Assembly (NCBI GenBank): GCA_031257555.1 | Contig: JAIROK010000131.1 | Location: 1 to 55,284, forward strand | Source: Campylobacteraceae bacterium | GTDB lineage: Bacteria; Campylobacterota; Campylobacteria; Campylobacterales; Campylobacteraceae | Direction: 5' to 3' | Length of the DNA: 55,284 nt | In this document: piece by piece, positions 1 to 55,284 of the stretch | How the letters are laid out: every line of letters starts with the position of its first letter | Numbering within the stretch: the stretch's first letter is position 1 | Notes under the pieces: model-generated | Told to the model about the DNA's origin: nothing | The model's database searches: none | What the model saw: only the letters and a program-made list of their open reading frames with translations | Position numbers and translations under genes: made by a program

Positions 1-225
1 GGAATGGACGAGAAACTTTTAGCGGTTCCTGTGAGCAAAATAGACCCGACATTTGAAGGAGTTAATTCTCTTAAAGATTTGCCAAAAGCCACTCTTGATA
101 AAATTAAAAACTTTTTTGAGACATATAAAATGTTAGAACCGAATAAATGGGTAAAAGTAAAAGATTTTGCAGACAAAGAAGCTGCTGTTGAAATTTTGGA
201 AAAAGCTATTAAAAACTATAAATAA
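1..225 (+). CDS. ppa: inorganic pyrophosphatase, C-terminal fragment (5' end lies outside the window)
   Basis: Frame 1 is open from nt 1 to the TAA at 223-225. The tail ...LPKATLDKIKNFFETYKMLEPNKWVKVKDF... resembles the conserved C-terminus of family I soluble PPases. Confidence 0.8.
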   Translation, partial: GMDEKLLAVPVSKIDPTFEGVNSLKDLPKATLDKIKNFFETYKMLEPNKWVKVKDFADKEAAVEILEKAIKNYK

Positions 226-230
226 ATCGA

Positions 231-264
231 TGTTGTTTTGATGCCATCTGGCATCAAAACAACA
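231..264. terminator. bidirectional stem-loop between the convergent ppa and ABC-2 permease genes
   Basis: Perfect 15-bp inverted repeat tgttgttttgatgcc (231-245) / ggcatcaaaacaaca (250-264) with a 4-nt loop, 6 nt after the ppa stop. The flanking U-tract is weak. Confidence 0.55.
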
Positions 265-374
265 TATACTTTAGTCATATAAATTTTTATATATTTTATT
301 CCTTCCTCTTGTCCATTCTTGCTTTTTACTTACTATAAAACATGTAGCCCATCAGTGTTTATCTTGAAACAAAT

Positions 375-1463
375 TTATCCCATTTTCTTCTTGAATAAAA
401 AAAGTGCGGTGCTAAGTGAAAATACACCCAACAAAAACATCTTTGCAAGCAAAGGAATAGCAATCTCAAAGCTTATATCTTTTAAAAATACGCCTTTTAT
501 AAGGATAATGTAATATTTCAATGGAATAAAATCCGACAGAGGCTGAAGCCACAAAGGCATATTTTCTATAGGCGATGAAAAACCAGACAATAAAAATGAC
601 GGCAACAAAAAGATAAAAGAGCCCAAAATAGCCTGCTGTTGAGTCTTGCAAACAGATGAGATAAAAAGCCCAACCCCTGATATCGTAAACAAAAAGATAG
701 TAACACCAAGATAAAGCATCAAAAGAGAACCATAAAAAGGAACTTCGAAATAAAAAAATGCCAAAAGCAGTATAATCGATGAAATCAAAATACTTATGAT
801 AAATCCCGGAATAAGTTTGCCAAGCAGTATTTCTATCGAACTTAGAGGAGATACTAAAATCTGCTCAAGAGTACCAAGCTCCTTTTCTCTGGTTATCGAA
901 AGCGCACTTAAAATTACAGCGAGCAACATCGTAATGGAACCAAAAAGATTTGGCACTATCCACCAAAAATTGGTAAGATTTTGATTATACAGATAGCGAG
1001 AATATATATCTAATGGATTTTTCCGTACCTCATCTCTGGCTTGAAATCTCATAAGTGTTTGAGATATGTAATTCTCTACAATTTGAGCAGTATTTGAGCG
1101 GCGTCCATCAAGTATAAGCTGTATTTTCGAATCTTGAGTACCCAAGTCTTTAGCAAAATTATCAGGTATAACTATAAAACCTATTATCTTTTTCACATCT
1201 ACCATTTTTTTTGCTTCATCATAGTTTTGTGTGCTTATCAAACTTCTTACATAACTTGAACCCTTTAACTCTTGTATAAACTCTCTGCTTTGACTGCTTC
1301 CATCTCTGTCAAAAATCGCCAAATCTACATATTTTACCTCTGTAGTAGCCGCAAATGAAAAAACAAAAATTTGAAATAACGGCGGCATTATGATGATAAA
1401 CAAACTTTTTTTATCATTTTTGATAGACAAAAACTCTTTTTTGATAAGCGCAAACAGTCTCAT
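375..1463 (-). CDS. ABC-2 type transporter permease (YbhR/YhhJ-like)
   Basis: 362-aa ORF with an N-terminal TM helix, a large loop, then five C-terminal TM helices, the typical ABC-2 layout. It overlaps the upstream paralogous permease by 4 nt. Confidence 0.85.
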   Translation of the reverse strand: MRLFALIKKEFLSIKNDKKSLFIIIMPPLFQIFVFSFAATTEVKYVDLAIFDRDGSSQSREFIQELKGSSYVRSLISTQNYDEAKKMVDVKKIIGFIVIPDNFAKDLGTQDSKIQLILDGRRSNTAQIVENYISQTLMRFQARDEVRKNPLDIYSRYLYNQNLTNFWWIVPNLFGSITMLLAVILSALSITREKELGTLEQILVSPLSSIEILLGKLIPGFIISILISSIILLLAFFYFEVPFYGSLLMLYLGVTIFLFTISGVGLFISSVCKTQQQAILGSFIFLLPSFLLSGFSSPIENMPLWLQPLSDFIPLKYYIILIKGVFLKDISFEIAIPLLAKMFLLGVFSLSTALFLFKKKMG

Positions 1464-2551
1464 TCAAGCCCTTTTTTAGATTTTATAAAAACCAATAAAA
1501 ACAAAATTATTCCTATCGCTATTATCCAAAGAACACTTGTTAAAAATATCTCATAAATATTTCCCGCCAAAAAAATCGTCTGAATAGAATTTACAAAATA
1601 CCTAGCCGGCACGATGTGTGTCAACACCTGAAGCCAACCTGGCATATTTTCTATCTCAAATAAAAATCCGGACAATAAATATGCAGGCAAAAAAGATATT
1701 ACTAACGATACTTGAGCGGCAATAAATTGATTTTTTGTAATTGTAGAGATTAAAAGCCCGCTGACAAGAGCTGGAAAAAGATATATCGCACCCATCAGAA
1801 AAAGTATCAGCAAACTGCCTCTAAACGGTACGTTATACCAAAAGCATGCTATCAAAACGCATAACAGTAATGACGCCATTGCGATACAAAAGTACGGAAT
1901 AATCTTGCCCATGATTATCTCAAGCATAGAAGTCGGAGTTGCCATCATGGCTTCCATAGTGCCCCTTTCCCACTCTCTTGCCACAACAAGTGATGTTAAA
2001 AGAGTCCCTATCATAGTCATGACAATGACTATTGACCCGGGAATTAAAAAATGCACGCTTGAAACCGAAGGATTGAACCAGTATCTTGACTCTATTTTGA
2101 TATCCGAAGCTGTTACAATACCGTTTTGCTTTGCCCAAATAAAGATGATGCTGGTTATATATTTTTGCATAAAACCGGCAAGGTTAGGTTCTGTTGAGTC
2201 CATCAGGATTTGGATTTTATAGCTATCGTCTTTACCAAATTTATCATCTATATCTAAAACTGCTTTTATTTTATTGGCTTGGAGCATATTCATGAAAATC
2301 TCTTTGTTTTTACTCTCGCTCACTATAAAATATTTTGACCCTCTAAATGACTCCGTAAGTGTTCTTGCATAAGTGCTGTCACTTTTTGAAACAATGCCAA
2401 TCGGTATATTTTTAGCATCAAGAGATACGGCATATCCCATCAAAAAAAGCAGTAAAAACGGTAAAACGATAACTATCAAAAGGGAGCTTGGATCACGCAT
2501 TATTTGCAAACTCTCTTTTTTAATTAATGCTTTGAGGTGCTTTATATTCAT
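1460..2551 (-). CDS. ABC-2 type transporter permease (YbhS-like)
   Basis: 363-aa paralogue of the adjacent permease with the same topology. It abuts the ATPase gene with no gap. Confidence 0.85.
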   Translation of the reverse strand: MNIKHLKALIKKESLQIMRDPSSLLIVIVLPFLLLFLMGYAVSLDAKNIPIGIVSKSDSTYARTLTESFRGSKYFIVSESKNKEIFMNMLQANKIKAVLDIDDKFGKDDSYKIQILMDSTEPNLAGFMQKYITSIIFIWAKQNGIVTASDIKIESRYWFNPSVSSVHFLIPGSIVIVMTMIGTLLTSLVVAREWERGTMEAMMATPTSMLEIIMGKIIPYFCIAMASLLLCVLIACFWYNVPFRGSLLILFLMGAIYLFPALVSGLLISTITKNQFIAAQVSLVISFLPAYLLSGFLFEIENMPGWLQVLTHIVPARYFVNSIQTIFLAGNIYEIFLTSVLWIIAIGIILFLLVFIKSKKGLE

Positions 2552-4234
2552 CTAATCTTCTTCTTTATCATGCATCTTAACAAGATGTATAAAAGCGTCA
2601 TCCATAGATGCCGTTGGTGAAACTTGTGCTTTTAGTTCATCCGGTGTTCCAACGGCTATCGCTTCGCCTTTATATACCAACATTATCTTATCGCAATACT
2701 CAGCCTCGTCCATAAAATGCGTGGTTACCATAACACAAACCCCGCGCTTTGCTATTCCGTTGATGTGCGTCCAAAATTCTTTTCTTGTTATCGGGTCAAC
2801 TCCGGAAGTCGGCTCATCTAAAAACAAAACCGGCGGTTCATGTATCAAAGAACAAGCAAGCGACAAACGTTGCTTGATACCAAGCGGAAGTTCATTTGCA
2901 TTCACATGAAGATATTTTTTAAAATCAAAAATATCTATAATGGTATCTATCTTTTTGCGAATATTTTTTACGCCATAAAGGCTCGCAAAAAAATCAAGGT
3001 TGTCTTTTAACTTCAAATCGCCGTAAAGTGAAAATTTTTGTGCCATATAACCAATATTTTTTCTTACTTTTGAATTTTTCAAACTTCCATGCAGTACTTT
3101 CACGCTGCCGCTCGTAGGCGTCAAAAGTCCGCAAAGCATTTTGAATGTTGTTGATTTTCCGGCTCCATTTGGTCCCAAAAGTCCAAAAATCTCACCGGAA
3201 TTTACCGTAAAATTTATATTTTTTACTGCTGTAAAACTGCCGAACTTTTTCGTCAAATCTTTTACTGTTATTAGATTTTTCCGTTTGGGCAGCTTTAGCA
3301 TCACATCTGCCAAAATAGAGCGTGCTTTTGTCTTAACCTTTAAAATATCAAGAAATGTCTCTTCGAAGCTTGGTTTTATGCTTGAAACTTTTATATTCTC
3401 TCCGATTGTATCTAAAATATCCATTGGAAAGTCAGCATTTTTTTTCAATACGACTTTTATGTGCGAACCTATAAGCGCAGCATCGAGCAATATTTCAGAT
3501 TCCAAAACAGAGCTTACCGCCTCTCTTTTATTGAAAAAATCACCCTCTATCTTAAACACTCTCCCTTTCAAAGTATCCGTTAACTCTTCCGGACAGCCAT
3601 GGTATAAAATATTTCCATTATTAAGTAAAAGCACATTGTTGCACATTTGTGCTTCATACAGATATGATGTACTCCAAACAATAGCCACATTGTCCATCAA
3701 AAACAAGTTGACCATGTCCCACAAATCATGTCTTGATATAGGATCAACTCCTACGCTTGGTTCGTCTAAAAGCAAGATTTTTGGTTTTTTGATAAGTGCA
3801 CATGCAAGCGCTAATTTTTGTTTCATTCCTCCTGATAAATTGCCTGCCCTTCTTGAGGTAAAAGGCTTTAACTTTGTAAATCCCAACAGTTCATCTATAC
3901 GCTCATCAACATTTGCAATACTGCGCAAAGAGGCATAAAGCTGCAAATTTTCCAAAACACTTAAATCTTCATAAAGTCCGAATTTTTGTGGCATATACCC
4001 GACTTGCTCTAAAAATTCACTACTTTTGTCAGGCATATTTGCACCCAAAACTTTAAGCTCTCCGCTATCAAAACTCATAAGTCCCGTAAGCAGTCTGATT
4101 AATGTGGTTTTACCTGCGCCATCAGGTCCTATAAGCCCTGTTATTTCACCACTTTTAGCAGTAAAACTTATATTATTAAGGGCAATATTATTTTTAAAAG
4201 ATTTTGTAATATTGCGCGCACGAACTGCTATCAT
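2552..4234 (-). CDS. ABC transporter ATP-binding protein with two fused ATPase cassettes (YbhF-like)
   Basis: Two Walker A motifs (GPDGAGKTT, GPNGAGKST), two signature motifs (LSGGMKQK, LPLGIKQR) and two Walker B motifs (LLLDEP, LFLDEP). Confidence 0.9.
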   Translation of the reverse strand: MIAVRARNITKSFKNNIALNNISFTAKSGEITGLIGPDGAGKTTLIRLLTGLMSFDSGELKVLGANMPDKSSEFLEQVGYMPQKFGLYEDLSVLENLQLYASLRSIANVDERIDELLGFTKLKPFTSRRAGNLSGGMKQKLALACALIKKPKILLLDEPSVGVDPISRHDLWDMVNLFLMDNVAIVWSTSYLYEAQMCNNVLLLNNGNILYHGCPEELTDTLKGRVFKIEGDFFNKREAVSSVLESEILLDAALIGSHIKVVLKKNADFPMDILDTIGENIKVSSIKPSFEETFLDILKVKTKARSILADVMLKLPKRKNLITVKDLTKKFGSFTAVKNINFTVNSGEIFGLLGPNGAGKSTTFKMLCGLLTPTSGSVKVLHGSLKNSKVRKNIGYMAQKFSLYGDLKLKDNLDFFASLYGVKNIRKKIDTIIDIFDFKKYLHVNANELPLGIKQRLSLACSLIHEPPVLFLDEPTSGVDPITRKEFWTHINGIAKRGVCVMVTTHFMDEAEYCDKIMLVYKGEAIAVGTPDELKAQVSPTASMDDAFIHLVKMHDKEED

Positions 4235-5202
4235 CGTTTTAATTTTATTGTTACCGGCATTCCTTGTTTTATCCTTTTATCCGAGTCTTTTATCAAAACC
4301 CTAAAACGATAAACAAGGTCAGCTCTTAACTCTATTGTCTCAATATTTTTTGGAGTAAATTCCGCTATTGGCGATATGTTTCCGATAATACCCAAATATG
4401 GCTCTTTGCGCACATCAGTATGCACCAAAACTTCATCTCCTTGTGAAATAAATCCAAGATGCGTCTCATCTACATAAGCTTTCACCCAAAACTCATCTTG
4501 TCTTGAAATCTCCAGCACCTTCTCTCCAGGATTTACGATAGCGCCCTCCTCTTTCAATCTTGAGAGAATAATACCTTCAAAAGGTGCTTTTATGACACTG
4601 TCCTCCAAATCCTGTAAAGCTGCTTTTAAAGTTGCCTCGAGGGATTCTACAAGTAGACTTTGAGCTTTTATATCCTCATCTTCATATCCTTTTGTGCGCA
4701 TATCATAAAGCGCTTCGGCTTTTTTAAAGATACCTACAGCCGCTTCATATTTATATTGTGCATTTAGATAAGCTTCTTTTGAAGTAGCGCTTTTATTATA
4801 AAGTTTTTTTTGTCTCTCAAGTGCATCTTCAAGTAATCTTAAATTTGCATAAGCATTTTCGAACTCGCCTTCGGCTTCATTGATATCCTCTTGCCTAAAA
4901 CCTCTTTTGAGTTTGTCAAGCTTTATCTTTTCGGCATCAAGTCTTGCTTGTATCTCAGCTATGTTGTTTTGTATATTTTTATTGTTTAAAGTTACTAAAA
5001 TCTCATCTTTAATGACGCTATCACCTTCATCTTTATTGATTGTTTCTATTTTTCCTAAAAATCTAAACCCAAGACTAACAGTTCTTGTGTCTATATTGCC
5101 GTAAAACGACAAATCTTCACTTTTTGAACCTTTGAAAGCATATAGTAGTGATGCAGCTATAACAAGTGCAATAAAAAAAGTAAACGCCAAAGCTTTTTTC
5201 AT
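4231..5202 (-). CDS. HlyD-family membrane fusion / periplasmic adaptor protein (YbhG-like)
   Basis: Signal-anchor MKKALAFTFFIALVIAASLLYAF, a long coiled-coil segment and a beta-barrel C-terminus. I place the start at ATG 5202 (AAGGAG 11 nt upstream) rather than the ORF-track start at 5298, which would overlap acpS. The 4-nt overlap with the ATPase gene indicates an operon. Confidence 0.85.
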   Translation of the reverse strand: MKKALAFTFFIALVIAASLLYAFKGSKSEDLSFYGNIDTRTVSLGFRFLGKIETINKDEGDSVIKDEILVTLNNKNIQNNIAEIQARLDAEKIKLDKLKRGFRQEDINEAEGEFENAYANLRLLEDALERQKKLYNKSATSKEAYLNAQYKYEAAVGIFKKAEALYDMRTKGYEDEDIKAQSLLVESLEATLKAALQDLEDSVIKAPFEGIILSRLKEEGAIVNPGEKVLEISRQDEFWVKAYVDETHLGFISQGDEVLVHTDVRKEPYLGIIGNISPIAEFTPKNIETIELRADLVYRFRVLIKDSDKRIKQGMPVTIKLKR

Positions 5203-5234
5203 AATTATAGAACTCCTTAATTTTATAAGAAAAA

Positions 5235-5243
5235 TGATATAAT
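5235..5243 (+). promoter_or_regulatory. candidate extended -10 promoter element for acpS
   Basis: TGaTATAAT at 5235-5243, 54 nt upstream of the acpS ATG, in the 94-nt divergent intergenic region. Campylobacter sigma-70 promoters rely on extended -10 boxes. Sequence-only guess. Confidence 0.35.
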
Positions 5244-5296
5244 AACATAATTTGCTTATATTATTGGTTAATTTATGAAAGGTTTTTAATTTTTTC

Positions 5297-5677
5297 ATGG
5301 TTGGAATCGATTTAATTAAAATTAAACGCTTTGAAAATTTCTTAGAAAAATTCGGGAAAAAAGCACTTGAAAAATATCTTGATGAAGATGAGATAAAGCT
5401 TGTAAAAAATGCTCAAAGCGCGGCAGGATTTTTTGCTGCCAAAGAAGCAATATCAAAAGCTTTGGGTGTTGGCATATCAAAAGAGTGTGGATTTTTTGAT
5501 ATCAAAATTTACAAGCTTCCAAATGGCGCGCCCTCCTTTACGCTATCGTCTCACATCATAAAAGCATACGATATAAAATCTGTATCGCTTTCTATATCAC
5601 ATGATGGCGGTTTTGCCGTAGCAGCAGCGATTATTGAAGGTGTGGAACCAAATAAACAAAAATTAAGCCATAGGTAA
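5297..5677 (+). CDS. acpS: holo-[acyl-carrier-protein] synthase (4'-phosphopantetheinyl transferase)
   Basis: 126 aa. It has MVGIDLIKIKRF..., ...FAAKEAISKALG... and ...ISHDGGFAVAAAI, matching the conserved AcpS N-terminal, central and C-terminal motifs. Confidence 0.9.
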   Translation: MVGIDLIKIKRFENFLEKFGKKALEKYLDEDEIKLVKNAQSAAGFFAAKEAISKALGVGISKECGFFDIKIYKLPNGAPSFTLSSHIIKAYDIKSVSLSISHDGGFAVAAAIIEGVEPNKQKLSHR

Positions 5678-6600
5678 ATGCTAATTTCTGTTTATTTTTC
5701 AATTTTTTTTATACACACAATGTGAAAATTACTAATTTATCTATATTTTTTAAAAAATAACATTATAACTAACTAAAATTTGTCGCTATTAGATAATAAT
5801 TTTACGTATCACCTTTTAAATATTTATAGATTTTAAATGAAAAAACTATGTTTGCTTTTGGTATTTTTTTAAATGATTGATATATAAAATATTTTAGCAA
5901 AATATAAAAATTACTTGATTGTTTTACTGTATTATTGGTTTTAGTGCCTATTTTCGCCATCTGCTGATTCATGCTTTAAGATATTGCCAGTTAAATTTAA
6001 ATCATGTTTTTATATATTGATGGAAGACAAAATTTTTAAATTTGCAAATTTCTTAATATTTACATTTACTTTTATTGTCTTATTACTATTATTTTATTTA
6101 ATTTTTAACTATAAGTATAATTTATAAATATTCATAAAAACAATTAAAAATTAACAAAACTAACTAAAATATATTATTTTTTATCTATAAAAGAAAAAAA
6201 TATTATTAAAAAGTATATAAAATTTGCAATAACCATTATACTTGCTATTTTAAATTATTATATTTTTATATTTATACTAATGTTTATAAAAAAGAAAAAT
6301 AAAGAATCTTAATTATTTTTAAGTTAAAAATAAGTAAAAGAATCATATATAATTATATTAATACTATTTGATATTTATATAATATAGTATTATTAGTTGT
6401 TTGCAGTTTTTATAGGATAGACAATAATCACATAACATATAAAACGGCTTTCTTTCACATAATTTTATACAGATAAAAACAAAATGAAAAAACCACACCT
6501 CGCTTTGGAAAACTGCTAAAAATAAAAAAATGAGAGCGGTTGAAGGTTGGCATAAATGAATAAAAATTGCCAAACACACATTATCTGATCTCTTATATAT

Positions 6601-7611
6601 CTAATGCTTATAAATAATCTCATATACCTTATCTATAAACTGTCTCCACGTAAGATTGTTAAGCACAAAGTCGCTTCCTGCTTTAGCACGCTCCAAATCA
6701 CTTTTTGATGCGCCGTGTTTTAAACGTGAAAAAACTTCGATTGCTTCATCTAAAGAGTTTACAACTATACAGTAGTCTTTAAAGATTTTCTCCACTGCTA
6801 AACTTGGCGTGCTCACAGCTATGCCGCCGCATGCCAAGATTTCAACCAAGCGGCGCGAATACGCAGTCGGTGAATTTTCTATCGTATTTACATTTAAAGA
6901 TATAAGGTAATCTTTATATATGTCGGCTGTTTTGGCGTAAGGTATGCTTGGATTTACCCTAAGGTTATATTGTTCTAACGGATAACGGTAATTTTTTGCT
7001 TTGCGCTCGGAGTTTCTATCTATCACCGTTAAAGGAAGTTTTGCCCTAAGTGCAGCTTCAAATAACATATGCTGCCAACTTCGACGCCTATCGTGGATTT
7101 GCGTGTTATAACTTCCTATAAAATTAGCGGTATTAGACTTAAAATTAAATCCGCTGAAATTATGAATTTTTGGCTGTATGCAAAACGGCGCGACATTAAC
7201 GCTAACGGATGCGGGCACTATCTCTTTATATCGTTTAACGCAATTCTCATCTACAGTCAAAATATGGTCAAACAGTTTGGCGCTTTTTATAAATCTTTCA
7301 AAATGAACATTATCTTCTCTATTCCAAAAGACAGTTGGTACACCTTTGTCCTTTGCCATATCAACTACTCTTGCAAGCGCGTTATTGTTTCTCTTTGGAT
7401 AGTCAGGATATGAGGCTATCTTGTATTTCCATCTATTTTTATAACCAGACCACGAAGACTCCACAAGTAAAAAATCAAATTTATCGCGCCTTAGCAGATG
7501 ATACCAATAATTTAGCGGGGTTATAGCGGTATAGTCGATCTCATCTTTGAGACATGTGCTTGTTAAAGTATCACTTATGAGCAGGATTTTACTGCACTGC
7601 GGTGTCATCAT
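6601..7611 (-). CDS. CgeB-like / DUF3880-type glycosyltransferase (capsule biosynthesis)
   Basis: 336 aa, clearly paralogous to residues ~240-480 of the 1252-aa protein. Compare FDFLLVESSWSGY / PELLFIESAWRGK, VPTVFWNREDNVHFERF / IPTVFWNKEDPIHFETF and RRLVEILACGGIAVS / RRVYELLGCNTITVS. Family assignment is from memory of the CgeB/Glyco_trans_1_2 pattern. Confidence 0.6.
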   Translation of the reverse strand: MMTPQCSKILLISDTLTSTCLKDEIDYTAITPLNYWYHLLRRDKFDFLLVESSWSGYKNRWKYKIASYPDYPKRNNNALARVVDMAKDKGVPTVFWNREDNVHFERFIKSAKLFDHILTVDENCVKRYKEIVPASVSVNVAPFCIQPKIHNFSGFNFKSNTANFIGSYNTQIHDRRRSWQHMLFEAALRAKLPLTVIDRNSERKAKNYRYPLEQYNLRVNPSIPYAKTADIYKDYLISLNVNTIENSPTAYSRRLVEILACGGIAVSTPSLAVEKIFKDYCIVVNSLDEAIEVFSRLKHGASKSDLERAKAGSDFVLNNLTWRQFIDKVYEIIYKH

Positions 7612-8677
7612 TTAACATTTCATTTATATTGCGCATGATTTCGACAAAAATCTCTGGTGATTCTGGAATATGTCCTCTTGGGTCGTCATATATCAAACTT
7701 CTGTGCCTGCCATCTTTAGATATACCGCTCTTTAAAGGCAATCCCATAGCTTTTGCAAATGGCTGATAGTGTTTTTCCCAATGATGCCCGTCAAGAGTGT
7801 TTTGCACCATAAATACTCTGGACACATTTATATTTTTCCACCTAGAAACCATATTAACTCTGTCAGAAAAACAGAGACGAATGGTATCTTCTTGCATATT
7901 TTCAAAACAACATTGGCAAATCAATGCAACTTGCTTAGAACTTTCATATGCGAGAGCATCCGTTTGGGAATTGATTGCAACAGCTATAGAACCTTCAATG
8001 AAAGCAGAAAGTGCTAATGCTGCAAATCCACCTGCAGATGACCCGTAAATTACAATCTTATTATTGGGAATATTATTGAACTTCGCTAATTTGACAACAA
8101 ACTTTGCAATCTCAGTCGTAGCATCGTGTGTAGCATCTCCGATGCACCAACCTAATTTAAGTTCGTTATGCAAATTCAATGTAGGATCCGCTATGCATAA
8201 GACATTTCCAGCAATCATTCCCTTAAGCGCCCAAGTCCATCGACTAAATATTGGCAATATCGCTTTTTCTCTATTTATTGCAGATGGCATCATTACAAAA
8301 AGCACTTTGTTTTCACTATGACAATAAAACGCAGGAATATTCCAAAACTCTCCCTTTAATAAACATGCAACTTGATTTTCAATTCCAGAAAAACTATCGA
8401 GAGAAACTTCTATAGGATTCATAAAAATCAGAGAAGAACTTACAGTCTCCGTTGAATTTTCATCAAATTTTACGAAAACCTGTATTTTATAAATTCCAGG
8501 AATATTCTCCGTGTCAAACTCAAAATCTGCTCTTTTTGTATACCACACAGTATGAACACGTTGTCCATTCCTAAAAACATAAAATGCAAACTCGTTATTT
8601 CCTGTAACAGATTCATTAAGAATAGTTTTGCATACTAAAATATATCCAACAATATCTATTGAAAGTTCTTTGATCAT
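7589..8677 (-). CDS. alpha/beta-hydrolase-fold protein, candidate capsule O-acyl(acetyl)transferase or esterase
   Basis: 362 aa. It has a nucleophile elbow G-S-S-A-G (Ser214, codon 8036-8038) after a beta-strand (KIVIYGSSAGGFAALAL), and downstream Asp/His candidates (NTLDGHHW, DDPRGH). An N-terminal ~90-aa beta-sandwich-like module is also present. Confidence 0.55.
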   Translation of the reverse strand: MIKELSIDIVGYILVCKTILNESVTGNNEFAFYVFRNGQRVHTVWYTKRADFEFDTENIPGIYKIQVFVKFDENSTETVSSSLIFMNPIEVSLDSFSGIENQVACLLKGEFWNIPAFYCHSENKVLFVMMPSAINREKAILPIFSRWTWALKGMIAGNVLCIADPTLNLHNELKLGWCIGDATHDATTEIAKFVVKLAKFNNIPNNKIVIYGSSAGGFAALALSAFIEGSIAVAINSQTDALAYESSKQVALICQCCFENMQEDTIRLCFSDRVNMVSRWKNINVSRVFMVQNTLDGHHWEKHYQPFAKAMGLPLKSGISKDGRHRSLIYDDPRGHIPESPEIFVEIMRNINEMLNDDTAVQ

Positions 8678-8685
8678 AACTTATG

Positions 8686-11430
8686 TCACTTCTTTTGATC
8701 TGTTTGATGTGTGTTTGATTCAATTTTAAATAAATCATGGCTTTCAATGATTTTAAGTTGTTCAGCAGTTGACAACACTTTATTATAAATTTCAGTAACT
8801 CTGCGAGTCATTTTTTCATCATCTTGATACTCCAACAAATAAAGCCAAATTGATTTCCATGTTTCATCAAACCCGCTTATCTTTTGTATACAATACCATA
8901 ATGCATCATACAGAACTTTCAATCTATCTACATTATATTTTATCTCTTCTTCTTGGTTATAGTTTGGCTGTAAATAAGTTATTGTATCCTTAACTTGCTT
9001 TTGTTTTGCATTCTTCCAAGCATTCATATCTTGATTATATTCGGAAACTTTATGTTTTTGGATAAGCAAGTCACCTAAATTGTTTAAATCCTCGTTGTAT
9101 TTTGGATTATCAAATGGGATATCTATCATTTCTCTAGAAAAAGACGCAAGTAAATCAAACTGCATCTGGCAACTATTAAACACAGGCAAAGATATCACAT
9201 TTGCAATAAATAACGACAGACTATCAAGACTACTAAATATAATTCTATTGCTGGTATACGCATATGAAAAATGGTAACTATGTCGTGTTGTAAAATAATG
9301 GTAAAGCATTTTTAACGGATATCCACCAAGCGGAACTTCATCAAGCACTTTTAAATATTTTTCGACAAAATGCTTGCTTAAGCTTGTGTCACAAATCATT
9401 TCAATGGCTAAATCACTGGCTATATATTTCACAGCATATCTCAAATCTGAGATATCGTCAAAATTGGTATCCAAATATTTATGCGCTACATACGGTCTCG
9501 AAATCTCTCCACAAGCGCCGCAAACATACAACCTATTATTTTTCTCGTATTCAGTATTGATTGCACTTGCACAATAGTATGTTCCAAGATAGAAACTCCT
9601 GATATTCTTATCGCCTTCCCAAATTGAAAAGCGATTGCGTTTCTCCCCAACATTATTCCAAGGTATGTCGAATAAAGTGTTTATTGTATTAGCAACAAGC
9701 AAATCATTGCCAGTATCATTTACATTTAATCTGACTTTTGACATATCACTGTTGAGCGAAACTAATGCAGCAAAAGAACACCTGCTATCTAATCCACCCG
9801 TTATGTCAAAAATAACTTCCATATTTTGTTTCTTGATCCAATTGATAATAGTCCTCGAATTGGATAATATTTCTCGTTTTGCACGCTTAAACATTATAAA
9901 ATAATCTCGCATATGAAATACCTTTGCTTGAGTCAACCCTTTTCCAAGCTCGTTATCTGTCAACTCAAAACCATTTTTTGTAATAGCAGCATCCTTCCAT
10001 ATGGGAACCGATTTAACTCCGCAAATATCCATATCAAGACCGATATGTTGTGAAAACATCTGCGTTCTTGAGGAACAAAATTTAATCATACTTGTATTAA
10101 AATCAAGTGATAAATTTATCATAAGCTTTTTTAGGATTAACAAAATTAAATGATAACGATTTGCAACAACTGTAATATCTTCACTTTGATAGTAAAACAT
10201 AAAGTTAAATCCGCAATTGTCTCTAATTATTTTTACACGCTCTTTTTCAGCAAAAACACAATAGAAACAACCAGCACGAGTTCTAATACTTTTTGGGTCT
10301 TTTATGTCAAAGATAATATTTTCATTAACTACAGCATAACCTGAAAAAAGAAACTGATTTTCACCATTGCCACGTAATTTTCCATTCGTAATCAGTAGTG
10401 TTTTGCACCCCCGCATGTCGCCAAATGTTTGCTGTGAAAAATTATTCAATCCATTTAGGTCAAAATTATTCGCTACATTTTTTGAAGAAACTAATGCAAA
10501 ATCACATTGTGTATCACTTAAACTATAAAAAGGTAATTCTTCTGTTATAAATTTTGTTTGATATTTGTAGTTATTAATAAATGACATATAATCTTTTAAG
10601 TCTTTTTCCATAAAATACAACATTGGTAATGAGCTTTTGATTATTTTGCTTGTTTTGGCTTTATTGGTTACAAATGCCAAAATAGTGTATACTCCGCTTT
10701 CTGTAAGTTCATATGAAAAATTGCGACTGTTACACCAACTATTTAATCTGTAATAAACCATCCCGTAACGCATAACATAATAAGTATAAGTTACTTCCAT
10801 ATCACGAAAACTACCTATAATTTCCGCAGAAATTACATTTCTGGAAATAGTAGTCTTTACCTCATAATTAGGAATTCTGATATAATGCTTCTCAATTGCA
10901 TTTAGCAATTTATCAAATACCGCAACATATTTTTGGTCATCTGCAACAAGAGTTTCATTGTAACGAATTGGAACAATAATATCCTTAGTTTTACCAATGC
11001 AACGGATAGCGGCATTCATTTCCTCAATAAGCCAAAAACAAAAATCTGTCTTTCTTTCGATTATTCTATCAACCAAAATAAAAACTTTTAGATATTTTGA
11101 ATTTGAAGCCGAAAAATGATCCTTCAAAATTTGTCGATTAATTGAGCCTTTATTCTTAAGCTTTATATTGATCGATAAAAAATCAACCACGAGATAGTCA
11201 GCATTTGTTTGAGCATAAAAATTAACAAGGTTAGTATTTATATCCACAGAGTTACTATTAAAAAAACGCAATATCTCTGTTTTGCTACTATTTATGAATA
11301 TAGAGTGTAATTCATCACTAGCTATTAAATCTATTTTAATCACAGATTTGTATTTCCTTTTTATTATTTGTAATTGTCGAAAATCAATGTTGTTGCAAAA
11401 CTGCCAAAAATTATAAATTTCATTTTTCAA
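8686..11430 (-). CDS. large asparagine-synthetase (AsnB)-like amidotransferase/adenylating enzyme with an unknown ~340-aa N-terminal extension
   Basis: 914 aa. It has a PP-loop motif TGGLDS (aa 544-549, nt 9784-9801). This is preceded by a segment resembling the AsnB Ntn-glutaminase fold (AGCFYCVFAEKERVKIIRDNCGFNFMFYY...VVANRYHLIL) but without an N-terminal Cys nucleophile. Confidence 0.6.
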   Translation of the reverse strand: MKNEIYNFWQFCNNIDFRQLQIIKRKYKSVIKIDLIASDELHSIFINSSKTEILRFFNSNSVDINTNLVNFYAQTNADYLVVDFLSINIKLKNKGSINRQILKDHFSASNSKYLKVFILVDRIIERKTDFCFWLIEEMNAAIRCIGKTKDIIVPIRYNETLVADDQKYVAVFDKLLNAIEKHYIRIPNYEVKTTISRNVISAEIIGSFRDMEVTYTYYVMRYGMVYYRLNSWCNSRNFSYELTESGVYTILAFVTNKAKTSKIIKSSLPMLYFMEKDLKDYMSFINNYKYQTKFITEELPFYSLSDTQCDFALVSSKNVANNFDLNGLNNFSQQTFGDMRGCKTLLITNGKLRGNGENQFLFSGYAVVNENIIFDIKDPKSIRTRAGCFYCVFAEKERVKIIRDNCGFNFMFYYQSEDITVVANRYHLILLILKKLMINLSLDFNTSMIKFCSSRTQMFSQHIGLDMDICGVKSVPIWKDAAITKNGFELTDNELGKGLTQAKVFHMRDYFIMFKRAKREILSNSRTIINWIKKQNMEVIFDITGGLDSRCSFAALVSLNSDMSKVRLNVNDTGNDLLVANTINTLFDIPWNNVGEKRNRFSIWEGDKNIRSFYLGTYYCASAINTEYEKNNRLYVCGACGEISRPYVAHKYLDTNFDDISDLRYAVKYIASDLAIEMICDTSLSKHFVEKYLKVLDEVPLGGYPLKMLYHYFTTRHSYHFSYAYTSNRIIFSSLDSLSLFIANVISLPVFNSCQMQFDLLASFSREMIDIPFDNPKYNEDLNNLGDLLIQKHKVSEYNQDMNAWKNAKQKQVKDTITYLQPNYNQEEEIKYNVDRLKVLYDALWYCIQKISGFDETWKSIWLYLLEYQDDEKMTRRVTEIYNKVLSTAEQLKIIESHDLFKIESNTHQTDQKK

Positions 11431-14400
11431 ACTGCTTTAACTCTTGTTCTATCACTATATTCGATGCACTCTGTCTTCTAACTCGTTTTGCTGCCGCTTC
11501 GGACATTTGCAAAAATTTATCGGGATTACTGTATAAAAATTCTATTGCCTCAGCAATCTCTTCGGCACTTTCTGCTTTAGCCAAAAAACCGCATTCGTCA
11601 TCTACAAATTCAGGAATAGCCGCAACGCTATTTGTTATCGGTACAAGCCCCGAAGCCATAGCCTCATCTCTTGATACACCATGCGAATCCCATCTTGTAG
11701 GACATAAAAAAACTCCATGCTGTTTATGCAGTTTTGCTATCTCTTGTTGTGTTAAAAAACGCTTCTCTATAATTACGTTTGGGTATATTTTCAAAGGGGT
11801 TAATATCTCATCAAATAAAGCACCGTTGCCTATCATCCTAAACCCCAACTCTTTAAAAAATGATTTTTGAGATAATAACCGAATGGCTTTAGCGCTCAAA
11901 TCATTTGCATATTGTGCTGATGAATATGGTCTTATAGATAAAATTTTCAATCTCTGTTCTTTTGGCTTTGCTTCGTAAGAAAACAATCTTGCATTGATAG
12001 GATTGTGTATAATGGAATACTTATCTTTAGGTATAGCAAAACCCAAATCCTCCATAACTTCTTTGGCAAAATAATCCGACACAAAAACCAATTTTAGGTT
12101 TTTCGGTATCTTTTGCAATAAATCTTGCCAAAAACCAAATCTTTTTTCGCTTTCAATCTTGGCTGCATTTAACTGCTCTTCCGTACTGTAGTTATATTCG
12201 CGTCTCCACCAAGGCTGTATCTCAGAGCCGTGTATCCACACCGTTATATCTACATCATACTCTTTTAACACATCCCACATCTGAGCATTCAAGAAATGCG
12301 CAAGTACACTTTCGTATCTTTTGCTGTCCAAAAGTGTATGCAGTACCTTTTGTGAACCTGTGATAACATCTATATTTTCAAACTCATAATATGATATATC
12401 TTCATTCATGCGCAGACAAAACAGATCAACATCTATACCTTTTTGTTTGTACTCTTTTACACGGCTATGAACAAAACCGTTACGGTATAAATTTTCGTAA
12501 CTTGGATATATATTGGTAATAAGCAAATATTTTGTTTTACTTAGAATCTCTTTGGATTGGATATCTTTATGGGATAAAAACAGCATTTGAATTTGTGCTG
12601 CTCCACCACCAAATACTCGCCACCCAAGACGTATATATTCCGTGCCTATAGGAATATTAACCGTATGATTGCAATTTGCAGTCTTAATCTCATGACTTAT
12701 TCGCTGTTTTTGAGCATCAAAAAACAGTAGAGTAAGCATTATATTGAGCCCTGGCGTTGTTTCCAAAAAGAAATTTATTTTATCGTCTTTAGCTTCCAAA
12801 TCACTTGGAGTAATATAATTAGCAGCATAAATATATTCGTGTTCTCCGCTTTTCATAGATGAGTTTACTGTGATACCAAACTCATCTTGTTCTATAGCTA
12901 CCTTTTTGTTTTTGCATATACCGAATATCTCTTGAAGTTTACTGATATTTAGTTTAGGCATATCGTCCGAAGATTCGTTTGAAGGCATGATATTTTCTGC
13001 TTTTTGCATTAACTCGCCAATGCTAAGTCCGGTATCAATTTTTATATCGTCAACTTGCAATATCTCTTGAGCGCCTATGTTGTCACCATATCTGCAATAA
13101 TTATACGAATCTATCGCTACAGAGTCCGATTTGGTGTATTTTTTATCGGATAAGGTCTCTAAAAATTTGACAAGTTTCTCTTTTTGGAGTATTTCAATGC
13201 GTGCTATACTGTTGCGAAATTCCAATGAACTTACTATGTGATAAGCTTTATCTTTGTCTATCAATTCAAGTTTATCATCTATATATTGATAATGAGAGGC
13301 TTTGCCTATCACTTTAGCTTTTGTATATTTAGTAGCTAACGCCAAATCGAGCAGATAATTTTTGCCATAATAATCTTTTGAATGAATGCCTGCTATCATC
13401 GAAGCATTGTTTACAATTTTAGATATTGTCTTATCTTTTGCATCATTATAATCTATAAAATGGATACGCTCATCTTCCTCTTTTATTGTATTCAAGTTTT
13501 CACCCAACAATACATATAGTGATACTTTAGGATAACTTTGTCGTTTGAAACTTGAGAGTATGGATTTTAGTTCATCTTCGTTTTTAGCAAAAGCGAGCAT
13601 TGCAACGTAAGGCAATGAGTCTTTGACTTTTTGGCTGTCGACTTTACTCAAGATATAGTTTAAACGCTCTTCGTATGTATGTTCCATCATAACTTTGCGT
13701 AAAGCTGCCAATCTCAATTTGCTGGCATATTCCTCACTGTCTAATGATTTTTGCAGTCTGCTTATTATCTCTTTTGCATTATCTGTAGATATAACCAAAT
13801 CGCCAAACATCAAACGTAAACCTCGTGAAAAATTACTGACTGTTATAGTGTTGCAACCAAGCAACTCATAGACTCTTCTGGCAAACATACTTTGTGAATA
13901 CTTTATAGAATTGAGATTTATAGCGTATCTATAACCCTTATAAGCCACATCTATATCTTTGAACGGCAAAACTCCTGCTATAAAAGGTTGGTACTCTTTT
14001 GGAAATTGGTAATTTACATCATTTTTGCCAAAATTTCTGTCATATATCTCTACAGGACGAAAATCCGGCAATAAAGAGATGAAACTATTCAAATCCTGTG
14101 TGCGTCCGGGATATCTTACATAGTATGCACCGGCAAAACAAAATGCATCTTTTCTTTTATAAAGCTCGATAGGATTATGAATGGCAGGCTGAAATGCGAA
14201 TGGAAGCAAATATACACGTTCATGTCCAAGTGCAGCTTTATATCTATGGATACAATCTATATCTGTCGTAAAAACAAAATCAAACTGCTTTGCTGTATTT
14301 AAAAATGTCTCAAAATGTATAGGGTCTTCTTTGTTCCAAAAAACAGTAGGTATATTTTTGTTTTTGCACCATGTCACAATTTGCTGTAACTCTTCCGAAT

Positions 14401-15178
14401 TATGTCCTACCTTACTTCCCCAGAGTTCATCTTTGCCTCTCCATGCAGATTCTATAAATAATAATTCGGGTTTAAACTCTTTAAGTTCATTTTGCCAATT
14501 ATCAGGAGTCAACTGCTTGATGTCACATTCGTAACGATATGAATTAAAAGTAAAATCATCCATTATCACAGCTACACGTAATTTATTTTTGATTTCATCT
14601 TTAATTGCCAACGAATACGCTTTTTTGCTTTTTTGCAGTAATTCAGGCATAGCGATATTGGTTTGCGGAGTATTAATAAATTTAATATCACTTTGTGTAT
14701 CAATAGGCGTTTTGTGTATATTGTGCTTTTTTGCTAATTTTCTTCTTTTGGACTCTTTATAAATATCAAAAAGAGCAAACGGCAGCTTTATAATTCCTTT
14801 TGCAGTTTTTAGTCCATTTAACAATCGATATCCAAGCTGATATGTTATGCTTGCTCTTAATTGTATGACATCTTTTTGGGCTTGAAAATATTTATCATTA
14901 GCGCTCTTTAAATCATTTATCGCAATGGTTGATTTGGTTTTTTCTGCTTCTAACTCTTTTTTTAAAATTGCAATTTCTTTAGATCTCAATTCATTTTGTA
15001 TATTTAAATTTTTTTCATTTTCTTCAATTTTTGCCTCATACACAGCAACTATTTTTTTCAAAAGTTCACTATTTTCACGTTCTTTTTCATACGCTATGCG
15101 TAAATTATTTAACTCCTCTTTTAAGATATCTGTTTGTGTATAAGTTTTGTTTTTTGTCTTTGCGGCTTTTGTATTCAT
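11420..15178 (-). CDS. multidomain capsule glycosyltransferase / putative polymerase (coiled coil + CgeB-like GT + GT-A-like module + beta-sandwich + C-terminal GT4)
   Basis: The long ORF is 1260 aa; numbering below uses it. I prefer the start at ATG 15178, which forms an ATGA overlap with the wecC stop. Domains: coiled coil at aa ~25-115, CgeB-like region at aa ~205-520, and a GT-A-like module (PYVAMLAFAKNEDELKSILSSFKRQSYP...DYYGKNYLLDL) at aa ~530-700. The C-terminal GT-B domain has ...HGVSRDEAMASGLVPITN (EX7E-type motif). Confidence 0.75.
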   Translation of the reverse strand: MNTKAAKTKNKTYTQTDILKEELNNLRIAYEKERENSELLKKIVAVYEAKIEENEKNLNIQNELRSKEIAILKKELEAEKTKSTIAINDLKSANDKYFQAQKDVIQLRASITYQLGYRLLNGLKTAKGIIKLPFALFDIYKESKRRKLAKKHNIHKTPIDTQSDIKFINTPQTNIAMPELLQKSKKAYSLAIKDEIKNKLRVAVIMDDFTFNSYRYECDIKQLTPDNWQNELKEFKPELLFIESAWRGKDELWGSKVGHNSEELQQIVTWCKNKNIPTVFWNKEDPIHFETFLNTAKQFDFVFTTDIDCIHRYKAALGHERVYLLPFAFQPAIHNPIELYKRKDAFCFAGAYYVRYPGRTQDLNSFISLLPDFRPVEIYDRNFGKNDVNYQFPKEYQPFIAGVLPFKDIDVAYKGYRYAINLNSIKYSQSMFARRVYELLGCNTITVSNFSRGLRLMFGDLVISTDNAKEIISRLQKSLDSEEYASKLRLAALRKVMMEHTYEERLNYILSKVDSQKVKDSLPYVAMLAFAKNEDELKSILSSFKRQSYPKVSLYVLLGENLNTIKEEDERIHFIDYNDAKDKTISKIVNNASMIAGIHSKDYYGKNYLLDLALATKYTKAKVIGKASHYQYIDDKLELIDKDKAYHIVSSLEFRNSIARIEILQKEKLVKFLETLSDKKYTKSDSVAIDSYNYCRYGDNIGAQEILQVDDIKIDTGLSIGELMQKAENIMPSNESSDDMPKLNISKLQEIFGICKNKKVAIEQDEFGITVNSSMKSGEHEYIYAANYITPSDLEAKDDKINFFLETTPGLNIMLTLLFFDAQKQRISHEIKTANCNHTVNIPIGTEYIRLGWRVFGGGAAQIQMLFLSHKDIQSKEILSKTKYLLITNIYPSYENLYRNGFVHSRVKEYKQKGIDVDLFCLRMNEDISYYEFENIDVITGSQKVLHTLLDSKRYESVLAHFLNAQMWDVLKEYDVDITVWIHGSEIQPWWRREYNYSTEEQLNAAKIESEKRFGFWQDLLQKIPKNLKLVFVSDYFAKEVMEDLGFAIPKDKYSIIHNPINARLFSYEAKPKEQRLKILSIRPYSSAQYANDLSAKAIRLLSQKSFFKELGFRMIGNGALFDEILTPLKIYPNVIIEKRFLTQQEIAKLHKQHGVFLCPTRWDSHGVSRDEAMASGLVPITNSVAAIPEFVDDECGFLAKAESAEEIAEAIEFLYSNPDKFLQMSEAAAKRVRRQSASNIVIEQELKQFEK

Positions 15179-16431
15179 TGTACACCTTTCAACGCGCCGC
15201 AAAAATCCAGCACTTGCGTATCATGCAAAATTTCCGATGATTTAAACTCATTGTGTCCGACCAATACAAAATTGCAGGCAGAATTATCAAAATCCGCTAA
15301 GTCTATCAATTCGCAATTTTTATGCTTTAATTTTTCCGGCAACTCTTTGATATTCGGCTCTACTACATTCACTTTCAGACCATTTTGAAGCAGTGCATAT
15401 ACAATCTCCACAGCCGGACTCTCGCGCAAATCATCGATATCGGGCTTAAAAGCAAGTCCAAAACAAGCTATCGCTATATCGTTTTTATCTTTTTGCGGAT
15501 TTTCTTCTAAAAATCTTGATATGGCATTATTGATTTTATCCACTACCCATTGAGGTTTATAACCGTTCACCTCTCTTGCCGCTCGTATCAGCTTTGCCTC
15601 TTTTGGGCTCTTGCTGACTATGAACCACGGGTCAACTGCTATGCAGTGTCCGCCCACTCCGCACCCGGGCTGTAAGATATTTACTCGTGGATGGCGGTTT
15701 GCCAAAGATATAAGCTCCCAAACATTTATACCAAGTTTGTCACATATAACGGATAATTCATTGGCAAATGCGATATTTACATCTCTGAAGCTATTTTCTG
15801 TGAGTTTGCACATCTCTGCTGTTTTGTCATCTGTAACAATGCACTCGCCTTTTACAAAAGTTTTGTAAAGTCTAACGGCGGCATTTGAACATTTTGGTGT
15901 CATACCGCCTATGATTCTGTCGTTTTCTTCAAGTTCTTTTAGTATGCGCCCGGGCAAAACTCTTTCAGGGCAGTGTGCTATCCTTATATCCGAATCCTCA
16001 CCGTGAGTCTGCGGAAAAGTAAGGTCTAAGCGCTTTGATGAGAGCCAATCCGCCATCTGTTCGGTCGCCCCAACAGGAGATGTAGACTCCAAAATCACCA
16101 AATCGCCTTTTTTAAGCACAGGAGCGATAGATTTCGCGGCAGACTCTATATATGTGAGGTCAGGCTCGTGATCGTCTTTAAATGGAGTCGGCACGGCTAT
16201 GATAAAAACATCGGCAGCTTTTGGTTTTGTGAAAGCTTCCAAATATCCGTTTGCGACAACACTATCAACAAGTTTGTCAAGTTCGGGCTCTACAATGTGT
16301 ATTTTGCCTTGATTGATAGTATCGACCGCATGCTGACTTACATCAACGCCCACAACCTTAACACCGCAAGCTGCAAACATGGCAGCAGTCGGCAAACCTA
16401 TATATCCTAAACCTATCACTGATATTGTCAT
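15175..16431 (-). CDS. wecC: UDP-N-acetyl-D-mannosamine dehydrogenase
   Basis: 418 aa with an N-terminal Rossmann motif VIGLGYIGLPTA and a catalytic-Cys region GCGVGGHCI. It belongs to the UDP-glucose/GDP-mannose dehydrogenase family, is adjacent to the 2-epimerase, and overall resembles WecC/Cap5O. Confidence 0.88.
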   Translation of the reverse strand: MTISVIGLGYIGLPTAAMFAACGVKVVGVDVSQHAVDTINQGKIHIVEPELDKLVDSVVANGYLEAFTKPKAADVFIIAVPTPFKDDHEPDLTYIESAAKSIAPVLKKGDLVILESTSPVGATEQMADWLSSKRLDLTFPQTHGEDSDIRIAHCPERVLPGRILKELEENDRIIGGMTPKCSNAAVRLYKTFVKGECIVTDDKTAEMCKLTENSFRDVNIAFANELSVICDKLGINVWELISLANRHPRVNILQPGCGVGGHCIAVDPWFIVSKSPKEAKLIRAAREVNGYKPQWVVDKINNAISRFLEENPQKDKNDIAIACFGLAFKPDIDDLRESPAVEIVYALLQNGLKVNVVEPNIKELPEKLKHKNCELIDLADFDNSACNFVLVGHNEFKSSEILHDTQVLDFCGALKGVQ

Positions 16432-16433
16432 TA

Positions 16434-17564
16434 CTAAACACTCGCTTTTATTAATTGTTTTTCTTGCATAAATTGTAAAATACGTTCGCAGGCTTTGCCG
16501 TCTCCGTATGGATTTAGAGCTTTTGCCATTTCGTTATAACAAGTCTGATTTGTAAGCAGCTCGGTTGCTTCATCTACGATGGTATTTGTGTTCGTTCCGA
16601 CCAATCTTACTGTTCCAGCTTTCAATGCTTCAACCCTTTCTGTTGTATTTCTCATAACAAGTACGGGTTTTCCAAGAGACGGAGCCTCCTCTTGTATACC
16701 GCCCGAATCCGTTAAAATAATATATGAGCGCATCATCAAGTAGACAAACGGTACATACTCTTGTGGTTCTATGAGATAGACATTGTTTAAACCGCTCAGA
16801 TATCGTTTAACAGGTTCTTGGACATTTGGATTTAGATGCACGGGATATACAAAATCAACATTTGAAAAATTTTTCGCAAGCGTTTTTATGGCAAGACAAA
16901 TATCCTCAAAACCATGTCCAAAATTTTCACGGCGATGACCGGTAATAAGTACTACTTTAGAACGCAAAAAATGAAATCTATCTTCTAACATTCTTTGAAG
17001 TTTCGGGGTTTTTTCTATCTTGTTTTTGATTAGCAAAAGAGCATCTATGACGGTATTGCCGGTTACAAATATAAAATCGTGAGAGACTTTTTCACTCAAC
17101 AGGTTTTCTCTTGCATAATATGTAGGCACAAAGTGATATTTCGTCAAAACGGCTGTCAATTTTCTGTTTGCCTCTTCAGGATATGGCGAATACAAATCCC
17201 CCGTGCGAAGTCCGGCTTCCACATGCGCAACATCTATCTTGTGGTAAAAAGCAGCTAAGCTTACAGCAAATGTTGTGGCTGTATCTCCATGCACAAAAAC
17301 GATATCCGGTCTATATTCACTCAAAACATGTGTGATTTTTGCCAAAATCGATGATGTTACGTCGGATAAACTCTGATGTGCTCTCATAATATCCAAATCA
17401 TAATCCGGACATATCTCAAATGTATTTAAAACTTGATCCAGCATACCTCTGTGCTGAGCTGAAACACAAACTTTATGTTCGATGCCATACTCTTTCATGC
17501 CTATAACTAATGGTGCCATTTTTATGGCTTCAGGTCTTGTCCCAAATACAATAAGTGTTTTCAA
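16434..17564 (-). CDS. wecB: UDP-N-acetylglucosamine 2-epimerase (non-hydrolysing)
   Basis: 376 aa with (M)KTLIVFGTRPEAIKMAPL, HVEAGLRT and DSGGIQEEAPSLGKPVLV motifs. It has a TTG start at 17564, and alignment to the family N-terminus supports this start. Confidence 0.92.
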   Translation of the reverse strand: MKTLIVFGTRPEAIKMAPLVIGMKEYGIEHKVCVSAQHRGMLDQVLNTFEICPDYDLDIMRAHQSLSDVTSSILAKITHVLSEYRPDIVFVHGDTATTFAVSLAAFYHKIDVAHVEAGLRTGDLYSPYPEEANRKLTAVLTKYHFVPTYYARENLLSEKVSHDFIFVTGNTVIDALLLIKNKIEKTPKLQRMLEDRFHFLRSKVVLITGHRRENFGHGFEDICLAIKTLAKNFSNVDFVYPVHLNPNVQEPVKRYLSGLNNVYLIEPQEYVPFVYLMMRSYIILTDSGGIQEEAPSLGKPVLVMRNTTERVEALKAGTVRLVGTNTNTIVDEATELLTNQTCYNEMAKALNPYGDGKACERILQFMQEKQLIKASV

Positions 17565-17606
17565 AGTTGAATCTTTATTTAAGTTGCGTTAAAAACAGCA
17601 AGTAAG

Positions 17607-17620
17607 TATATATATATATA
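17607..17620. repeat. (TA)7 dinucleotide repeat in the divergent wecB / kpsM promoter region
   Basis: Read directly as tatatatatatata at 17607-17620. It begins 43 nt upstream of the wecB TTG start and overlaps a -10-like TATACT on the minus strand. Confidence 0.9.
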
Positions 17621-17889
17621 TTAATTTTTGATTAATTTTATATTTTTTAATATAGTCATAAAATATAAACATTCAAAGTGTTAAAGAAGTAAATATTAAA
17701 GTATTGTGATAATCATCAATCGTATTAAAAAATATACATATCACACTTTTTTGTTGGGGTTGAGTGGTAAGAGAAAAATAGCACGGTATCCCCTTGTATC
17801 CAAGACTTCGAAAAATATTTTGCATAATCTCACAATCTATTTTCAAAAATGAAATTTTTAGATAAAATGTCTCTAAAATTTGAATACGA

Positions 17890-18696
17890 GTGTCAATGAA
17901 AGAAAAAGTAGAGCGCACTTCGCCGTTTAAACAATTTATATCAGTGATATTTGCCCTGTTCTTAAGAGAGCTTAAAACACGTTTTGGCGGGCGAAGATTT
18001 GGTGTATTTTGGACATTTGCCGAACCATTTGTACACCTTGTGGTATTACTCCTTGTGTTCTCTTTTTTGCGTTCCAGAATGATACCTCAAGTACCGTTTG
18101 AGCTTTTTTTGATAGCGGGCATAGTGCCGTTTTTTCTTTTTCGTCATATCGCTACAGGGCTTATGTCAAGTATAAGCGCCAATAAAGCTCTGTTTGCTTA
18201 CGCGCCCGTAAAACCGATAGACACTTATATCACTCGAACCATACTTGAGACTATAATCTACACTGTCATCTTTACTGTTATACTGTTTATTTTAGGATTT
18301 TGGGGAGGATTTGACGTCAGTATCGCCAATCCTTTCGGCGCAATCGCTATTTATTTTCTAATCATACTTTTCGGATTCTCATTTGGCATCATTGCAAGCA
18401 TAGTATCAGACATATTTCCATCTATCAAAATAATCATAAATATGATTTTATTGCCGCTTTATTTTCTATCAGCCATCATGTATCCGCTGTGGATAATTCC
18501 CGCACAATATGTAGAATATCTGATGTTCAATCCTATACTGCATTTGTTGGAACTTTTTAAATACAGTTTCTTTTCGTATTATCCTTTGGTAGATGGCATA
18601 AATCTTTATTATCCGCTTGGTTTTGAACTTGTGTTGTTATTTATAGCACTTGCATCATACAGAATAAGGCGGCTGGCATTGGCAGCAAGATCATGA
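17890..18696 (+). CDS. kpsM: capsule polysaccharide export ABC transporter permease
   Basis: 268-aa ABC-2 permease with six TM segments, immediately followed (4-nt overlap) by the cognate ATPase. The start is GTG 17890 or ATG 17896. Confidence 0.9.
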   Translation: MSMKEKVERTSPFKQFISVIFALFLRELKTRFGGRRFGVFWTFAEPFVHLVVLLLVFSFLRSRMIPQVPFELFLIAGIVPFFLFRHIATGLMSSISANKALFAYAPVKPIDTYITRTILETIIYTVIFTVILFILGFWGGFDVSIANPFGAIAIYFLIILFGFSFGIIASIVSDIFPSIKIIINMILLPLYFLSAIMYPLWIIPAQYVEYLMFNPILHLLELFKYSFFSYYPLVDGINLYYPLGFELVLLFIALASYRIRRLALAARS

Positions 18697-19370
18697 TAAG
18701 ACTTGAAAATCTCACCAAATCTTATCCACTTGAAAACGGTCGGCATTATGTATTTAAAAATCTGTCATTTGAATTTCCTGAAAATTCAAACATAGGTTTG
18801 ATAGGTCCAAATGGCGCCGGCAAAACAACACTTATGAATATTTTAGGCGGCACTGATATACCAGATAGGGGGCGAGTTGTAACAAACAAATCCATCTCTT
18901 TTCCCATAGGTTTTGGAGGCGGACTGCAAGGAAGCTTAAGTGCTGCGGATAATATAAAATTTGTTGCAAGAGTTTATGGTTTTACAGGCGAGAGAATGCG
19001 TCAAAAAGTAGAATATGTGCGGGATTTTGCAGAAATCGGAGAGTTTTTTTACCAACCTATCAAAACTTATTCATCCGGCATGAAAGCGAGAGTCTCTTTT
19101 GGGCTTAGCATGGCATTTGACTTTGACTATTATTTGATAGATGAAGCAGGAGCAGTAGGCGATGCGTCGTTTAAAACAAAAAGTACAGCCATCTATAAAG
19201 AAAAATTAAGTAAATCAAATGTTATAATTGTATCTCACAACATGAATGAAATAAAATCGTTATGTGATCACATTGTAGTTTTCAACGCCGGAGAAGCGCA
19301 TATTTTTAATAATGTAAACGAGGGAATAAAAATGTACCAAAAATTAAAAACAAATGTAGTGCAGCAATGA
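18693..19370 (+). CDS. kpsT: capsule polysaccharide export ABC transporter ATP-binding protein
   Basis: 225 aa with Walker A GPNGAGKTT, signature YSSGMKAR and Walker B YYLIDEA. Its small single-cassette size is typical of KpsT. Confidence 0.9.
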   Translation: MIRLENLTKSYPLENGRHYVFKNLSFEFPENSNIGLIGPNGAGKTTLMNILGGTDIPDRGRVVTNKSISFPIGFGGGLQGSLSAADNIKFVARVYGFTGERMRQKVEYVRDFAEIGEFFYQPIKTYSSGMKARVSFGLSMAFDFDYYLIDEAGAVGDASFKTKSTAIYKEKLSKSNVIIVSHNMNEIKSLCDHIVVFNAGEAHIFNNVNEGIKMYQKLKTNVVQQ

Positions 19371-19409
19371 TAATATGCGATATGCCCCTATATAAAAAGG
19401 ATTCTTACA

Positions 19410-20564
19410 GTGAGTAAACTTAAAAAACTTATCAAAAGTCCAAAAGGATTTTTGATGGATGCATACATAAAAAGAGTGGGCGTGTGGTTTTTAACGAGAA
19501 GTTTTACCATTGTAGTCACCATTCCATTTGCGCTTGCTATTATTTATTATCTATTTTTCGCTGCCGACAGATATGTAAGCGAGAGTATAATATCCGTCAA
19601 ACAAGCAGGCGAATCATCATCAAGTGCGGCAGGATTTGCAGCAATAGTAGGCATAAACACGCACTCCAAAGAAGACACACTTTATTTAAGGGAGTATATG
19701 CATTCATTGGATATGCTCAAAAACTTAGAAAAAGAGATAAACTTACGCGAAATATACACGGCAGAAAAATTAGACTTTTTGTATCGCTTTTACAGCTTTT
19801 TGCCGCAAGAGGATTTTTTAGAATATTACAAAAGCAGAGTCGCTATAGTTTATGATGACATGAGCGGACTTTTAAAGGTAAATGTAGAAGCATTTAAACC
19901 AAAAGATGCTCAAGCGCTTTCGATACTTATACTCAAAAACAGTGAAATTTTTGTCAATGAACTCTCTCATATTATGTCAAGAAAACAACTTGAATTTGCC
20001 GAATGGGAACTTAAAAAATCAGAAAATAGATTGAGCGCGGCAAAAGAGGCAATTTTAAAATTTCAAAACACTTATGGCATTTTCAATCCCATAGAACAAG
20101 CGCAATCGCTTGCTGCTTTAACATTGGAATTTGGAGCAGAACTTGCAAAAAAAGAGGCGGAACTTACAGCATTGTCCTCATATCTTCAAGACAATGCACC
20201 GCAAATAGTAACACTAAAAAGTGAGATAGAAGCCATAAAAAGACAGATAAAAAAGGAGAGTGGACGCGTAGCTGCGAACTCGGATGATTCTACAAATATA
20301 TTGGCTTCCAAATATCAAACATTAATAGTAGAAGCGGATTTTGCGCAAGAATTATATAAATTAGCTCTTAGTGCAGTTGAACAAGCCAGGATAGAGAGCG
20401 CTAAACAGATAAAACATTTATCAGTTATCCAACAACCCTCAATGCCGCAAAGCGCAAAATATCCGCGCGAAATATACAATCTAATCACACTGCTTGCAAT
20501 ACTGTTTTTATTATATGGTATTACAAGATTGATAAAAGCCACAATAGAGGATCACAAATACTAA
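19410..20564 (+). CDS. kpsE: capsule export inner-membrane/periplasmic protein (PCP-3 family)
   Basis: 384 aa with a GTG start preceded by AAAAGGA. It has an N-terminal TM helix, the DRYVSESIISVKQ motif, a coiled-coil periplasmic region and a C-terminal TM helix. Confidence 0.85.
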   Translation: MSKLKKLIKSPKGFLMDAYIKRVGVWFLTRSFTIVVTIPFALAIIYYLFFAADRYVSESIISVKQAGESSSSAAGFAAIVGINTHSKEDTLYLREYMHSLDMLKNLEKEINLREIYTAEKLDFLYRFYSFLPQEDFLEYYKSRVAIVYDDMSGLLKVNVEAFKPKDAQALSILILKNSEIFVNELSHIMSRKQLEFAEWELKKSENRLSAAKEAILKFQNTYGIFNPIEQAQSLAALTLEFGAELAKKEAELTALSSYLQDNAPQIVTLKSEIEAIKRQIKKESGRVAANSDDSTNILASKYQTLIVEADFAQELYKLALSAVEQARIESAKQIKHLSVIQQPSMPQSAKYPREIYNLITLLAILFLLYGITRLIKATIEDHKY

Positions 20565-22174
20565 TGAAAAAGATAGTTTTAATGTTAATTTCGGCTATGT
20601 TTTGTTTTGCCGCGGTAGATGTAGGAGCTATTGTTCATACAGATGAAAATAGCAGCGTTGTTTTGACAAATAAAAATGTCTTTGGTGCTCATCTTTTTAA
20701 CGGAAATTTTGCGAATGTAAAGCAACATATATATAACCCCGACTACCGTATAAACGTGGGCGATACGATACTTTTGAAAATGTGGGGAGCTTTTGAGTTT
20801 GAACAATCTCTTATTGTTGATTCGCAGGGAAATATTTTCGTTCCCAAAGTTGGTGTTATCAAACTTCTTGGAATACGAAACGGCGATATAGTCTCTATCA
20901 TAACACAGCATGTCAAAAATATATTTAAGGATAATGTATTTGTATATGCAGATATGCAGACATATCAAAATGTATCTGTTTTTGTAACTGGAAATGTAAA
21001 TAAACCCGGTCTTTACGAAGGATTGAGTTCAGACTCTTTAATACAGTACCTTGATAAAGCTTCAGGTATCAATAAGCAATACGGCAGTTTTAGAAAAATC
21101 AAAATTTTAAGAAACAATGAGCTTTACAGACAGATAGATTTGTATGATTTTTTAATCGATGGCAAGATGGAATTGATAGCATTTAAAAGCGGTGATGTTA
21201 TTCTTGTTGAAAGCGTAGGTGCATATATCGACGCTAAAGGCGATGTATTAAGAGAATTTAGATTTGAATCAAGACGTGAATTTATGAGCTTGCAAGAACT
21301 TGCCAAATTGGCAGGCATCAAACCAACCACCACAAATGCTATAGTAAAAAGTTACAAAAAAAACAACCGCTTAAGTATCAACTCTTACCATGAAAAAGAG
21401 TTTGACAATGTCTTTTTGCGAGCAGGTGATGAGGTAGAGTTTTTACCCGAACATCTTCCAGATGAGATAAAAATAAATGTTATAGGAGAACACAATGGAC
21501 TTCATACTGTGGTACTCAAAAAAGGTTCTACTCTTCAAGATTTGAAAGATAAGATTGATGTAAATCCGCAATCAAACATGGAAGCCATACAGATATTTAG
21601 AAAAAGTGTAGCCGCAGTGCAAAAAAATCTTTTAGATGCACAGCTTAGAGAACTTGAGACACTCACTTTGACAACCGCTTCCATATCTCCAGAAGAGGCA
21701 AACATGAGGGCGCAGGAGATAAAGGCTATATTGGAATTTATAGAAAGAGCAAGAAAAATCGAACCAAAAGGGCAGATAACAATAAATGAAAAAACTGCTG
21801 CACAAAGCATTATATTAGAAGATGGAGATATCATCAATATACCGACTATAAACAATATAGTTATAGTACAAGGCGAAGTAGGTATCCCCGGTGCATTTAC
21901 ATATATAAACCAACAAAATATCAATGAGTATATATCGCTTGCCGGCGGTTTTAGTCAAAGAGCCAACAAAAAAAGAGTTTTAGTAATAAGGGCAAGCGGT
22001 AAAGCCGAAAATTATGATGCGTCTTTGTTTTCATTTAGTAAACCGAAAGTGCAAGCGGGCGACTCTATACTTGTTCTTCCAAAAGCCGAAGGTAAGACTT
22101 TGCAATTTACAAATCTTATCACTCAAATATTATATAACGTAGCTATAGCAACAAAAGTTATACTTGATATATGA
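20564..22174 (+). CDS. kpsD: capsule polysaccharide export outer-membrane/periplasmic protein (OPX, Wza/KpsD family)
   Basis: 536 aa with a signal peptide, a Poly_export-like N-terminus (INVGDTILLKMWG) and repeated SLBB-like segments (GDVILVES, GDIINIPT, GDSILVLP). Confidence 0.85.
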   Translation: MKKIVLMLISAMFCFAAVDVGAIVHTDENSSVVLTNKNVFGAHLFNGNFANVKQHIYNPDYRINVGDTILLKMWGAFEFEQSLIVDSQGNIFVPKVGVIKLLGIRNGDIVSIITQHVKNIFKDNVFVYADMQTYQNVSVFVTGNVNKPGLYEGLSSDSLIQYLDKASGINKQYGSFRKIKILRNNELYRQIDLYDFLIDGKMELIAFKSGDVILVESVGAYIDAKGDVLREFRFESRREFMSLQELAKLAGIKPTTTNAIVKSYKKNNRLSINSYHEKEFDNVFLRAGDEVEFLPEHLPDEIKINVIGEHNGLHTVVLKKGSTLQDLKDKIDVNPQSNMEAIQIFRKSVAAVQKNLLDAQLRELETLTLTTASISPEEANMRAQEIKAILEFIERARKIEPKGQITINEKTAAQSIILEDGDIINIPTINNIVIVQGEVGIPGAFTYINQQNINEYISLAGGFSQRANKKRVLVIRASGKAENYDASLFSFSKPKVQAGDSILVLPKAEGKTLQFTNLITQILYNVAIATKVILDI

Positions 22175-24213
22175 TTTTTTCAGCATCAAAAAAGCTCACA
22201 AAAGATGTGAGTCATTTTTTAAACATAAAACACTACTCTTTTTTAGATAGAGTTCTTGGAAAAAGTGGTGTTTTTTATGGCTGGGGCAGAAAAAAATCAG
22301 GATTTGAAGCTATATCTTTAGCTAAAAAACACAAAACATCTTTTGTTCTTTTAGAAGATGGTTTTATAAGGTCACTCGGACTTGAGAGTGATTTGTTTGC
22401 ATCTTTTAGTCTTATTGAAGATAATGTCGGCATCTATTATGATGCCACCAAAGAGAGCGCGTTAGAACGCATACTAAACAGTTATGATTTTAAAAACGAT
22501 GAGAAGCTTTTGGCTGAAGAGGCGATTTGTCTTATTGCAAAACATAACATATCCAAATATAACCATGCTAAAGATTTAAATGAGGATTATTTCCAAGATA
22601 ATGGCAAAAAACGGATTTTAATAATAGCACAAACAAAGAATGATGCCTCTTTGCAATACGGATTGTCTGATAAGTTCTCAATGTCTGAAATAATAAAAAC
22701 AGCAAAAGAAGAAAATGGAAACGCCGATATATATCTAAAAATTCATCCGCAAGCGCTCAACAAAACCAAAGAATCTGATATATCCATAAAAGATATCCCG
22801 CATTATTGCAAACTAATTACAGAAGATGTAAACCCGATATCTCTTTTAAAAAAGATAGATAAAGTCTATACAAAAACTTCTCAAATGGGTTTTGAAGCAT
22901 TGCTTTTAGGCAAAGAATGTGTCTGTTTTGGTATGCCGTTTTATGCAGGCTGGGGAGTAACTGATGATAGAGTAAAATGCGAAAGAAGAATTAAAACAAG
23001 AGATATTCAAGAGATATTTGCCGCAGCTTATATCTTATATACAAAATATCGCGACCCATATAAAAACATTCCGCTTACATTGATACAAGCGATACAAAGC
23101 ATAGTTCATATCAAAAATAATAATATCTATAAAAAAGGGTTCTTTTTTGGATTTTCAAGATGGAAACATAGTTATATTAAACCATTTTTTAAAAATGAGC
23201 AGTTTTTAAAATTATTTTTTATAAATCCTGTTTTTGGCAAAAATCATCTGAAAATTGCTTTAAGAAAAAAGCTCGATAAAAACTCTATTGTATATATTTG
23301 GGGCAAAAAACCATTCAAAGAAGTTGAAGAATACGCCAAAAAATACTCCATTCCCATACTGCGTGCAGAAGATGGTTTTATAAGATCTATAGACCTTGGC
23401 TCTGATTTGACACGACCATACTCTTTAGTCATTGACAAATACGGTATCTATTTTGATGCAACGCAAAAAAGCGAATTGGAAGAGATACTAAACGAAACGA
23501 AGTTTAATGACAAAATTATTAAAGATGCAAAGGATATTCAAACATTTTTAATTAATAACAATATATCAAAATACAATATCTACAAACACGAAAAGATAAA
23601 TATCAAAACAGATAAAAAAATACTATTTGTAGTTGGACAAGTTGATGATGATGCTTCAATCACATATAGTTCGCAAAATATGTCAAATCTATCGCTCTTA
23701 AAAACAGTACGTGAAAAAAATCCGCAAAGTTATATCATCTACAAACCTCATCCTGATGTTTTAGCAAAAAACCGCATCGGAAAATTGAGTGAAAAAGAAA
23801 TTTTATCTTATGCTGATAAGATTATTAAAAATGTTTCACCGGATAGTATATTTGAAATTTGCGATGAGGTGCATACAATAACTTCATTAGTTGGTTTTGA
23901 AGCTCTTTTGAGAGGCAAAAAGGTTATTACTTACGGTATGCCGTTTTATGCAGGTTGGAAACTTACAGATGATATGCTCACAAATGACAGACGCAAAAGA
24001 AAATTAACAATTTATGAATTAATAGCAGGGGCTCTAATACTATATCCTCGTTATATTAATCCCAAAAACTATGAACTTTGTGATATAAAAACGTTTTTAT
24101 CGGGATTTAATACGAAAAAAATATGTTATAATAAAAGCAAACGGATATTAAAGAGAATTTTCACATTTTTTATAAGAAAAATGCAATTTATATTTAGAAT
24201 AGTTGGCAAATGA
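22171..24213 (+). CDS. kpsC: capsule beta-Kdo linker transferase, two-domain
   Basis: 680 aa with two tandem homologous halves. Each half has GWGRK/WGKK, EDGFIRS, KxHP and PFYAGWG motifs characteristic of KpsC. Confidence 0.9.
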   Translation: MIFSASKKLTKDVSHFLNIKHYSFLDRVLGKSGVFYGWGRKKSGFEAISLAKKHKTSFVLLEDGFIRSLGLESDLFASFSLIEDNVGIYYDATKESALERILNSYDFKNDEKLLAEEAICLIAKHNISKYNHAKDLNEDYFQDNGKKRILIIAQTKNDASLQYGLSDKFSMSEIIKTAKEENGNADIYLKIHPQALNKTKESDISIKDIPHYCKLITEDVNPISLLKKIDKVYTKTSQMGFEALLLGKECVCFGMPFYAGWGVTDDRVKCERRIKTRDIQEIFAAAYILYTKYRDPYKNIPLTLIQAIQSIVHIKNNNIYKKGFFFGFSRWKHSYIKPFFKNEQFLKLFFINPVFGKNHLKIALRKKLDKNSIVYIWGKKPFKEVEEYAKKYSIPILRAEDGFIRSIDLGSDLTRPYSLVIDKYGIYFDATQKSELEEILNETKFNDKIIKDAKDIQTFLINNNISKYNIYKHEKINIKTDKKILFVVGQVDDDASITYSSQNMSNLSLLKTVREKNPQSYIIYKPHPDVLAKNRIGKLSEKEILSYADKIIKNVSPDSIFEICDEVHTITSLVGFEALLRGKKVITYGMPFYAGWKLTDDMLTNDRRKRKLTIYELIAGALILYPRYINPKNYELCDIKTFLSGFNTKKICYNKSKRILKRIFTFFIRKMQFIFRIVGK

Positions 24214-25403
24214 ATTCGATTGGTAATTTAGAAAATAAGAATATTCTATTTTTGCAAGGTCCTATGGGGACATTCTTCAAAAGAGTGGATAAGTTATTTC
24301 GCAAAAAAGGAGCTAAAACTTATACATTAGCTCTTAATGCAGCAGATTGGTTTTTTTCAAACAAAGATAATGCAACAAGATACAAAGGTACGCCTGAAAA
24401 TTGGGGTAGATTTATAAAAGATTTTTTAATAGAAAAACCGATAGATATAATATTTCTGTTTGGAGACTGTAGATTCTATCACAAAATCGCTATAAAAATG
24501 GCAGACAAATTAAACATAAAAGTTTTTGTATTTGAGGAAGGATATATAAGACCTGATTATATTACGCTTGAAAAATATGGCGTAAACGGCAATAGTAAAC
24601 TTCCAATATCAAAAGAGTTTTACAAAAATCTACCTGATATTTCAGAACAATCAAAAGTACTTCCAATGAAAAATAGTCCTTATAATATGGTTATAAGCGC
24701 AACGATATACTATCTAATAGCTAATATTTTTAGTTTTTTATATCCAAATTACATTCACCATAGAGAATTTTCAGCCATAAAAGAGGGATTTTACGGCATA
24801 AGAAATCTTATAAGAAAAATAGTTTATACTATAAAAGATAAACCTTACAACAAACATTTCAGAACTGATCTTTCAGAAAAATATTTTTTTATACCATTGC
24901 AAACACATGTCGATACGCAAATCAAAAAACATTCATTATTCAAAAACATAGAAGAATTTATAGAGATAGTTATGACATCATTTGCACATTTTGCCGACAA
25001 AGAGCATTTCATAGTATTTAAACACCACCCACTTGATAGAGGCAGAAAAAATTACACAAAATATATAAAAAATTTAGCATCAAAACTTGATATTAAAGAA
25101 CGCGTTATAGTTTTGTATGAGGTTAATATGCCAAATGCCATTAAAAATGCAATAGGAATAGTAACCGTTAACAGTACAGTCGGATTGTCATCGTTATATC
25201 ATGATAAGCCTACCATTACACTTGGAAAAGCAATATATAATATAAGCGGTTTAACCTGTAAATATATTACACTAAATGATTTTTGGCAAAATGCCACACC
25301 GCCTGATAAGATTTTATTTCAAAAATTTAGAACATTTTTGATTAAAAATTCACAAATAAACAGTAGTTTTTATGGCAAAATCGGAGATTTTGAAAAAATA
25401 TAA
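24210..25403 (+). CDS. kpsS: capsule beta-Kdo transferase (initiating)
   Basis: 397 aa with a single copy of the same fold (FEEGYIRPDYITLE, FKHHPLDRG) and a 4-nt overlap with kpsC. Confidence 0.9.
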   Translation: MNSIGNLENKNILFLQGPMGTFFKRVDKLFRKKGAKTYTLALNAADWFFSNKDNATRYKGTPENWGRFIKDFLIEKPIDIIFLFGDCRFYHKIAIKMADKLNIKVFVFEEGYIRPDYITLEKYGVNGNSKLPISKEFYKNLPDISEQSKVLPMKNSPYNMVISATIYYLIANIFSFLYPNYIHHREFSAIKEGFYGIRNLIRKIVYTIKDKPYNKHFRTDLSEKYFFIPLQTHVDTQIKKHSLFKNIEEFIEIVMTSFAHFADKEHFIVFKHHPLDRGRKNYTKYIKNLASKLDIKERVIVLYEVNMPNAIKNAIGIVTVNSTVGLSSLYHDKPTITLGKAIYNISGLTCKYITLNDFWQNATPPDKILFQKFRTFLIKNSQINSSFYGKIGDFEKI

Positions 25404-25690
25404 ACTTTAAATATAATTTGGCTTGCTTTATTGTCATTTTTTATATAATTTTCAAAAAACAATTTTATATTTAGCCTGCTAAAAAATGATTTATTTTAAT
25501 TATTTTATTTATATCCAAATAATATTTTCTTGATTTTTTACACAAATAAAACTAATTCTTCCGTTAATATAAAAATTATAGATATTTCACTATTTTAACT
25601 TACATAACAAACGAGCATTTTTTATAAAATATTAAAAATTAAAAACTTTCAAATAATGATTGTCACTCAAATAAAAATGATGATTTCAAA

Positions 25691-27085
25691 TCACTTATTT
25701 TTAGCAAAGTAGGACTCTATGCCATTTGCTATACCTGTTGTTAAAATTTGCTGAAATTTTTTATTAAACATTCTCTCTCTGTCTATCTTATCGGTAATAT
25801 ACCCTATTTCAAGCAAAACTGCAGGCATCTGTGCACCTGTAAGAACCCAAAACGGAGCTTCTCTTACACCGCCATCAACAACATTTTTGTAGCTTCGTCT
25901 AACTTCGGTTAAAATGTATTGCTGAATATCTATAGCAAGCTTGTGTGAAGCTATAATTTTTTCTCGATTTAAAAAATTTAAAAATGTCTGTTTTGAATAT
26001 AGATTCATCTCTTCGATGTCTGATTTGTTTTCAAGTTCTGCTGCATTTTTAGAACGGACAGAATCAGATGGTGATAAGAAAAAAGTCTCTATGCCTTGCC
26101 AAATGCCATTTTTACTTGTTTTAGGAGCAGCATTGGCATGAATTGATATAAATATATCCGCATTTTTGTCATTTGCTGTTTTTGTCCTGTCTTGTAATTT
26201 TAAATACACATCTTTTGAACGTGTATAAAACACTTTATGTCCTCTTGTTTCAAGCTCCGCACCCAATAAAAGTGCTATTTGCAAAACAACATCTTTTTCT
26301 AACTTTTTGTCGCTTACGGCACCTCCGTCTTTACCGCCATGTCCGGCATCGACAACTATTATCTTTTTTGGAATTTTAACTTTAGGAGTAGTTGTTGCAC
26401 TGATCGTTTTATCATCTTTTTTGGCAGAATTTGCTTGCGAAGCAGCAAATTCTTTTGCGGAAAATTTCAACTCTTTATCTTTTAAATTCAAAATTATGCT
26501 TATATCTTTTTCATGCTCAAAAACAACTCTTATGGTCTCTTTATCAAACTGTGAAATGCGAAAATCTTTTATGCCTTCTATTTTAGGAACAACAGCAGAA
26601 CTTGTCTTAATGCCTTTTATGTCATAAACATATCTTAAGCTTTTATCTTTGAGTTTTAAAAATTTTATTTTTTGCTTTTCGGTTTTTTTGTCAAATACAA
26701 GAACAGCGCTGCCATTATTAACTTTTATTTGTAGAAGTTTGACCAAAACATCTGGCGAAACTATTGTATCTTTTTTTTCTCTTTGCGCGGCAATCGCTGC
26801 AATACTTTGGTATTTTGGCAATTTATCAAGCTCTTTTTTATAAGTAGAGGTATCATAACTTAACTCTTCTGATATCTCTACAAGTCTTTTTAAAACTTCA
26901 TATTTTAAAGTATCATTTGCATCCATAATAGATTTGATATACAAATGCTTTAAATCATCGTAAATGTGCTCTTTTTCATTCCATGTTAAAATAGAAAATT
27001 TGCTGTCAAACTCATCAAGCAATACATTTTCAGCATGTACAAAACAGATAAGCAAAAGTAGATAAGCAAAAACTTTTTTTATCAT
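25691..27085 (-). CDS. amiA: N-acetylmuramoyl-L-alanine amidase (AMIN domain + Amidase_3)
   Basis: 464 aa with a signal peptide and an Amidase_3 domain (VVDAGHGGKDGGA, ISIHANA, GYITD...). Its start ATG shares 1 nt with the upstream gene's stop codon. Confidence 0.85.
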   Translation of the reverse strand: MIKKVFAYLLLLICFVHAENVLLDEFDSKFSILTWNEKEHIYDDLKHLYIKSIMDANDTLKYEVLKRLVEISEELSYDTSTYKKELDKLPKYQSIAAIAAQREKKDTIVSPDVLVKLLQIKVNNGSAVLVFDKKTEKQKIKFLKLKDKSLRYVYDIKGIKTSSAVVPKIEGIKDFRISQFDKETIRVVFEHEKDISIILNLKDKELKFSAKEFAASQANSAKKDDKTISATTTPKVKIPKKIIVVDAGHGGKDGGAVSDKKLEKDVVLQIALLLGAELETRGHKVFYTRSKDVYLKLQDRTKTANDKNADIFISIHANAAPKTSKNGIWQGIETFFLSPSDSVRSKNAAELENKSDIEEMNLYSKQTFLNFLNREKIIASHKLAIDIQQYILTEVRRSYKNVVDGGVREAPFWVLTGAQMPAVLLEIGYITDKIDRERMFNKKFQQILTTGIANGIESYFAKNK

Positions 27086-28173
27086 TATTCGCCGTTTGTC
27101 AGTTTATTCATTAATTCTTTAACGCTTGTAATCTCATTTAACTTATATCCGTTAGCTCCCGTAAAAAACAATCCCGTATCTTCTTTGCCAAAAAATGCAT
27201 CGGACAATCTATCGGCTATACAGTAACCAACTTCTTTTGCCTCTTTGCCTCTTTGGCATGGAGTTACGCAATTGCTGATACATTTGATAGCAGGTCCTTC
27301 TCTTTTATCGATTAAAGATATAAGATTTGTATGGATACCGCGCGCAGGATAACCAACGGGCGATTTTAAAAGATGTATATCTTCTTTTTTAGCTCTAATC
27401 AAAACTTGCTTAAAAACTTCATCTGCATCACACTCATGAGTTCCTATAAAGCGTGTTGCCATCTGTACTCCATCTGCGCCCAAACTCATGATATTATCAA
27501 TGTCATTTTTATCCCAAATACCGCCTGCTGCAATTATAGGAAAATCGCCCCACTCTTTTACTTCATCCTTCAATGGTTTTACAAGATTTTCAAGCTGATA
27601 CTCTTCCATGGCACACTGCTCATAAGTAAAGCCTTGGTGTCCGCCGCTAAGAGGTCCTTCAAGCACAACAGCATCAGGAACACGATTGTATCTTTGTACC
27701 CAGCGTTTGCAAATAATCTTTAAAGCTTTAGCTGAAGAGACTATCGGCACAAGCGCTATGTGCGGAAAATTTTTTGTAAGTTCGGGCAAATTTGTAGGAA
27801 GTCCAGCTCCTGAAATTATAATATCAATACCGGCTTTACAAGCATCAACTACAACTCTGCTATAATCATTAATCGCGCACATTATATTTACGCCAAGAGG
27901 TTTATCTCCGCAAATTTTGCGTGCATTTTGAACTATAACTTTTAAAGCCTCAAGGGAGTGTAGATTTTCAACATCAAACGGACGCGAATTTATAACCCTT
28001 TTGGCATATTTCAAATTTTCATAATATCCTGTTCCTATAGCGCTTATTACTCCAAGTCCGCCCTCTTTGCTTACAGTTCCTGCCAACCTGTCCCAACTCA
28101 CGCCTATTCCCATACCGCCTTGAACTATTGGAAACTTTATCTCGTATCTACCTATTTTAAGTGGTTTTAACAT
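27085..28173 (-). CDS. nitronate monooxygenase / NPD-family FMN oxidoreductase (FabK-like fold)
   Basis: 362 aa with PIVQGGMG, AAGGIWD and GADGVQMATRF motifs of the 2-nitropropane dioxygenase/enoyl-ACP reductase II family. Its composition is host-like. Confidence 0.8.
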   Translation of the reverse strand: MLKPLKIGRYEIKFPIVQGGMGIGVSWDRLAGTVSKEGGLGVISAIGTGYYENLKYAKRVINSRPFDVENLHSLEALKVIVQNARKICGDKPLGVNIMCAINDYSRVVVDACKAGIDIIISGAGLPTNLPELTKNFPHIALVPIVSSAKALKIICKRWVQRYNRVPDAVVLEGPLSGGHQGFTYEQCAMEEYQLENLVKPLKDEVKEWGDFPIIAAGGIWDKNDIDNIMSLGADGVQMATRFIGTHECDADEVFKQVLIRAKKEDIHLLKSPVGYPARGIHTNLISLIDKREGPAIKCISNCVTPCQRGKEAKEVGYCIADRLSDAFFGKEDTGLFFTGANGYKLNEITSVKELMNKLTNGE

Positions 28174-29382
28174 TTATACAACCTTTAATTTTGCAAATTT
28201 ACGTTTGCCTATTTGTAATATATATTCGCCGCTTTCAAGCTGCAACTGTTCATCTTCTACTCTTTTTTGATTCAATTTTGCAGCACCAGAATTTATATCT
28301 CGACGCGCTTGCGAAGTGGAAGCTGAAAGAGTGCATTCAACAAAAGCTTTTGCTATCCAAACAGGAGCTTTTAGCGTAAACTCCTCCATATCGCTTGGTA
28401 AATCATTTTGCTTATGAACTCTGTCAAACTCATCTTTCGCCGCTTTAGCTCTGTTTTCATCATGAAATCTCGCTGTTATCTCAAACGCCAAAGCCTCTTT
28501 TACCAACTTTGGATGCAAATATCCGTTTTTAACACCGTCTTTTAACTCTCCAATCTCTTTTAACGATTTCCTGCTTAATAGTTCATAATAACGCCACATA
28601 AGTTCATCACTTATACTAAGAATTTTAGCAAACATTAGATTTTGTTCGTCTGTTACACCGATGTAGTTGCCAAGAGATTTGCTCATCTTGTTTACGCCAT
28701 CCAAGCCTTCCAAAAGAGGCATCATGATAACCGCCTGCTCCTTGCCGACATTATAAACCCTTTGAAGCTGTCTTCCCATCAAGAGATTAAATTTTTGGTC
28801 TGTTCCTCCCATCTCTATATCGCATTTTAATGCAACACTGTCATAACCTTGCAACAAAGGATATAAAAATTCACTGATAGAAATAGGGGTTTGTGAACGA
28901 TATCTTTTTTCAAAATCTTCTCTCTCCAACATTCTTGCTACGCTAAAAGTCGTTGTAAGTTCTACCAATCCTGCCGCTCCAAGTTCATTCAGCCATTTAG
29001 AGTTAAATACTATTTGTGTTTTCGCAGGATCTAAAACTTTATAGACTTGCTCTTCATAAGTTTTGGCATTTTTTAAAACACTGTCTTTGTCAAGTTTCTT
29101 TCTTGTCTCATTTTTACCTGTAGGATCGCCTATTTGTCCTGTAAAATCGCCTATTAAAAATTGCACAATGGCACCATACTTTTGAAGCTGCGCCATCTTT
29201 TGCAAAAGCACCGTATGACCCAAATGCAAATCCGGAGCAGTAGGGTCAAATCCGGCTTTTACATAAAAATTCTCATTTTTTTCAAAATAGTTTTTAACAA
29301 GCGCAACCACCCTCTCTTCGTCTATAATCTCGGCAACCCCTCTTTTAATCTCGTCTATCGCCTCTTTTACTCTTTCTGTCAT
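28174..29382 (-). CDS. tyrS: tyrosine--tRNA ligase
   Basis: 402 aa with the HIGH motif (DLHLGH), KMSKS present verbatim, and a C-terminal S4-like domain. Confidence 0.95.
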   Translation of the reverse strand: MTERVKEAIDEIKRGVAEIIDEERVVALVKNYFEKNENFYVKAGFDPTAPDLHLGHTVLLQKMAQLQKYGAIVQFLIGDFTGQIGDPTGKNETRKKLDKDSVLKNAKTYEEQVYKVLDPAKTQIVFNSKWLNELGAAGLVELTTTFSVARMLEREDFEKRYRSQTPISISEFLYPLLQGYDSVALKCDIEMGGTDQKFNLLMGRQLQRVYNVGKEQAVIMMPLLEGLDGVNKMSKSLGNYIGVTDEQNLMFAKILSISDELMWRYYELLSRKSLKEIGELKDGVKNGYLHPKLVKEALAFEITARFHDENRAKAAKDEFDRVHKQNDLPSDMEEFTLKAPVWIAKAFVECTLSASTSQARRDINSGAAKLNQKRVEDEQLQLESGEYILQIGKRKFAKLKVV

Positions 29383-29391
29383 ATTTTACCT

Positions 29392-31566
29392 TTATACTGT
29401 TTTGTATGCATCATTCAACGACATAAAATCTATTAATTTATAGCGTTCTCTTATATTGTCTCTTATCTGCTCCGGTTTTACATCTTCTGGTAGTTCTATT
29501 ACAATTTTGAAGTAGTCTGCCGCCCCATCTTCTGCTTTTTTAAGCTCTATAGTTTGAATATTTACTTGAATTTTAGCCAAAAACGTTAAAAATGCTGCCA
29601 AAGAACCTCTTTTATTTTCAATGCTGACCAAAATCTTGTATCGCATAGGAGCATCTCTTGTCCATTTGACAAAAATCATCTGCTCTTTGTTTTCCATCAA
29701 TTTTGCTGCTTGTTCGCACATTTTATGATGCACTGTAACATCGCCTGTTTTTTTTACGAAACCTATCACGTCGTCGCCTCTTTTGGGATGGCAGCAATAA
29801 TTAAACATAACAGAATTTACTGTTTGATTGGAGTATACTACTATATTTTCAAATTTTTGCTTTTTTACTTGATATCTGTTGCGTTTTAGTATCGGTATTA
29901 AAATTTTTTCACCTATAGGGTATTTTTTAAGAGCATTCACAACATCTTGCAAATAGACAGAATCTGTAGCTGCTTTATCTATCTTTTTATCAAGCTTTTC
30001 TTTTTTAAGCCATGCTAAAAGCTTATTTTCTTTTATATTGAAAATACCCAAAAGTATCTCGACAGCTACTCTATAATTAAGTTCTCTTATTTTTTGACGA
30101 CAAGCTTGCATAATAGCTGTTCTTGCCTTTCCTGTTTTGACACTGTTTACCCAGCTGCATCTATATATCGGTTCTTCATTTGTTACAATGCGCACTATAT
30201 CGCCATTTTTAAGTTCTGTTAAAAGCGGTGCTTTTTGTCTGTTAATATAAGCTTCTTTTGCGTGAAAACCAACTTCAGTGTGAATCTCATATGCAAAATC
30301 AAGCGCTGTAGCACCTCTTGATAAAGTAAAAATGTCACCCTTAGGAGAAAAAACGGCTATATCTTCACTATATAGATAGCTATCTTTTGTAAACTCGTAA
30401 AATTCTGCTACATCATCACTCTCATCATCTTTATGTTTAAGCTCATTAAGCCAATCAAGTTTTGGATTTATACCGCCTGAATATTTATACTTCCAATGCG
30501 CAGCCACACCGAATTCTGCGATATTGTGCATATCAAAAGTACGTATTTGAGCTTCTATGATAGATTTGTCATCGAAAATAGTCGTGTGAATAGTCTGGTA
30601 TCCATTGTCTTTTGGTATGGCAATATAATCTTTAAAGCGTGAAATAATGGGATTGAAATACTGGTGCATAATGCCCAAAATTTTGTAGCAATCAAGCGTC
30701 TCTTTGACGATAATCCTGGTAGCTATCAAATCCAAAACTTCCTCTATCGAAATACCTTTTCTTTGCATCTTTATATAGATAGAGTAGTGATGCTTAATGC
30801 GCTTTTCAAGCTTGTAATCACTTTCTGCAAAACCATTTTGACTCATTAGAGTTTTGATTGTCTCGATAAAGTGGTTGAGCCTTAATTGAAACTGCTGTTT
30901 GTGTTCTGATAAGTATTCGTCTATTTTTCTATACTCTTCTGGCATAACATACAAAAAGCTATAATTTTCCAAATAATTTTTGATAGATGAGATTCCAAGC
31001 CTATGAGCTATCGGGGCATAAACTACAAGTGTCTCTTCGGCTATTCTTTTTTGTTTATTTGAAGGCAGTGCACCCAATGTCATCATATTATGAAGTCTGT
31101 CGCAAAGCTTTATAACCAATACTCTAACATCGCTAATGGAAGCTATTAGCATTTTGCGAAAAGACATGGCAGAATTCATCAGCTTTTCATTTGAATGCGA
31201 AGGAGCCAACTTATCTTCTCTTATAGCTACAATTTTAGTGAGTCCCTCTACGATATTGGCTACATCTTCGCCAAATAACTTTTTTACATCTTCAATAGTA
31301 GTTTCGGTATCTTCAACAACATCATGCAGTAAAGCCGCTATAACCATAGTCTCATCACCACCGTAATGTGCTACGATAGAGGCTACAACAAGGGGGTGAA
31401 CAACGTATGGCTCGCCGCTTTTTCTAAACTGTCCCTCGTGTTGTTTTACGGCAAGATTTATGGCTTGTGAGATATTTTGACTGTTTTCTTTAAAAAAACC
31501 AAGCAAAAGTTTTTTGGCTTCATCTATTTTTCTGCATGTATTTATCTTTTCGAGCAACTCCTCCAT
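29392..31566 (-). CDS. spoT: bifunctional (p)ppGpp synthetase/hydrolase
   Basis: 724 aa with an HD hydrolase domain (HDVVEDT), a RelA/SpoT synthetase core (YQTIHTT), and TGS and C-terminal ACT-like domains. Confidence 0.93.
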   Translation of the reverse strand: MEELLEKINTCRKIDEAKKLLLGFFKENSQNISQAINLAVKQHEGQFRKSGEPYVVHPLVVASIVAHYGGDETMVIAALLHDVVEDTETTIEDVKKLFGEDVANIVEGLTKIVAIREDKLAPSHSNEKLMNSAMSFRKMLIASISDVRVLVIKLCDRLHNMMTLGALPSNKQKRIAEETLVVYAPIAHRLGISSIKNYLENYSFLYVMPEEYRKIDEYLSEHKQQFQLRLNHFIETIKTLMSQNGFAESDYKLEKRIKHHYSIYIKMQRKGISIEEVLDLIATRIIVKETLDCYKILGIMHQYFNPIISRFKDYIAIPKDNGYQTIHTTIFDDKSIIEAQIRTFDMHNIAEFGVAAHWKYKYSGGINPKLDWLNELKHKDDESDDVAEFYEFTKDSYLYSEDIAVFSPKGDIFTLSRGATALDFAYEIHTEVGFHAKEAYINRQKAPLLTELKNGDIVRIVTNEEPIYRCSWVNSVKTGKARTAIMQACRQKIRELNYRVAVEILLGIFNIKENKLLAWLKKEKLDKKIDKAATDSVYLQDVVNALKKYPIGEKILIPILKRNRYQVKKQKFENIVVYSNQTVNSVMFNYCCHPKRGDDVIGFVKKTGDVTVHHKMCEQAAKLMENKEQMIFVKWTRDAPMRYKILVSIENKRGSLAAFLTFLAKIQVNIQTIELKKAEDGAADYFKIVIELPEDVKPEQIRDNIRERYKLIDFMSLNDAYKTV

Positions 31567-31590
31567 TTTGATTACCTCAAAACCATCTTT

Positions 31591-31806
31591 TTAATAAGAG
31601 CGTTCCTCTAAAATCTCTACATCTATTTTACCTTCAGCTATCTCATATAATGCTATATCTACCGGTTTCATATCTTTAGCTGTTGCCACCAAAGGTTCAG
31701 CGCCTTTCGCTAACTGCTCTGCTCTTTTTGATACAAGGACTGCTAATTTGTATCTATCATTTCCTATTGTCGCTAATGCTTTTGCTGTTACTTGTTCGCT
31801 TCTCAT
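31591..31806 (-). CDS. rpoZ: DNA-directed RNA polymerase subunit omega
   Basis: 71 aa with [16 protein letters not shown], typical of RpoZ. Its position between spoT and pyrH matches other Campylobacter genomes. Confidence 0.85.
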
Positions 31807-31828
31807 TTTATTTTTTCCTTGTTTTAAT

Positions 31829-32602
<774 letters not shown>

Positions 32603-32834
32603 TTAAAAACTCTTGTATTTTGCGTAAATAGTGCATTATTTAATTAATAATAAGATATTTTTTATCCCATTGCTGCAAAAAGCAAATATTTCATTTTATT
32701 TTGCAATGCAAAGTATTTCTCAAGTCAACACAAACACCTCTTTTGCATCAGTGAAGTTTAAAATACTCAGCATGGCAAAACAAAATAGATATCCTCAAAT
32801 CTTAAAACAAACTAAGCAATTTTACCCGATTTCA

Positions 32835-34046
32835 TTATCTAATTTTAGAAAAGATGATAGCGCCGTTTGTGCCGCCAAATCCATAATTTGTTGTTAGTAC
32901 ATCGCGCAATTCTATCTTTCTGGCAATATTTGGCACATAATCCAAATCGCACTCCGAATCCGCTTCGCAGTAATTAATCGTCGGCGGAATAATATTTTGG
33001 TCTAATGCCATAATCGAAACAACTGCCTCTATAGCTCCGGTAGCGCCCAAACAGTGTCCGGTACTTCCTTTAATAGAGCTCACCGGAGGCACTTTGTCTC
33101 CAAAAGCCTTTTTTATAGCTCTTGTCTCATTTGCATCTCCTATAGGAGTGCTGGTGCCATGTGCGTTTATATAGTCAACACTTTCTAAGCCTGCCATTTT
33201 CAGTGCAGCTTGCATAGCTCTTACCGGACCATTCATATCCGGCGATGTTATATGTATAGCATCGGCACTCTCTCCAAAACCGGATATCTGAGCGTATATC
33301 TTAGCTCCTCTATTTACTGCGTGCTCATATGATTCAAGTATTAGTGCCGCCGCGCCTTCTCCCAATACAAAACCATCTCTGTTTTTATCAAAAGGTCTAG
33401 ATGCTGTTTTTGGGTCGTCATTTCTGGTTGAAAGCGCTTTGATTGTGCTAAATCCGCGCAATCCAAGTTCACATACAGTCGACTCACTGCCAACAGCAAC
33501 CATAACATCCGCACCACCAATCATTATGGTTTTTGCAGCTTGCGTAATAGCGTGCAGTCCTGCTGTGCATGCAGTAGTCGATGACAGATTTGGTCCTTTT
33601 AAATTAAAGTATATAGATGCGTAACCGGGTAGCATATTTGTAATTGTTCCTGGTATAAAGAATGGCGAAATCTTTTTATCATCAAAGTTTTTTTCCGCAT
33701 TCGTTTGAATCATAGGCAGTCCGCCTATGCCTGTAGCACCGCAAACTCCGATTCTATTGCAGTCAAACTCACTTGTGTTTAACTTAGCATCATTTAAGGC
33801 TTCTCTGATGGCATACAACCCTATATGAACAAATCTATCACATTTTTTGATATCTTTTGGATCCATTATAGATATTGGATCAAAACCTTTTATTTCACTT
33901 GCTATTTTTACGCTGTCTTTGCTCGCATCAAAATGCGTTATAAGATCCACTCCACTAATTCCATTCACCATAGCATTAAATGACTCTTTAGCGCTATTTC
34001 CTACGCCATTTATCATTCCAACTCCCGTTACTACGACTTTTTTCAT
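32835..34046 (-). CDS. fabF: beta-ketoacyl-ACP synthase II (FabF-type), probably a paralogue associated with the adjacent AT-rich cluster
   Basis: 403 aa with an intact Cys-His-His triad in canonical contexts (TACTAGLHAI, NAHGTSTPIGD, GSTGHCLGATG). Its G+C is like the host, and it lies 77 nt downstream of the FabZ-like gene on the same strand. Confidence 0.88.
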   Translation of the reverse strand: MKKVVVTGVGMINGVGNSAKESFNAMVNGISGVDLITHFDASKDSVKIASEIKGFDPISIMDPKDIKKCDRFVHIGLYAIREALNDAKLNTSEFDCNRIGVCGATGIGGLPMIQTNAEKNFDDKKISPFFIPGTITNMLPGYASIYFNLKGPNLSSTTACTAGLHAITQAAKTIMIGGADVMVAVGSESTVCELGLRGFSTIKALSTRNDDPKTASRPFDKNRDGFVLGEGAAALILESYEHAVNRGAKIYAQISGFGESADAIHITSPDMNGPVRAMQAALKMAGLESVDYINAHGTSTPIGDANETRAIKKAFGDKVPPVSSIKGSTGHCLGATGAIEAVVSIMALDQNIIPPTINYCEADSECDLDYVPNIARKIELRDVLTTNYGFGGTNGAIIFSKIR

Positions 34047-34123
34047 TTTATATTATACCTTTCTACTATTTTTTAACTATAAAAATTTATTTTGACACAA
34101 CTCGTATTTAATATTGCTTTTAA

Positions 34124-34561
34124 TCATTGCTTAAATGACACAATTAATTCTACTTCGGTAACAACATAATTGTCTACAAAAGCTTCTCCTCTAATTTTCC
34201 ATACATTCATATATTTTTCAATCAACATTACCTTGTATTTCAATTTATCTCCCGTAACAACATGTTTTCTAAATTTTGCTTTGTCTATTTTTAAAAGATA
34301 TATTTCTTTATCAATATTATTAATTTCATTTTCTAAACTATAAAAAATAAATATACCACTAGCCTGAGCCAATCCTTCAACGATTAAAACATCTGGATAT
34401 ATTGATTTTTTCTGAAAATATCCTTGAAATATTTCTTCATTTATAGTTATATTTTTATAGCATTTCAAAAAAATATTTTTTTGGATCTCAGTAACTCTAT
34501 CTACAAGTAAAAAAGGATATCTATGTGGTAAAACTTTTCTTATATCACTTATGTCCAACAT
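34124..34561 (-). CDS. FabZ-like hotdog-fold protein with catalytic His replaced by Tyr
   Basis: 145 aa with LPHRYPFLLVDRV and NEEIFQGYFQKKSIYPDVLIVEGLAQASG. This aligns with E. coli FabZ [29 protein letters not shown]. His54 becomes Tyr48 (codon 34418-34420), while the Glu of IVEG is retained. Confidence 0.8.
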   Translation of the reverse strand: MLDISDIRKVLPHRYPFLLVDRVTEIQKNIFLKCYKNITINEEIFQGYFQKKSIYPDVLIVEGLAQASGIFIFYSLENEINNIDKEIYLLKIDKAKFRKHVVTGDKLKYKVMLIEKYMNVWKIRGEAFVDNYVVTEVELIVSFKQ

Positions 34562-36111
34562 TAAAAATCCTCAATATTATTATTTTTTAGTATTTGTTTG
34601 TTTACTTTACCCATAATATTTCTTTCTAATTGATTGCAAAATATAAACTGTTTAGGTATTTTGTATTGAGCTAGCTGTTTTTCTAAATATTTTTTCAATA
34701 TTTTTTCATATTCTAACGTATTTATATGTTCATTAATATCGCATTCTATGTATGCAGTTACAACTTCTTCATTTTTCTCATTTAATTTGCCTACTACTGC
34801 CGAAAGCTTGACTATATCATGCTTATCAAGCAAATCTTCAATTTCTTTAGGATAAATATTCATCCCTTTAGATATTATTAAATCCTTTTCTCTTCCGACT
34901 AAAAATAAATATCCTTCTTCATCAAGATAGCCAAGATCACCGGTTTTTAAAAAATTATCTACGATTGTTTTTTTGGTCTCTTCAAAGTTGTTTAGATACC
35001 CCTTCATAATATTTTCACCAGCAACAAATACTTTTCCAATTTCTCTTATTGCTGCCTCTTTTTCATTTTGCATAATTTTAATCTTATAGCCAGGGAATGG
35101 CAACCCTACTGAATTAAGTTTTTGTTTTTTTCTTGGATTTAAAGAAACAGTAGGCCCAGCTTCCGTTAAACCGTAAGCTTCTAACATATCTGCTCCTTTA
35201 AATCTCTTTTGCATTGTTTCTAAAATTTCACTTTGCAGAGGTGACCCGCCTGAAACGAATGCATTTATTTTATTAAAAATAAAAAAATACCACGGTAAAT
35301 TTGCTTTTGATAAGGCTTTATATACTTCTGGCACTCCTAACACTATAGTAACACGCTTTAATAAAATTTCTTTTATTATATTATTAAAAGGCTTTACAGA
35401 TTTTATTATTACAACGCTTGAAAAACTATATAAAGGCAAAATAAGGCCTATAGTAAAAGTAAAAGAGTGAAACATGGGAAGAAAAACTATAAATCTATCT
35501 TTAGATTTAATATTTGCATGTTTTGAACCAGCATCAGCATTAGATAAGATATTTCTATTTGTTAAAATTACACCTTTTGGCTTACCTGTTGTACCAGAAG
35601 TATACATGATCACAGCTTCGTCATCTAACGCTTTTTCACCTCTAGGTATATAACAAATATCGTACTTATCATAAGTTTTATCATTTAAAATAGAATCCTT
35701 ATAAATAATTTTTGAAATTTTTGCTTTGATATTATCGTCTATATTCCTTTCAAAAATATTCGACATTATTATATTTTTAATATCAGCATCATTGATTATA
35801 TATTCAATTTCTCTTGAAGTCAAAAAAGTATTTATTGGAATTGCTATTGCATTTATCTTAGAAATAGCAAATATGGAAACGATATATTCAATACTGTTTT
35901 CCATCAATATCGCAACTCTATCACCACTTTTAATATTTTCAGAAGATAAATGTGCAGCAAAACATTTGGAGTATTTATTAAGCATACTATATGATATTTT
36001 TTTATTTTGATAATATAATGCTATTTTTTTATCATGTTTATTTTTATAAATAATATCATATAAGGTATTACATTTATAGATACTACTATTGCTATTTATT
36101 TTTATTGTCAT
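34561..36111 (-). CDS. AMP-dependent synthetase/ligase (acyl-CoA / acyl-ACP synthetase family)
   Basis: 516 aa with MYTSGTTGKPKGV, GYGLTE-like (AYGLTEAG) and GDLGYLDEEGYLFLVGREKDLIISKG motifs. Confidence 0.85.
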   Translation of the reverse strand: MTIKINSNSSIYKCNTLYDIIYKNKHDKKIALYYQNKKISYSMLNKYSKCFAAHLSSENIKSGDRVAILMENSIEYIVSIFAISKINAIAIPINTFLTSREIEYIINDADIKNIIMSNIFERNIDDNIKAKISKIIYKDSILNDKTYDKYDICYIPRGEKALDDEAVIMYTSGTTGKPKGVILTNRNILSNADAGSKHANIKSKDRFIVFLPMFHSFTFTIGLILPLYSFSSVVIIKSVKPFNNIIKEILLKRVTIVLGVPEVYKALSKANLPWYFFIFNKINAFVSGGSPLQSEILETMQKRFKGADMLEAYGLTEAGPTVSLNPRKKQKLNSVGLPFPGYKIKIMQNEKEAAIREIGKVFVAGENIMKGYLNNFEETKKTIVDNFLKTGDLGYLDEEGYLFLVGREKDLIISKGMNIYPKEIEDLLDKHDIVKLSAVVGKLNEKNEEVVTAYIECDINEHINTLEYEKILKKYLEKQLAQYKIPKQFIFCNQLERNIMGKVNKQILKNNNIEDF

Positions 36112-36536
36112 AATATTATTCCTATAATTTGTTTAATCGCTACAAATGAGATAAAAATAAATGAAATCACCATGCTAAATGTCAATAATTTTAGGTATAT
36201 TTTTGACCTTGCAATATTGATCTTATAAAAATAAAAAATCTGCCATAAAGCTCTCCATGCCCAAAAAACTGCAATTAATAACCAAAACCACAATAAGTTA
36301 TTTGAATTATCCGATATTTGTTTTCCATAAATTATAAATAACATGCCAATTACAAGCAATAATAATGCCACTACCCATAATAGAGTATTGATCAATCTAG
36401 AATTCAAATATGTTACTAATTCAATATTTTTGCTCCATTCTTTAAATAATTTTTTCCACACAAAAGGTATATGCATTATTCCTAGAATAATTTTTAAAAA
36501 ACCACAAATATACAATAGCAAAATAAGATCTTTCAA
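36108..36536 (-). CDS. small integral membrane protein (about 4 TM helices), function unknown
   Basis: 142 aa, very hydrophobic and Trp-rich (LLWFWLLIAVFWAWRALWQIFYFY). An ATGA overlap with the AMP-ligase gene indicates translational coupling. Confidence 0.6.
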   Translation of the reverse strand: MKDLILLLYICGFLKIILGIMHIPFVWKKLFKEWSKNIELVTYLNSRLINTLLWVVALLLLVIGMLFIIYGKQISDNSNNLLWFWLLIAVFWAWRALWQIFYFYKINIARSKIYLKLLTFSMVISFIFISFVAIKQIIGIIL

Positions 36537-36538
36537 AT

Positions 36539-36925
36539 TTAATCCTTTTTAAAGTTTTTTAAAAAAAGATTGTAATATTTATCTGGCATAATAGCTGGTT
36601 TTCCATTTTCAACATACACCAACCTAATATCCATTTCAAAAATTTTTATTCCATTTCTGGTTATAAACTGTTTAGCCAAAACTGATGTTTTTTTTAATAT
36701 AGATATATAACCACCAAGCTTAAGCATATCACCAAGATAAGCAGGCTGCATATAGTTTGCATTTATTGACCTAATAACCAAAGCACCTTTTTCTGATTTC
36801 ATATCAATATCGCTTTCAAAAAATAATTCGCTTCTGGCTCTATCGCAATATTTAATATAATTTGTATGATAAACTATGCCCAAAGCATCAGTATCTTCAT
36901 AGTAAATTCTAATATTCATATTCAC
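36539..36925 (-). CDS. 4HBT/YbgC-type hotdog acyl-CoA (acyl-ACP) thioesterase
   Basis: 128 aa with IRIYYEDTDALGIVYHTNYIKY, the YbgC-family N-terminal catalytic-Asp motif. Confidence 0.8.
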   Translation of the reverse strand: MNMNIRIYYEDTDALGIVYHTNYIKYCDRARSELFFESDIDMKSEKGALVIRSINANYMQPAYLGDMLKLGGYISILKKTSVLAKQFITRNGIKIFEMDIRLVYVENGKPAIMPDKYYNLFLKNFKKD

Positions 36926-36943
36926 TCCTTTATTTTAATTTCA

Positions 36944-37693
36944 TTACATATATAATCCACCATTAATTTTCATGGTTTCTCCAGTAATATATTTTGAATA
37001 ATCACTTAGCAAAAAAGCTACACCATAAGAAACGTCTTCTGCTCTACCGAAATCACCAAGTGGGATTTTGGATATAAAATTATCTTTAACGCTTTTAGGA
37101 AGGTTAAATGTCATGTCTGTATGTACTAATCCAGGTGTTATTGAGTTAAAACGAATATTTCTTCTAGCTCCTTCAAGGGCTAATGTTTTTGTCATAGCAA
37201 TAATTGCTCCTTTTGATGCTGAATAATTTACTTGTCCTATATTTCCAATTTCTCCCGCTATGGAAGATATATTTACCACGCTACCAAACTTTTTCTTTGA
37301 CATAATTTTCAAAGCTTCTTTAGATGTTAAAAAACAAGAAGTTGTATTTATGCTTAGCACATCTGTAAAATTGTCCATATCCATTGATATAGTTAGACTA
37401 TCTTTAGTTATTCCGGCATTATTGACAAGATAATCTAGCTCTTTATCAATTTTACAAATATAATCAAATGCTTCTTTTACATTATTTTCATTAGATGCAT
37501 CAAATTGTATAAGTTCAATATTTGGATTATGAATTTCTTTCTTGATTTTATCTCTAAGTTCAATTGCATTTTTTTCACTTTTATTATAGTTTATCCATAC
37601 TTTTAAACCAAAACCAGCCAACGTTAATGCTATATTTGCACCAATTCCTCTTCCTGCTCCTGTGATAAGGACATTTTTCCCACTAAATTTCAT
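36944..37693 (-). CDS. 3-oxoacyl-ACP reductase (FabG-type SDR)
   Basis: 249 aa with TGAGRGIG cofactor motif, NNAG, and the catalytic S...YSASK tetrad. Confidence 0.88.
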   Translation of the reverse strand: MKFSGKNVLITGAGRGIGANIALTLAGFGLKVWINYNKSEKNAIELRDKIKKEIHNPNIELIQFDASNENNVKEAFDYICKIDKELDYLVNNAGITKDSLTISMDMDNFTDVLSINTTSCFLTSKEALKIMSKKKFGSVVNISSIAGEIGNIGQVNYSASKGAIIAMTKTLALEGARRNIRFNSITPGLVHTDMTFNLPKSVKDNFISKIPLGDFGRAEDVSYGVAFLLSDYSKYITGETMKINGGLYM

Positions 37694-38436
37694 ATATCTT
37701 CCTTGCTAATATATTTTTGAAGAGGAGTATCATATCTATTATCATAGCTACCATTTCTTTTTAAAAGTTTTTTGTAATATATATTTTGTGCAATAAAATT
37801 ATGAATTATGAATGATTTTTTTGACATCTTCAATGGTTTTGCATAGTTTTGAATAAAATGATCATCAAATACGCCATATTTTCCGAAATATATTCCAAGA
37901 TTTTTCAAATCTGTTGTAACTTTTTTAAAATTTAAATGCTTACCAAAATCTTCATCAACTAGCTCTAATAAATTTAGAAATGCTTTTTTAAAACTACTTT
38001 GTTGAATTTTTTTAAATATACTGGCTATTGGTCCAGCACATTTTAATGCAGTTCCATTATATGAAACATTTATATGCCCACAAAAACTTTTAAGATGTTC
38101 AATTAACATTTTAGATCGTTCACTATTTATATACATTTGTTGTATAAAAAAAGAAAATTTTTTTTCATTAATGACATAACTATCTAAATTTTCCATCATT
38201 TTTCTAACGTTCCCAGGCATGGAATGATAAAATACAGGGAACGCAAACAATGTATTTTCGCACTCGTTAATCTTATTTTTTATAATATTTATTTTTTTAC
38301 AGGAAGCATTACCAATATATTCCATGATACATTCATTACCATTAATGCTTTCAAAGCCTTCAATAAAAAAACTTAGATAATAACTTGTATTTCCAAGATT
38401 TTTTTTTGGCGAACCATTAATTATTAATAATTTCAT
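37690..38436 (-). CDS. flavodoxin-fold NAD(P)H-dependent FMN reductase-like protein (no Cys cluster)
   Basis: 248 aa with an N-terminal MKLLIINGSPKKNLGNT phosphate-binding loop typical of the FMN_red/Flavodoxin_2 families, plus a long unique C-terminal extension. Confidence 0.6.
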   Translation of the reverse strand: MKLLIINGSPKKNLGNTSYYLSFFIEGFESINGNECIMEYIGNASCKKINIIKNKINECENTLFAFPVFYHSMPGNVRKMMENLDSYVINEKKFSFFIQQMYINSERSKMLIEHLKSFCGHINVSYNGTALKCAGPIASIFKKIQQSSFKKAFLNLLELVDEDFGKHLNFKKVTTDLKNLGIYFGKYGVFDDHFIQNYAKPLKMSKKSFIIHNFIAQNIYYKKLLKRNGSYDNRYDTPLQKYISKEDI

Positions 38437-38965
38437 AATAAGCCTCTTTTGCGCTAAATTCTCTTATATTTTTAATAAAGACAGGTTTTGTGAACATACT
38501 ATTTGATGCTTCAGTCATTAAATTATTTAATATTTCAAAATCTAATTTTGATTCATTTGACATAAAATCAAATAAAAAAGATGTTTTTGGATATTTTTTA
38601 TATCTTTTTTGATGTCTTGCTATTCCATTAATATATTCGAATTTAATATTTAACAATGGAAGTAATTTATCTAACATAGTTTTTAATTTACTATTTATAA
38701 AGCCATATTTTATTGGGGATATAAAAATAACAAATTCTGATTCAATATATATTTTGTTTATGATATTTGTATCATCTTTCACAATACATAAACCTGGCGT
38801 TTTTATCCAACAAAATAATTCACCAACACAATATTTGATATTATAATCTTTTAAATTTATAACTTTTACCAAATGATTCTTTCCTAATAACTTTAGAAGC
38901 TCTTCAATAAATATCGTTATAACTGAATTATCACATTCATCAGAATTAAATATTGTAATATGCAT
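38417..38965 (-). CDS. degenerate flavodoxin-fold protein (paralogue of the two neighbours)
   Basis: 182 aa with the same beta-alpha-beta start (MHITIFNS) but no GSPK loop. It has a partial Cys motif C-x5-C-x7-C followed by VKDD, which aligns with CIIKDD of the 256-aa paralogue. Confidence 0.45.
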   Translation of the reverse strand: MHITIFNSDECDNSVITIFIEELLKLLGKNHLVKVINLKDYNIKYCVGELFCWIKTPGLCIVKDDTNIINKIYIESEFVIFISPIKYGFINSKLKTMLDKLLPLLNIKFEYINGIARHQKRYKKYPKTSFLFDFMSNESKLDFEILNNLMTEASNSMFTKPVFIKNIREFSAKEAYYEIINN

Positions 38966-38974
38966 AAGTTTTCC

Positions 38975-39745
38975 TTAATTCAACTTCATAAAAGAATACT
39001 TTTCAAAATCAAAGTTTTTAGGATGTATTTTAAATTTTTGACATATTTTCCAAAAAATGTTATGCCCATTGATAAATACATTCGGCTCAACAATATCTTC
39101 GGTCATTTTTGCAATAATATTTTTTGATATAAAACCATTCGTAACTAATTCGCTGCCACCTTGCGTATAAGAATTAAGAATTTCCTCTTGTAATTTTAAA
39201 TTAATTGGTAATTGAAAAAATTCCGATTCTGGTCTATAGATTTCTGCAATAATATCTACTTTCAACAATAAAAAAAACTCTTTAAAATAATATGATGAAA
39301 TCTTAAAAGGACTTTGACCAACCATGTTACCTACCATAAATATTATTGCTGGTGGTAATTTTAAATTTATAGTTTTATAAGTCTTTTTAGTTGCTTTATC
39401 ATACTCTTTGTAGGGTTCATGAGTTATCATGCTTAATCTATCTAGAAAAGATTTCATTGCGCCATTGAACATCAAAGCATATAGCGGAGAAGCATAAAGT
39501 ACATAATTAGAATTAATTATTTTTTGATATATAGCATTAAAATCGTCTTTTATAATACAACTACCAATATTTTGATACCAACATGCAAAACATCCATTGC
39601 ATGTTTTATTAATTATTTCGCTTAAGAAAATATAATTTATAGAAACATCACTTGCGCTTTGCATTCCGCGCATAAAATAATCCAGAAATAATCCAGTTTT
39701 TCCATTTTTACCTTTTGGACTAGAATTTATAATTGTTATTTTCAT
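38975..39745 (-). CDS. iron-sulfur flavoprotein (Isf)-like FMN reductase
   Basis: 256 aa with MKITIINSSPKGKNGKT and CNGCFACWYQNIGSC (C49-x2-C52-x2-C55-x7-C63, nt 39557-39601). This is the compact 4Fe-4S motif described for Isf-family flavoproteins. It is followed by IIKDDF...YASPLY. Confidence 0.65.
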   Translation of the reverse strand: MKITIINSSPKGKNGKTGLFLDYFMRGMQSASDVSINYIFLSEIINKTCNGCFACWYQNIGSCIIKDDFNAIYQKIINSNYVLYASPLYALMFNGAMKSFLDRLSMITHEPYKEYDKATKKTYKTINLKLPPAIIFMVGNMVGQSPFKISSYYFKEFFLLLKVDIIAEIYRPESEFFQLPINLKLQEEILNSYTQGGSELVTNGFISKNIIAKMTEDIVEPNVFINGHNIFWKICQKFKIHPKNFDFEKYSFMKLN

Positions 39746-39976
39746 AGAGCTACTTTCTTATAATTTAATTGAAAAATTCCATTATTAATTATCTTAACCA
39801 CTTCATTTATTGCCATTCTTTATACTATTAAATAATATTATCTTAATATTTATATATTATACCATGTATAATTAACTTATATGAATATAATTTACAATTT
39901 ATTATGATATATTCTTTATATTTATCAATAATATAACTATTAATTTTCAGTTCTATAAATGCTTTATTTAAAACAA

Positions 39977-41110
39977 TCATGCAATTTCCACAATTGATGC
40001 AGCAAATACATTGCCCATGCCACTTCCTAATAATAATATATTTTTAATATTCATTTTTTTATCATAAGATAGAAAATTATGATCTAGTTCTGTTCTATTT
40101 TTAATTCCACGCACAAATCCACTTTTTGCATCTTTTAATGCAATATCTAATTCTACAATTGCATTTGATCCTAATGTATGTCCAATTTCAGGCTTATAAC
40201 TTGTTGCGATAAACTCTTTACCAAAACAATCTCTAATTGCATTACCTTCAGAGATAGAATTAGATTTACTTCCTGTTCCATGAGTTTTGATAAAAGATAT
40301 ATCACTTTTTAATATACCACTTGATTTTAATACCTCATTAATAACTTTTTTGTAACCATCACCATTTTTTGATTGCCCAAAAGGATTTTCAAACTTTTCC
40401 ATACCTAAAACAGTTTTATTCAAATACGCTATTGGAGTATTATTGGATACTTTTATTGATCTTTCATTCTCTATCAATACATAGCCAACGCCATGACCTA
40501 ATCTAAAACTATGATTTTGCGAATCAAAAGAACTTGGCTTTAAACCGCTTTTTTCATCTCTTTCAGATAAAGATGCATTTAACATACCAAATAGCTCTAA
40601 AACCAATGTATTTACTTGATCATCAATTCCAATAACCAAAACTCTATCGACAATATTATTTTTTATCAATAATTCTGCTTCAAAAAATGCTTTATAGCCA
40701 CTTACGCAAGCAGTAGCATCTGTAGTCAAATAATCATGCCAACCTAATTTATTAGCAATTTTTCCACTCAAAATATTTATTAACATAAAAAATGGGGTTT
40801 TAATATTATAATCTGGTTCAACATGGGACATAAGTCTACCAGAACCTGCCCATTCTGATGTCCCAGATGCAACAATAATAGCATTTCTTCCTTCTTTTAA
40901 TGCAAGTTCATTAAAAAAACTTACTTCCTCTAAATCAAAAAGTTCATTGTACATATTTTCACATGTATACCTATATCCAAACTTTATACCATCTAAAAAA
41001 GATGGTATAAAGTTGACATACTGAGGATATCTTTCACCTCTAATACATGTATTTGTTGTATACAAAGCTTTGGTACGAGTTATTGCCACCAAGGAATTGT
41101 TATCTTTCAT
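39977..41110 (-). CDS. divergent beta-ketoacyl synthase (KAS I/II-type thiolase fold)
   Basis: 377 aa with the active-site Cys in TDATACVSGYKAF and His residues in KTHGTGSKSNS and EIGHTLGSNA. It lacks the usual VVITGxG N-terminus. Confidence 0.8.
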   Translation of the reverse strand: MKDNNSLVAITRTKALYTTNTCIRGERYPQYVNFIPSFLDGIKFGYRYTCENMYNELFDLEEVSFFNELALKEGRNAIIVASGTSEWAGSGRLMSHVEPDYNIKTPFFMLINILSGKIANKLGWHDYLTTDATACVSGYKAFFEAELLIKNNIVDRVLVIGIDDQVNTLVLELFGMLNASLSERDEKSGLKPSSFDSQNHSFRLGHGVGYVLIENERSIKVSNNTPIAYLNKTVLGMEKFENPFGQSKNGDGYKKVINEVLKSSGILKSDISFIKTHGTGSKSNSISEGNAIRDCFGKEFIATSYKPEIGHTLGSNAIVELDIALKDAKSGFVRGIKNRTELDHNFLSYDKKMNIKNILLLGSGMGNVFAASIVEIA

Positions 41111-41396
41111 TGGCTATTTCTTTGCATGTTTTATATGTTGTTTTATTTTCTATCAAAAAATCAATAATTATTTTTATATTAGGATTTGGATCGGTAAGTT
41201 TTTCTTTGAAAACTTTATCATTTATTCCATATATTTCTCCTAGTTTTAAGAAAACCATAATAAAATCAAAACTATCTAAACCAGTATCTTTCAATTCTGA
41301 GTCTTCGCTGGTTAATTCTTTAAAATTACTCTTATCATAAATTTCCTCCTTAATTAAATAATTAATTACTGCCAATATTTCTTGTCTATTTTTCAT
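41100..41396 (-). CDS. acyl carrier protein (cluster-specific)
   Basis: 98 aa with a GLDSFDF phosphopantetheine-attachment motif (Ser42) at the start of helix II. It overlaps the KS gene by 11 nt. Confidence 0.8.
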   Translation of the reverse strand: MKNRQEILAVINYLIKEEIYDKSNFKELTSEDSELKDTGLDSFDFIMVFLKLGEIYGINDKVFKEKLTDPNPNIKIIIDFLIENKTTYKTCKEIANER

Positions 41397-41397
41397 A

Positions 41398-42285
41398 TTA
41401 ATTTACCTTTTTTATTTTTTTATTATAGTATTCAGAAAATTCATAAAATAAATCTCGCTTAGAAATTGGTAATTCACCAAAAATCTGAATTAAAGTTTCA
41501 TATTTGTCTTCTAAAACTTTTTTATATGTACTTGTTGTAAAAAACCTTGATACATCATTTGCGCCTTGAACAAAGTAATTACTAACTTCGGCCTGGTGAA
41601 TAAAATGGCTACTTATCACCGCATCTGTAAAATTTTTCCTATGAACATCTTTTGACTTAACCATTCTTGAAATTATTTTTATCCAAGCAGCTTTATGTTT
41701 TATTTCATCTTTTTTAATATTGATTATTATTTTTCTAAAATTATTACTTTCAATATGGCTTTCTATACTGCTATATAATTCAATATTAGTGATTTCACCC
41801 AAGAGATAAGACAGTAGTGATTCGTATGCGTTTTTGTAAAGAGTATTAGTTTCATACATTAGTTCATACAAATGATTGCCTGTTGCATTTTCTATGAAAC
41901 TTTTACCATTTTTTACCAAACTCGCTAATTCTTTTAAGATAAATCCATGTCTCATCTCTTCGTAAGTAATAGTACAGAAACCATATAAATTACTTTCATA
42001 AAAATCACATCCAAGCTCTTTTGGAAGTTTGCGAACTAAATCTTGATGTTGTATCGTAATTCCTATAGCAGAAAGCTCTCCATCTCCAATGCTATCAATC
42101 AATCTAACGATTTCTAGATCATTGTCCGTCAAATTATTTACTATGTCAACATAATCATAATTATTAACATCCCACTTATGATCACCAAGTTTTAGCGACT
42201 TTAATATGTCATATACGCCATGCACTTTTATCTCCTTAATTTTTATTAAACATTCAATTTTTGCTCTTATGGCTACAAAAAACAT
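41398..42285 (-). CDS. ferritin-like di-iron carboxylate protein (putative acyl-ACP desaturase/oxygenase-type enzyme)
   Basis: In 295-aa ORF numbering the ligand pattern is E70 ... E110-x2-H113 (YEEMRH, nt 41947-41961) ... E164 ... E194-x2-H197 (KDEIKH), the classical E/EXXH/E/EXXH pattern. The true start is probably GTG 42225 (AAGGAG 6 nt upstream), because ATG 42285 has no RBS. Confidence 0.55.
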   Translation of the reverse strand: MFFVAIRAKIECLIKIKEIKVHGVYDILKSLKLGDHKWDVNNYDYVDIVNNLTDNDLEIVRLIDSIGDGELSAIGITIQHQDLVRKLPKELGCDFYESNLYGFCTITYEEMRHGFILKELASLVKNGKSFIENATGNHLYELMYETNTLYKNAYESLLSYLLGEITNIELYSSIESHIESNNFRKIIINIKKDEIKHKAAWIKIISRMVKSKDVHRKNFTDAVISSHFIHQAEVSNYFVQGANDVSRFFTTSTYKKVLEDKYETLIQIFGELPISKRDLFYEFSEYYNKKIKKVN

Positions 42286-42353
42286 TGATTGAATTTTATT
42301 TAATTATAGATTTGTCATGTGAAACTAAACTCTTTAAAAATAAAATGATGTAT

Positions 42354-42366
42354 TATATATATATAT
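42354..42366. repeat. (TA)6 tract upstream of the di-iron/ACP/KS operon
   Basis: Read directly as tatatatatatat at 42354-42366, inside the 665-nt non-coding region. Confidence 0.85.
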
Positions 42367-42950
42367 TTATTATCAATTAATTAATTTTATTTGAGTCATA
42401 AATTTCATTAGTAAAAATTAAGTTTAACTATTATTTTTGAAGATTTTTATGAGTTCTATATTGTTTGTTATTGGAAGAATGAATCTGTTATTTTTACTAG
42501 AGTTAATAATGCAATGCATATATTTTATACTGCTAACTTATTGTAATTACAGCAATAACAATAGTACCATGTCGTGTAATTTCAATTTGCGATAACAAAA
42601 TCAAAAAATTTATAATTTTAAATTTTAAAACATTTCATATCACCCATATTTCGCTTACAATAATAAAGAAGAAAAATTGCAATAACAGACGATTGTGTTT
42701 ACAGAAATAAAAAATTTCAATTTATAGTTGAAAATTTGAAGTTTAGGAGTGCTACGTGTTATAAACTAACTATTTGTCTACACTTTGTCTATAATAAGCA
42801 AAAACAATTATTGCAGCATCTCCATAGAAAGCAGATTGTTTTGCTATATCTACAATGGTAAAAGATTTAACAGATTGTTCTTACTCTACTTATTAAAACC
42901 CACAATGACACATTGCCGTGCAAGATATAGAGATAAAAACTTATCTAAAG

Positions 42951-44135
42951 TTATTGTGATATAAGTTCGAGCGGATTTATATGATAATTTTGCTGAGTAA
43001 CTTCTAATGTCAAATCTCTCTCCACTCTGCCTATAACATACCCTTTTTTAATCTTCTCACCAGTTTGTATAGTAGGTGCTATTTTGGAAAGATGAGCATA
43101 GATAGTATGAATTCCGTTTGCATTTTCAACTATAACAACATTTTTAAGCAAAGATGTCTCTTTGGCAAAAATCACCTTACCGTCCAATATATTTTTAACC
43201 TCTTCATTGCTGACAACCGAGCGAAGCACAACAGATTCGTTAAATATTTTAATGCCATAAATCGGGTCTACATAATCTCCAAATTTCTGCTGCACGGTAA
43301 ACTTGTTAAGAGGCGCTATGGTTTTATCACCTTTATAGGTTTTAACTTTGCTTGCTTGATAAGATGAGCCGAGCTTTCTTGCATTCTCAAAATTTTCAGG
43401 TATGGTTATAGCGGTTGATTTTGTACTCTCTTCTTGCTGTAAAATCTTTAAATTTTCAAGAGTTTTTTTTAGCTCCATTTTCTCTTTTTGGATAGTCTGT
43501 ATACGCGCTACATAAGCATCTTGCTCTTTTTTTACATTTGTTATAAGTTTTGTTTTGCCGACTTTTAAATTTTCTAAATTCCTCTTTTTGACAGCCAGCT
43601 CATTTATGCTATTTTGGATATTATTTAACCTTTTTGATGAAGTTTTTATCTTTTCGCTTGCCTTTTCATACTTTAAAGAGTAATCCAAAAACTCCTTATT
43701 GGTAATTTTGCCAAGACTTCTTAAAGCTTCATTTAAAATAACACCATCGTAACTCTCCAAGTATTCGCCGTCAATTATTAAAAAATATGAAAAGTCTCTT
43801 GCTATCAAATCAGTAAGTTTGCTTTCTATCTCTTTTTGCTCTTTTAAAAGTTCCTTGTTACTTTTTTCAAGTTCGATAAGTTCGCCTTTTATATTATCTA
43901 CGATTAACTGCTGTTTTTCTATTTCTCCATTTAGCTTGTTTATTTGCAAATCGGTATCTTTTAGCAATTTCTCCTCTTTTTGGAGTGTTTTTGAGATATC
44001 ATTTAATTCACGAGTAAGTGTTTTTTCGAGTTGATTTTTACTTTCTAACTCTTTATTGCTGCCTGCAATATCAGACAAAGTATCAGCTTTTAAAAATATT
44101 AGTCCCATAAAAGCAAGGAGCAACAGATGCTTCAT
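42951..44135 (-). CDS. EnvC-like murein hydrolase activator (coiled coil + degenerate LytM/M23 domain)
   Basis: 394 aa with a signal peptide, about 230 aa of heptad-rich coiled coil and a C-terminal LytM fold (NGIHTIYAHLSKI, GYVIGRV). The HxxxD and HxH metal ligands are absent; DLTLEV occupies the position where HLHFE is expected. Confidence 0.8.
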   Translation of the reverse strand: MKHLLLLAFMGLIFLKADTLSDIAGSNKELESKNQLEKTLTRELNDISKTLQKEEKLLKDTDLQINKLNGEIEKQQLIVDNIKGELIELEKSNKELLKEQKEIESKLTDLIARDFSYFLIIDGEYLESYDGVILNEALRSLGKITNKEFLDYSLKYEKASEKIKTSSKRLNNIQNSINELAVKKRNLENLKVGKTKLITNVKKEQDAYVARIQTIQKEKMELKKTLENLKILQQEESTKSTAITIPENFENARKLGSSYQASKVKTYKGDKTIAPLNKFTVQQKFGDYVDPIYGIKIFNESVVLRSVVSNEEVKNILDGKVIFAKETSLLKNVVIVENANGIHTIYAHLSKIAPTIQTGEKIKKGYVIGRVERDLTLEVTQQNYHINPLELISQ

Positions 44136-44944
44136 TAAACTCTTCTAACTTTTGACATTGCAACAGTAGTTGAAAATATTGAGACAACAAGAGCAATAGC
44201 GAGCAAAACGGCACCGTTTTTATGCAAAATAAATTCCGGAGCACTTATACCAAGCTCTTCAAATACATTCTGGACAAATACAATCTTGTCGGCTAAAACA
44301 AAAATCGCTATCGTCAAAATAACAGCTACAAATGAATCTACTATGGCTGACTTATACAAAACGGCGCTTTTTGTCCAAAATGAAGCTCCAAATAAATTCA
44401 TTACAAATATTCTCTCCTGATGTTCATAAGTCCAAATCTGTGTCTGTTTTAATATCAAAAGAAGCGATGCTATAGCAGCAAAAACAACAAAAACAAAAAC
44501 TATAAAATTCATAAGCTTTAAAACGTAATATATTTTATTGTAAGTCTTTGCAAAAATCTCAACTTTTGTGATTGAACCTATCTTCAAAAGATCTTTTTTA
44601 AGAGAATTTGAGACATTTATACTTGGAAATTTATCTAATTTTAATGTGTAAAATTTTGGCATAGATTTTTGTAAAAGCTCTATATTTGAAAGTGAAACCT
44701 CATTTTTAAGACGGCTTAAAACCTCTGAAGTATCAAGCTCTGTGACGGACTTTATTATAGGTTTTTGCTCTAACAGTGCATCTGTGTCGAGTGCTTCGTT
44801 TGAAACTACTATAATAGAATAATCATCAGCAAGATATACTTCATAATTATATATAATTTGATTTATATAAATGATAAATTGAAAACTGCAAAGCAGTGTA
44901 AAAAGTGAAAAAATTACCGAAAAATGAGTTTTAAATAATTTCAT
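44135..44944 (-). CDS. ftsX: cell-division permease-like protein FtsX
   Basis: It has an N-terminal TM helix, a periplasmic loop and three C-terminal TM helices, and sits directly after ftsE. I place the start at ATG 44944 (GAGGG 9 nt upstream, 14-nt overlap with ftsE) rather than 44962. Confidence 0.8.
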   Translation of the reverse strand: MKLFKTHFSVIFSLFTLLCSFQFIIYINQIIYNYEVYLADDYSIIVVSNEALDTDALLEQKPIIKSVTELDTSEVLSRLKNEVSLSNIELLQKSMPKFYTLKLDKFPSINVSNSLKKDLLKIGSITKVEIFAKTYNKIYYVLKLMNFIVFVFVVFAAIASLLLILKQTQIWTYEHQERIFVMNLFGASFWTKSAVLYKSAIVDSFVAVILTIAIFVLADKIVFVQNVFEELGISAPEFILHKNGAVLLAIALVVSIFSTTVAMSKVRRV

Positions 44945-45599
44945 GTAAATAACCCTCATCAATAAAAAAATGTCTGTAGTTTATATTTATGGTTGATGGG
45001 ATATGATGAGTTACTACCACCACTGTCGTTCCTAAAAACTCTTTTGCACTGCGCAGTAAATTCCATATTACTTCACTTGAATAATCGTCTAAATTTCCTG
45101 TCGGTTCATCAGCCAAAATAAGCACAGGATTGTGAGCCAAAGCTCTTGCCATCGCGACTCTTTGCTGTTCTCCGCCACTAAGCTCTAACGGATATTTATT
45201 TGCTTTATGTAAAAGTTTGACATGTTTTAACAATTTTTGGGCTTGATTTACGCAGATAGCCTTTGAAAAACCATTTACAATTAGAGGCAGCATAACATTT
45301 TTTTCTATCGTCCATTCATTTATAAGCCTATAATCTTGAAAAACTATGCCTACGTGTCGTCTTAGCATATTTAGTTTTGAGATAGCAATATTTTTCATAT
45401 CTACCCCGCATACACTTAAGTTTCCGGAATCTACGTCTATCTCGCCGTAAAAAGATTTCAAAAGGGTGGACTTTCCGCTGCCGCTTTTACCGACAATAAA
45501 TACAAAATCTTTAGCATCTATAGATGTTGTAGCATCTGTAATGACAGGCTTTCCGCCATATCCTAAAGAGAGAGAATTTATATTTATTACGTTATTCAT
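44931..45599 (-). CDS. ftsE: cell-division ATP-binding protein FtsE
   Basis: 222 aa with Walker A GKSGSGKST, signature LSGGEQQR and Walker B ILADEPTGNLD. Confidence 0.88.
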   Translation of the reverse strand: MNNVININSLSLGYGGKPVITDATTSIDAKDFVFIVGKSGSGKSTLLKSFYGEIDVDSGNLSVCGVDMKNIAISKLNMLRRHVGIVFQDYRLINEWTIEKNVMLPLIVNGFSKAICVNQAQKLLKHVKLLHKANKYPLELSGGEQQRVAMARALAHNPVLILADEPTGNLDDYSSEVIWNLLRSAKEFLGTTVVVVTHHIPSTININYRHFFIDEGYLHEII

Positions 45600-46755
45600 T
45601 CAACCACTTTTCGATAATTTTATGCGCAACCATATTGGCGCTAAAAGCATAAACATTGTTTGGAAAATAACGCACGCTATTTTCATCTATGATAATAAAC
45701 AGATGTTCGGCGCGCTCATTTGCCCCAAATGCTGTTTTTATAACAGCCATTTTATTGCTATTCGCATGTAAAGTTTCAAAATGAACAAAAAATCCGTCAC
45801 CCAGAAAAAGTTTCGGATTAAAATTCTTTATAATTTTATCAATATTATAACAAAAAGTAAATTCTAATTTTGTGATTTTGTCAATTTTTTCATTTATCTT
45901 ATGATTTGTTAATACTATATCATATATATTTTTCCCGAGTTTTTTCCATCTGTCTTCGTATTTGCTGCTGATTTCCAGGTCAAAATTTTTATATATTCTA
46001 ACATCTGCGCTCTTTTGTTCTATAAAAGTTTTTAAGGTATAGTCAAAATACAGTTCGCTGTCTGTCCTAACCTCAAGCGTTCCGCCATCTTGTAAAATGC
46101 GTAAAGCCTCTTTTATAAAATATGGACTTATCACGCGGCGATGAGGCTTTTTATCCCACGGAACAGGAAAATGGACAAAAATCCTCTCAACGGAATTTGA
46201 TTGGAAAAATTCCATCAAAATCCTCGAGTCGTAATCAATCAAAATTACATTTTTTAACCCCAAAATATCACACTGTTTTGCAGCCTGTTCAAGAGATGGT
46301 TTATGTATCTCAATGCCTACTATAAGCTTATCGGGATTATTTTTAGCTTGATATAAAAGGTGTCTGCCGCTTCCAAAGCCAACCTCAAGATATATATTTT
46401 TTTTACCCGTAAAGAAATTCTTTGCAAAAAAATTCAAATCTTTAATAATAGAATTTTCTTTTTTTAATTTTGAAGATTTTATGTTGCTAAAAAGTATATT
46501 GCATTGTGCTTTTTTTGCATAAATTTCAAGAGCTTGCTGCAAAAACAGTACTTGTGAGGGACGAGAAATTTTTTCCGCTTTTACTATATGCTGTCCATCT
46601 TTTTTTGGCTTTATAGTAATAAAAAATTTGGATTTACTATTTTTGACCATTATATAATCTGAATTTTTAGAAGACACTTCCCATAAAAAATCATAGCCCC
46701 CATCGCTAAAAGGCAATGAGGGTTTGATAAATTTATCAGTAATAAAATTAGGCAT
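45592..46755 (-). CDS. trmB: tRNA (guanine-N7)-methyltransferase with long N-terminal extension
   Basis: 387 aa with the SAM motif LEVGFGSGRHL, plus IGIEIH and FPVPWDKKPHRRV (Methyltransf_4). The long form is as seen in Campylobacter/Helicobacter. Confidence 0.85.
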   Translation of the reverse strand: MPNFITDKFIKPSLPFSDGGYDFLWEVSSKNSDYIMVKNSKSKFFITIKPKKDGQHIVKAEKISRPSQVLFLQQALEIYAKKAQCNILFSNIKSSKLKKENSIIKDLNFFAKNFFTGKKNIYLEVGFGSGRHLLYQAKNNPDKLIVGIEIHKPSLEQAAKQCDILGLKNVILIDYDSRILMEFFQSNSVERIFVHFPVPWDKKPHRRVISPYFIKEALRILQDGGTLEVRTDSELYFDYTLKTFIEQKSADVRIYKNFDLEISSKYEDRWKKLGKNIYDIVLTNHKINEKIDKITKLEFTFCYNIDKIIKNFNPKLFLGDGFFVHFETLHANSNKMAVIKTAFGANERAEHLFIIIDENSVRYFPNNVYAFSANMVAHKIIEKWLNE

Positions 46756-46766
46756 AAGAGCAGAAC

Positions 46767-47999
46767 CTAATTTTTAGGAATCAACATAACAGCTTTTTCG
46801 CTTGATTTTGATACAAGTCCATTGTTGTCAACTGCAGCAACAGTATATGAATATTCTACTTCGCTTGTCACATTTTTATCTACAAATGTATTACCTGTAA
46901 TGTTTTTATATGTCAGAACAGAGCCTTTACTTGTGCGCACAACCTGATATTTCACTGCCCTTGAAGATGTATCTTTCCAACCTATCAAAATACTTCCGCC
47001 GTCATGTTTTATAACATTTATCGCAGGAGCAGACGGAGCTTCAAGCGTAGCACCCAACAACGGTACATTTTGCCTTGGCGATTCTAACCCGTCTTTATCG
47101 ACAACAGTTATATAATAATATCTTGAAGCTCCATCTTCTTGTATCGTATCCTCGTATGTTGTTTTATTTGTTTTTACTATACGACTATAAAACAGACTTA
47201 GTTTTGAAGCTCTATAAATATTATAATAACTAGCCTCCGGGTGAGATGACGGATCCCATGATATTGCTATTTTTTTAGGTAAATCTCGTGTAGCCTGAAG
47301 ATTTTCGATAACTGGAGGAAGCAGTTTTGTCTGCGCTTCTATAATCTGGCTTGGAAGAGATATGACCCCATCATAAGTCTTTGCTTTAACTCTATATCTG
47401 TATGTTTTACCATCTTTAAGCCCTGCATCTATGTATTCGGCGCTAAGCTTGCCATTTACAATTGATATTTGTTCCCATTTATTAGAGCCAATATCATTCC
47501 TTTCGACAATATAAGATGAAATTCTCTCGGAAGGGTGTGGTCTCCAGATAATTTTTATACGATTTGGCAAATTAGTCATTGCCCGCGCAAATGGAACCGG
47601 CTCTATCGTAGTTTTTGTATAAACTCTAATTGGTGCACTTGGCTCGGACTCTTGTTTGCTTTTGTCAAATGCGCTTATTTTATATATATAGCCCGTTTGC
47701 GGAGTTAGTTTTGTATCCACATAATGCGATACATATCTATCATCTATAACAGCGATTTTTTCAAACAAGCCACTATTATTATTGACCTCAGTTCTATATA
47801 TATTATAACCCTCTATTCTCAAATCATATATAGGCGACCACTCAAGACCAATCTCTGTTATGTCAGAAAGAGTTTTTAGTTCGTCTATTTTTGGAATTGA
47901 AGAATCTATGATCGGTCTTTTGGGACCATTAAAGCCCGCACAACCACTAATTAAAAAAATCAAAACGCATGTTAAGATTATCGACACAAATCGTTTCAT
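46767..47999 (-). CDS. flpA: fibronectin type III repeat lipoprotein (FlpA-like)
   Basis: The start is ATG 47999 (AGGAGA 6 nt upstream), giving 410 aa with a lipobox LISGC. Four FN3-like repeats are marked by EGYNIYR, SSYIVER, SYYNIYR and KYQVVR. It has the same neighbours (trmB, rluD) as C. jejuni Cj1279c. Confidence 0.78.
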   Translation of the reverse strand: MKRFVSIILTCVLIFLISGCAGFNGPKRPIIDSSIPKIDELKTLSDITEIGLEWSPIYDLRIEGYNIYRTEVNNNSGLFEKIAVIDDRYVSHYVDTKLTPQTGYIYKISAFDKSKQESEPSAPIRVYTKTTIEPVPFARAMTNLPNRIKIIWRPHPSERISSYIVERNDIGSNKWEQISIVNGKLSAEYIDAGLKDGKTYRYRVKAKTYDGVISLPSQIIEAQTKLLPPVIENLQATRDLPKKIAISWDPSSHPEASYYNIYRASKLSLFYSRIVKTNKTTYEDTIQEDGASRYYYITVVDKDGLESPRQNVPLLGATLEAPSAPAINVIKHDGGSILIGWKDTSSRAVKYQVVRTSKGSVLTYKNITGNTFVDKNVTSEVEYSYTVAAVDNNGLVSKSSEKAVMLIPKN

Positions 48000-48918
48000 T
48001 AATTTTCTCCTGTATAAAAAACTTTTGCAACTGTTGTTTAAAATCATCATAAAGCGGTGCGATAAAACCCATCTTTTCACCACTTCTTGGGTGAGTCAAA
48101 TACAAATAATAAGCATGTAGCATTACTCTGTTAATTTTAGCTTTTTGGCTCTTAAAACCGTATAAATTATCTCCTAAAATATGCCGTCCAAGCACATTTA
48201 AATGCACCCTTATTTGGTGCGTTCTGCCGGAATACAGCTTAGCTCCTATAAGCTCAACGCCCTCCTCGTCGCATGTCAGCAGTTTGCAAAATGCGCTTTT
48301 GGCATCTCTTCCATCTTGAACAACAGCCATCTTCAAGCGGTTTTTAGGATTTCTGGCTATCGGCTTATCAACTATAGTATCATCTTTTAAAGGATAATCA
48401 ATCAAGGCAAGATAGTAACGCCCCAAAGTTCTATTTTCAAGCTGTTTGGCTAAAGATGCATGCGAAGCATTATTCTTAGCGATAATGAGCGCTCCGCTTG
48501 TCTCTTTGTCTATTCTATGCACTATACCGCTACGTTCCTCGCCGCTTAAAGTGGACAAAGAGATATTTTTGGCTTTCAGCCAATCAACCAAAGTAGGTTC
48601 TTTAACGCTCGGGGCTGGATGGACTGTAAGATGCGGCGGTTTATTTATTATCAAAATATCTTCATCTTCAAATACGACAGGCACATCAAAATCAATATCG
48701 ACATTGCTGCTTTGCATCTCTTTTATTATCTCATTTACATGCAAAAACTGCCCTTTTTTAAGTTTAACTCCAGCTTTCATAATGACTTTATTATCGACAC
48801 TGACCAATCCCTTTTTGATAAGTTCCGTAACTTGATTGCGTGAAACTTGAAACTTATCCGTCAAAAAATGATCTAACCTTATATCATCACTATCACAAAT
48901 AAAAGTTTTTACAGGCAC
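47947..48918 (-). CDS. rluD: RluA/RluD-family 23S rRNA pseudouridine synthase
   Basis: 323 aa with an N-terminal S4 domain (RLDHFL...SRNQV) and the catalytic motif HRIDKETSG. Confidence 0.9.
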   Translation of the reverse strand: MPVKTFICDSDDIRLDHFLTDKFQVSRNQVTELIKKGLVSVDNKVIMKAGVKLKKGQFLHVNEIIKEMQSSNVDIDFDVPVVFEDEDILIINKPPHLTVHPAPSVKEPTLVDWLKAKNISLSTLSGEERSGIVHRIDKETSGALIIAKNNASHASLAKQLENRTLGRYYLALIDYPLKDDTIVDKPIARNPKNRLKMAVVQDGRDAKSAFCKLLTCDEEGVELIGAKLYSGRTHQIRVHLNVLGRHILGDNLYGFKSQKAKINRVMLHAYYLYLTHPRSGEKMGFIAPLYDDFKQQLQKFFIQEKINETICVDNLNMRFDFFN

Positions 48919-48950
48919 ATTTATCCTTTATTGATTTACTTTCTGTTATA

Positions 48951-50114
48951 ATGAAAAAAATCATTATAACGGATGTAAAATTGTTCCAAATAGACAGGCG
49001 TATTATAACCCATTTTGATTTCTTGCTTCCTATATTGGTCACACCGATTATTATATTTTCTTATTATCTCATATCTGAAGCAAATCAAGCATTAGCCGCA
49101 AAACAGTTAATATACTTTGCAGTAGGATTTTTCGCATTTTTATTTTTTTTCCTTCTGCCGATAAGAAAACTTGAATGGCTTATACCCGCTTTTTATTGGA
49201 TAGGCATAGTATTGCTTGCGAGTGTTTTTGTATTTGGTGTTCAAAAACTTGGGGCTCAAAGGTGGATTGAGATACCTTTTGTGCACTTTACCATTCAACC
49301 CTCAGAGTTTTTCAAACCGTTATTTTTACTTATGATTTGTTATCTTGTCAAACAAAATCCACCTCCGCCCACAGGCTATGGATTAAAAATGTTTGCAACA
49401 ATCAGCATTCACATACTCATACCTTTTGCACTCATACTCATAGAACCGGATCTTGGAACAGCTCTTGTACTGCTCATTATCGGATATGGGGTGCTTTTTC
49501 TTGTAGGAGTAGATAAAAAAATATGGCTAGTCATAGCTCTTGTTGTTCCCATCACTGCTATTATGTCATATAATTATATTTTGCATGATTACCAAAAAAA
49601 GAGAATTGAAACTTTTTTGGACAGCACAGAAAATTGCGAAAATTGTCATCAGGTAAGACAATCCATAATAGCCATAGGTTCAGGCGGACTTACCGGCAAA
49701 AACAAAGATGAAGCTACACAAACAAAATTAAAGTTTCTGCCTATTTCAACAAGCGATTTTATATTCGCTTACGCAGTTGAAAGGCAAGGATTTTTTGGCG
49801 GTCTTGCTCTTTTACTGGCATATGCGCTGTTGATTTTGCATCTAATGACAATTTTTGCAAGACACAAAAAAGATTATTTTACGCAGATTATGGCTGCAGG
49901 AATGGCTCTTTTGCTGTTTGTATATACGGGAGTTAATATAGCTATGACTGTAGGATTTGCCCCTGTTGTTGGCATTCCGTTGCCATTTTTTAGTTATGGA
50001 GGGAGCAGCTTTATAACCTTTATGATATTTTTTGGAATTTTTGAAAATCTTATGGCTTTTCGTTTTGACCCAATGCATAAATCGATAAAATATTCAGCCA
50101 ATAGAACCAAATAA
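48951..50114 (+). CDS. mrdB: SEDS-family peptidoglycan glycosyltransferase RodA
   Basis: 387 aa with about 10 TM helices and conserved QPSEFFK, EPDLGTA, LPISTSDFIFA and GIPLPFFSYGGSS motifs. Confidence 0.9.
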   Translation: MKKIIITDVKLFQIDRRIITHFDFLLPILVTPIIIFSYYLISEANQALAAKQLIYFAVGFFAFLFFFLLPIRKLEWLIPAFYWIGIVLLASVFVFGVQKLGAQRWIEIPFVHFTIQPSEFFKPLFLLMICYLVKQNPPPPTGYGLKMFATISIHILIPFALILIEPDLGTALVLLIIGYGVLFLVGVDKKIWLVIALVVPITAIMSYNYILHDYQKKRIETFLDSTENCENCHQVRQSIIAIGSGGLTGKNKDEATQTKLKFLPISTSDFIFAYAVERQGFFGGLALLLAYALLILHLMTIFARHKKDYFTQIMAAGMALLLFVYTGVNIAMTVGFAPVVGIPLPFFSYGGSSFITFMIFFGIFENLMAFRFDPMHKSIKYSANRTK

Positions 50115-50177
50115 ACATTTTTTTAAGGAAAGATGGTTATAATTTCACCCTTGTTTTAAAAAACAGCATTTTTTTGC

Positions 50178-50254
50178 TGGGTCCTTAGCTCAGTTGGTTA
50201 GAGCAACCCGCTCATAACGGGTTGGTCGCAGGTTCGAGTCCTGCAGGACCCACC
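50178..50254 (+). tRNA. tRNA with CAU anticodon (elongator Met or lysidine-modified Ile2)
   Basis: 77-nt cloverleaf read by hand. Acceptor is GGGTCCT/AGGACCC, the D-arm is GCTCAGTTGGTTAGAGC, the anticodon stem-loop is ACCCG-CTCATAA-CGGGT, the T-arm is GCAGG-TTCGAGT-CCTGC, and CCA is encoded. It strongly resembles E. coli ileX. Confidence 0.9.
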
Positions 50255-50814
50255 ACTTATCAAATCCCATTTCATAATATAAACTTTATTGTTATCTTTT
50301 TCATCAACAGCTTTGAAAAACCAAAAAATTTTCAAAATGCTATTTCAAAATCACACCCATGCACTTCACAATTGTGAGGATATCTATTAGGAATTTTAAA
50401 ATCCGATTCAAACAAATCCAAAAAAATTTATCACTGAAATCTCCAAACTCATAAATTAACAAAACAGTAATCAATAAAACCTCTAAAAACGATGTAAGTT
50501 TTGTATTGCAACTTTGACACTTCATTTGAGAAAGGTTCGGTAGAATATATTCATTTATGATTATATTATAATATATATTAGTTATATCAAATCAGGCAAG
50601 TCATGATTTTTTGCGCGAAAAGATTGTTTGAGAAAAATTTTTAAACAGTGTAAATACATAAAATAGCAATTGTTCGGCTTTAACAAATTACAGTAATAGA
50701 ATAATAAATATTTTATAATAAAAAAATTAAAAAATAGTTTTTTATAAACAACAATAATAAACAAATAAGCTTATCTGTAATAAAATAAACTTTTATTTTC
50801 AAAGGAGTCTTCAT

Positions 50815-52407
50815 ATGAAAAAATTACTGTTGCTTGTTTTGGGGCTTTTAATAGTCATTGTCGGTTTTTTTGCTTTTAGTGTGTTTTACTCAAAAAACAA
50901 AGTTGACCTTTTTTTTACTGCAAATGACGGGGTGTTGTATAAAGATAATTTGAGAGGAATCAGATGGGAATTAGGCAACTCTACAAGCAAAATTTTTAAC
51001 GGCAAATACACCACGAAAGTACTACTCTTTGACGAACAAATAGCTGTTTTAGAACATGAAGCAAAATTCGGATTAAAAAATTTTAATATATTCAAAATGG
51101 GTTCTATCAAAACTGAGATAAAATTTGATAAGCCAACATTATCCAGCAGACTACTTTACTATTACCCTTATCAAGATATTGATTCTCAAAACACAAACAG
51201 ACTTAGTGAAATTGAAAGGTTAATTTCTTCATTAAACGATATAAGTTTTTCAAGCGATATAAGATTAAGCGGCATAGATACAAAAATTGACATTAAGGAA
51301 GGCTCAAAAGAGCTTGAAAAAGACGGCGAACTTTTAGCCTTTTCATGGAAAGACATAGATGGAAATTATCTCTTGTCGTTTAAGCGTGACACTATAGAGT
51401 TTAATGCCAACATACCGTATATCTCATCAACATTAAACGGATCAAAAGACAATAACTCACTCATAGTAGAAAATCAAATATACAAAAATTATGCTTCAAA
51501 AAGAAAAACCGGCATCTGGCTTGGAAACTCTTTGATAAAAATCGGCAAAATTTCATTTGCATCAATATCTGCAAAAAATATTTATGATTATGACGAATAT
51601 GAATATGATGATTATGATGAATATTACTCGGATAGTGATGATTATTCAAATGAATCCGATGAATACTACAGTGAACCACTTAAAGAAAATGACGAAAATA
51701 AAACAACCGAAGCAGACAATGATGAAGAAGTAATTGCAGCAGATATTTATAATGGAGAAGAGGAAGTTGAAATCGTCCATACAAATTTTACATTGCTAAA
51801 TATTGATATAACATCAAGTATCAAAGAAGGCTCCGACTCGACTCTATATTCTGACAATAAAATATCTGTGAAAAATTTCGCCTTAAATAACGAACAAGAG
51901 CTTGTAATAGATAACGCTGTTCTTGATATAAGTTTACAAAATATAGATTTGGAAAGTGTAAAAAAGATGGTTGATTCTTTAGAAAATGTTGATTTTGAAG
52001 ATAAAATACAATTAGCGCTTTTTGGAGCTTCACTCGTGGGATATCTACCCAACACTTTAGCCAAACACCCAAAAATCATTCTAAATGAGCTTAGTGCAAA
52101 ATATGCAAATCAAACTCATAAAGCAAACGGTTTTATTCAATATATTGGTGATGGTAATTTGCAATCAATCTATCAAAATATAAAAAATGACATTATTGCA
52201 AAACTTAATATGGATATAGGTTTAAAATCGTTTAATAAAATCTATGGAAGTGTATACTACAATGAAGAAGAGGAGTTAAATTCAAATCTTGAAAAGTTAA
52301 AAGAGTTTGGATTTAAAGTAGAAGACGACAAAATAAAAGGCGATGCGGAATACAAAAATAACTCTTTGATTGTAAATGGAAAAGAAACACTTAGAAATAT
52401 ATTTTAA
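50815..52407 (+). CDS. membrane-anchored hypothetical protein with an acidic Tyr/Asp/Glu-rich insert
   Basis: 530 aa with AAGGAG 7 nt upstream of the ATG, an N-terminal signal-anchor (LLLLVLGLLIVIVGFFAFSVF) and a low-complexity block YDYDEYEYDDYDEYYSDSDDYSNESDEYYSE at aa ~255-290. Possibly DUF945/YdgA-like, but I cannot confirm this. Confidence 0.6.
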   Translation: MKKLLLLVLGLLIVIVGFFAFSVFYSKNKVDLFFTANDGVLYKDNLRGIRWELGNSTSKIFNGKYTTKVLLFDEQIAVLEHEAKFGLKNFNIFKMGSIKTEIKFDKPTLSSRLLYYYPYQDIDSQNTNRLSEIERLISSLNDISFSSDIRLSGIDTKIDIKEGSKELEKDGELLAFSWKDIDGNYLLSFKRDTIEFNANIPYISSTLNGSKDNNSLIVENQIYKNYASKRKTGIWLGNSLIKIGKISFASISAKNIYDYDEYEYDDYDEYYSDSDDYSNESDEYYSEPLKENDENKTTEADNDEEVIAADIYNGEEEVEIVHTNFTLLNIDITSSIKEGSDSTLYSDNKISVKNFALNNEQELVIDNAVLDISLQNIDLESVKKMVDSLENVDFEDKIQLALFGASLVGYLPNTLAKHPKIILNELSAKYANQTHKANGFIQYIGDGNLQSIYQNIKNDIIAKLNMDIGLKSFNKIYGSVYYNEEEELNSNLEKLKEFGFKVEDDKIKGDAEYKNNSLIVNGKETLRNIF

Positions 52408-52410
52408 ATC

Positions 52411-52436
52411 TTGCACAGGTCAATTGACCTGTGCAA
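52411..52436. terminator. perfect 26-nt palindrome 4 nt after the stop codon (probable terminator hairpin)
   Basis: ttgcacaggtcaa|ttgacctgtgcaa is a 13+13 nt perfect inverted repeat. It is followed by an A-run rather than a T-run, so intrinsic-terminator function on the plus strand is uncertain. Confidence 0.45.
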
Positions 52437-52616
52437 AAAATTTGACATTATAAAATATACAAAATTGTATTTATTCTGCATATTTTTTTAAAAAATATGT
52501 AAAATTGTTGATTTTTTTACTATAAATTGACAATTTCTAATGAAAACAATAGCTAATTCATACTACAATGTCAAAATACTTTTATTTTAAAAAAATTCCA
52601 TAACAGGGTTGAAGTT

Positions 52617-53987
52617 TTGAGTATTTTAGGTATAGGCAACAAAAGTTCTACTAAAAAAATTGGCACTTTTATAAATGAATTCGTTAAACAAGAATCATTT
52701 GGTGGTATATTATTATTTGTTGCCGCTATTGTTGCTATAGTCGCTGCAAATTCACCCTTTTTATCTCATGCTTATTTTTCATTTTGGGAATTGGAATTTG
52801 GAATATCTATAGGCGATTACAGTTTTATAAGAGATATGCATTTTTGGATAAATGACGGACTTATGGCTCTTTTTTTTCTGATGGTAGGACTTGAAGTAAA
52901 AAGAGAGCTCTTAGTCGGAGAGCTTTCGAGTTTTCAAAAAGCTATTTCTCCTATTTTTGCTTCTATAGGCGGCATGCTTTTCCCTATAATTATTTTTTTA
53001 TACTGTACGTGGGGAAGCGGAAGCGAACGCGGATTTGCGATACCTATGGGAACCGATACTGCATTTGCACTTGGTGTATTATTGCTTCTTGGAAGCAGAA
53101 TTCCAATCAAACTGAAAGTATTTTTGGTAACTTTGGCAATTGCTGATGATATAGGCTCTATATTGGTTATCGCAGTATTTTATACCAATACAATCTCTTA
53201 TTTTTATTTAACACTCGCCATGTTAATGGCATCTGTTTTATTTTTATTCAATAGATCTGGCGTTAAAACTCTTATGGTTTATCTTTTTGGCGGCATAATA
53301 TTGTGGTATTTTTTTTACAAAAGCGGTATACATGCAACAATATCAGGTATTGTTTTAGCATTTTGTATACCGATTCGCTCAAAAATAAACAGTACCGGAT
53401 TTTTAGAACATTTGCGCTTGGCTGTAAATGTATTTTACTCTAGTGCACAAAAACAAGAAACCCAGCAAGTACTTTTAAATGCAAAACAAAACAATGCGCT
53501 GGAAATCATAGCAAAAGCTTATGATGAAGTTCAAAGTCCTCTTGTAAGACTTGAGCACTACTTGCACCCATTGAGCGCATATTTTATCATGCCTATCTTT
53601 GCTCTTGCAAATGCAGGTGTAAAAATAGAACAAGGCTTTGAATTTAACGAAATCTTTTGGGGAATAGCTTTGGGGCTTTTTATCGGAAAACCATTGGGTA
53701 TATTCGTTTTTACATTTATTTTGGATTTTTTTGGAATATCCAGAAAACCAAGCAATCTCACATGGGCACAGATATTTGGTATAGGACTTGTAGCAAGTAT
53801 TGGTTTTACAATGTCGATACTTATATCAAATCTTGCATACAAAGAGTCTGGAGCAGACCAAGCTACATTGTCTGTACTTCTCGCTTCACTTGTGGCTACC
53901 GTAGTATCATTTCTCTTTTTCTTTATCTTTTCGCCCAAAGAGAATATAGCAACAACATCAGTTGCACCGACAAAAGAGATTGTGTAG
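52617..53987 (+). CDS. nhaA: Na+/H+ antiporter NhaA
   Basis: 456 aa with ESFGGILLF, FWINDGLMALFF and LAIADDIGSILVIAVFYT, conserved NhaA motifs including the DD pair. The TTG start at 52617 is uncertain. Confidence 0.88.
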   Translation: MSILGIGNKSSTKKIGTFINEFVKQESFGGILLFVAAIVAIVAANSPFLSHAYFSFWELEFGISIGDYSFIRDMHFWINDGLMALFFLMVGLEVKRELLVGELSSFQKAISPIFASIGGMLFPIIIFLYCTWGSGSERGFAIPMGTDTAFALGVLLLLGSRIPIKLKVFLVTLAIADDIGSILVIAVFYTNTISYFYLTLAMLMASVLFLFNRSGVKTLMVYLFGGIILWYFFYKSGIHATISGIVLAFCIPIRSKINSTGFLEHLRLAVNVFYSSAQKQETQQVLLNAKQNNALEIIAKAYDEVQSPLVRLEHYLHPLSAYFIMPIFALANAGVKIEQGFEFNEIFWGIALGLFIGKPLGIFVFTFILDFFGISRKPSNLTWAQIFGIGLVASIGFTMSILISNLAYKESGADQATLSVLLASLVATVVSFLFFFIFSPKENIATTSVAPTKEIV

Positions 53988-54070
53988 TATTTTCTAAAAT
54001 GCAAGATAATTAATCAGAATTTATATTCTAAAATTATAAAATATATATATTTTAACTCCAAGGAAATAAT

Positions 54071-55284
54071 ATGTCTGATTTCACTCCGGCACTAAACTAC
54101 TTTAATTATCAGTTACTCATTAAACAGTTGCTTTTTACGCCTATAACCAACAATCCAAATCAAGAGATAATTTATAAAAACAATTTTCATATGACTTACG
54201 CCGAGTTTCGCAAACGTGTCTGCAAACTTGCCAATGTTCTTACAAAGCTTGGTGTCAAAAAAGGTGACACGGTAGCCATTATGGATTATGATTCGCATAG
54301 GTATTTGGAGTGTTATTTTGCCATACCTATGATTGGCGCGGTCATGCATATGGTAAATATAAGACTAAGTCCAGAACAGATACTCTACACAATCGACCAC
54401 GCGCAAGATGATGTTTTACTCATACATCATGATTTTATACCCATACTTGAACAAATAAGAGGCAGAGTAGATACTATCGGTAACTACATTTTGATAGCTG
54501 ACGGCAATGAATCAACACAAAGCATAATCCCTTTCGTAGGTGAGTATGAACAGTTGTCGGAAGAAGCAGACGATAAATTTGATTTTCCGGATTTTGATGA
54601 AAACACACGCGCAACTACATTTTACACGACAGGCACCACAGGAATGCCAAAAGGCGTATATTTTACTCATCGCCAATTGGTACTTCATACTATGGGCACA
54701 TTGCTTAGTCTCTCTTCTTACGCCGAACATGCCAATTTTAATCAAAGCGATGTATACATGCCTATAACTCCAATGTTTCACGTGCATGCATGGGGTATTC
54801 CTTATGTGGCTACATTTATGGGTGTAAAACAGGTGTACCCAGGTAAATACATACCTGATGTTTTGCTTGATTTGATACAAAAAGAGGGAGTAACATTTTC
54901 ACATTGTGTGCCGACAATACTCCATATGTTATTAAATTCTCACAAAATAGACGAGGTTGATTTGAGCAGATGGAAAGTTATAATAGGCGGCGCTTCTTTG
55001 TCTCCGGCTCTTGCAATAGCTGGATTAAACAAAGGAATAGATATATTTTCAGGGTATGGAATGAGCGAAACTTGCCCGATTTTATCTTTAGCAAGATTAG
55101 ACAAAGAGACGCTTGCAAAAGATTATGAAGAGCAGGCAAAAATCAGAACTAAAACAGGCACCCCCCTTGGTTTGGTAGAGATGAAGATAGTAGATGAAGA
55201 GATGAATGAAATCACGCATGACGGCGAAAGTACGGGCGAAATAATTGTACGCGCACCTTGGCTTACGGCAGGATATCTGAAAGA
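54071..55284 (+). CDS. long/medium-chain fatty-acid--CoA ligase, N-terminal 404 codons (3' end outside the window)
   Basis: This ORF is not in the supplied track because it runs off the end. ATG 54071 is preceded by AAGGA, and the frame stays open to 55284. My translation includes YTTGTTGMPKGVYFTHRQL (AMP-binding motif I) and GYGMSET. Confidence 0.85.
   Translation, partial: MSDFTPALNYFNYQLLIKQLLFTPITNNPNQEIIYKNNFHMTYAEFRKRVCKLANVLTKLGVKKGDTVAIMDYDSHRYLECYFAIPMIGAVMHMVNIRLSPEQILYTIDHAQDDVLLIHHDFIPILEQIRGRVDTIGNYILIADGNESTQSIIPFVGEYEQLSEEADDKFDFPDFDENTRATTFYTTGTTGMPKGVYFTHRQLVLHTMGTLLSLSSYAEHANFNQSDVYMPITPMFHVHAWGIPYVATFMGVKQVYPGKYIPDVLLDLIQKEGVTFSHCVPTILHMLLNSHKIDEVDLSRWKVIIGGASLSPALAIAGLNKGIDIFSGYGMSETCPILSLARLDKETLAKDYEEQAKIRTKTGTPLGLVEMKIVDEEMNEITHDGESTGEIIVRAPWLTAGYLK

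Follow-up and report, generated by a model that had tools for sequence, protein, structure and literature searches.

Three flavodoxin-fold paralogues in a mobile lipid/polyketide-type island of a Campylobacteraceae bacterium: a candidate heteromeric Fe-S/FMN ene-reductase

To our knowledge, only a handful of enoyl-ACP reductase (ER) classes have been described (FabI, FabL, FabV, FabK). These enzymes are antibiotic targets and determine chain saturation in FAS/PKS systems. Among the trans-acting ERs of PKS and PUFA synthases, PfaD and PksE belong to the NMO/FabK type of TIM barrel and LovC to the MDR proteins; we know of no flavodoxin fold or Isf-type Fe-S motif in any of the three. FAS-like clusters devoid of an ER, such as those for aryl polyenes, are normal, polyene-type clusters having no need of one. 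Among flavodoxin-like proteins, Isf of Methanosarcina and other anaerobes is a stand-alone homo-oligomer of ~190 aa with an electron-transfer or O2/H2O2-reducing role. It has a flavodoxin-like fold with FMN and binds a [4Fe-4S] cluster through the motif CX2CX2CX5-7C, acting as an electron-transfer protein (PMC3164229). The flavone reductase of Flavonifractor plautii, FLR (PDB 7D38-7D3B), is FMN-dependent and reduces C=C bonds conjugated to C=O; it binds its substrate with the C-terminal tail and the dimer interface, runs reversibly (naringenin to apigenin) and is incapable of using NAD(P)H directly, its electron chain being not known (PMC7862272). Word searches of that paper turned up no reference to an FLR Fe-S cluster. 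Finally, FabX of H. pylori, an enzyme that occurs in Campylobacterota, employs FMN and [4Fe-4S] for acyl-ACP dehydrogenation (PMC8626469). Here we compare with these systems three clustered genes from a contig of 55,284 nucleotides (JAIROK010000131.1, assembly GCA_031257555.1; hereafter the window).

Three tandem flavodoxin-fold paralogues

Three ORFs, Flv1 (38975-39745; 256 aa), Flv2 (38417-38965; 182 aa) and Flv3 (37690-38436; 248 aa), lie in tandem on the minus strand. Their coordinates leave 9 nt between Flv1 and Flv2 and make Flv2 and Flv3 overlap by 20 nt, while the end of Flv3 overlaps the start of a FabG gene (36944-37693) by 4 nt. This arrangement agrees with a preliminary description of the DNA, which had also regarded the trio as flavodoxin-fold paralogues. 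Flv1, Flv2 and Flv3 are indeed paralogues of one flavodoxin-fold family. In a Pfam search with PF03358 (FMN_red), whose gathering threshold is 24 bits, Flv1 and Flv2 scored above threshold (49.8 and 27.7 bits) and Flv3 just below it (23.1 bits). These scores, along with profile-profile (hhalign) matches to the Flv1 family by Flv2 (99.8%, E 1.7e-30, residues 1-152) and Flv3 (99.2%, E 9.4e-20, full length), argue that family membership is not due to chance. Flv2 is also 33% identical to Flv1 over 104 aa by BLASTP (E 3e-13).

The AlphaFold model of Flv1 (pLDDT 95.9, pTM 0.91) is a three-layer alpha/beta flavodoxin-like fold, after which comes a C-terminal domain of helices (183-238), also confidently predicted. 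Foldseek yielded 255 PDB matches to this model at E <= 1e-3, AzoR, SP1951, FLR, SsuE and EmoB among them; the best 50 of the 255 are flavodoxin-like FMN proteins, mostly of the azoreductase/quinone-reductase type. On its own, Flv1 thus models as the flavodoxin-like FMN oxidoreductase that had been anticipated. Its translation includes MKITIINSSPKGKNGKT, the FMN phosphate loop reads SSPKGKNGKT, and C49, C52, C55 and C63, which make up the compact CX2CX2CX7C motif noted previously, lie within CNGCFACWYQNIGSC. All four cysteines of C49-x2-C52-x2-C55-x7-C63 are invariant in the 9 homologues compared.

The translations of the other two ORFs bear the changes that had been reported for them. Flv2, a truncated paralogue, keeps the flavodoxin core and has lost the C-terminal domain and the phosphate (FMN) loop, the N-terminal loop being degenerate (FNSDECDN). 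Its cysteines follow the pattern C46-x5-C52-x7-C60, the second position of the motif being taken by Glu49 (C46/E49/C52/C60); the L001 orthologue has the same motif changes, and the Cys-to-Glu change recurs in other family members. Flv2 is probably an Fe-S-only subunit, judging from these residues. The divergent Flv3 retains the phosphate loop (INGSPKKNLGNT) and the C-terminal domain; as also seen in the alignment, the segment with the Cys motif is deleted, and a 16-aa insertion is present. Flv3 would probably be an FMN-only subunit. The compact Isf motif is therefore matched by Flv1 and not by Flv2 (C-x2-E-x2-C-x7-C) or Flv3.

Alignments and hhalign show the cofactor-site losses of Flv2 and Flv3 to be complementary. 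In P0011, a natural fusion protein, a half with the cysteines is linked to one that lacks them and has a phosphate loop. Orthology groups place Flv1 with the 253-256-aa Flv proteins of related loci and show that a second Flv paralogue, bearing an SCP2 domain in those loci, always accompanies the Flv1 orthologues. The complementary losses, the coupled genes and the two-half fusion fit the earlier proposal that the trio would constitute the subunits of a single hetero-oligomeric Fe-S/FMN module, in which we infer both the cofactor content and the heteromer itself.

The island and its relatives

The trio is part of a low-GC island of 10.3 kb (32619-42950), which comprises the genes from KSb to DiFe together with a leader of 665 nt (ORF-based) upstream of them and has a GC content of 24-27% against ~35% in the flanks. 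Break points determined by blastn place the insertion between an M23-peptidase gene and pyrH; in the close relatives L051 and L052, which have no island, these two genes are 163 nt apart. The island is a horizontally acquired lipid/polyketide biosynthetic segment of a Campylobacter-like bacterium. On the minus strand, the trio is followed by the FabG-type 3-oxoacyl-ACP reductase, an SDR gene (NF004199, 335.9 bits, cut-off 301), a hotdog thioesterase (4HBT, YbgC-like by Pfam/NCBIfam; 36539-36925), a hydrophobic, probably membrane-spanning protein of 142 aa (36108-36536; function not known, no Pfam match), an AMP-forming, fatty-acid-CoA ligase-like acyl ligase (34561-36111; PF00501, 265 bits; NF004837, 444 bits) that probably activates a starter acid, a FabZ-type 3-hydroxyacyl-ACP dehydratase (34124-34561; NF000582, 157.8 bits, cut-off 113) and KSb, a FabF-type ketosynthase (32835-34046; TIGR03150 fabF, 536 bits). 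KSb was rejected as the housekeeping fabF: it is inside the inserted segment and has orthologues in the L001, L036, L002 and L045 clusters. The 142-aa protein has a homologue only in L001 and is thus restricted to the two trio-type loci (window and L001).

Upstream of the trio, also on the minus strand, are KSa, a divergent ketosynthase (39977-41110; ~23% identity to FabF) with the Cys-His-His triad and Lys intact, an acyl carrier protein (ACP; 41100-41396) with a GLDSFD serine motif and a weak TIGR00517 match, and the ferritin-like di-iron protein DiFe (41398-42225). The preliminary description had assigned the di-iron enzyme to a neighbouring operon. All that separates the two groups is an AT-rich non-coding gap of 231 nt between KSa and Flv1 (39746-39976), and in every related locus covering the region this position is filled by a glyoxalase-II-type MBL hydrolase gene, which, by the evidence of synteny, has been lost from the window.

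DiFe (275 aa) likely starts with the GTG at residue 21 of a 295-aa ORF ending at 42285. No family match to it was found in Pfam or NCBIfam, and against the PDB its profile reaches desaturase 2uw1 at an E of only 1.5. Its AlphaFold model is all-helical (pLDDT 84.5), with acyl-ACP desaturases, aldehyde-deformylating oxygenase (ADO) and R2lox as the best Foldseek matches (TM ~0.5, E ~5e-3); the ligands or substrates of all the top matches are fatty acyl chains, acyl thioesters or fatty aldehydes. Candidate metal ligands E50, E90-x2-H93, E144 and E174-x2-H177 (275-aa numbering), in the E, ExxH, E, ExxH pattern of the acyl-ACP desaturases, are invariant in 19 homologues, as are H60, E89, E149 and D173. 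Assignment to the acyl-ACP desaturase family was rejected for want of a sequence-family match; on the model, DiFe would be a structural neighbour only.

The same cluster family is found in other Campylobacterota, in a small sample of about eight phylogenetically related architectures. Its conserved core consists of DiFe, ACP (always between DiFe and KSa), KS and MBL hydrolase, with FabG in most loci; Flv genes number zero to three per cluster and are often fused to SCP2, and some loci include PfaA-like PKS and MMPL export genes. Flv genes abut KSb in L002 and L036 and an ER-less PfaA-like PKS (KS-AT-KR-DH) in L040, L042, L044 and L054; they never adjoin DiFe among the related loci examined. 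A 4HBT thioesterase gene directly follows an Flv gene in L002, L036 and L045, and in the last of these the Flv genes and the thioesterase form a separate divergent operon. The sole Flv-less locus, L038 (DiFe-ACP-KSa-MBL-FabG-4HBT), is also without the second KS/PKS. The correlation of Flv with dehydratase is imperfect, since the pair-type loci L036 and L037 have Flv genes and no dehydratase seen in the cluster (L045-type contigs are too short to judge). L001 also encodes a geranylgeranyl-reductase-like flavoprotein, conceivably C=C-reducing.

All close Flv1 homologues (at least 40% identity) lie inside this KS/ACP cluster family, and so do, on contigs long enough to judge, all homologues of Flv2 and Flv3, those of Flv3 amounting to only 3 in 5.8 billion clusters. 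Every Flv1-group gene found belongs to the cluster family, with DiFe present wherever the contig reaches (that of L002 is too short to show it). Distant members with 27-30% identity, from Geobacteraceae, Clostridium and Bacteroidales, are annotated merely as "flavodoxin family protein" and stand alone, no KS/ACP being nearby. The trio is thus not generally found beside unrelated genes, as it might have been, and the confinement of its close homologues indicates that it is not a stand-alone detoxification module. In the family at large, CX2CX2CX5-8C occurs in 150 of 158 members and SCP2 lipid-binding domains in 55 of 150 representatives (37%).

Function of the Flv trio

Of the cluster proteins put through Pfam or NCBIfam scans, none matched FabI, FabK, FabL or FabV, in keeping with what had been noted before. 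The Flv proteins were dismissed as canonical enoyl-ACP reductases (SDR or NMO TIM barrel), their matches being to flavodoxin-type families only. The only NMO-family gene found, a FabX orthologue (NMO/FabK superfamily), is at 27085-28173, 4.4 kb outside the island in conserved chromosome backbone. A host FAS enoyl reductase presumably exists and could serve the island; for this reason, and given that polyene-type clusters manage without, the missing cluster ER is not in itself anomalous.

By family profile, the nearest solved structure is the ene-reductase FLR (7D38), its match (E 6e-24) ranking far above all others and spanning the Cys motif. The profile covers FLR residues 1-110 only, the phmmer match between Flv1 and FLR is limited to Flv1 residues 13-104, and the superposition of Flv1 on 7D38 is only moderate (TM 0.54/0.48, rank 28 in Foldseek). 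The criterion used for FLR-type proteins is at least 30% identity to F. plautii FLR with coverage of at least 80% (PMC7862272); with a match confined to the N-terminal ~110 residues, Flv1 falls outside this group and is related to FLR only distantly.

The preliminary description had the trio either replace the ER or serve the di-iron enzyme. Sequence cannot separate these branches; the former has gained from the FLR kinship, the SCP2 domains of over a third of the family and the position of Flv genes beside a second KS or an ER-less PKS. On these grounds we tentatively favour, at somewhat under an even chance, a heteromeric Fe-S/FMN ene-reductase that would be the island's own trans-acting ER, with the enoyl intermediates of the pathway as its substrates; within this reading, the heteromer would, with similar reserve, fall in the FLR/Isf branch of flavodoxin-like proteins. 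A low-potential donor (we propose ferredoxin, flavodoxin or possibly quinol) would feed electrons one by one into [4Fe-4S] clusters, bound in Flv1 by the compact Cys motif and in Flv2 by its Cys-Glu-Cys-Cys variant. FMN, seated at subunit interfaces in the phosphate loops that Flv1 and Flv3 retain, would gather these electrons. FMNH- would then act as hydride donor to the proposed substrate, an alpha,beta-unsaturated acyl thioester made by FabG and FabZ, with the beta-carbon as acceptor, a step modelled on FLR acting at the C2=C3 bond of flavones. Such a path would make the Flv module the trans-acting enoyl (ene) reductase of the island. Against this, three subunits and two Fe-S sites exceed the needs of a simple ER, the identity to FLR stops at the N-terminal part, Flv genes are not always accompanied by a dehydratase, the architectures sampled are few and related, and the host ER could serve the island, as the geranylgeranyl-reductase-like flavoprotein could reduce C=C bonds in L001.

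The other branch, the main rival, makes the Flv proteins a dedicated reductase chain for DiFe: NAD(P)H, ferredoxin or quinol would supply electrons, to be passed singly through FMN semiquinone or [4Fe-4S]. We consider it unlikely, though not negligible. An acyl-ACP-desaturase/ADO-like di-iron centre requires 2-4 electrons per O2-dependent turnover, acyl-ACP desaturases and ADO rely on external one-electron donors, and the flavodoxin-like NrdI partners the ferritin-like NrdF. The E/ExxH pair pattern and the structural neighbours of DiFe are consistent with such a partnership, as is the confinement of Flv1-group genes to clusters that have DiFe wherever the contig extends. A protein with Fe-S and FMN is, moreover, a natural two-electron/one-electron converter, and Isf transfers electrons (PMC3164229). 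However, L038 has DiFe and no Flv, so DiFe can work without it; the Flv genes stay apart from DiFe, even in their own divergent operon in L045; SCP2 fusions are hard to square with a pure electron carrier; and FLR, the closest characterised relative, itself reduces a substrate.

Two further readings seem improbable. The module might work oxidatively in the manner of FabX, FMN taking a hydride from a saturated acyl-ACP to give an enoyl or isomerised double bond and the Fe-S clusters serving as an outlet for electrons towards O2 or a quinone; in the relatives, SCP2 might bind the quinone. FLR is reversible (PMC7862272), H. pylori FabX performs such a dehydrogenation with the same cofactors (PMC8626469), the FabX orthologue near the island indicates that this chemistry exists in the lineage, and quinone-binding azoreductases are among the structural neighbours of Flv1; yet FabZ already introduces double bonds, the island also has the desaturase-like DiFe, the fold of FabX is unrelated and the sequence gives no sign of direction. 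Just as little credit goes to the idea that the trio serves general redox or detoxification purposes, as an Isf/WrbA/AzoR-type reductase of quinones, O2 or H2O2, and merely rides with the island or protects its O2-sensitive or O2-using enzymes. Methanosarcina Isf does reduce O2 and H2O2, and distant family members stand alone; the close homologues, however, are all within the KS/ACP cluster, Flv3 is translationally coupled to FabG, and in related loci Flv adjoins KSb or PKS.

Extending the ene-reductase reading, the heteromer may define an unrecognised class of enoyl-ACP or trans-acting PKS ER with a flavodoxin fold, [4Fe-4S] and FMN, driven by ferredoxin, flavodoxin or quinol rather than NAD(P)H, the SCP2 domain of the relatives holding the acyl chain. 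This we regard as doubtful. If true, a mechanistically different, NAD(P)H-independent ER class would exist, lipid synthesis would be tied to the low-potential ferredoxin/flavodoxin economy of Campylobacterota, and FLR-type ene-reductases in general would be unrecognised Fe-S enzymes, which would explain FLR's inability to use NAD(P)H. The shared Cys motif suggests a testable hypothesis on how electrons reach the gut enzyme. Whatever the standing of the ER reading, an uncharacterised mobile biosynthetic cluster family is defined, with a desaturase-like di-iron enzyme, a dedicated ACP, a divergent KS, a glyoxalase-II-type hydrolase and SCP2-fused putative Fe-S flavoproteins.

Comparison with described systems

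DiFe shares with acyl-ACP desaturases, ADO and R2lox the ferritin-like four-helix bundle and the paired E/ExxH (candidate) ligands; it differs from them in an additional invariant HxxHQAE motif and is shorter than the acyl-ACP desaturases. Isf shares with Flv1 the flavodoxin-like fold, the compact Cys motif and FMN, the cofactors of Flv1 being predicted from sequence. Unlike Isf, Flv1 and Flv3 carry an extra helical C-terminal domain of ~90 aa, a cofactor site is missing from each of Flv2 and Flv3, and the whole set is encoded within a biosynthetic operon. FabX, FadH and the clostridial enoate reductases share the cofactor logic proposed here, FMN and [4Fe-4S] applied to the alpha,beta position of acyl thioesters, but are NMO or OYE TIM barrels, a fold unrelated to the flavodoxin-like Flv proteins. 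In related loci with an ER-less PfaA-like synthase (KS-AT-KR-DH), a single SCP2-Flv gene lies immediately upstream of it, in the position expected of a trans-ER such as PfaD, PksE or LovC. FLR, like Flv1, combines a flavodoxin/WrbA-like N-terminal domain with a C-terminal extension and has the same CxxCxxC...C segment, although the C-terminal domains differ. FLR is a homodimer that acts on a dietary aromatic compound outside FAS/PKS clusters, whereas the trio belongs to a lipid cluster and consists of three diverged paralogues among which the predicted cofactor sites are divided.

The Flv proteins and their family

The preliminary description had noted three consecutive ORFs, and reanalysis bore out both their positions, on the minus strand, and their spacing. 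The Flv1 gene (38975-39745; 256 aa) is separated by 9 nt from that of Flv2 (38417-38965; 182 aa), which overlaps the Flv3 gene (37690-38436; 248 aa) by 20 nt; the latter in turn overlaps the FabG gene (36944-37693) by 4 nt. As translated, Flv1 has a phosphate-loop-like N-terminus and the Cys motif C49-x2-C52-x2-C55-x7-C63. Flv2 reads C46-x5-C52-x7-C60, the second Cys being replaced by Glu49, and its N-terminal loop is degenerate; in Flv3, INGSPKKNLGNT is present and the Cys segment absent. PF03358 scores are 49.8, 27.7 and 23.1 bits, respectively, the last just under the 24-bit cut-off. By BLASTP, Flv1 and Flv2 share 33% identity across 104 aa (E 3e-13), and similarity of Flv1 to Flv3 is confined to the N-terminus. 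The suggestion that the three are true paralogues holds, since profile-profile comparison to a 70-sequence family alignment gave 99.8% for Flv2 (E 1.7e-30, residues 1-152) and 99.2% for Flv3 (E 9.4e-20, full length). Judged from these alignments, Flv1 is the complete version of the family, Flv2 is reduced to the core, its FMN loop and C-terminal domain having been lost, and Flv3 is a full-length version with the Fe-S loop deleted.

An exhaustive profile search returned 15,346 family representatives with E < 1e-3, of which 582 had E < 1e-30. Among 158 family sequences (150 representatives listed plus homologues from a separate search), the Cys motif is complete in 150, 144 of which show the x7 spacing. 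A Glu in place of the second Cys, as in Flv2 (E49; C-x-G-E-x-x-C-W), recurs independently in P0020, P0082 and P0132, unrelated family members that seem intact in other respects. This recurrence suggests a Glu-ligated (Cys3-Glu) cluster rather than a decayed, dead site. SCP2 lipid-binding domains, one or two in number and N- or C-terminal, occur in 55 of the 150 representatives listed. One family member, P0011 (438 aa; 408-1724 of contig L048), joins two family domains in tandem as a natural fusion: its N-terminal half carries the Cys motif and its C-terminal half the phosphate loop with the Cys segment deleted, the same pairing as that of Flv1 or Flv2 with Flv3. Because of this fusion, the complementary site losses, the coupling of the genes and the fact that Flv1 orthologues always occur with a partner Flv, the evidence favours a heteromeric Fe-S/FMN enzyme composed of the trio. 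No close homologue of Flv1 was found in GTDB species genomes (best 29%), and tblastn against plasmids gave only generic "flavodoxin family protein" matches, in Clostridium.

The AlphaFold model of Flv1, built from the 70-sequence alignment (pLDDT 95.9, pTM 0.91), has a flavodoxin-like alpha/beta core and C-terminal helices. Foldseek matches listed for it in the PDB include FMN oxidoreductases of flavodoxin-like fold, with SP1951, azoreductases (one with ubiquinone-1 bound), FLR, SsuE and EmoB among them. By sequence, the best solved relative of both Flv1 and Flv2 is FLR, the flavone reductase of Flavonifractor plautii (PDB 7D38), which the family profile matches at E 6e-24, all other solved structures falling far below. 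The aligned segment (Flv1 residues 13-104) takes in the Cys motif, reading CTGCTAC...C in FLR. According to its published description (PMC7862272), FLR is an FMN ene-reductase that reversibly hydrogenates the flavone C2=C3 bond and cannot use NAD(P)H. The enzyme forms a homodimer in which FMN and substrate lie at the interface, substrate binding being aided by a C-terminal tail on a WrbA-like core. Published FLR has the same CxxCxxC...C segment as the iron-sulfur flavoproteins, whose defining [4Fe-4S] motif is CX2CX2CX5-7C (PMC3164229). Word searches of PMC7862272 turned up no reference to an Fe-S cluster in the enzyme. FLR may be an overlooked Fe-S enzyme whose cluster was lost during aerobic purification.

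Content and origin of the island

All genes of the cluster lie on the minus strand. In transcription order they encode the ferritin-like di-iron protein DiFe, an ACP (GLDSFD serine motif) and the divergent ketosynthase KSa (Cys-His-His plus Lys), followed after an AT-rich gap (39746-39976) by Flv1, Flv2 and Flv3, then FabG, a YbgC-type thioesterase, a hydrophobic protein of 142 aa that matches no family (36108-36536), a fatty-acyl-CoA-ligase-like enzyme, FabZ and, last, the FabF-type ketosynthase KSb (32835-34046).

The PyrH encoded in the window shares at least 90% identity with that of "Campylobacteraceae bacterium" MAGs. In two such relatives (L051 and L052) 163 nt lie between an M23-peptidase gene and pyrH, and blastn break points identify 32619-42950 of the window (10.3 kb) as extra DNA between these genes. 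Between about 34 and 42 kb the GC content is 24-27%, as compared with about 35% in the flanking DNA, and the related clusters in L001 and L038 also have a GC content below that of their flanks. From the extra DNA and the low GC here and in L001 and L038, we conclude that the whole cluster, KSb included, is a horizontally acquired island. It may be composite in origin, since the KSb end (32-34 kb) has about 39% GC as opposed to 24-27% over most of the island. The identification of KSb as the housekeeping fabF was rejected: the gene is inside the inserted segment and has orthologues in the clusters of L001, L036, L002 and L045. The island showed neither boundary repeats nor an integrase or tRNA, and scans of its AT-rich sequence for repeats, promoters and terminators gave counts at shuffle level.

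Two genes outside the island deserve mention. In the conserved backbone, 4.4 kb away, a 362-aa NMO-family gene (27085-28173, minus strand) encodes a product scoring 531 bits to PDB 7e1q and only 117 bits with the FabK model (cut-off 453); its sequence marks it as a clear orthologue of H. pylori FabX, an FMN/[4Fe-4S] acyl-ACP dehydrogenase/isomerase (PMC8626469). This orthologue is kept in relatives without the island. A second AMP-ligase-like ORF, running on the plus strand to the window end (54071-55282), shows weak similarity (55.8 bits) to the ligase of the island and is unrelated to the island position.

DiFe and the related loci

Residues E50, H60, E89/E90-x-x-H93, E144, E149, D173/E174-x-x-H177 and the HxxHQAE motif of DiFe are invariant in 19 homologues. 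The protein belongs to no Pfam family, and its profile gives only marginal ferritin-like matches in the PDB. Its AlphaFold model (pLDDT 84.5) lies nearest to soluble acyl-ACP desaturases, aldehyde-deformylating oxygenase, R2lox and PaaA/C (TM about 0.5, E about 5e-3). On the basis of this model, DiFe is best described as a putative new ferritin-like di-iron oxidase, a neighbour of lipid-acting ones; its substrate is probably the acyl-ACP encoded next to it.

A core of DiFe, ACP, KSa and an MBL hydrolase, followed by FabG in most loci, was found in other Campylobacterota, a Sulfurovaceae MAG being one host; a metagenome scan with the DiFe profile yielded only 4 loci. Five architectures (A-E) were seen. 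Type A (the window and L001) has the Flv trio with FabG, the 4HBT (YbgC-type) thioesterase, the hydrophobic protein, ligase, FabZ and KSb; Flv2 and Flv3 orthologues are confined to it. In type B (L036/37 and L002) a 253-aa Flv1 orthologue directly follows KSb, and a 369-aa Flv precedes 4HBT. Type C (L040/41/42/44/54) has a single Flv of about 384 aa, with SCP2 at its N-terminus, immediately upstream of a PfaA-like synthase of about 2,480 aa with KS-AT-KR-DH domains and a weak PPTase match; a scan of 2,254 residues of the synthase detected no ER domain. In one example (L054, 12438-17858), TetR, LolA-like and MMPL transporter genes lie upstream, which suggests that the product is an exported lipid. 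Type D (L038) lacks both Flv and a second KS, and type E (L045-47) carries Flv256-Flv367-4HBT as a divergent operon. The 367-369-aa Flv proteins have a C-terminal SCP2-like domain, scoring 24-31 bits with a custom HMM as compared to at most 9.4 in 900 shuffles.

The 142-aa hydrophobic protein is confined to the two loci with SCP2-free Flv proteins, the window and L001, and could have an anchoring or lipid-handling role in place of SCP2. Between FabZ and KSb, L001 has an extra gene, absent from the window, for a 454-aa FAD_binding_3 protein (15619-16983) with a weak geranylgeranyl-reductase match, possibly another C=C reductase of that locus.

The MBL gene encodes a glyoxalase-II-type hydrolase of about 205 aa and lies between KSa and the next gene in every related locus covering the region. 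The window is the only locus without it, having instead the gap of about 230 nt at that position; since all the others have the gene, it has been lost from the window. The MBL proteins carry the zinc-hydrolase motif THGHYDH (HxHxDH) and best match hydroxyacylglutathione hydrolase. A split flavodiiron protein (MBL plus flavodoxin) was discarded because the motif is not the di-iron HxExDH and the window has no MBL.

Role of the Flv system and relation to known enzymes

We tentatively rank first, at somewhat short of an even chance, a role in substrate C=C reduction, the Flv proteins acting as a trans-acting enoyl/ene reductase. Among close relatives, the one that has been characterised is an ene-reductase whose electron input is unexplained, and the SCP2 fusions point to a lipid-directed family. 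Flv genes adjoin the elongating KS or PKS and never DiFe; their presence correlates completely, in a small sample, with a second KS or PKS and partially with a dehydratase, L036/L037 showing no DH gene in the cluster. Finally, an ER is missing from the island as well as from the PfaA-like synthases. The interpretation as a whole is weakened by the existence of FAS-like clusters without an ER and by the possibility that the island uses the FAS reductase of its host. The interpretation draws on a small set of mutually related loci, through sequences and models.

Electron supply to DiFe, a serious rival that we nonetheless consider unlikely, would accord with the need for one-electron donors of enzymes in DiFe's structural neighbourhood. 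However, L038 has DiFe's cluster without any Flv, gene order provides no Flv-DiFe link, and the SCP2 fusions would be left unexplained. Less likely still is an oxidative role like that of FabX, for which we see a slim chance, and a general detoxification role seems just as improbable. As to the latter, the prospect that the same trio generally stands beside unrelated genes was checked: a stand-alone setting was found only for relatives at 30% identity or less (Geobacteraceae, Clostridium, Bacteroidales), which have no KS or ACP genes nearby, and a stand-alone detoxification module is ruled out for the close subfamily.

Full-text literature searches returned no description of flavodoxin-fold or SCP2-fused enoyl reductases or of this cluster type, and neither the Flv proteins nor the SCP2-Flv tested are covered by a model in NCBIfam. 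That C=C reduction by the Flv system represents a genuinely new class of enoyl reductase is possible, if rather doubtful. The fold and the motif are already known from the Isf (iron-sulfur flavoprotein)/FLR superfamily; what appears to be new is the family's recruitment into a FAS/PKS-type island, the splitting of cofactor sites over three paralogues, the SCP2 fusions of Flv and, as a whole, the cluster family that contains the novel di-iron enzyme.

What the first reader, a model, noticed from the sequence alone, without database searches (positions are those of the whole stretch)
39977..42285. Sub-operon pairing a di-iron carboxylate protein with a private ACP and a divergent ketosynthase
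Seen, in 295-aa ORF numbering:
- The first gene has the ligand pattern E70, E110-x-x-H113, E164, E194-x-x-H197, that is two E...EXXH half-sites.
- The spacings are 40 and 30 within the two half-sites, with 51 between H113 and E164. As I recall, these are close to those of soluble acyl-ACP desaturases (E105, E143xxH146, E196, E229xxH232 in the castor enzyme).
- The gene ends 1 nt before an ACP gene (GLDSFDF), which overlaps a KS gene with an intact Cys-His-His triad.
- The di-iron protein is only ~275 aa, shorter than plant-type desaturases.

Inference: this is an ACP-tethered oxidative tailoring enzyme. Desaturase, hydroxylase, an AurF-like N-oxygenase, a CylC-like halogenase or a decarboxylase are all formally possible.

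A probable promoter (TATAAT on the minus strand, nt 42303-42308) and a GTG start at 42225 with AAGGAG suggest a ~75-nt leader.
Basis: partly seen in the sequence, partly recalled or inferred. Interest (0 to 1): 0.7.

Follow-up and report, generated by a model that had tools for sequence, protein, structure and literature searches.

The report
Desaturase-like di-iron enzyme with private ACP/ketosynthase
The flagged gene encodes a member of a tiny, unnamed family of iron-dependent oxidising enzymes, distantly related to plant fatty-acid desaturases, that almost always sits beside its own acyl carrier protein and an unusually short ketosynthase, and this three-gene unit also turns up in bacteriophage genomes.

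Summary
These six residues are among only 12 invariant columns across relatives that are 24-33% identical.

The AlphaFold model (pLDDT 84.6) is all-helical. Its best PDB matches are stearoyl-ACP desaturases, then cADO, R2lox and PaaAC, all weak. A profile comparison with castor desaturase gives 80% probability and also aligns W62, R145 and D228. PF03405 is the Pfam family most members touch (22 of 26), mostly below threshold.

The family is tiny: 26 clusters among 1.84 billion representatives, with no Pfam, NCBIfam or PHROG model of its own.

In 9 of 10 lineages the gene lies next to a dedicated ACP, a 355-379 aa Cys-His-His ketosynthase, or both. In the window the trio heads an 8.8-kb low-GC island that also encodes flavoproteins (one with an Isf-like four-Cys motif), FabG, FabZ, a thioesterase and an AMP-ligase.

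The ACP-ketosynthase pair proved to be a common phage cassette (at least 561 IMG/VR stretches), and a few phages carry the full trio.

Most likely function: O2-dependent oxidation, probably desaturation, of an ACP-bound acyl chain. The chemistry and the product are inferred, not shown. The proposed promoter is unsupported.

The parts
41398..42225 (-). Ferritin-like di-iron oxidase (FDO), 275 aa, GTG start.
   Evidence: Searches show ligand invariance. One search is the AF2 model (pLDDT 84.6). One search is Foldseek, with desaturases as best hits. One search is hhalign against castor desaturase (80% probability, E 1.4e-5). Searches show PF03405 hits in 22/23 and 22/26 members.
42232..42237 (-). 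Shine-Dalgarno sequence AAGGAG, 6 nt upstream of the GTG start
   Evidence: An AAGGA-like purine run precedes the start in the related loci aligned.
42303..42308 (-). It is present but unsupported.
   Evidence: One search shows the sequence. One search shows no enrichment and the site is not called. One search shows no conservation.
41100..41396 (-). Private, highly divergent acyl carrier protein (98 aa). The predicted phosphopantetheine site is Ser42 in GLDSFDF.
   Evidence: TIGR00517 E 0.008; homologous to the small ORFs beside every short KS; hhalign against E. coli AcpP gives 90% probability, with DS aligned on Ser36; phrog_28189.
39977..41110 (-). Short, divergent KAS I/II-type ketosynthase (377 aa) with C135/H277/H311/K306 intact and a ~24-aa N-terminal deletion relative to FabF
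   Evidence: One search is the alignment. One search finds at least 177 relatives of 316-379 aa (nearly all 355-379 aa). One search gives phrog_35856 at E 1.2e-42. One search shows the nearest PDB entry is FabF, at only E 4e-15.
38975..39745 (-). FMN_red-family flavoprotein with a CxxCxxC(x7)C motif (Isf-like, putative [4Fe-4S]). It is the proposed electron donor to the di-iron site.
   Evidence: PF03358 E 3.6e-13; the nearest PDB chain, 7d38, shares the Cys motif; the four Cys are conserved in flavoproteins of related loci.
38417..38965 (-). Second FMN_red-like protein (182 aa) with a degenerate Cys motif
37690..38436 (-). Third FMN_red-like protein (248 aa), lacking the Cys motif
36944..37693 (-). 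FabG-type 3-oxoacyl-ACP reductase
   Evidence: NF004199, 335.9 bits against a cutoff of 301
36539..36925 (-). YbgC/FadM-type 4HBT thioesterase, the likely release step
   Evidence: TIGR00051, 86.8 bits against a cutoff of 68.7
36108..36536 (-). 142-aa hydrophobic (probably membrane) protein of unknown function
   Evidence: no family match
34561..36111 (-). FadD-like AMP-forming acyl ligase, the likely primer activation step
   Evidence: PF00501 E 9.7e-79; NF004837, 444 bits
34124..34561 (-). FabZ 3-hydroxyacyl-ACP dehydratase, the last gene of the low-GC island
   Evidence: NF000582, 157.8 bits against a cutoff of 113. GC 0.24.
34100..42950 (.). Low-GC island (GC 0.21-0.31) between housekeeping fabF (GC 0.39-0.42) and an M23-peptidase/ftsEX region

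Best explanation
The 275-aa protein is an O2-activating ferritin-like di-iron oxidase. It belongs to a small, unmodelled family that is a remote offshoot of the soluble acyl-ACP desaturases.

Proposed pathway:
1. The enzyme acts on an acyl chain held as a thioester on the private ACP encoded 1 nt downstream.
2. The short Cys-His-His ketosynthase puts that chain on the ACP. It takes an acyl primer, either from the host or activated by the island's AMP-ligase, and condenses it with malonyl-ACP.
3. FabG and FabZ process the beta-keto group.
4. The Isf-like flavoprotein with a four-Cys motif (predicted [4Fe-4S]) supplies the two electrons needed per turnover.
5. The YbgC-type thioesterase releases the product.

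The most likely chemistry is dehydrogenation, that is, insertion of a double bond. Hydroxylation or another C-H functionalisation is the next most likely.

Shown here: the fold, ligand conservation, remote homology to desaturases, conserved synteny with the ACP and KS, and the intact KS and ACP active-site residues.

Inferred: the ACP-bound substrate, the electron donor, the order of steps, the reaction type and the product.
For: - Ligands. The six ligand residues are invariant across the family down to 24% identity.
- Fold. The AF2 model is all-helical, with pLDDT 84.6 and pTM 0.86. The ligands fall on helices 44-51, 69-106, 133-155 and 161-191.
- Structure search. The top Foldseek PDB hits are castor and ivy stearoyl-ACP desaturases (probability 1.00, TMq 0.51-0.56). 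They are followed by cADO, R2lox and PaaAC, all lipid- or acyl-thioester-handling di-iron enzymes.
- Profile comparison. hhalign of the family against castor desaturase gives 80% probability, E 1.4e-5, over 173 columns. It aligns E90/R92/H93/G94 with E143/R145/H146/G147, E144 with E196, D173/E174/H177 with D228/E229/H232, and W18 with W62. The same comparison against cADO gives 0.4%.
- Pfam. PF03405 is hit by 22/23 close members and 22/26 broad members, with a best E of 8e-7.
- Synteny. ACP and/or KS lie adjacent in 9 of 10 independent lineages, with the gene order shuffled.
- ACP. The family aligns to E. coli AcpP with the Ser on Ser36.
- KS. The catalytic residues are intact.
- Electron donor. 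Flavoproteins with the four-Cys motif recur in most related Campylobacterota clusters examined (the L001-L006 and L008 types; the L007 cluster lacks one).
Against: - No biochemical data exist for any member.
- All similarity to desaturases is sub-threshold for the window protein itself: PF03405 scores 10.8 bits against a cutoff of 22.7, and the best Foldseek E-value is 5e-3.
- In the hhalign alignment the first ligand, E50, lands on castor D101, one helical turn from E105.
- The residue equivalent to castor T199 is an Asn (N147).
- The protein is about 90 residues shorter than plant desaturases.
- One lineage (L015/L016) has no ACP or KS nearby.
- The phage versions carry no reductase, FabG or thioesterase. 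The trio must therefore work with host parts or do something simpler than the pathway drawn here.
- CylC-type halogenases and BioE show that desaturase-like di-iron folds on acyl-ACP substrates can do quite different chemistry (PMC8406957, PMC12704756).
Confidence: 0.6

Rival explanations
1. The fold and ACP-bound substrate are the same, but the reaction is hydroxylation or CylC-like halogenation of the starter acyl chain. The modified chain then passes to downstream FAS or PKS enzymes.
For: [quoted passage not shown] The Sulfurovum-type loci L004-L006 and L008 have the same logic: the trio, then a flavoprotein, then a 2424-aa type I PKS. The window has the AMP-ligase. The T199-equivalent residue differs from desaturases (N147).
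Against: An exhaustive profile search found only 26 clusters and no link to another di-iron family. The only Pfam enzyme family hit consistently is the desaturase one. No CylC sequence was available here for a direct comparison.
Confidence: 0.2
2. The enzyme is a chain-cleaving or deformylating oxygenase in the manner of BioE or cADO. It would cut the ACP-bound chain or remove C1, yielding a shortened acid, a dicarboxylate or a hydrocarbon.
For: cADO structures are among the best Foldseek matches, with TMt 0.49-0.58. BioE is a cADO-like di-iron enzyme that cleaves acyl-ACP/CoA (PMC12704756). The protein's size (275 aa) is closer to that of cADO and BioE than to plant desaturases.
Against: hhalign against cADO gives 0.4% probability, compared with 80% for desaturase. 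The reported BioE ligand spacing (27/69/30) differs from 40/51/30 here. No acyl-ACP reductase or biotin genes lie in the island.
Confidence: 0.08
3. The protein is a non-catalytic or protective ferritin/rubrerythrin-like protein (iron storage or peroxide detoxification) that merely happens to sit next to lipid genes.
For: The highest-scoring library matches for the window protein itself are to Rubrerythrin and encapsulated-ferritin models over the second half-site.
Against: Those hits cover only one E...ExxH helix pair and fall far below threshold. The protein has no rubredoxin domain. Synteny with the ACP and KS is conserved across very divergent lineages and in phages. The whole-protein fold matches substrate-oxidising di-iron enzymes.
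Confidence: 0.03
4. The enzyme is an AurF/CmlI-like N-oxygenase that acts on an amine-bearing starter unit.
For: One phage member (L025) gives a weak AurF hit at E 5.2e-5. AurF-type enzymes supply PKS starter units.
Against: Only 2 of 26 members touch PF11583, with a best E of 0.032 in that set. No counterpart of the extra His ligand that AurF carries (recalled from memory) was looked for or seen here. No amine-forming genes lie in the island.
Confidence: 0.03

Closest known systems
Soluble acyl-ACP desaturases (Pfam PF03405; castor delta-9 stearoyl-ACP desaturase, PDB 1afr/1oq4)
   Same: Both have a four-helix-bundle di-iron site with E, EExRHG, E and DExxH motifs. The residues that align with castor W62, R145 and D228 are conserved. 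Ligand spacings are similar (40/51/30 against 38/50/33). Desaturases are the best fold and profile matches. The inferred substrate is an ACP thioester.
   Different: The window protein is about 90 residues shorter and below the Pfam threshold. An exhaustive HMMER search finds no link between the families. Asn replaces T199. The first-ligand helix aligns one turn off. The enzyme is coupled to its own ACP and a dedicated KS rather than the housekeeping ACP. The family occurs in Campylobacterota islands and in phages.
CylC/BrtJ dimetal-carboxylate halogenases
   Same: Both are di-metal carboxylate enzymes acting on a fatty acyl chain on a dedicated ACP. That chain is loaded by an AMP-ligase and handed on to a PKS. 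The operon logic matches L004-type loci and resembles the window (PMC8406957).
   Different: CylC homologs are described from cyanobacterial clusters (PMC8406957). Nothing here indicates a halogenated product.
BioE (ferritin-like di-iron oxygenase that initiates biotin synthesis)
   Same: Both are small ferritin-like di-iron enzymes. BioE acts on long-chain acyl-ACP/CoA thioesters (PMC12704756).
   Different: BioE is cADO-like with ligands E26/E53/H56/E125/E155/H158, a different spacing. It sits in bio operons under BioL control and cleaves C-C bonds to give pimeloyl thioester. None of that context exists here.
Cyanobacterial aldehyde-deformylating oxygenase (cADO)
   Same: Size and fold are similar (Foldseek TMt up to 0.58), and both have lipid substrates.
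   Different: Profile comparison gives 0.4% probability. cADO uses free aldehydes made by an acyl-ACP reductase, which is absent here.
FabF/FabB-type ketosynthases (for the KS partner)
   Same: The Cys-His-His triad and the Lys are conserved, and both Pfam KS domains are present.
   Different: Identity to FabF is only 20-22%. There is a 24-aa N-terminal deletion, and a GMGN motif replaces GFGG. The best library match is a phage family of unknown function, phrog_35856 (E 1.2e-42), against E 4.5e-27 for the FabF model.

Membership tests
Soluble acyl-ACP desaturase (PF03405 FA_desaturase_2) | Two E...ExxH half-sites on a four-helix bundle forming a di-iron centre | tested here: met
   E50, E90xxH93, E144 and E174xxH177 are invariant. 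They lie on four long helices of a confident model. Metal binding itself was not tested.
Soluble acyl-ACP desaturase (PF03405 FA_desaturase_2) | Score above the Pfam gathering threshold (22.7 bits) | tested here: not met
   The window protein scores 10.8 bits, E 0.21. At family level, 22/26 members give hits with a best E of 8e-7.
Soluble acyl-ACP desaturase (PF03405 FA_desaturase_2) | Second-shell residues W62, R145 and D228. Their role in the castor enzyme is recalled from Lindqvist et al. 1996 and was not re-read. | tested here: met
   hhalign puts W18, R92 and D173 on W62, R145 and D228. W18 and D173 are invariant and R92 is at least 90% conserved.
Soluble acyl-ACP desaturase (PF03405 FA_desaturase_2) | Thr at the castor T199 position next to the di-iron site | tested here: not met
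   The aligned residue is N147, at least 90% conserved in the family.
Soluble acyl-ACP desaturase (PF03405 FA_desaturase_2) | Whole-fold similarity (about 11 helices, 330-365 aa) | tested here: inconclusive
   Desaturases are the best Foldseek hits, but E is 5e-3 and TMq 0.51-0.56. The query is about 90 residues shorter.
Soluble acyl-ACP desaturase (PF03405 FA_desaturase_2) | O2- and reductant-dependent desaturation of acyl-ACP | not testable with these tools
   The only support is conserved synteny with an ACP.
cADO (aldehyde-deformylating oxygenase) | Profile-level homology to cADO | tested here: not met
   hhalign gives 0.4% probability against 2oc5. The fold similarity is general only.
BioE | cADO-like di-iron enzyme in a bio operon, with ligand spacing 27/69/30 | tested here: not met
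   The spacing here is 40/51/30. No bio genes lie in or beside the island. No BioE sequence was available for a direct comparison.
CylC-type dimetal-carboxylate halogenase | Sequence membership in the CylC family | not tested
   No CylC sequence was in hand. An exhaustive profile search returned only 26 clusters, nearly all of 253-317 aa.
Rubrerythrin / encapsulated ferritin | Score above family thresholds; short single-domain ferritin-like protein | tested here: not met
   PF02915 scores 16.6-16.9 bits against 22.8. TIGR04535 scores 24.2 against 125. The hits cover only residues ~136-233.
Acyl carrier protein (for the 98-aa partner) | Four-helix ACP with a DS(L/F)(D/E) phosphopantetheine serine | tested here: met
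   There is no Pfam hit. hhalign of the 10-member family against E. coli AcpP gives 90% probability, E 1.4e-6, with the invariant DS on Ser36. TIGR00517 gives E 0.008. The phage homolog hits phrog_5934 'acyl carrier protein'.
KAS I/II ketosynthase (for the 377-aa partner) | Cys-His-His triad plus the active-site Lys; both KS Pfam domains | tested here: met
   C135, H277, H311 and K306 are invariant. PF00109 and PF02801 score above threshold. The FabF equivalog cutoff is not met (94.8 against 493.75 bits).

The most novel reading that the evidence does not exclude
The di-iron/ACP/short-KS trio is a mobile module spread by phages. It would divert a host acyl chain onto a private carrier protein and oxidise it. 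That would make this the first phage-encoded acyl-ACP di-iron oxidase system. Its product would be a modified fatty acyl group used during infection, for example to remodel the host envelope or to lipidate a virion or ejection protein. The Campylobacterota would have captured the module into a larger lipid or polyketide pathway.
Probability: 0.3. Interest if true: 0.8.

Novelty: new variant of a known kind. Interest (0 to 1): 0.62.

Why it matters
Ferritin-like di-iron enzymes that act on carrier-protein-bound acyl chains are few, and each newly characterised type has revealed new chemistry: desaturases, CylC halogenases and BioE. This family is small enough to have escaped every protein-family library searched here (Pfam, NCBIfam, PHROGs, PADLOC). 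It nevertheless comes with a ready-made test system, because its own ACP, a dedicated ketosynthase and candidate reductases are encoded in one operon.

Its presence in phage genomes is the more surprising part. It sits on top of a much commoner phage ACP-ketosynthase cassette embedded among virion structural genes. That points to a phage-directed acyl-chain pathway that I found no description of in the literature searches made here. If the product were identified, it would bear on how phages manipulate lipids, and it could add a selective C-H-oxidising biocatalyst.

Tried and rejected
- Sequence searches of the PDB with the window protein, the family profile and a phage member gave only marginal half-site hits to encapsulated ferritins.
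- Foldseek against viral structures gave only weak RNR R2 hits.
- tblastn of two family members against 50,697 GenBank phages found nothing.
- Pattern scans of IMG/VR with single di-iron proteins found nothing. The broad alignment was too divergent to seed a scan. The trio in IMG/VR was found only by going through the KS.
- The ~725-bp gap upstream (42226-42950) has no ORF of note, no Rfam match and no terminator. It shares no conserved sequence with four related loci.
- There are no PADLOC defence-system hits.
- The 174-208-aa proteins upstream of the phage trios were tested as a possible fourth conserved component and are unrelated to each other.
- Seven of the eight GenBank 'phage' hits to the short KS are ordinary FabF-like matches in unannotated records and were discarded.
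- A literature search for the castor second-shell residues returned nothing usable. That point rests on memory.
- Literature searches for a described phage KS/ACP/di-iron system found none.
Full report
**1. The observation**

The 295-aa ORF at 41398-42285 (minus strand) contains E70, E110xxH113, E164 and E194xxH197 exactly as reported. ExxH occurs only at those two places.

The real start is the GTG at 42225. It is preceded by AAGGAG at 42237-42232 with a 6-nt spacer. All but one of the 24 homologs found among 5.8 billion clustered proteins are 273-278 aa, and the full-length ones begin at the equivalent residue. In 275-aa numbering the ligand candidates are E50, E90, H93, E144, E174 and H177.

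The gene ends 1 nt before a 98-aa ORF carrying GLDSFDF. That ORF overlaps a 377-aa ketosynthase gene by 11 nt. The ketosynthase aligns with FabF so that C135, H277, K306 and H311 are conserved.

I checked them on a sequence I recalled and then verified against PDB 1oq4_A.

The TATAAT at 42308-42303 exists. However, the surrounding DNA is about 25% GC. A consensus promoter scan found no excess of sites (10 against 8.3 +/- 3.0) and did not call this one. The upstream DNA is not conserved among five related loci and has no Rfam match. The promoter and 75-nt leader therefore remain a guess.

**2. Evidence that the protein is a di-iron enzyme**

In 23 close homologs (51-75% identity) the six residues are invariant.

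An exhaustive HMMER profile search of 1.84 billion representative proteins returned only 26 clusters. Of these, 25 had E <= 1e-10, followed by a sharp drop. In an alignment of 26 sequences down to 24% identity only 12 columns are invariant, and six of them are the proposed ligands. The others include W18, G94 and D173.

AlphaFold2 with the family alignment gives an all-helical model with pLDDT 84.6 and pTM 0.86. The ligands fall on helices 44-51, 69-106, 133-155 and 161-191. I could not read the model's coordinates, so convergence of the side chains on a metal site is inferred from the helix pattern and the alignments below. It was not measured.

**3. Which di-iron enzymes it resembles**

- Foldseek against the PDB ranks castor and ivy stearoyl-ACP desaturases first (E 5e-3, probability 1.00, TMq 0.51-0.56). 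Next come cyanobacterial aldehyde-deformylating oxygenase, R2-like ligand-binding oxidases and PaaA/PaaC. No hit reaches E 1e-3.
- Pfam gives the window protein only sub-threshold hits to Rubrerythrin and EncFtn on the second half-site.
- Scanned member by member, PF03405 (soluble fatty acid desaturase) is hit by 22 of 23 close members and 22 of 26 broad members, with a best E of 8e-7. That is more members than any other enzyme family reaches.
- hhalign of the broad alignment against the castor enzyme gives 80% probability and E 1.4e-5 over 173 columns. It aligns EE-x-RHG with EENRHG, E144 with E196, DE-xx-H with DEKRH, and W18 with W62.
- As I recall from the 1996 castor structure paper, W62, R145 and D228 form the second shell around the iron ligands. 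That role is from memory.
- The same comparison against cADO (sequence verified against 2oc5) gives 0.4%.

Points that do not fit a plain desaturase:
- The first ligand aligns one helical turn off (E50 on D101).
- The T199 position is an Asn.
- The protein is about 90 residues shorter.
- The window protein fails the Pfam threshold.

I therefore treat the family as a remote offshoot of the acyl-ACP desaturases, not as a member.

**4. The link to the ACP and ketosynthase is conserved**

I looked at the genomic context of ten independent lineages of the family.

| Lineage (loci) | Gene order or neighbours |
|---|---|
| Sulfurovum/Sulfurimonas clade, including the window (L001-L008) | di-iron, ACP, KS |
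| L020 | di-iron, ACP, KS |
| L011/L012 | di-iron, ACP, KS |
| L025-L027 | di-iron, ACP, KS |
| L017 | ACP, KS, di-iron |
| L021 | KS, di-iron |
| L019 and L010 | an ACP adjacent |
| L013 | FabF-like KS, MaoC, ACP, di-iron, thioesterase, SDR, thioesterase |
| L015/L016 | no ACP or KS; MauE-like membrane proteins and a cytochrome-c-like protein instead |

The small ORFs are mutually homologous. As a family they align to E. coli AcpP (verified against 1l0h) with 90% probability, placing their invariant Asp-Ser on Ser36.

The ketosynthases form their own subfamily. They are 36-37% identical between the window and the phage versions, but only 20-22% identical to FabF. They carry a 24-residue N-terminal deletion.

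**5. The rest of the operon**

The window trio heads a run of eleven co-directional genes in a stretch of GC 0.21-0.31 (about 34100-42950). This stretch lies between a housekeeping fabF (GC 0.39-0.42, above the TIGR03150 cutoff) and an M23 peptidase/ftsEX region.

After the KS come:
- three FMN_red-family proteins. The first has a CxxCxxC(x7)C motif. The nearest solved relative (7d38) shares that motif, as do the flavoproteins of most related clusters. This is the pattern of iron-sulfur flavoproteins, and I propose this protein as the electron donor.
- FabG
- a YbgC-type thioesterase
- a 142-aa hydrophobic protein
- a FadD-like AMP-ligase
- a bona fide FabZ.

There is no enoyl reductase and no malonyl transferase.

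Related Sulfurovum-type clusters swap parts. Some have a metallo-beta-lactamase-fold protein, an SCP2-fused flavoprotein or a second FabF-like KS. In several a 2424-aa type I PKS (KS-AT-KR-DH) follows. The L001-type island is flanked by toxin-antitoxin genes and an integrase.

**6. The phage connection**

- L011/L012 carry the trio between a tail-fibre gene and an endolysin/spanin/PhoH/DnaB/primase block.
- L025 is an 87-kb contig with portal, capsid, head-fibre and GH108 endolysin genes. It carries a 274-aa family member (hhalign 100%, E 1.5e-64; 30% identical to the window protein), followed by an ACP and a KS.
- L021 has the pair beside a tail-fibre-like protein.
- The window's own KS matches phrog_35856, a phage family of unknown function, at E 1.2e-42. 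That is better than its match to any FabF model. The window's ACP matches phrog_28189.
Of the best 80 loci, 76 are ACP-KS. Two are di-iron-ACP-KS, and these are the two whose KS is closest to the window's (45% identity).
- In those phages the cassette lies inside a conserved structural block: a ~640-710-aa virion protein (phrog_3287) upstream, an unannotated ~145-160-aa protein right after the KS in 62 loci, and a ~680-aa Thr/Gly-rich protein downstream.
- One deposited phage genome, MW202545, has the ACP-KS-146-aa form.
- No di-iron homolog exists in the GenBank phage set.

**7. How it most likely works**

The KS has everything needed for decarboxylative Claisen condensation. The simplest reading is as follows:
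1. The KS takes an acyl primer, from host acyl-ACP or from the AMP-ligase.
2. It condenses the primer with malonyl on the private ACP. This moves the chain onto a carrier that the di-iron enzyme recognises.
3. The di-iron enzyme is reduced by the Isf-like flavoprotein. It activates O2 and oxidises a C-H position of the tethered chain.
4. FabG and FabZ handle the beta-carbon.
5. The thioesterase releases the product.

On present evidence desaturation is the most likely reaction. I put about 0.6 on the general model with desaturase-type chemistry favoured, and only about 0.35 on desaturation specifically. CylC halogenases and BioE show that this fold can do other things to acyl-ACPs.

Only the fold, the conservation, the remote homology and the synteny are shown. 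Substrate, electron donor, reaction and product are inferred.

**8. Novelty and verdict**

The di-iron family has no model of its own in Pfam, NCBIfam or PHROGs, and none of the proteins matched a PADLOC model. The only name any source gives one of these proteins is 'hypothetical protein'. Literature searches found no description.

It is best filed as a new variant of a known kind: a ferritin-like di-iron oxidase working on a carrier-protein-bound acyl chain. What distinguishes it is its obligatory private ACP and short-KS partners and its presence in phages.

Noticed in passing
L023-L105 (IMG/VR and metagenome loci); GenBank MW202545.1 22437-23815: A private-ACP plus short-KS pair is a widespread phage cassette, with at least 561 IMG/VR stretches. 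It is embedded in a conserved virion-structural block. In 62 of 80 loci it is followed by an unannotated ~145-160-aa protein. Its function in phages is unknown.
   Followed up: partly
L023 16542-21089: The commonest ACP-KS phage type also encodes a 4635-aa polyvalent protein (LPD1, AAA_34, Helicase_C_4, LPD38) a few genes downstream of the cassette.
   Followed up: no
L015 545-5358 and L016: One lineage of the di-iron family has no ACP or KS. The gene is flanked by two paralogous MauE-like membrane proteins (367 and 365 aa) and a 552-aa protein with weak cytochrome-c and Cu2-monooxygenase-C hits. This suggests a different substrate context.
   Followed up: no
L004 11707-18471; L005, L006 and L008 likewise: In several Sulfurovum-type contigs the trio, a metallo-beta-lactamase-fold protein and an SCP2-fused flavoprotein are followed by a 2424-aa type I PKS (KS-AT-KR-DH).
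   Followed up: partly
window 42226-42950: A ~725-bp AT-rich gap with no convincing ORF lies upstream of the operon. It has no Rfam hit, no terminator and no conserved sequence. Gaps of 350-800 bp precede the di-iron gene in related loci too.
   Followed up: partly
window 37690-38965: The second and third flavodoxin-like genes are diverged copies of the first. They have lost part or all of the four-Cys motif.
   Followed up: partly
window 27085-28173: A 362-aa nitronate-monooxygenase-family flavoprotein (PF03060, E 9e-83; weak FabK similarity) lies next to tyrS. It may be the FabX-type enzyme that Campylobacterota use for unsaturated fatty acid synthesis. That is a recollection and was not tested.
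   Followed up: no
window 22171-25403: Two adjacent Capsule_synth (PF05159) genes of 680 and 397 aa resemble a KpsC/KpsS-type capsule lipid-linker pair. The stretch around 24-26 kb also dips to GC 0.27.
   Followed up: partly
window 41100-41396 and ACP homologs in L017, L019, L022, L023 and L025: The private ACPs are 90-110 aa, longer than AcpP. Most share a C-terminal '(E/N)xxKT' segment after the last helix, which has no counterpart in AcpP.
   Followed up: no
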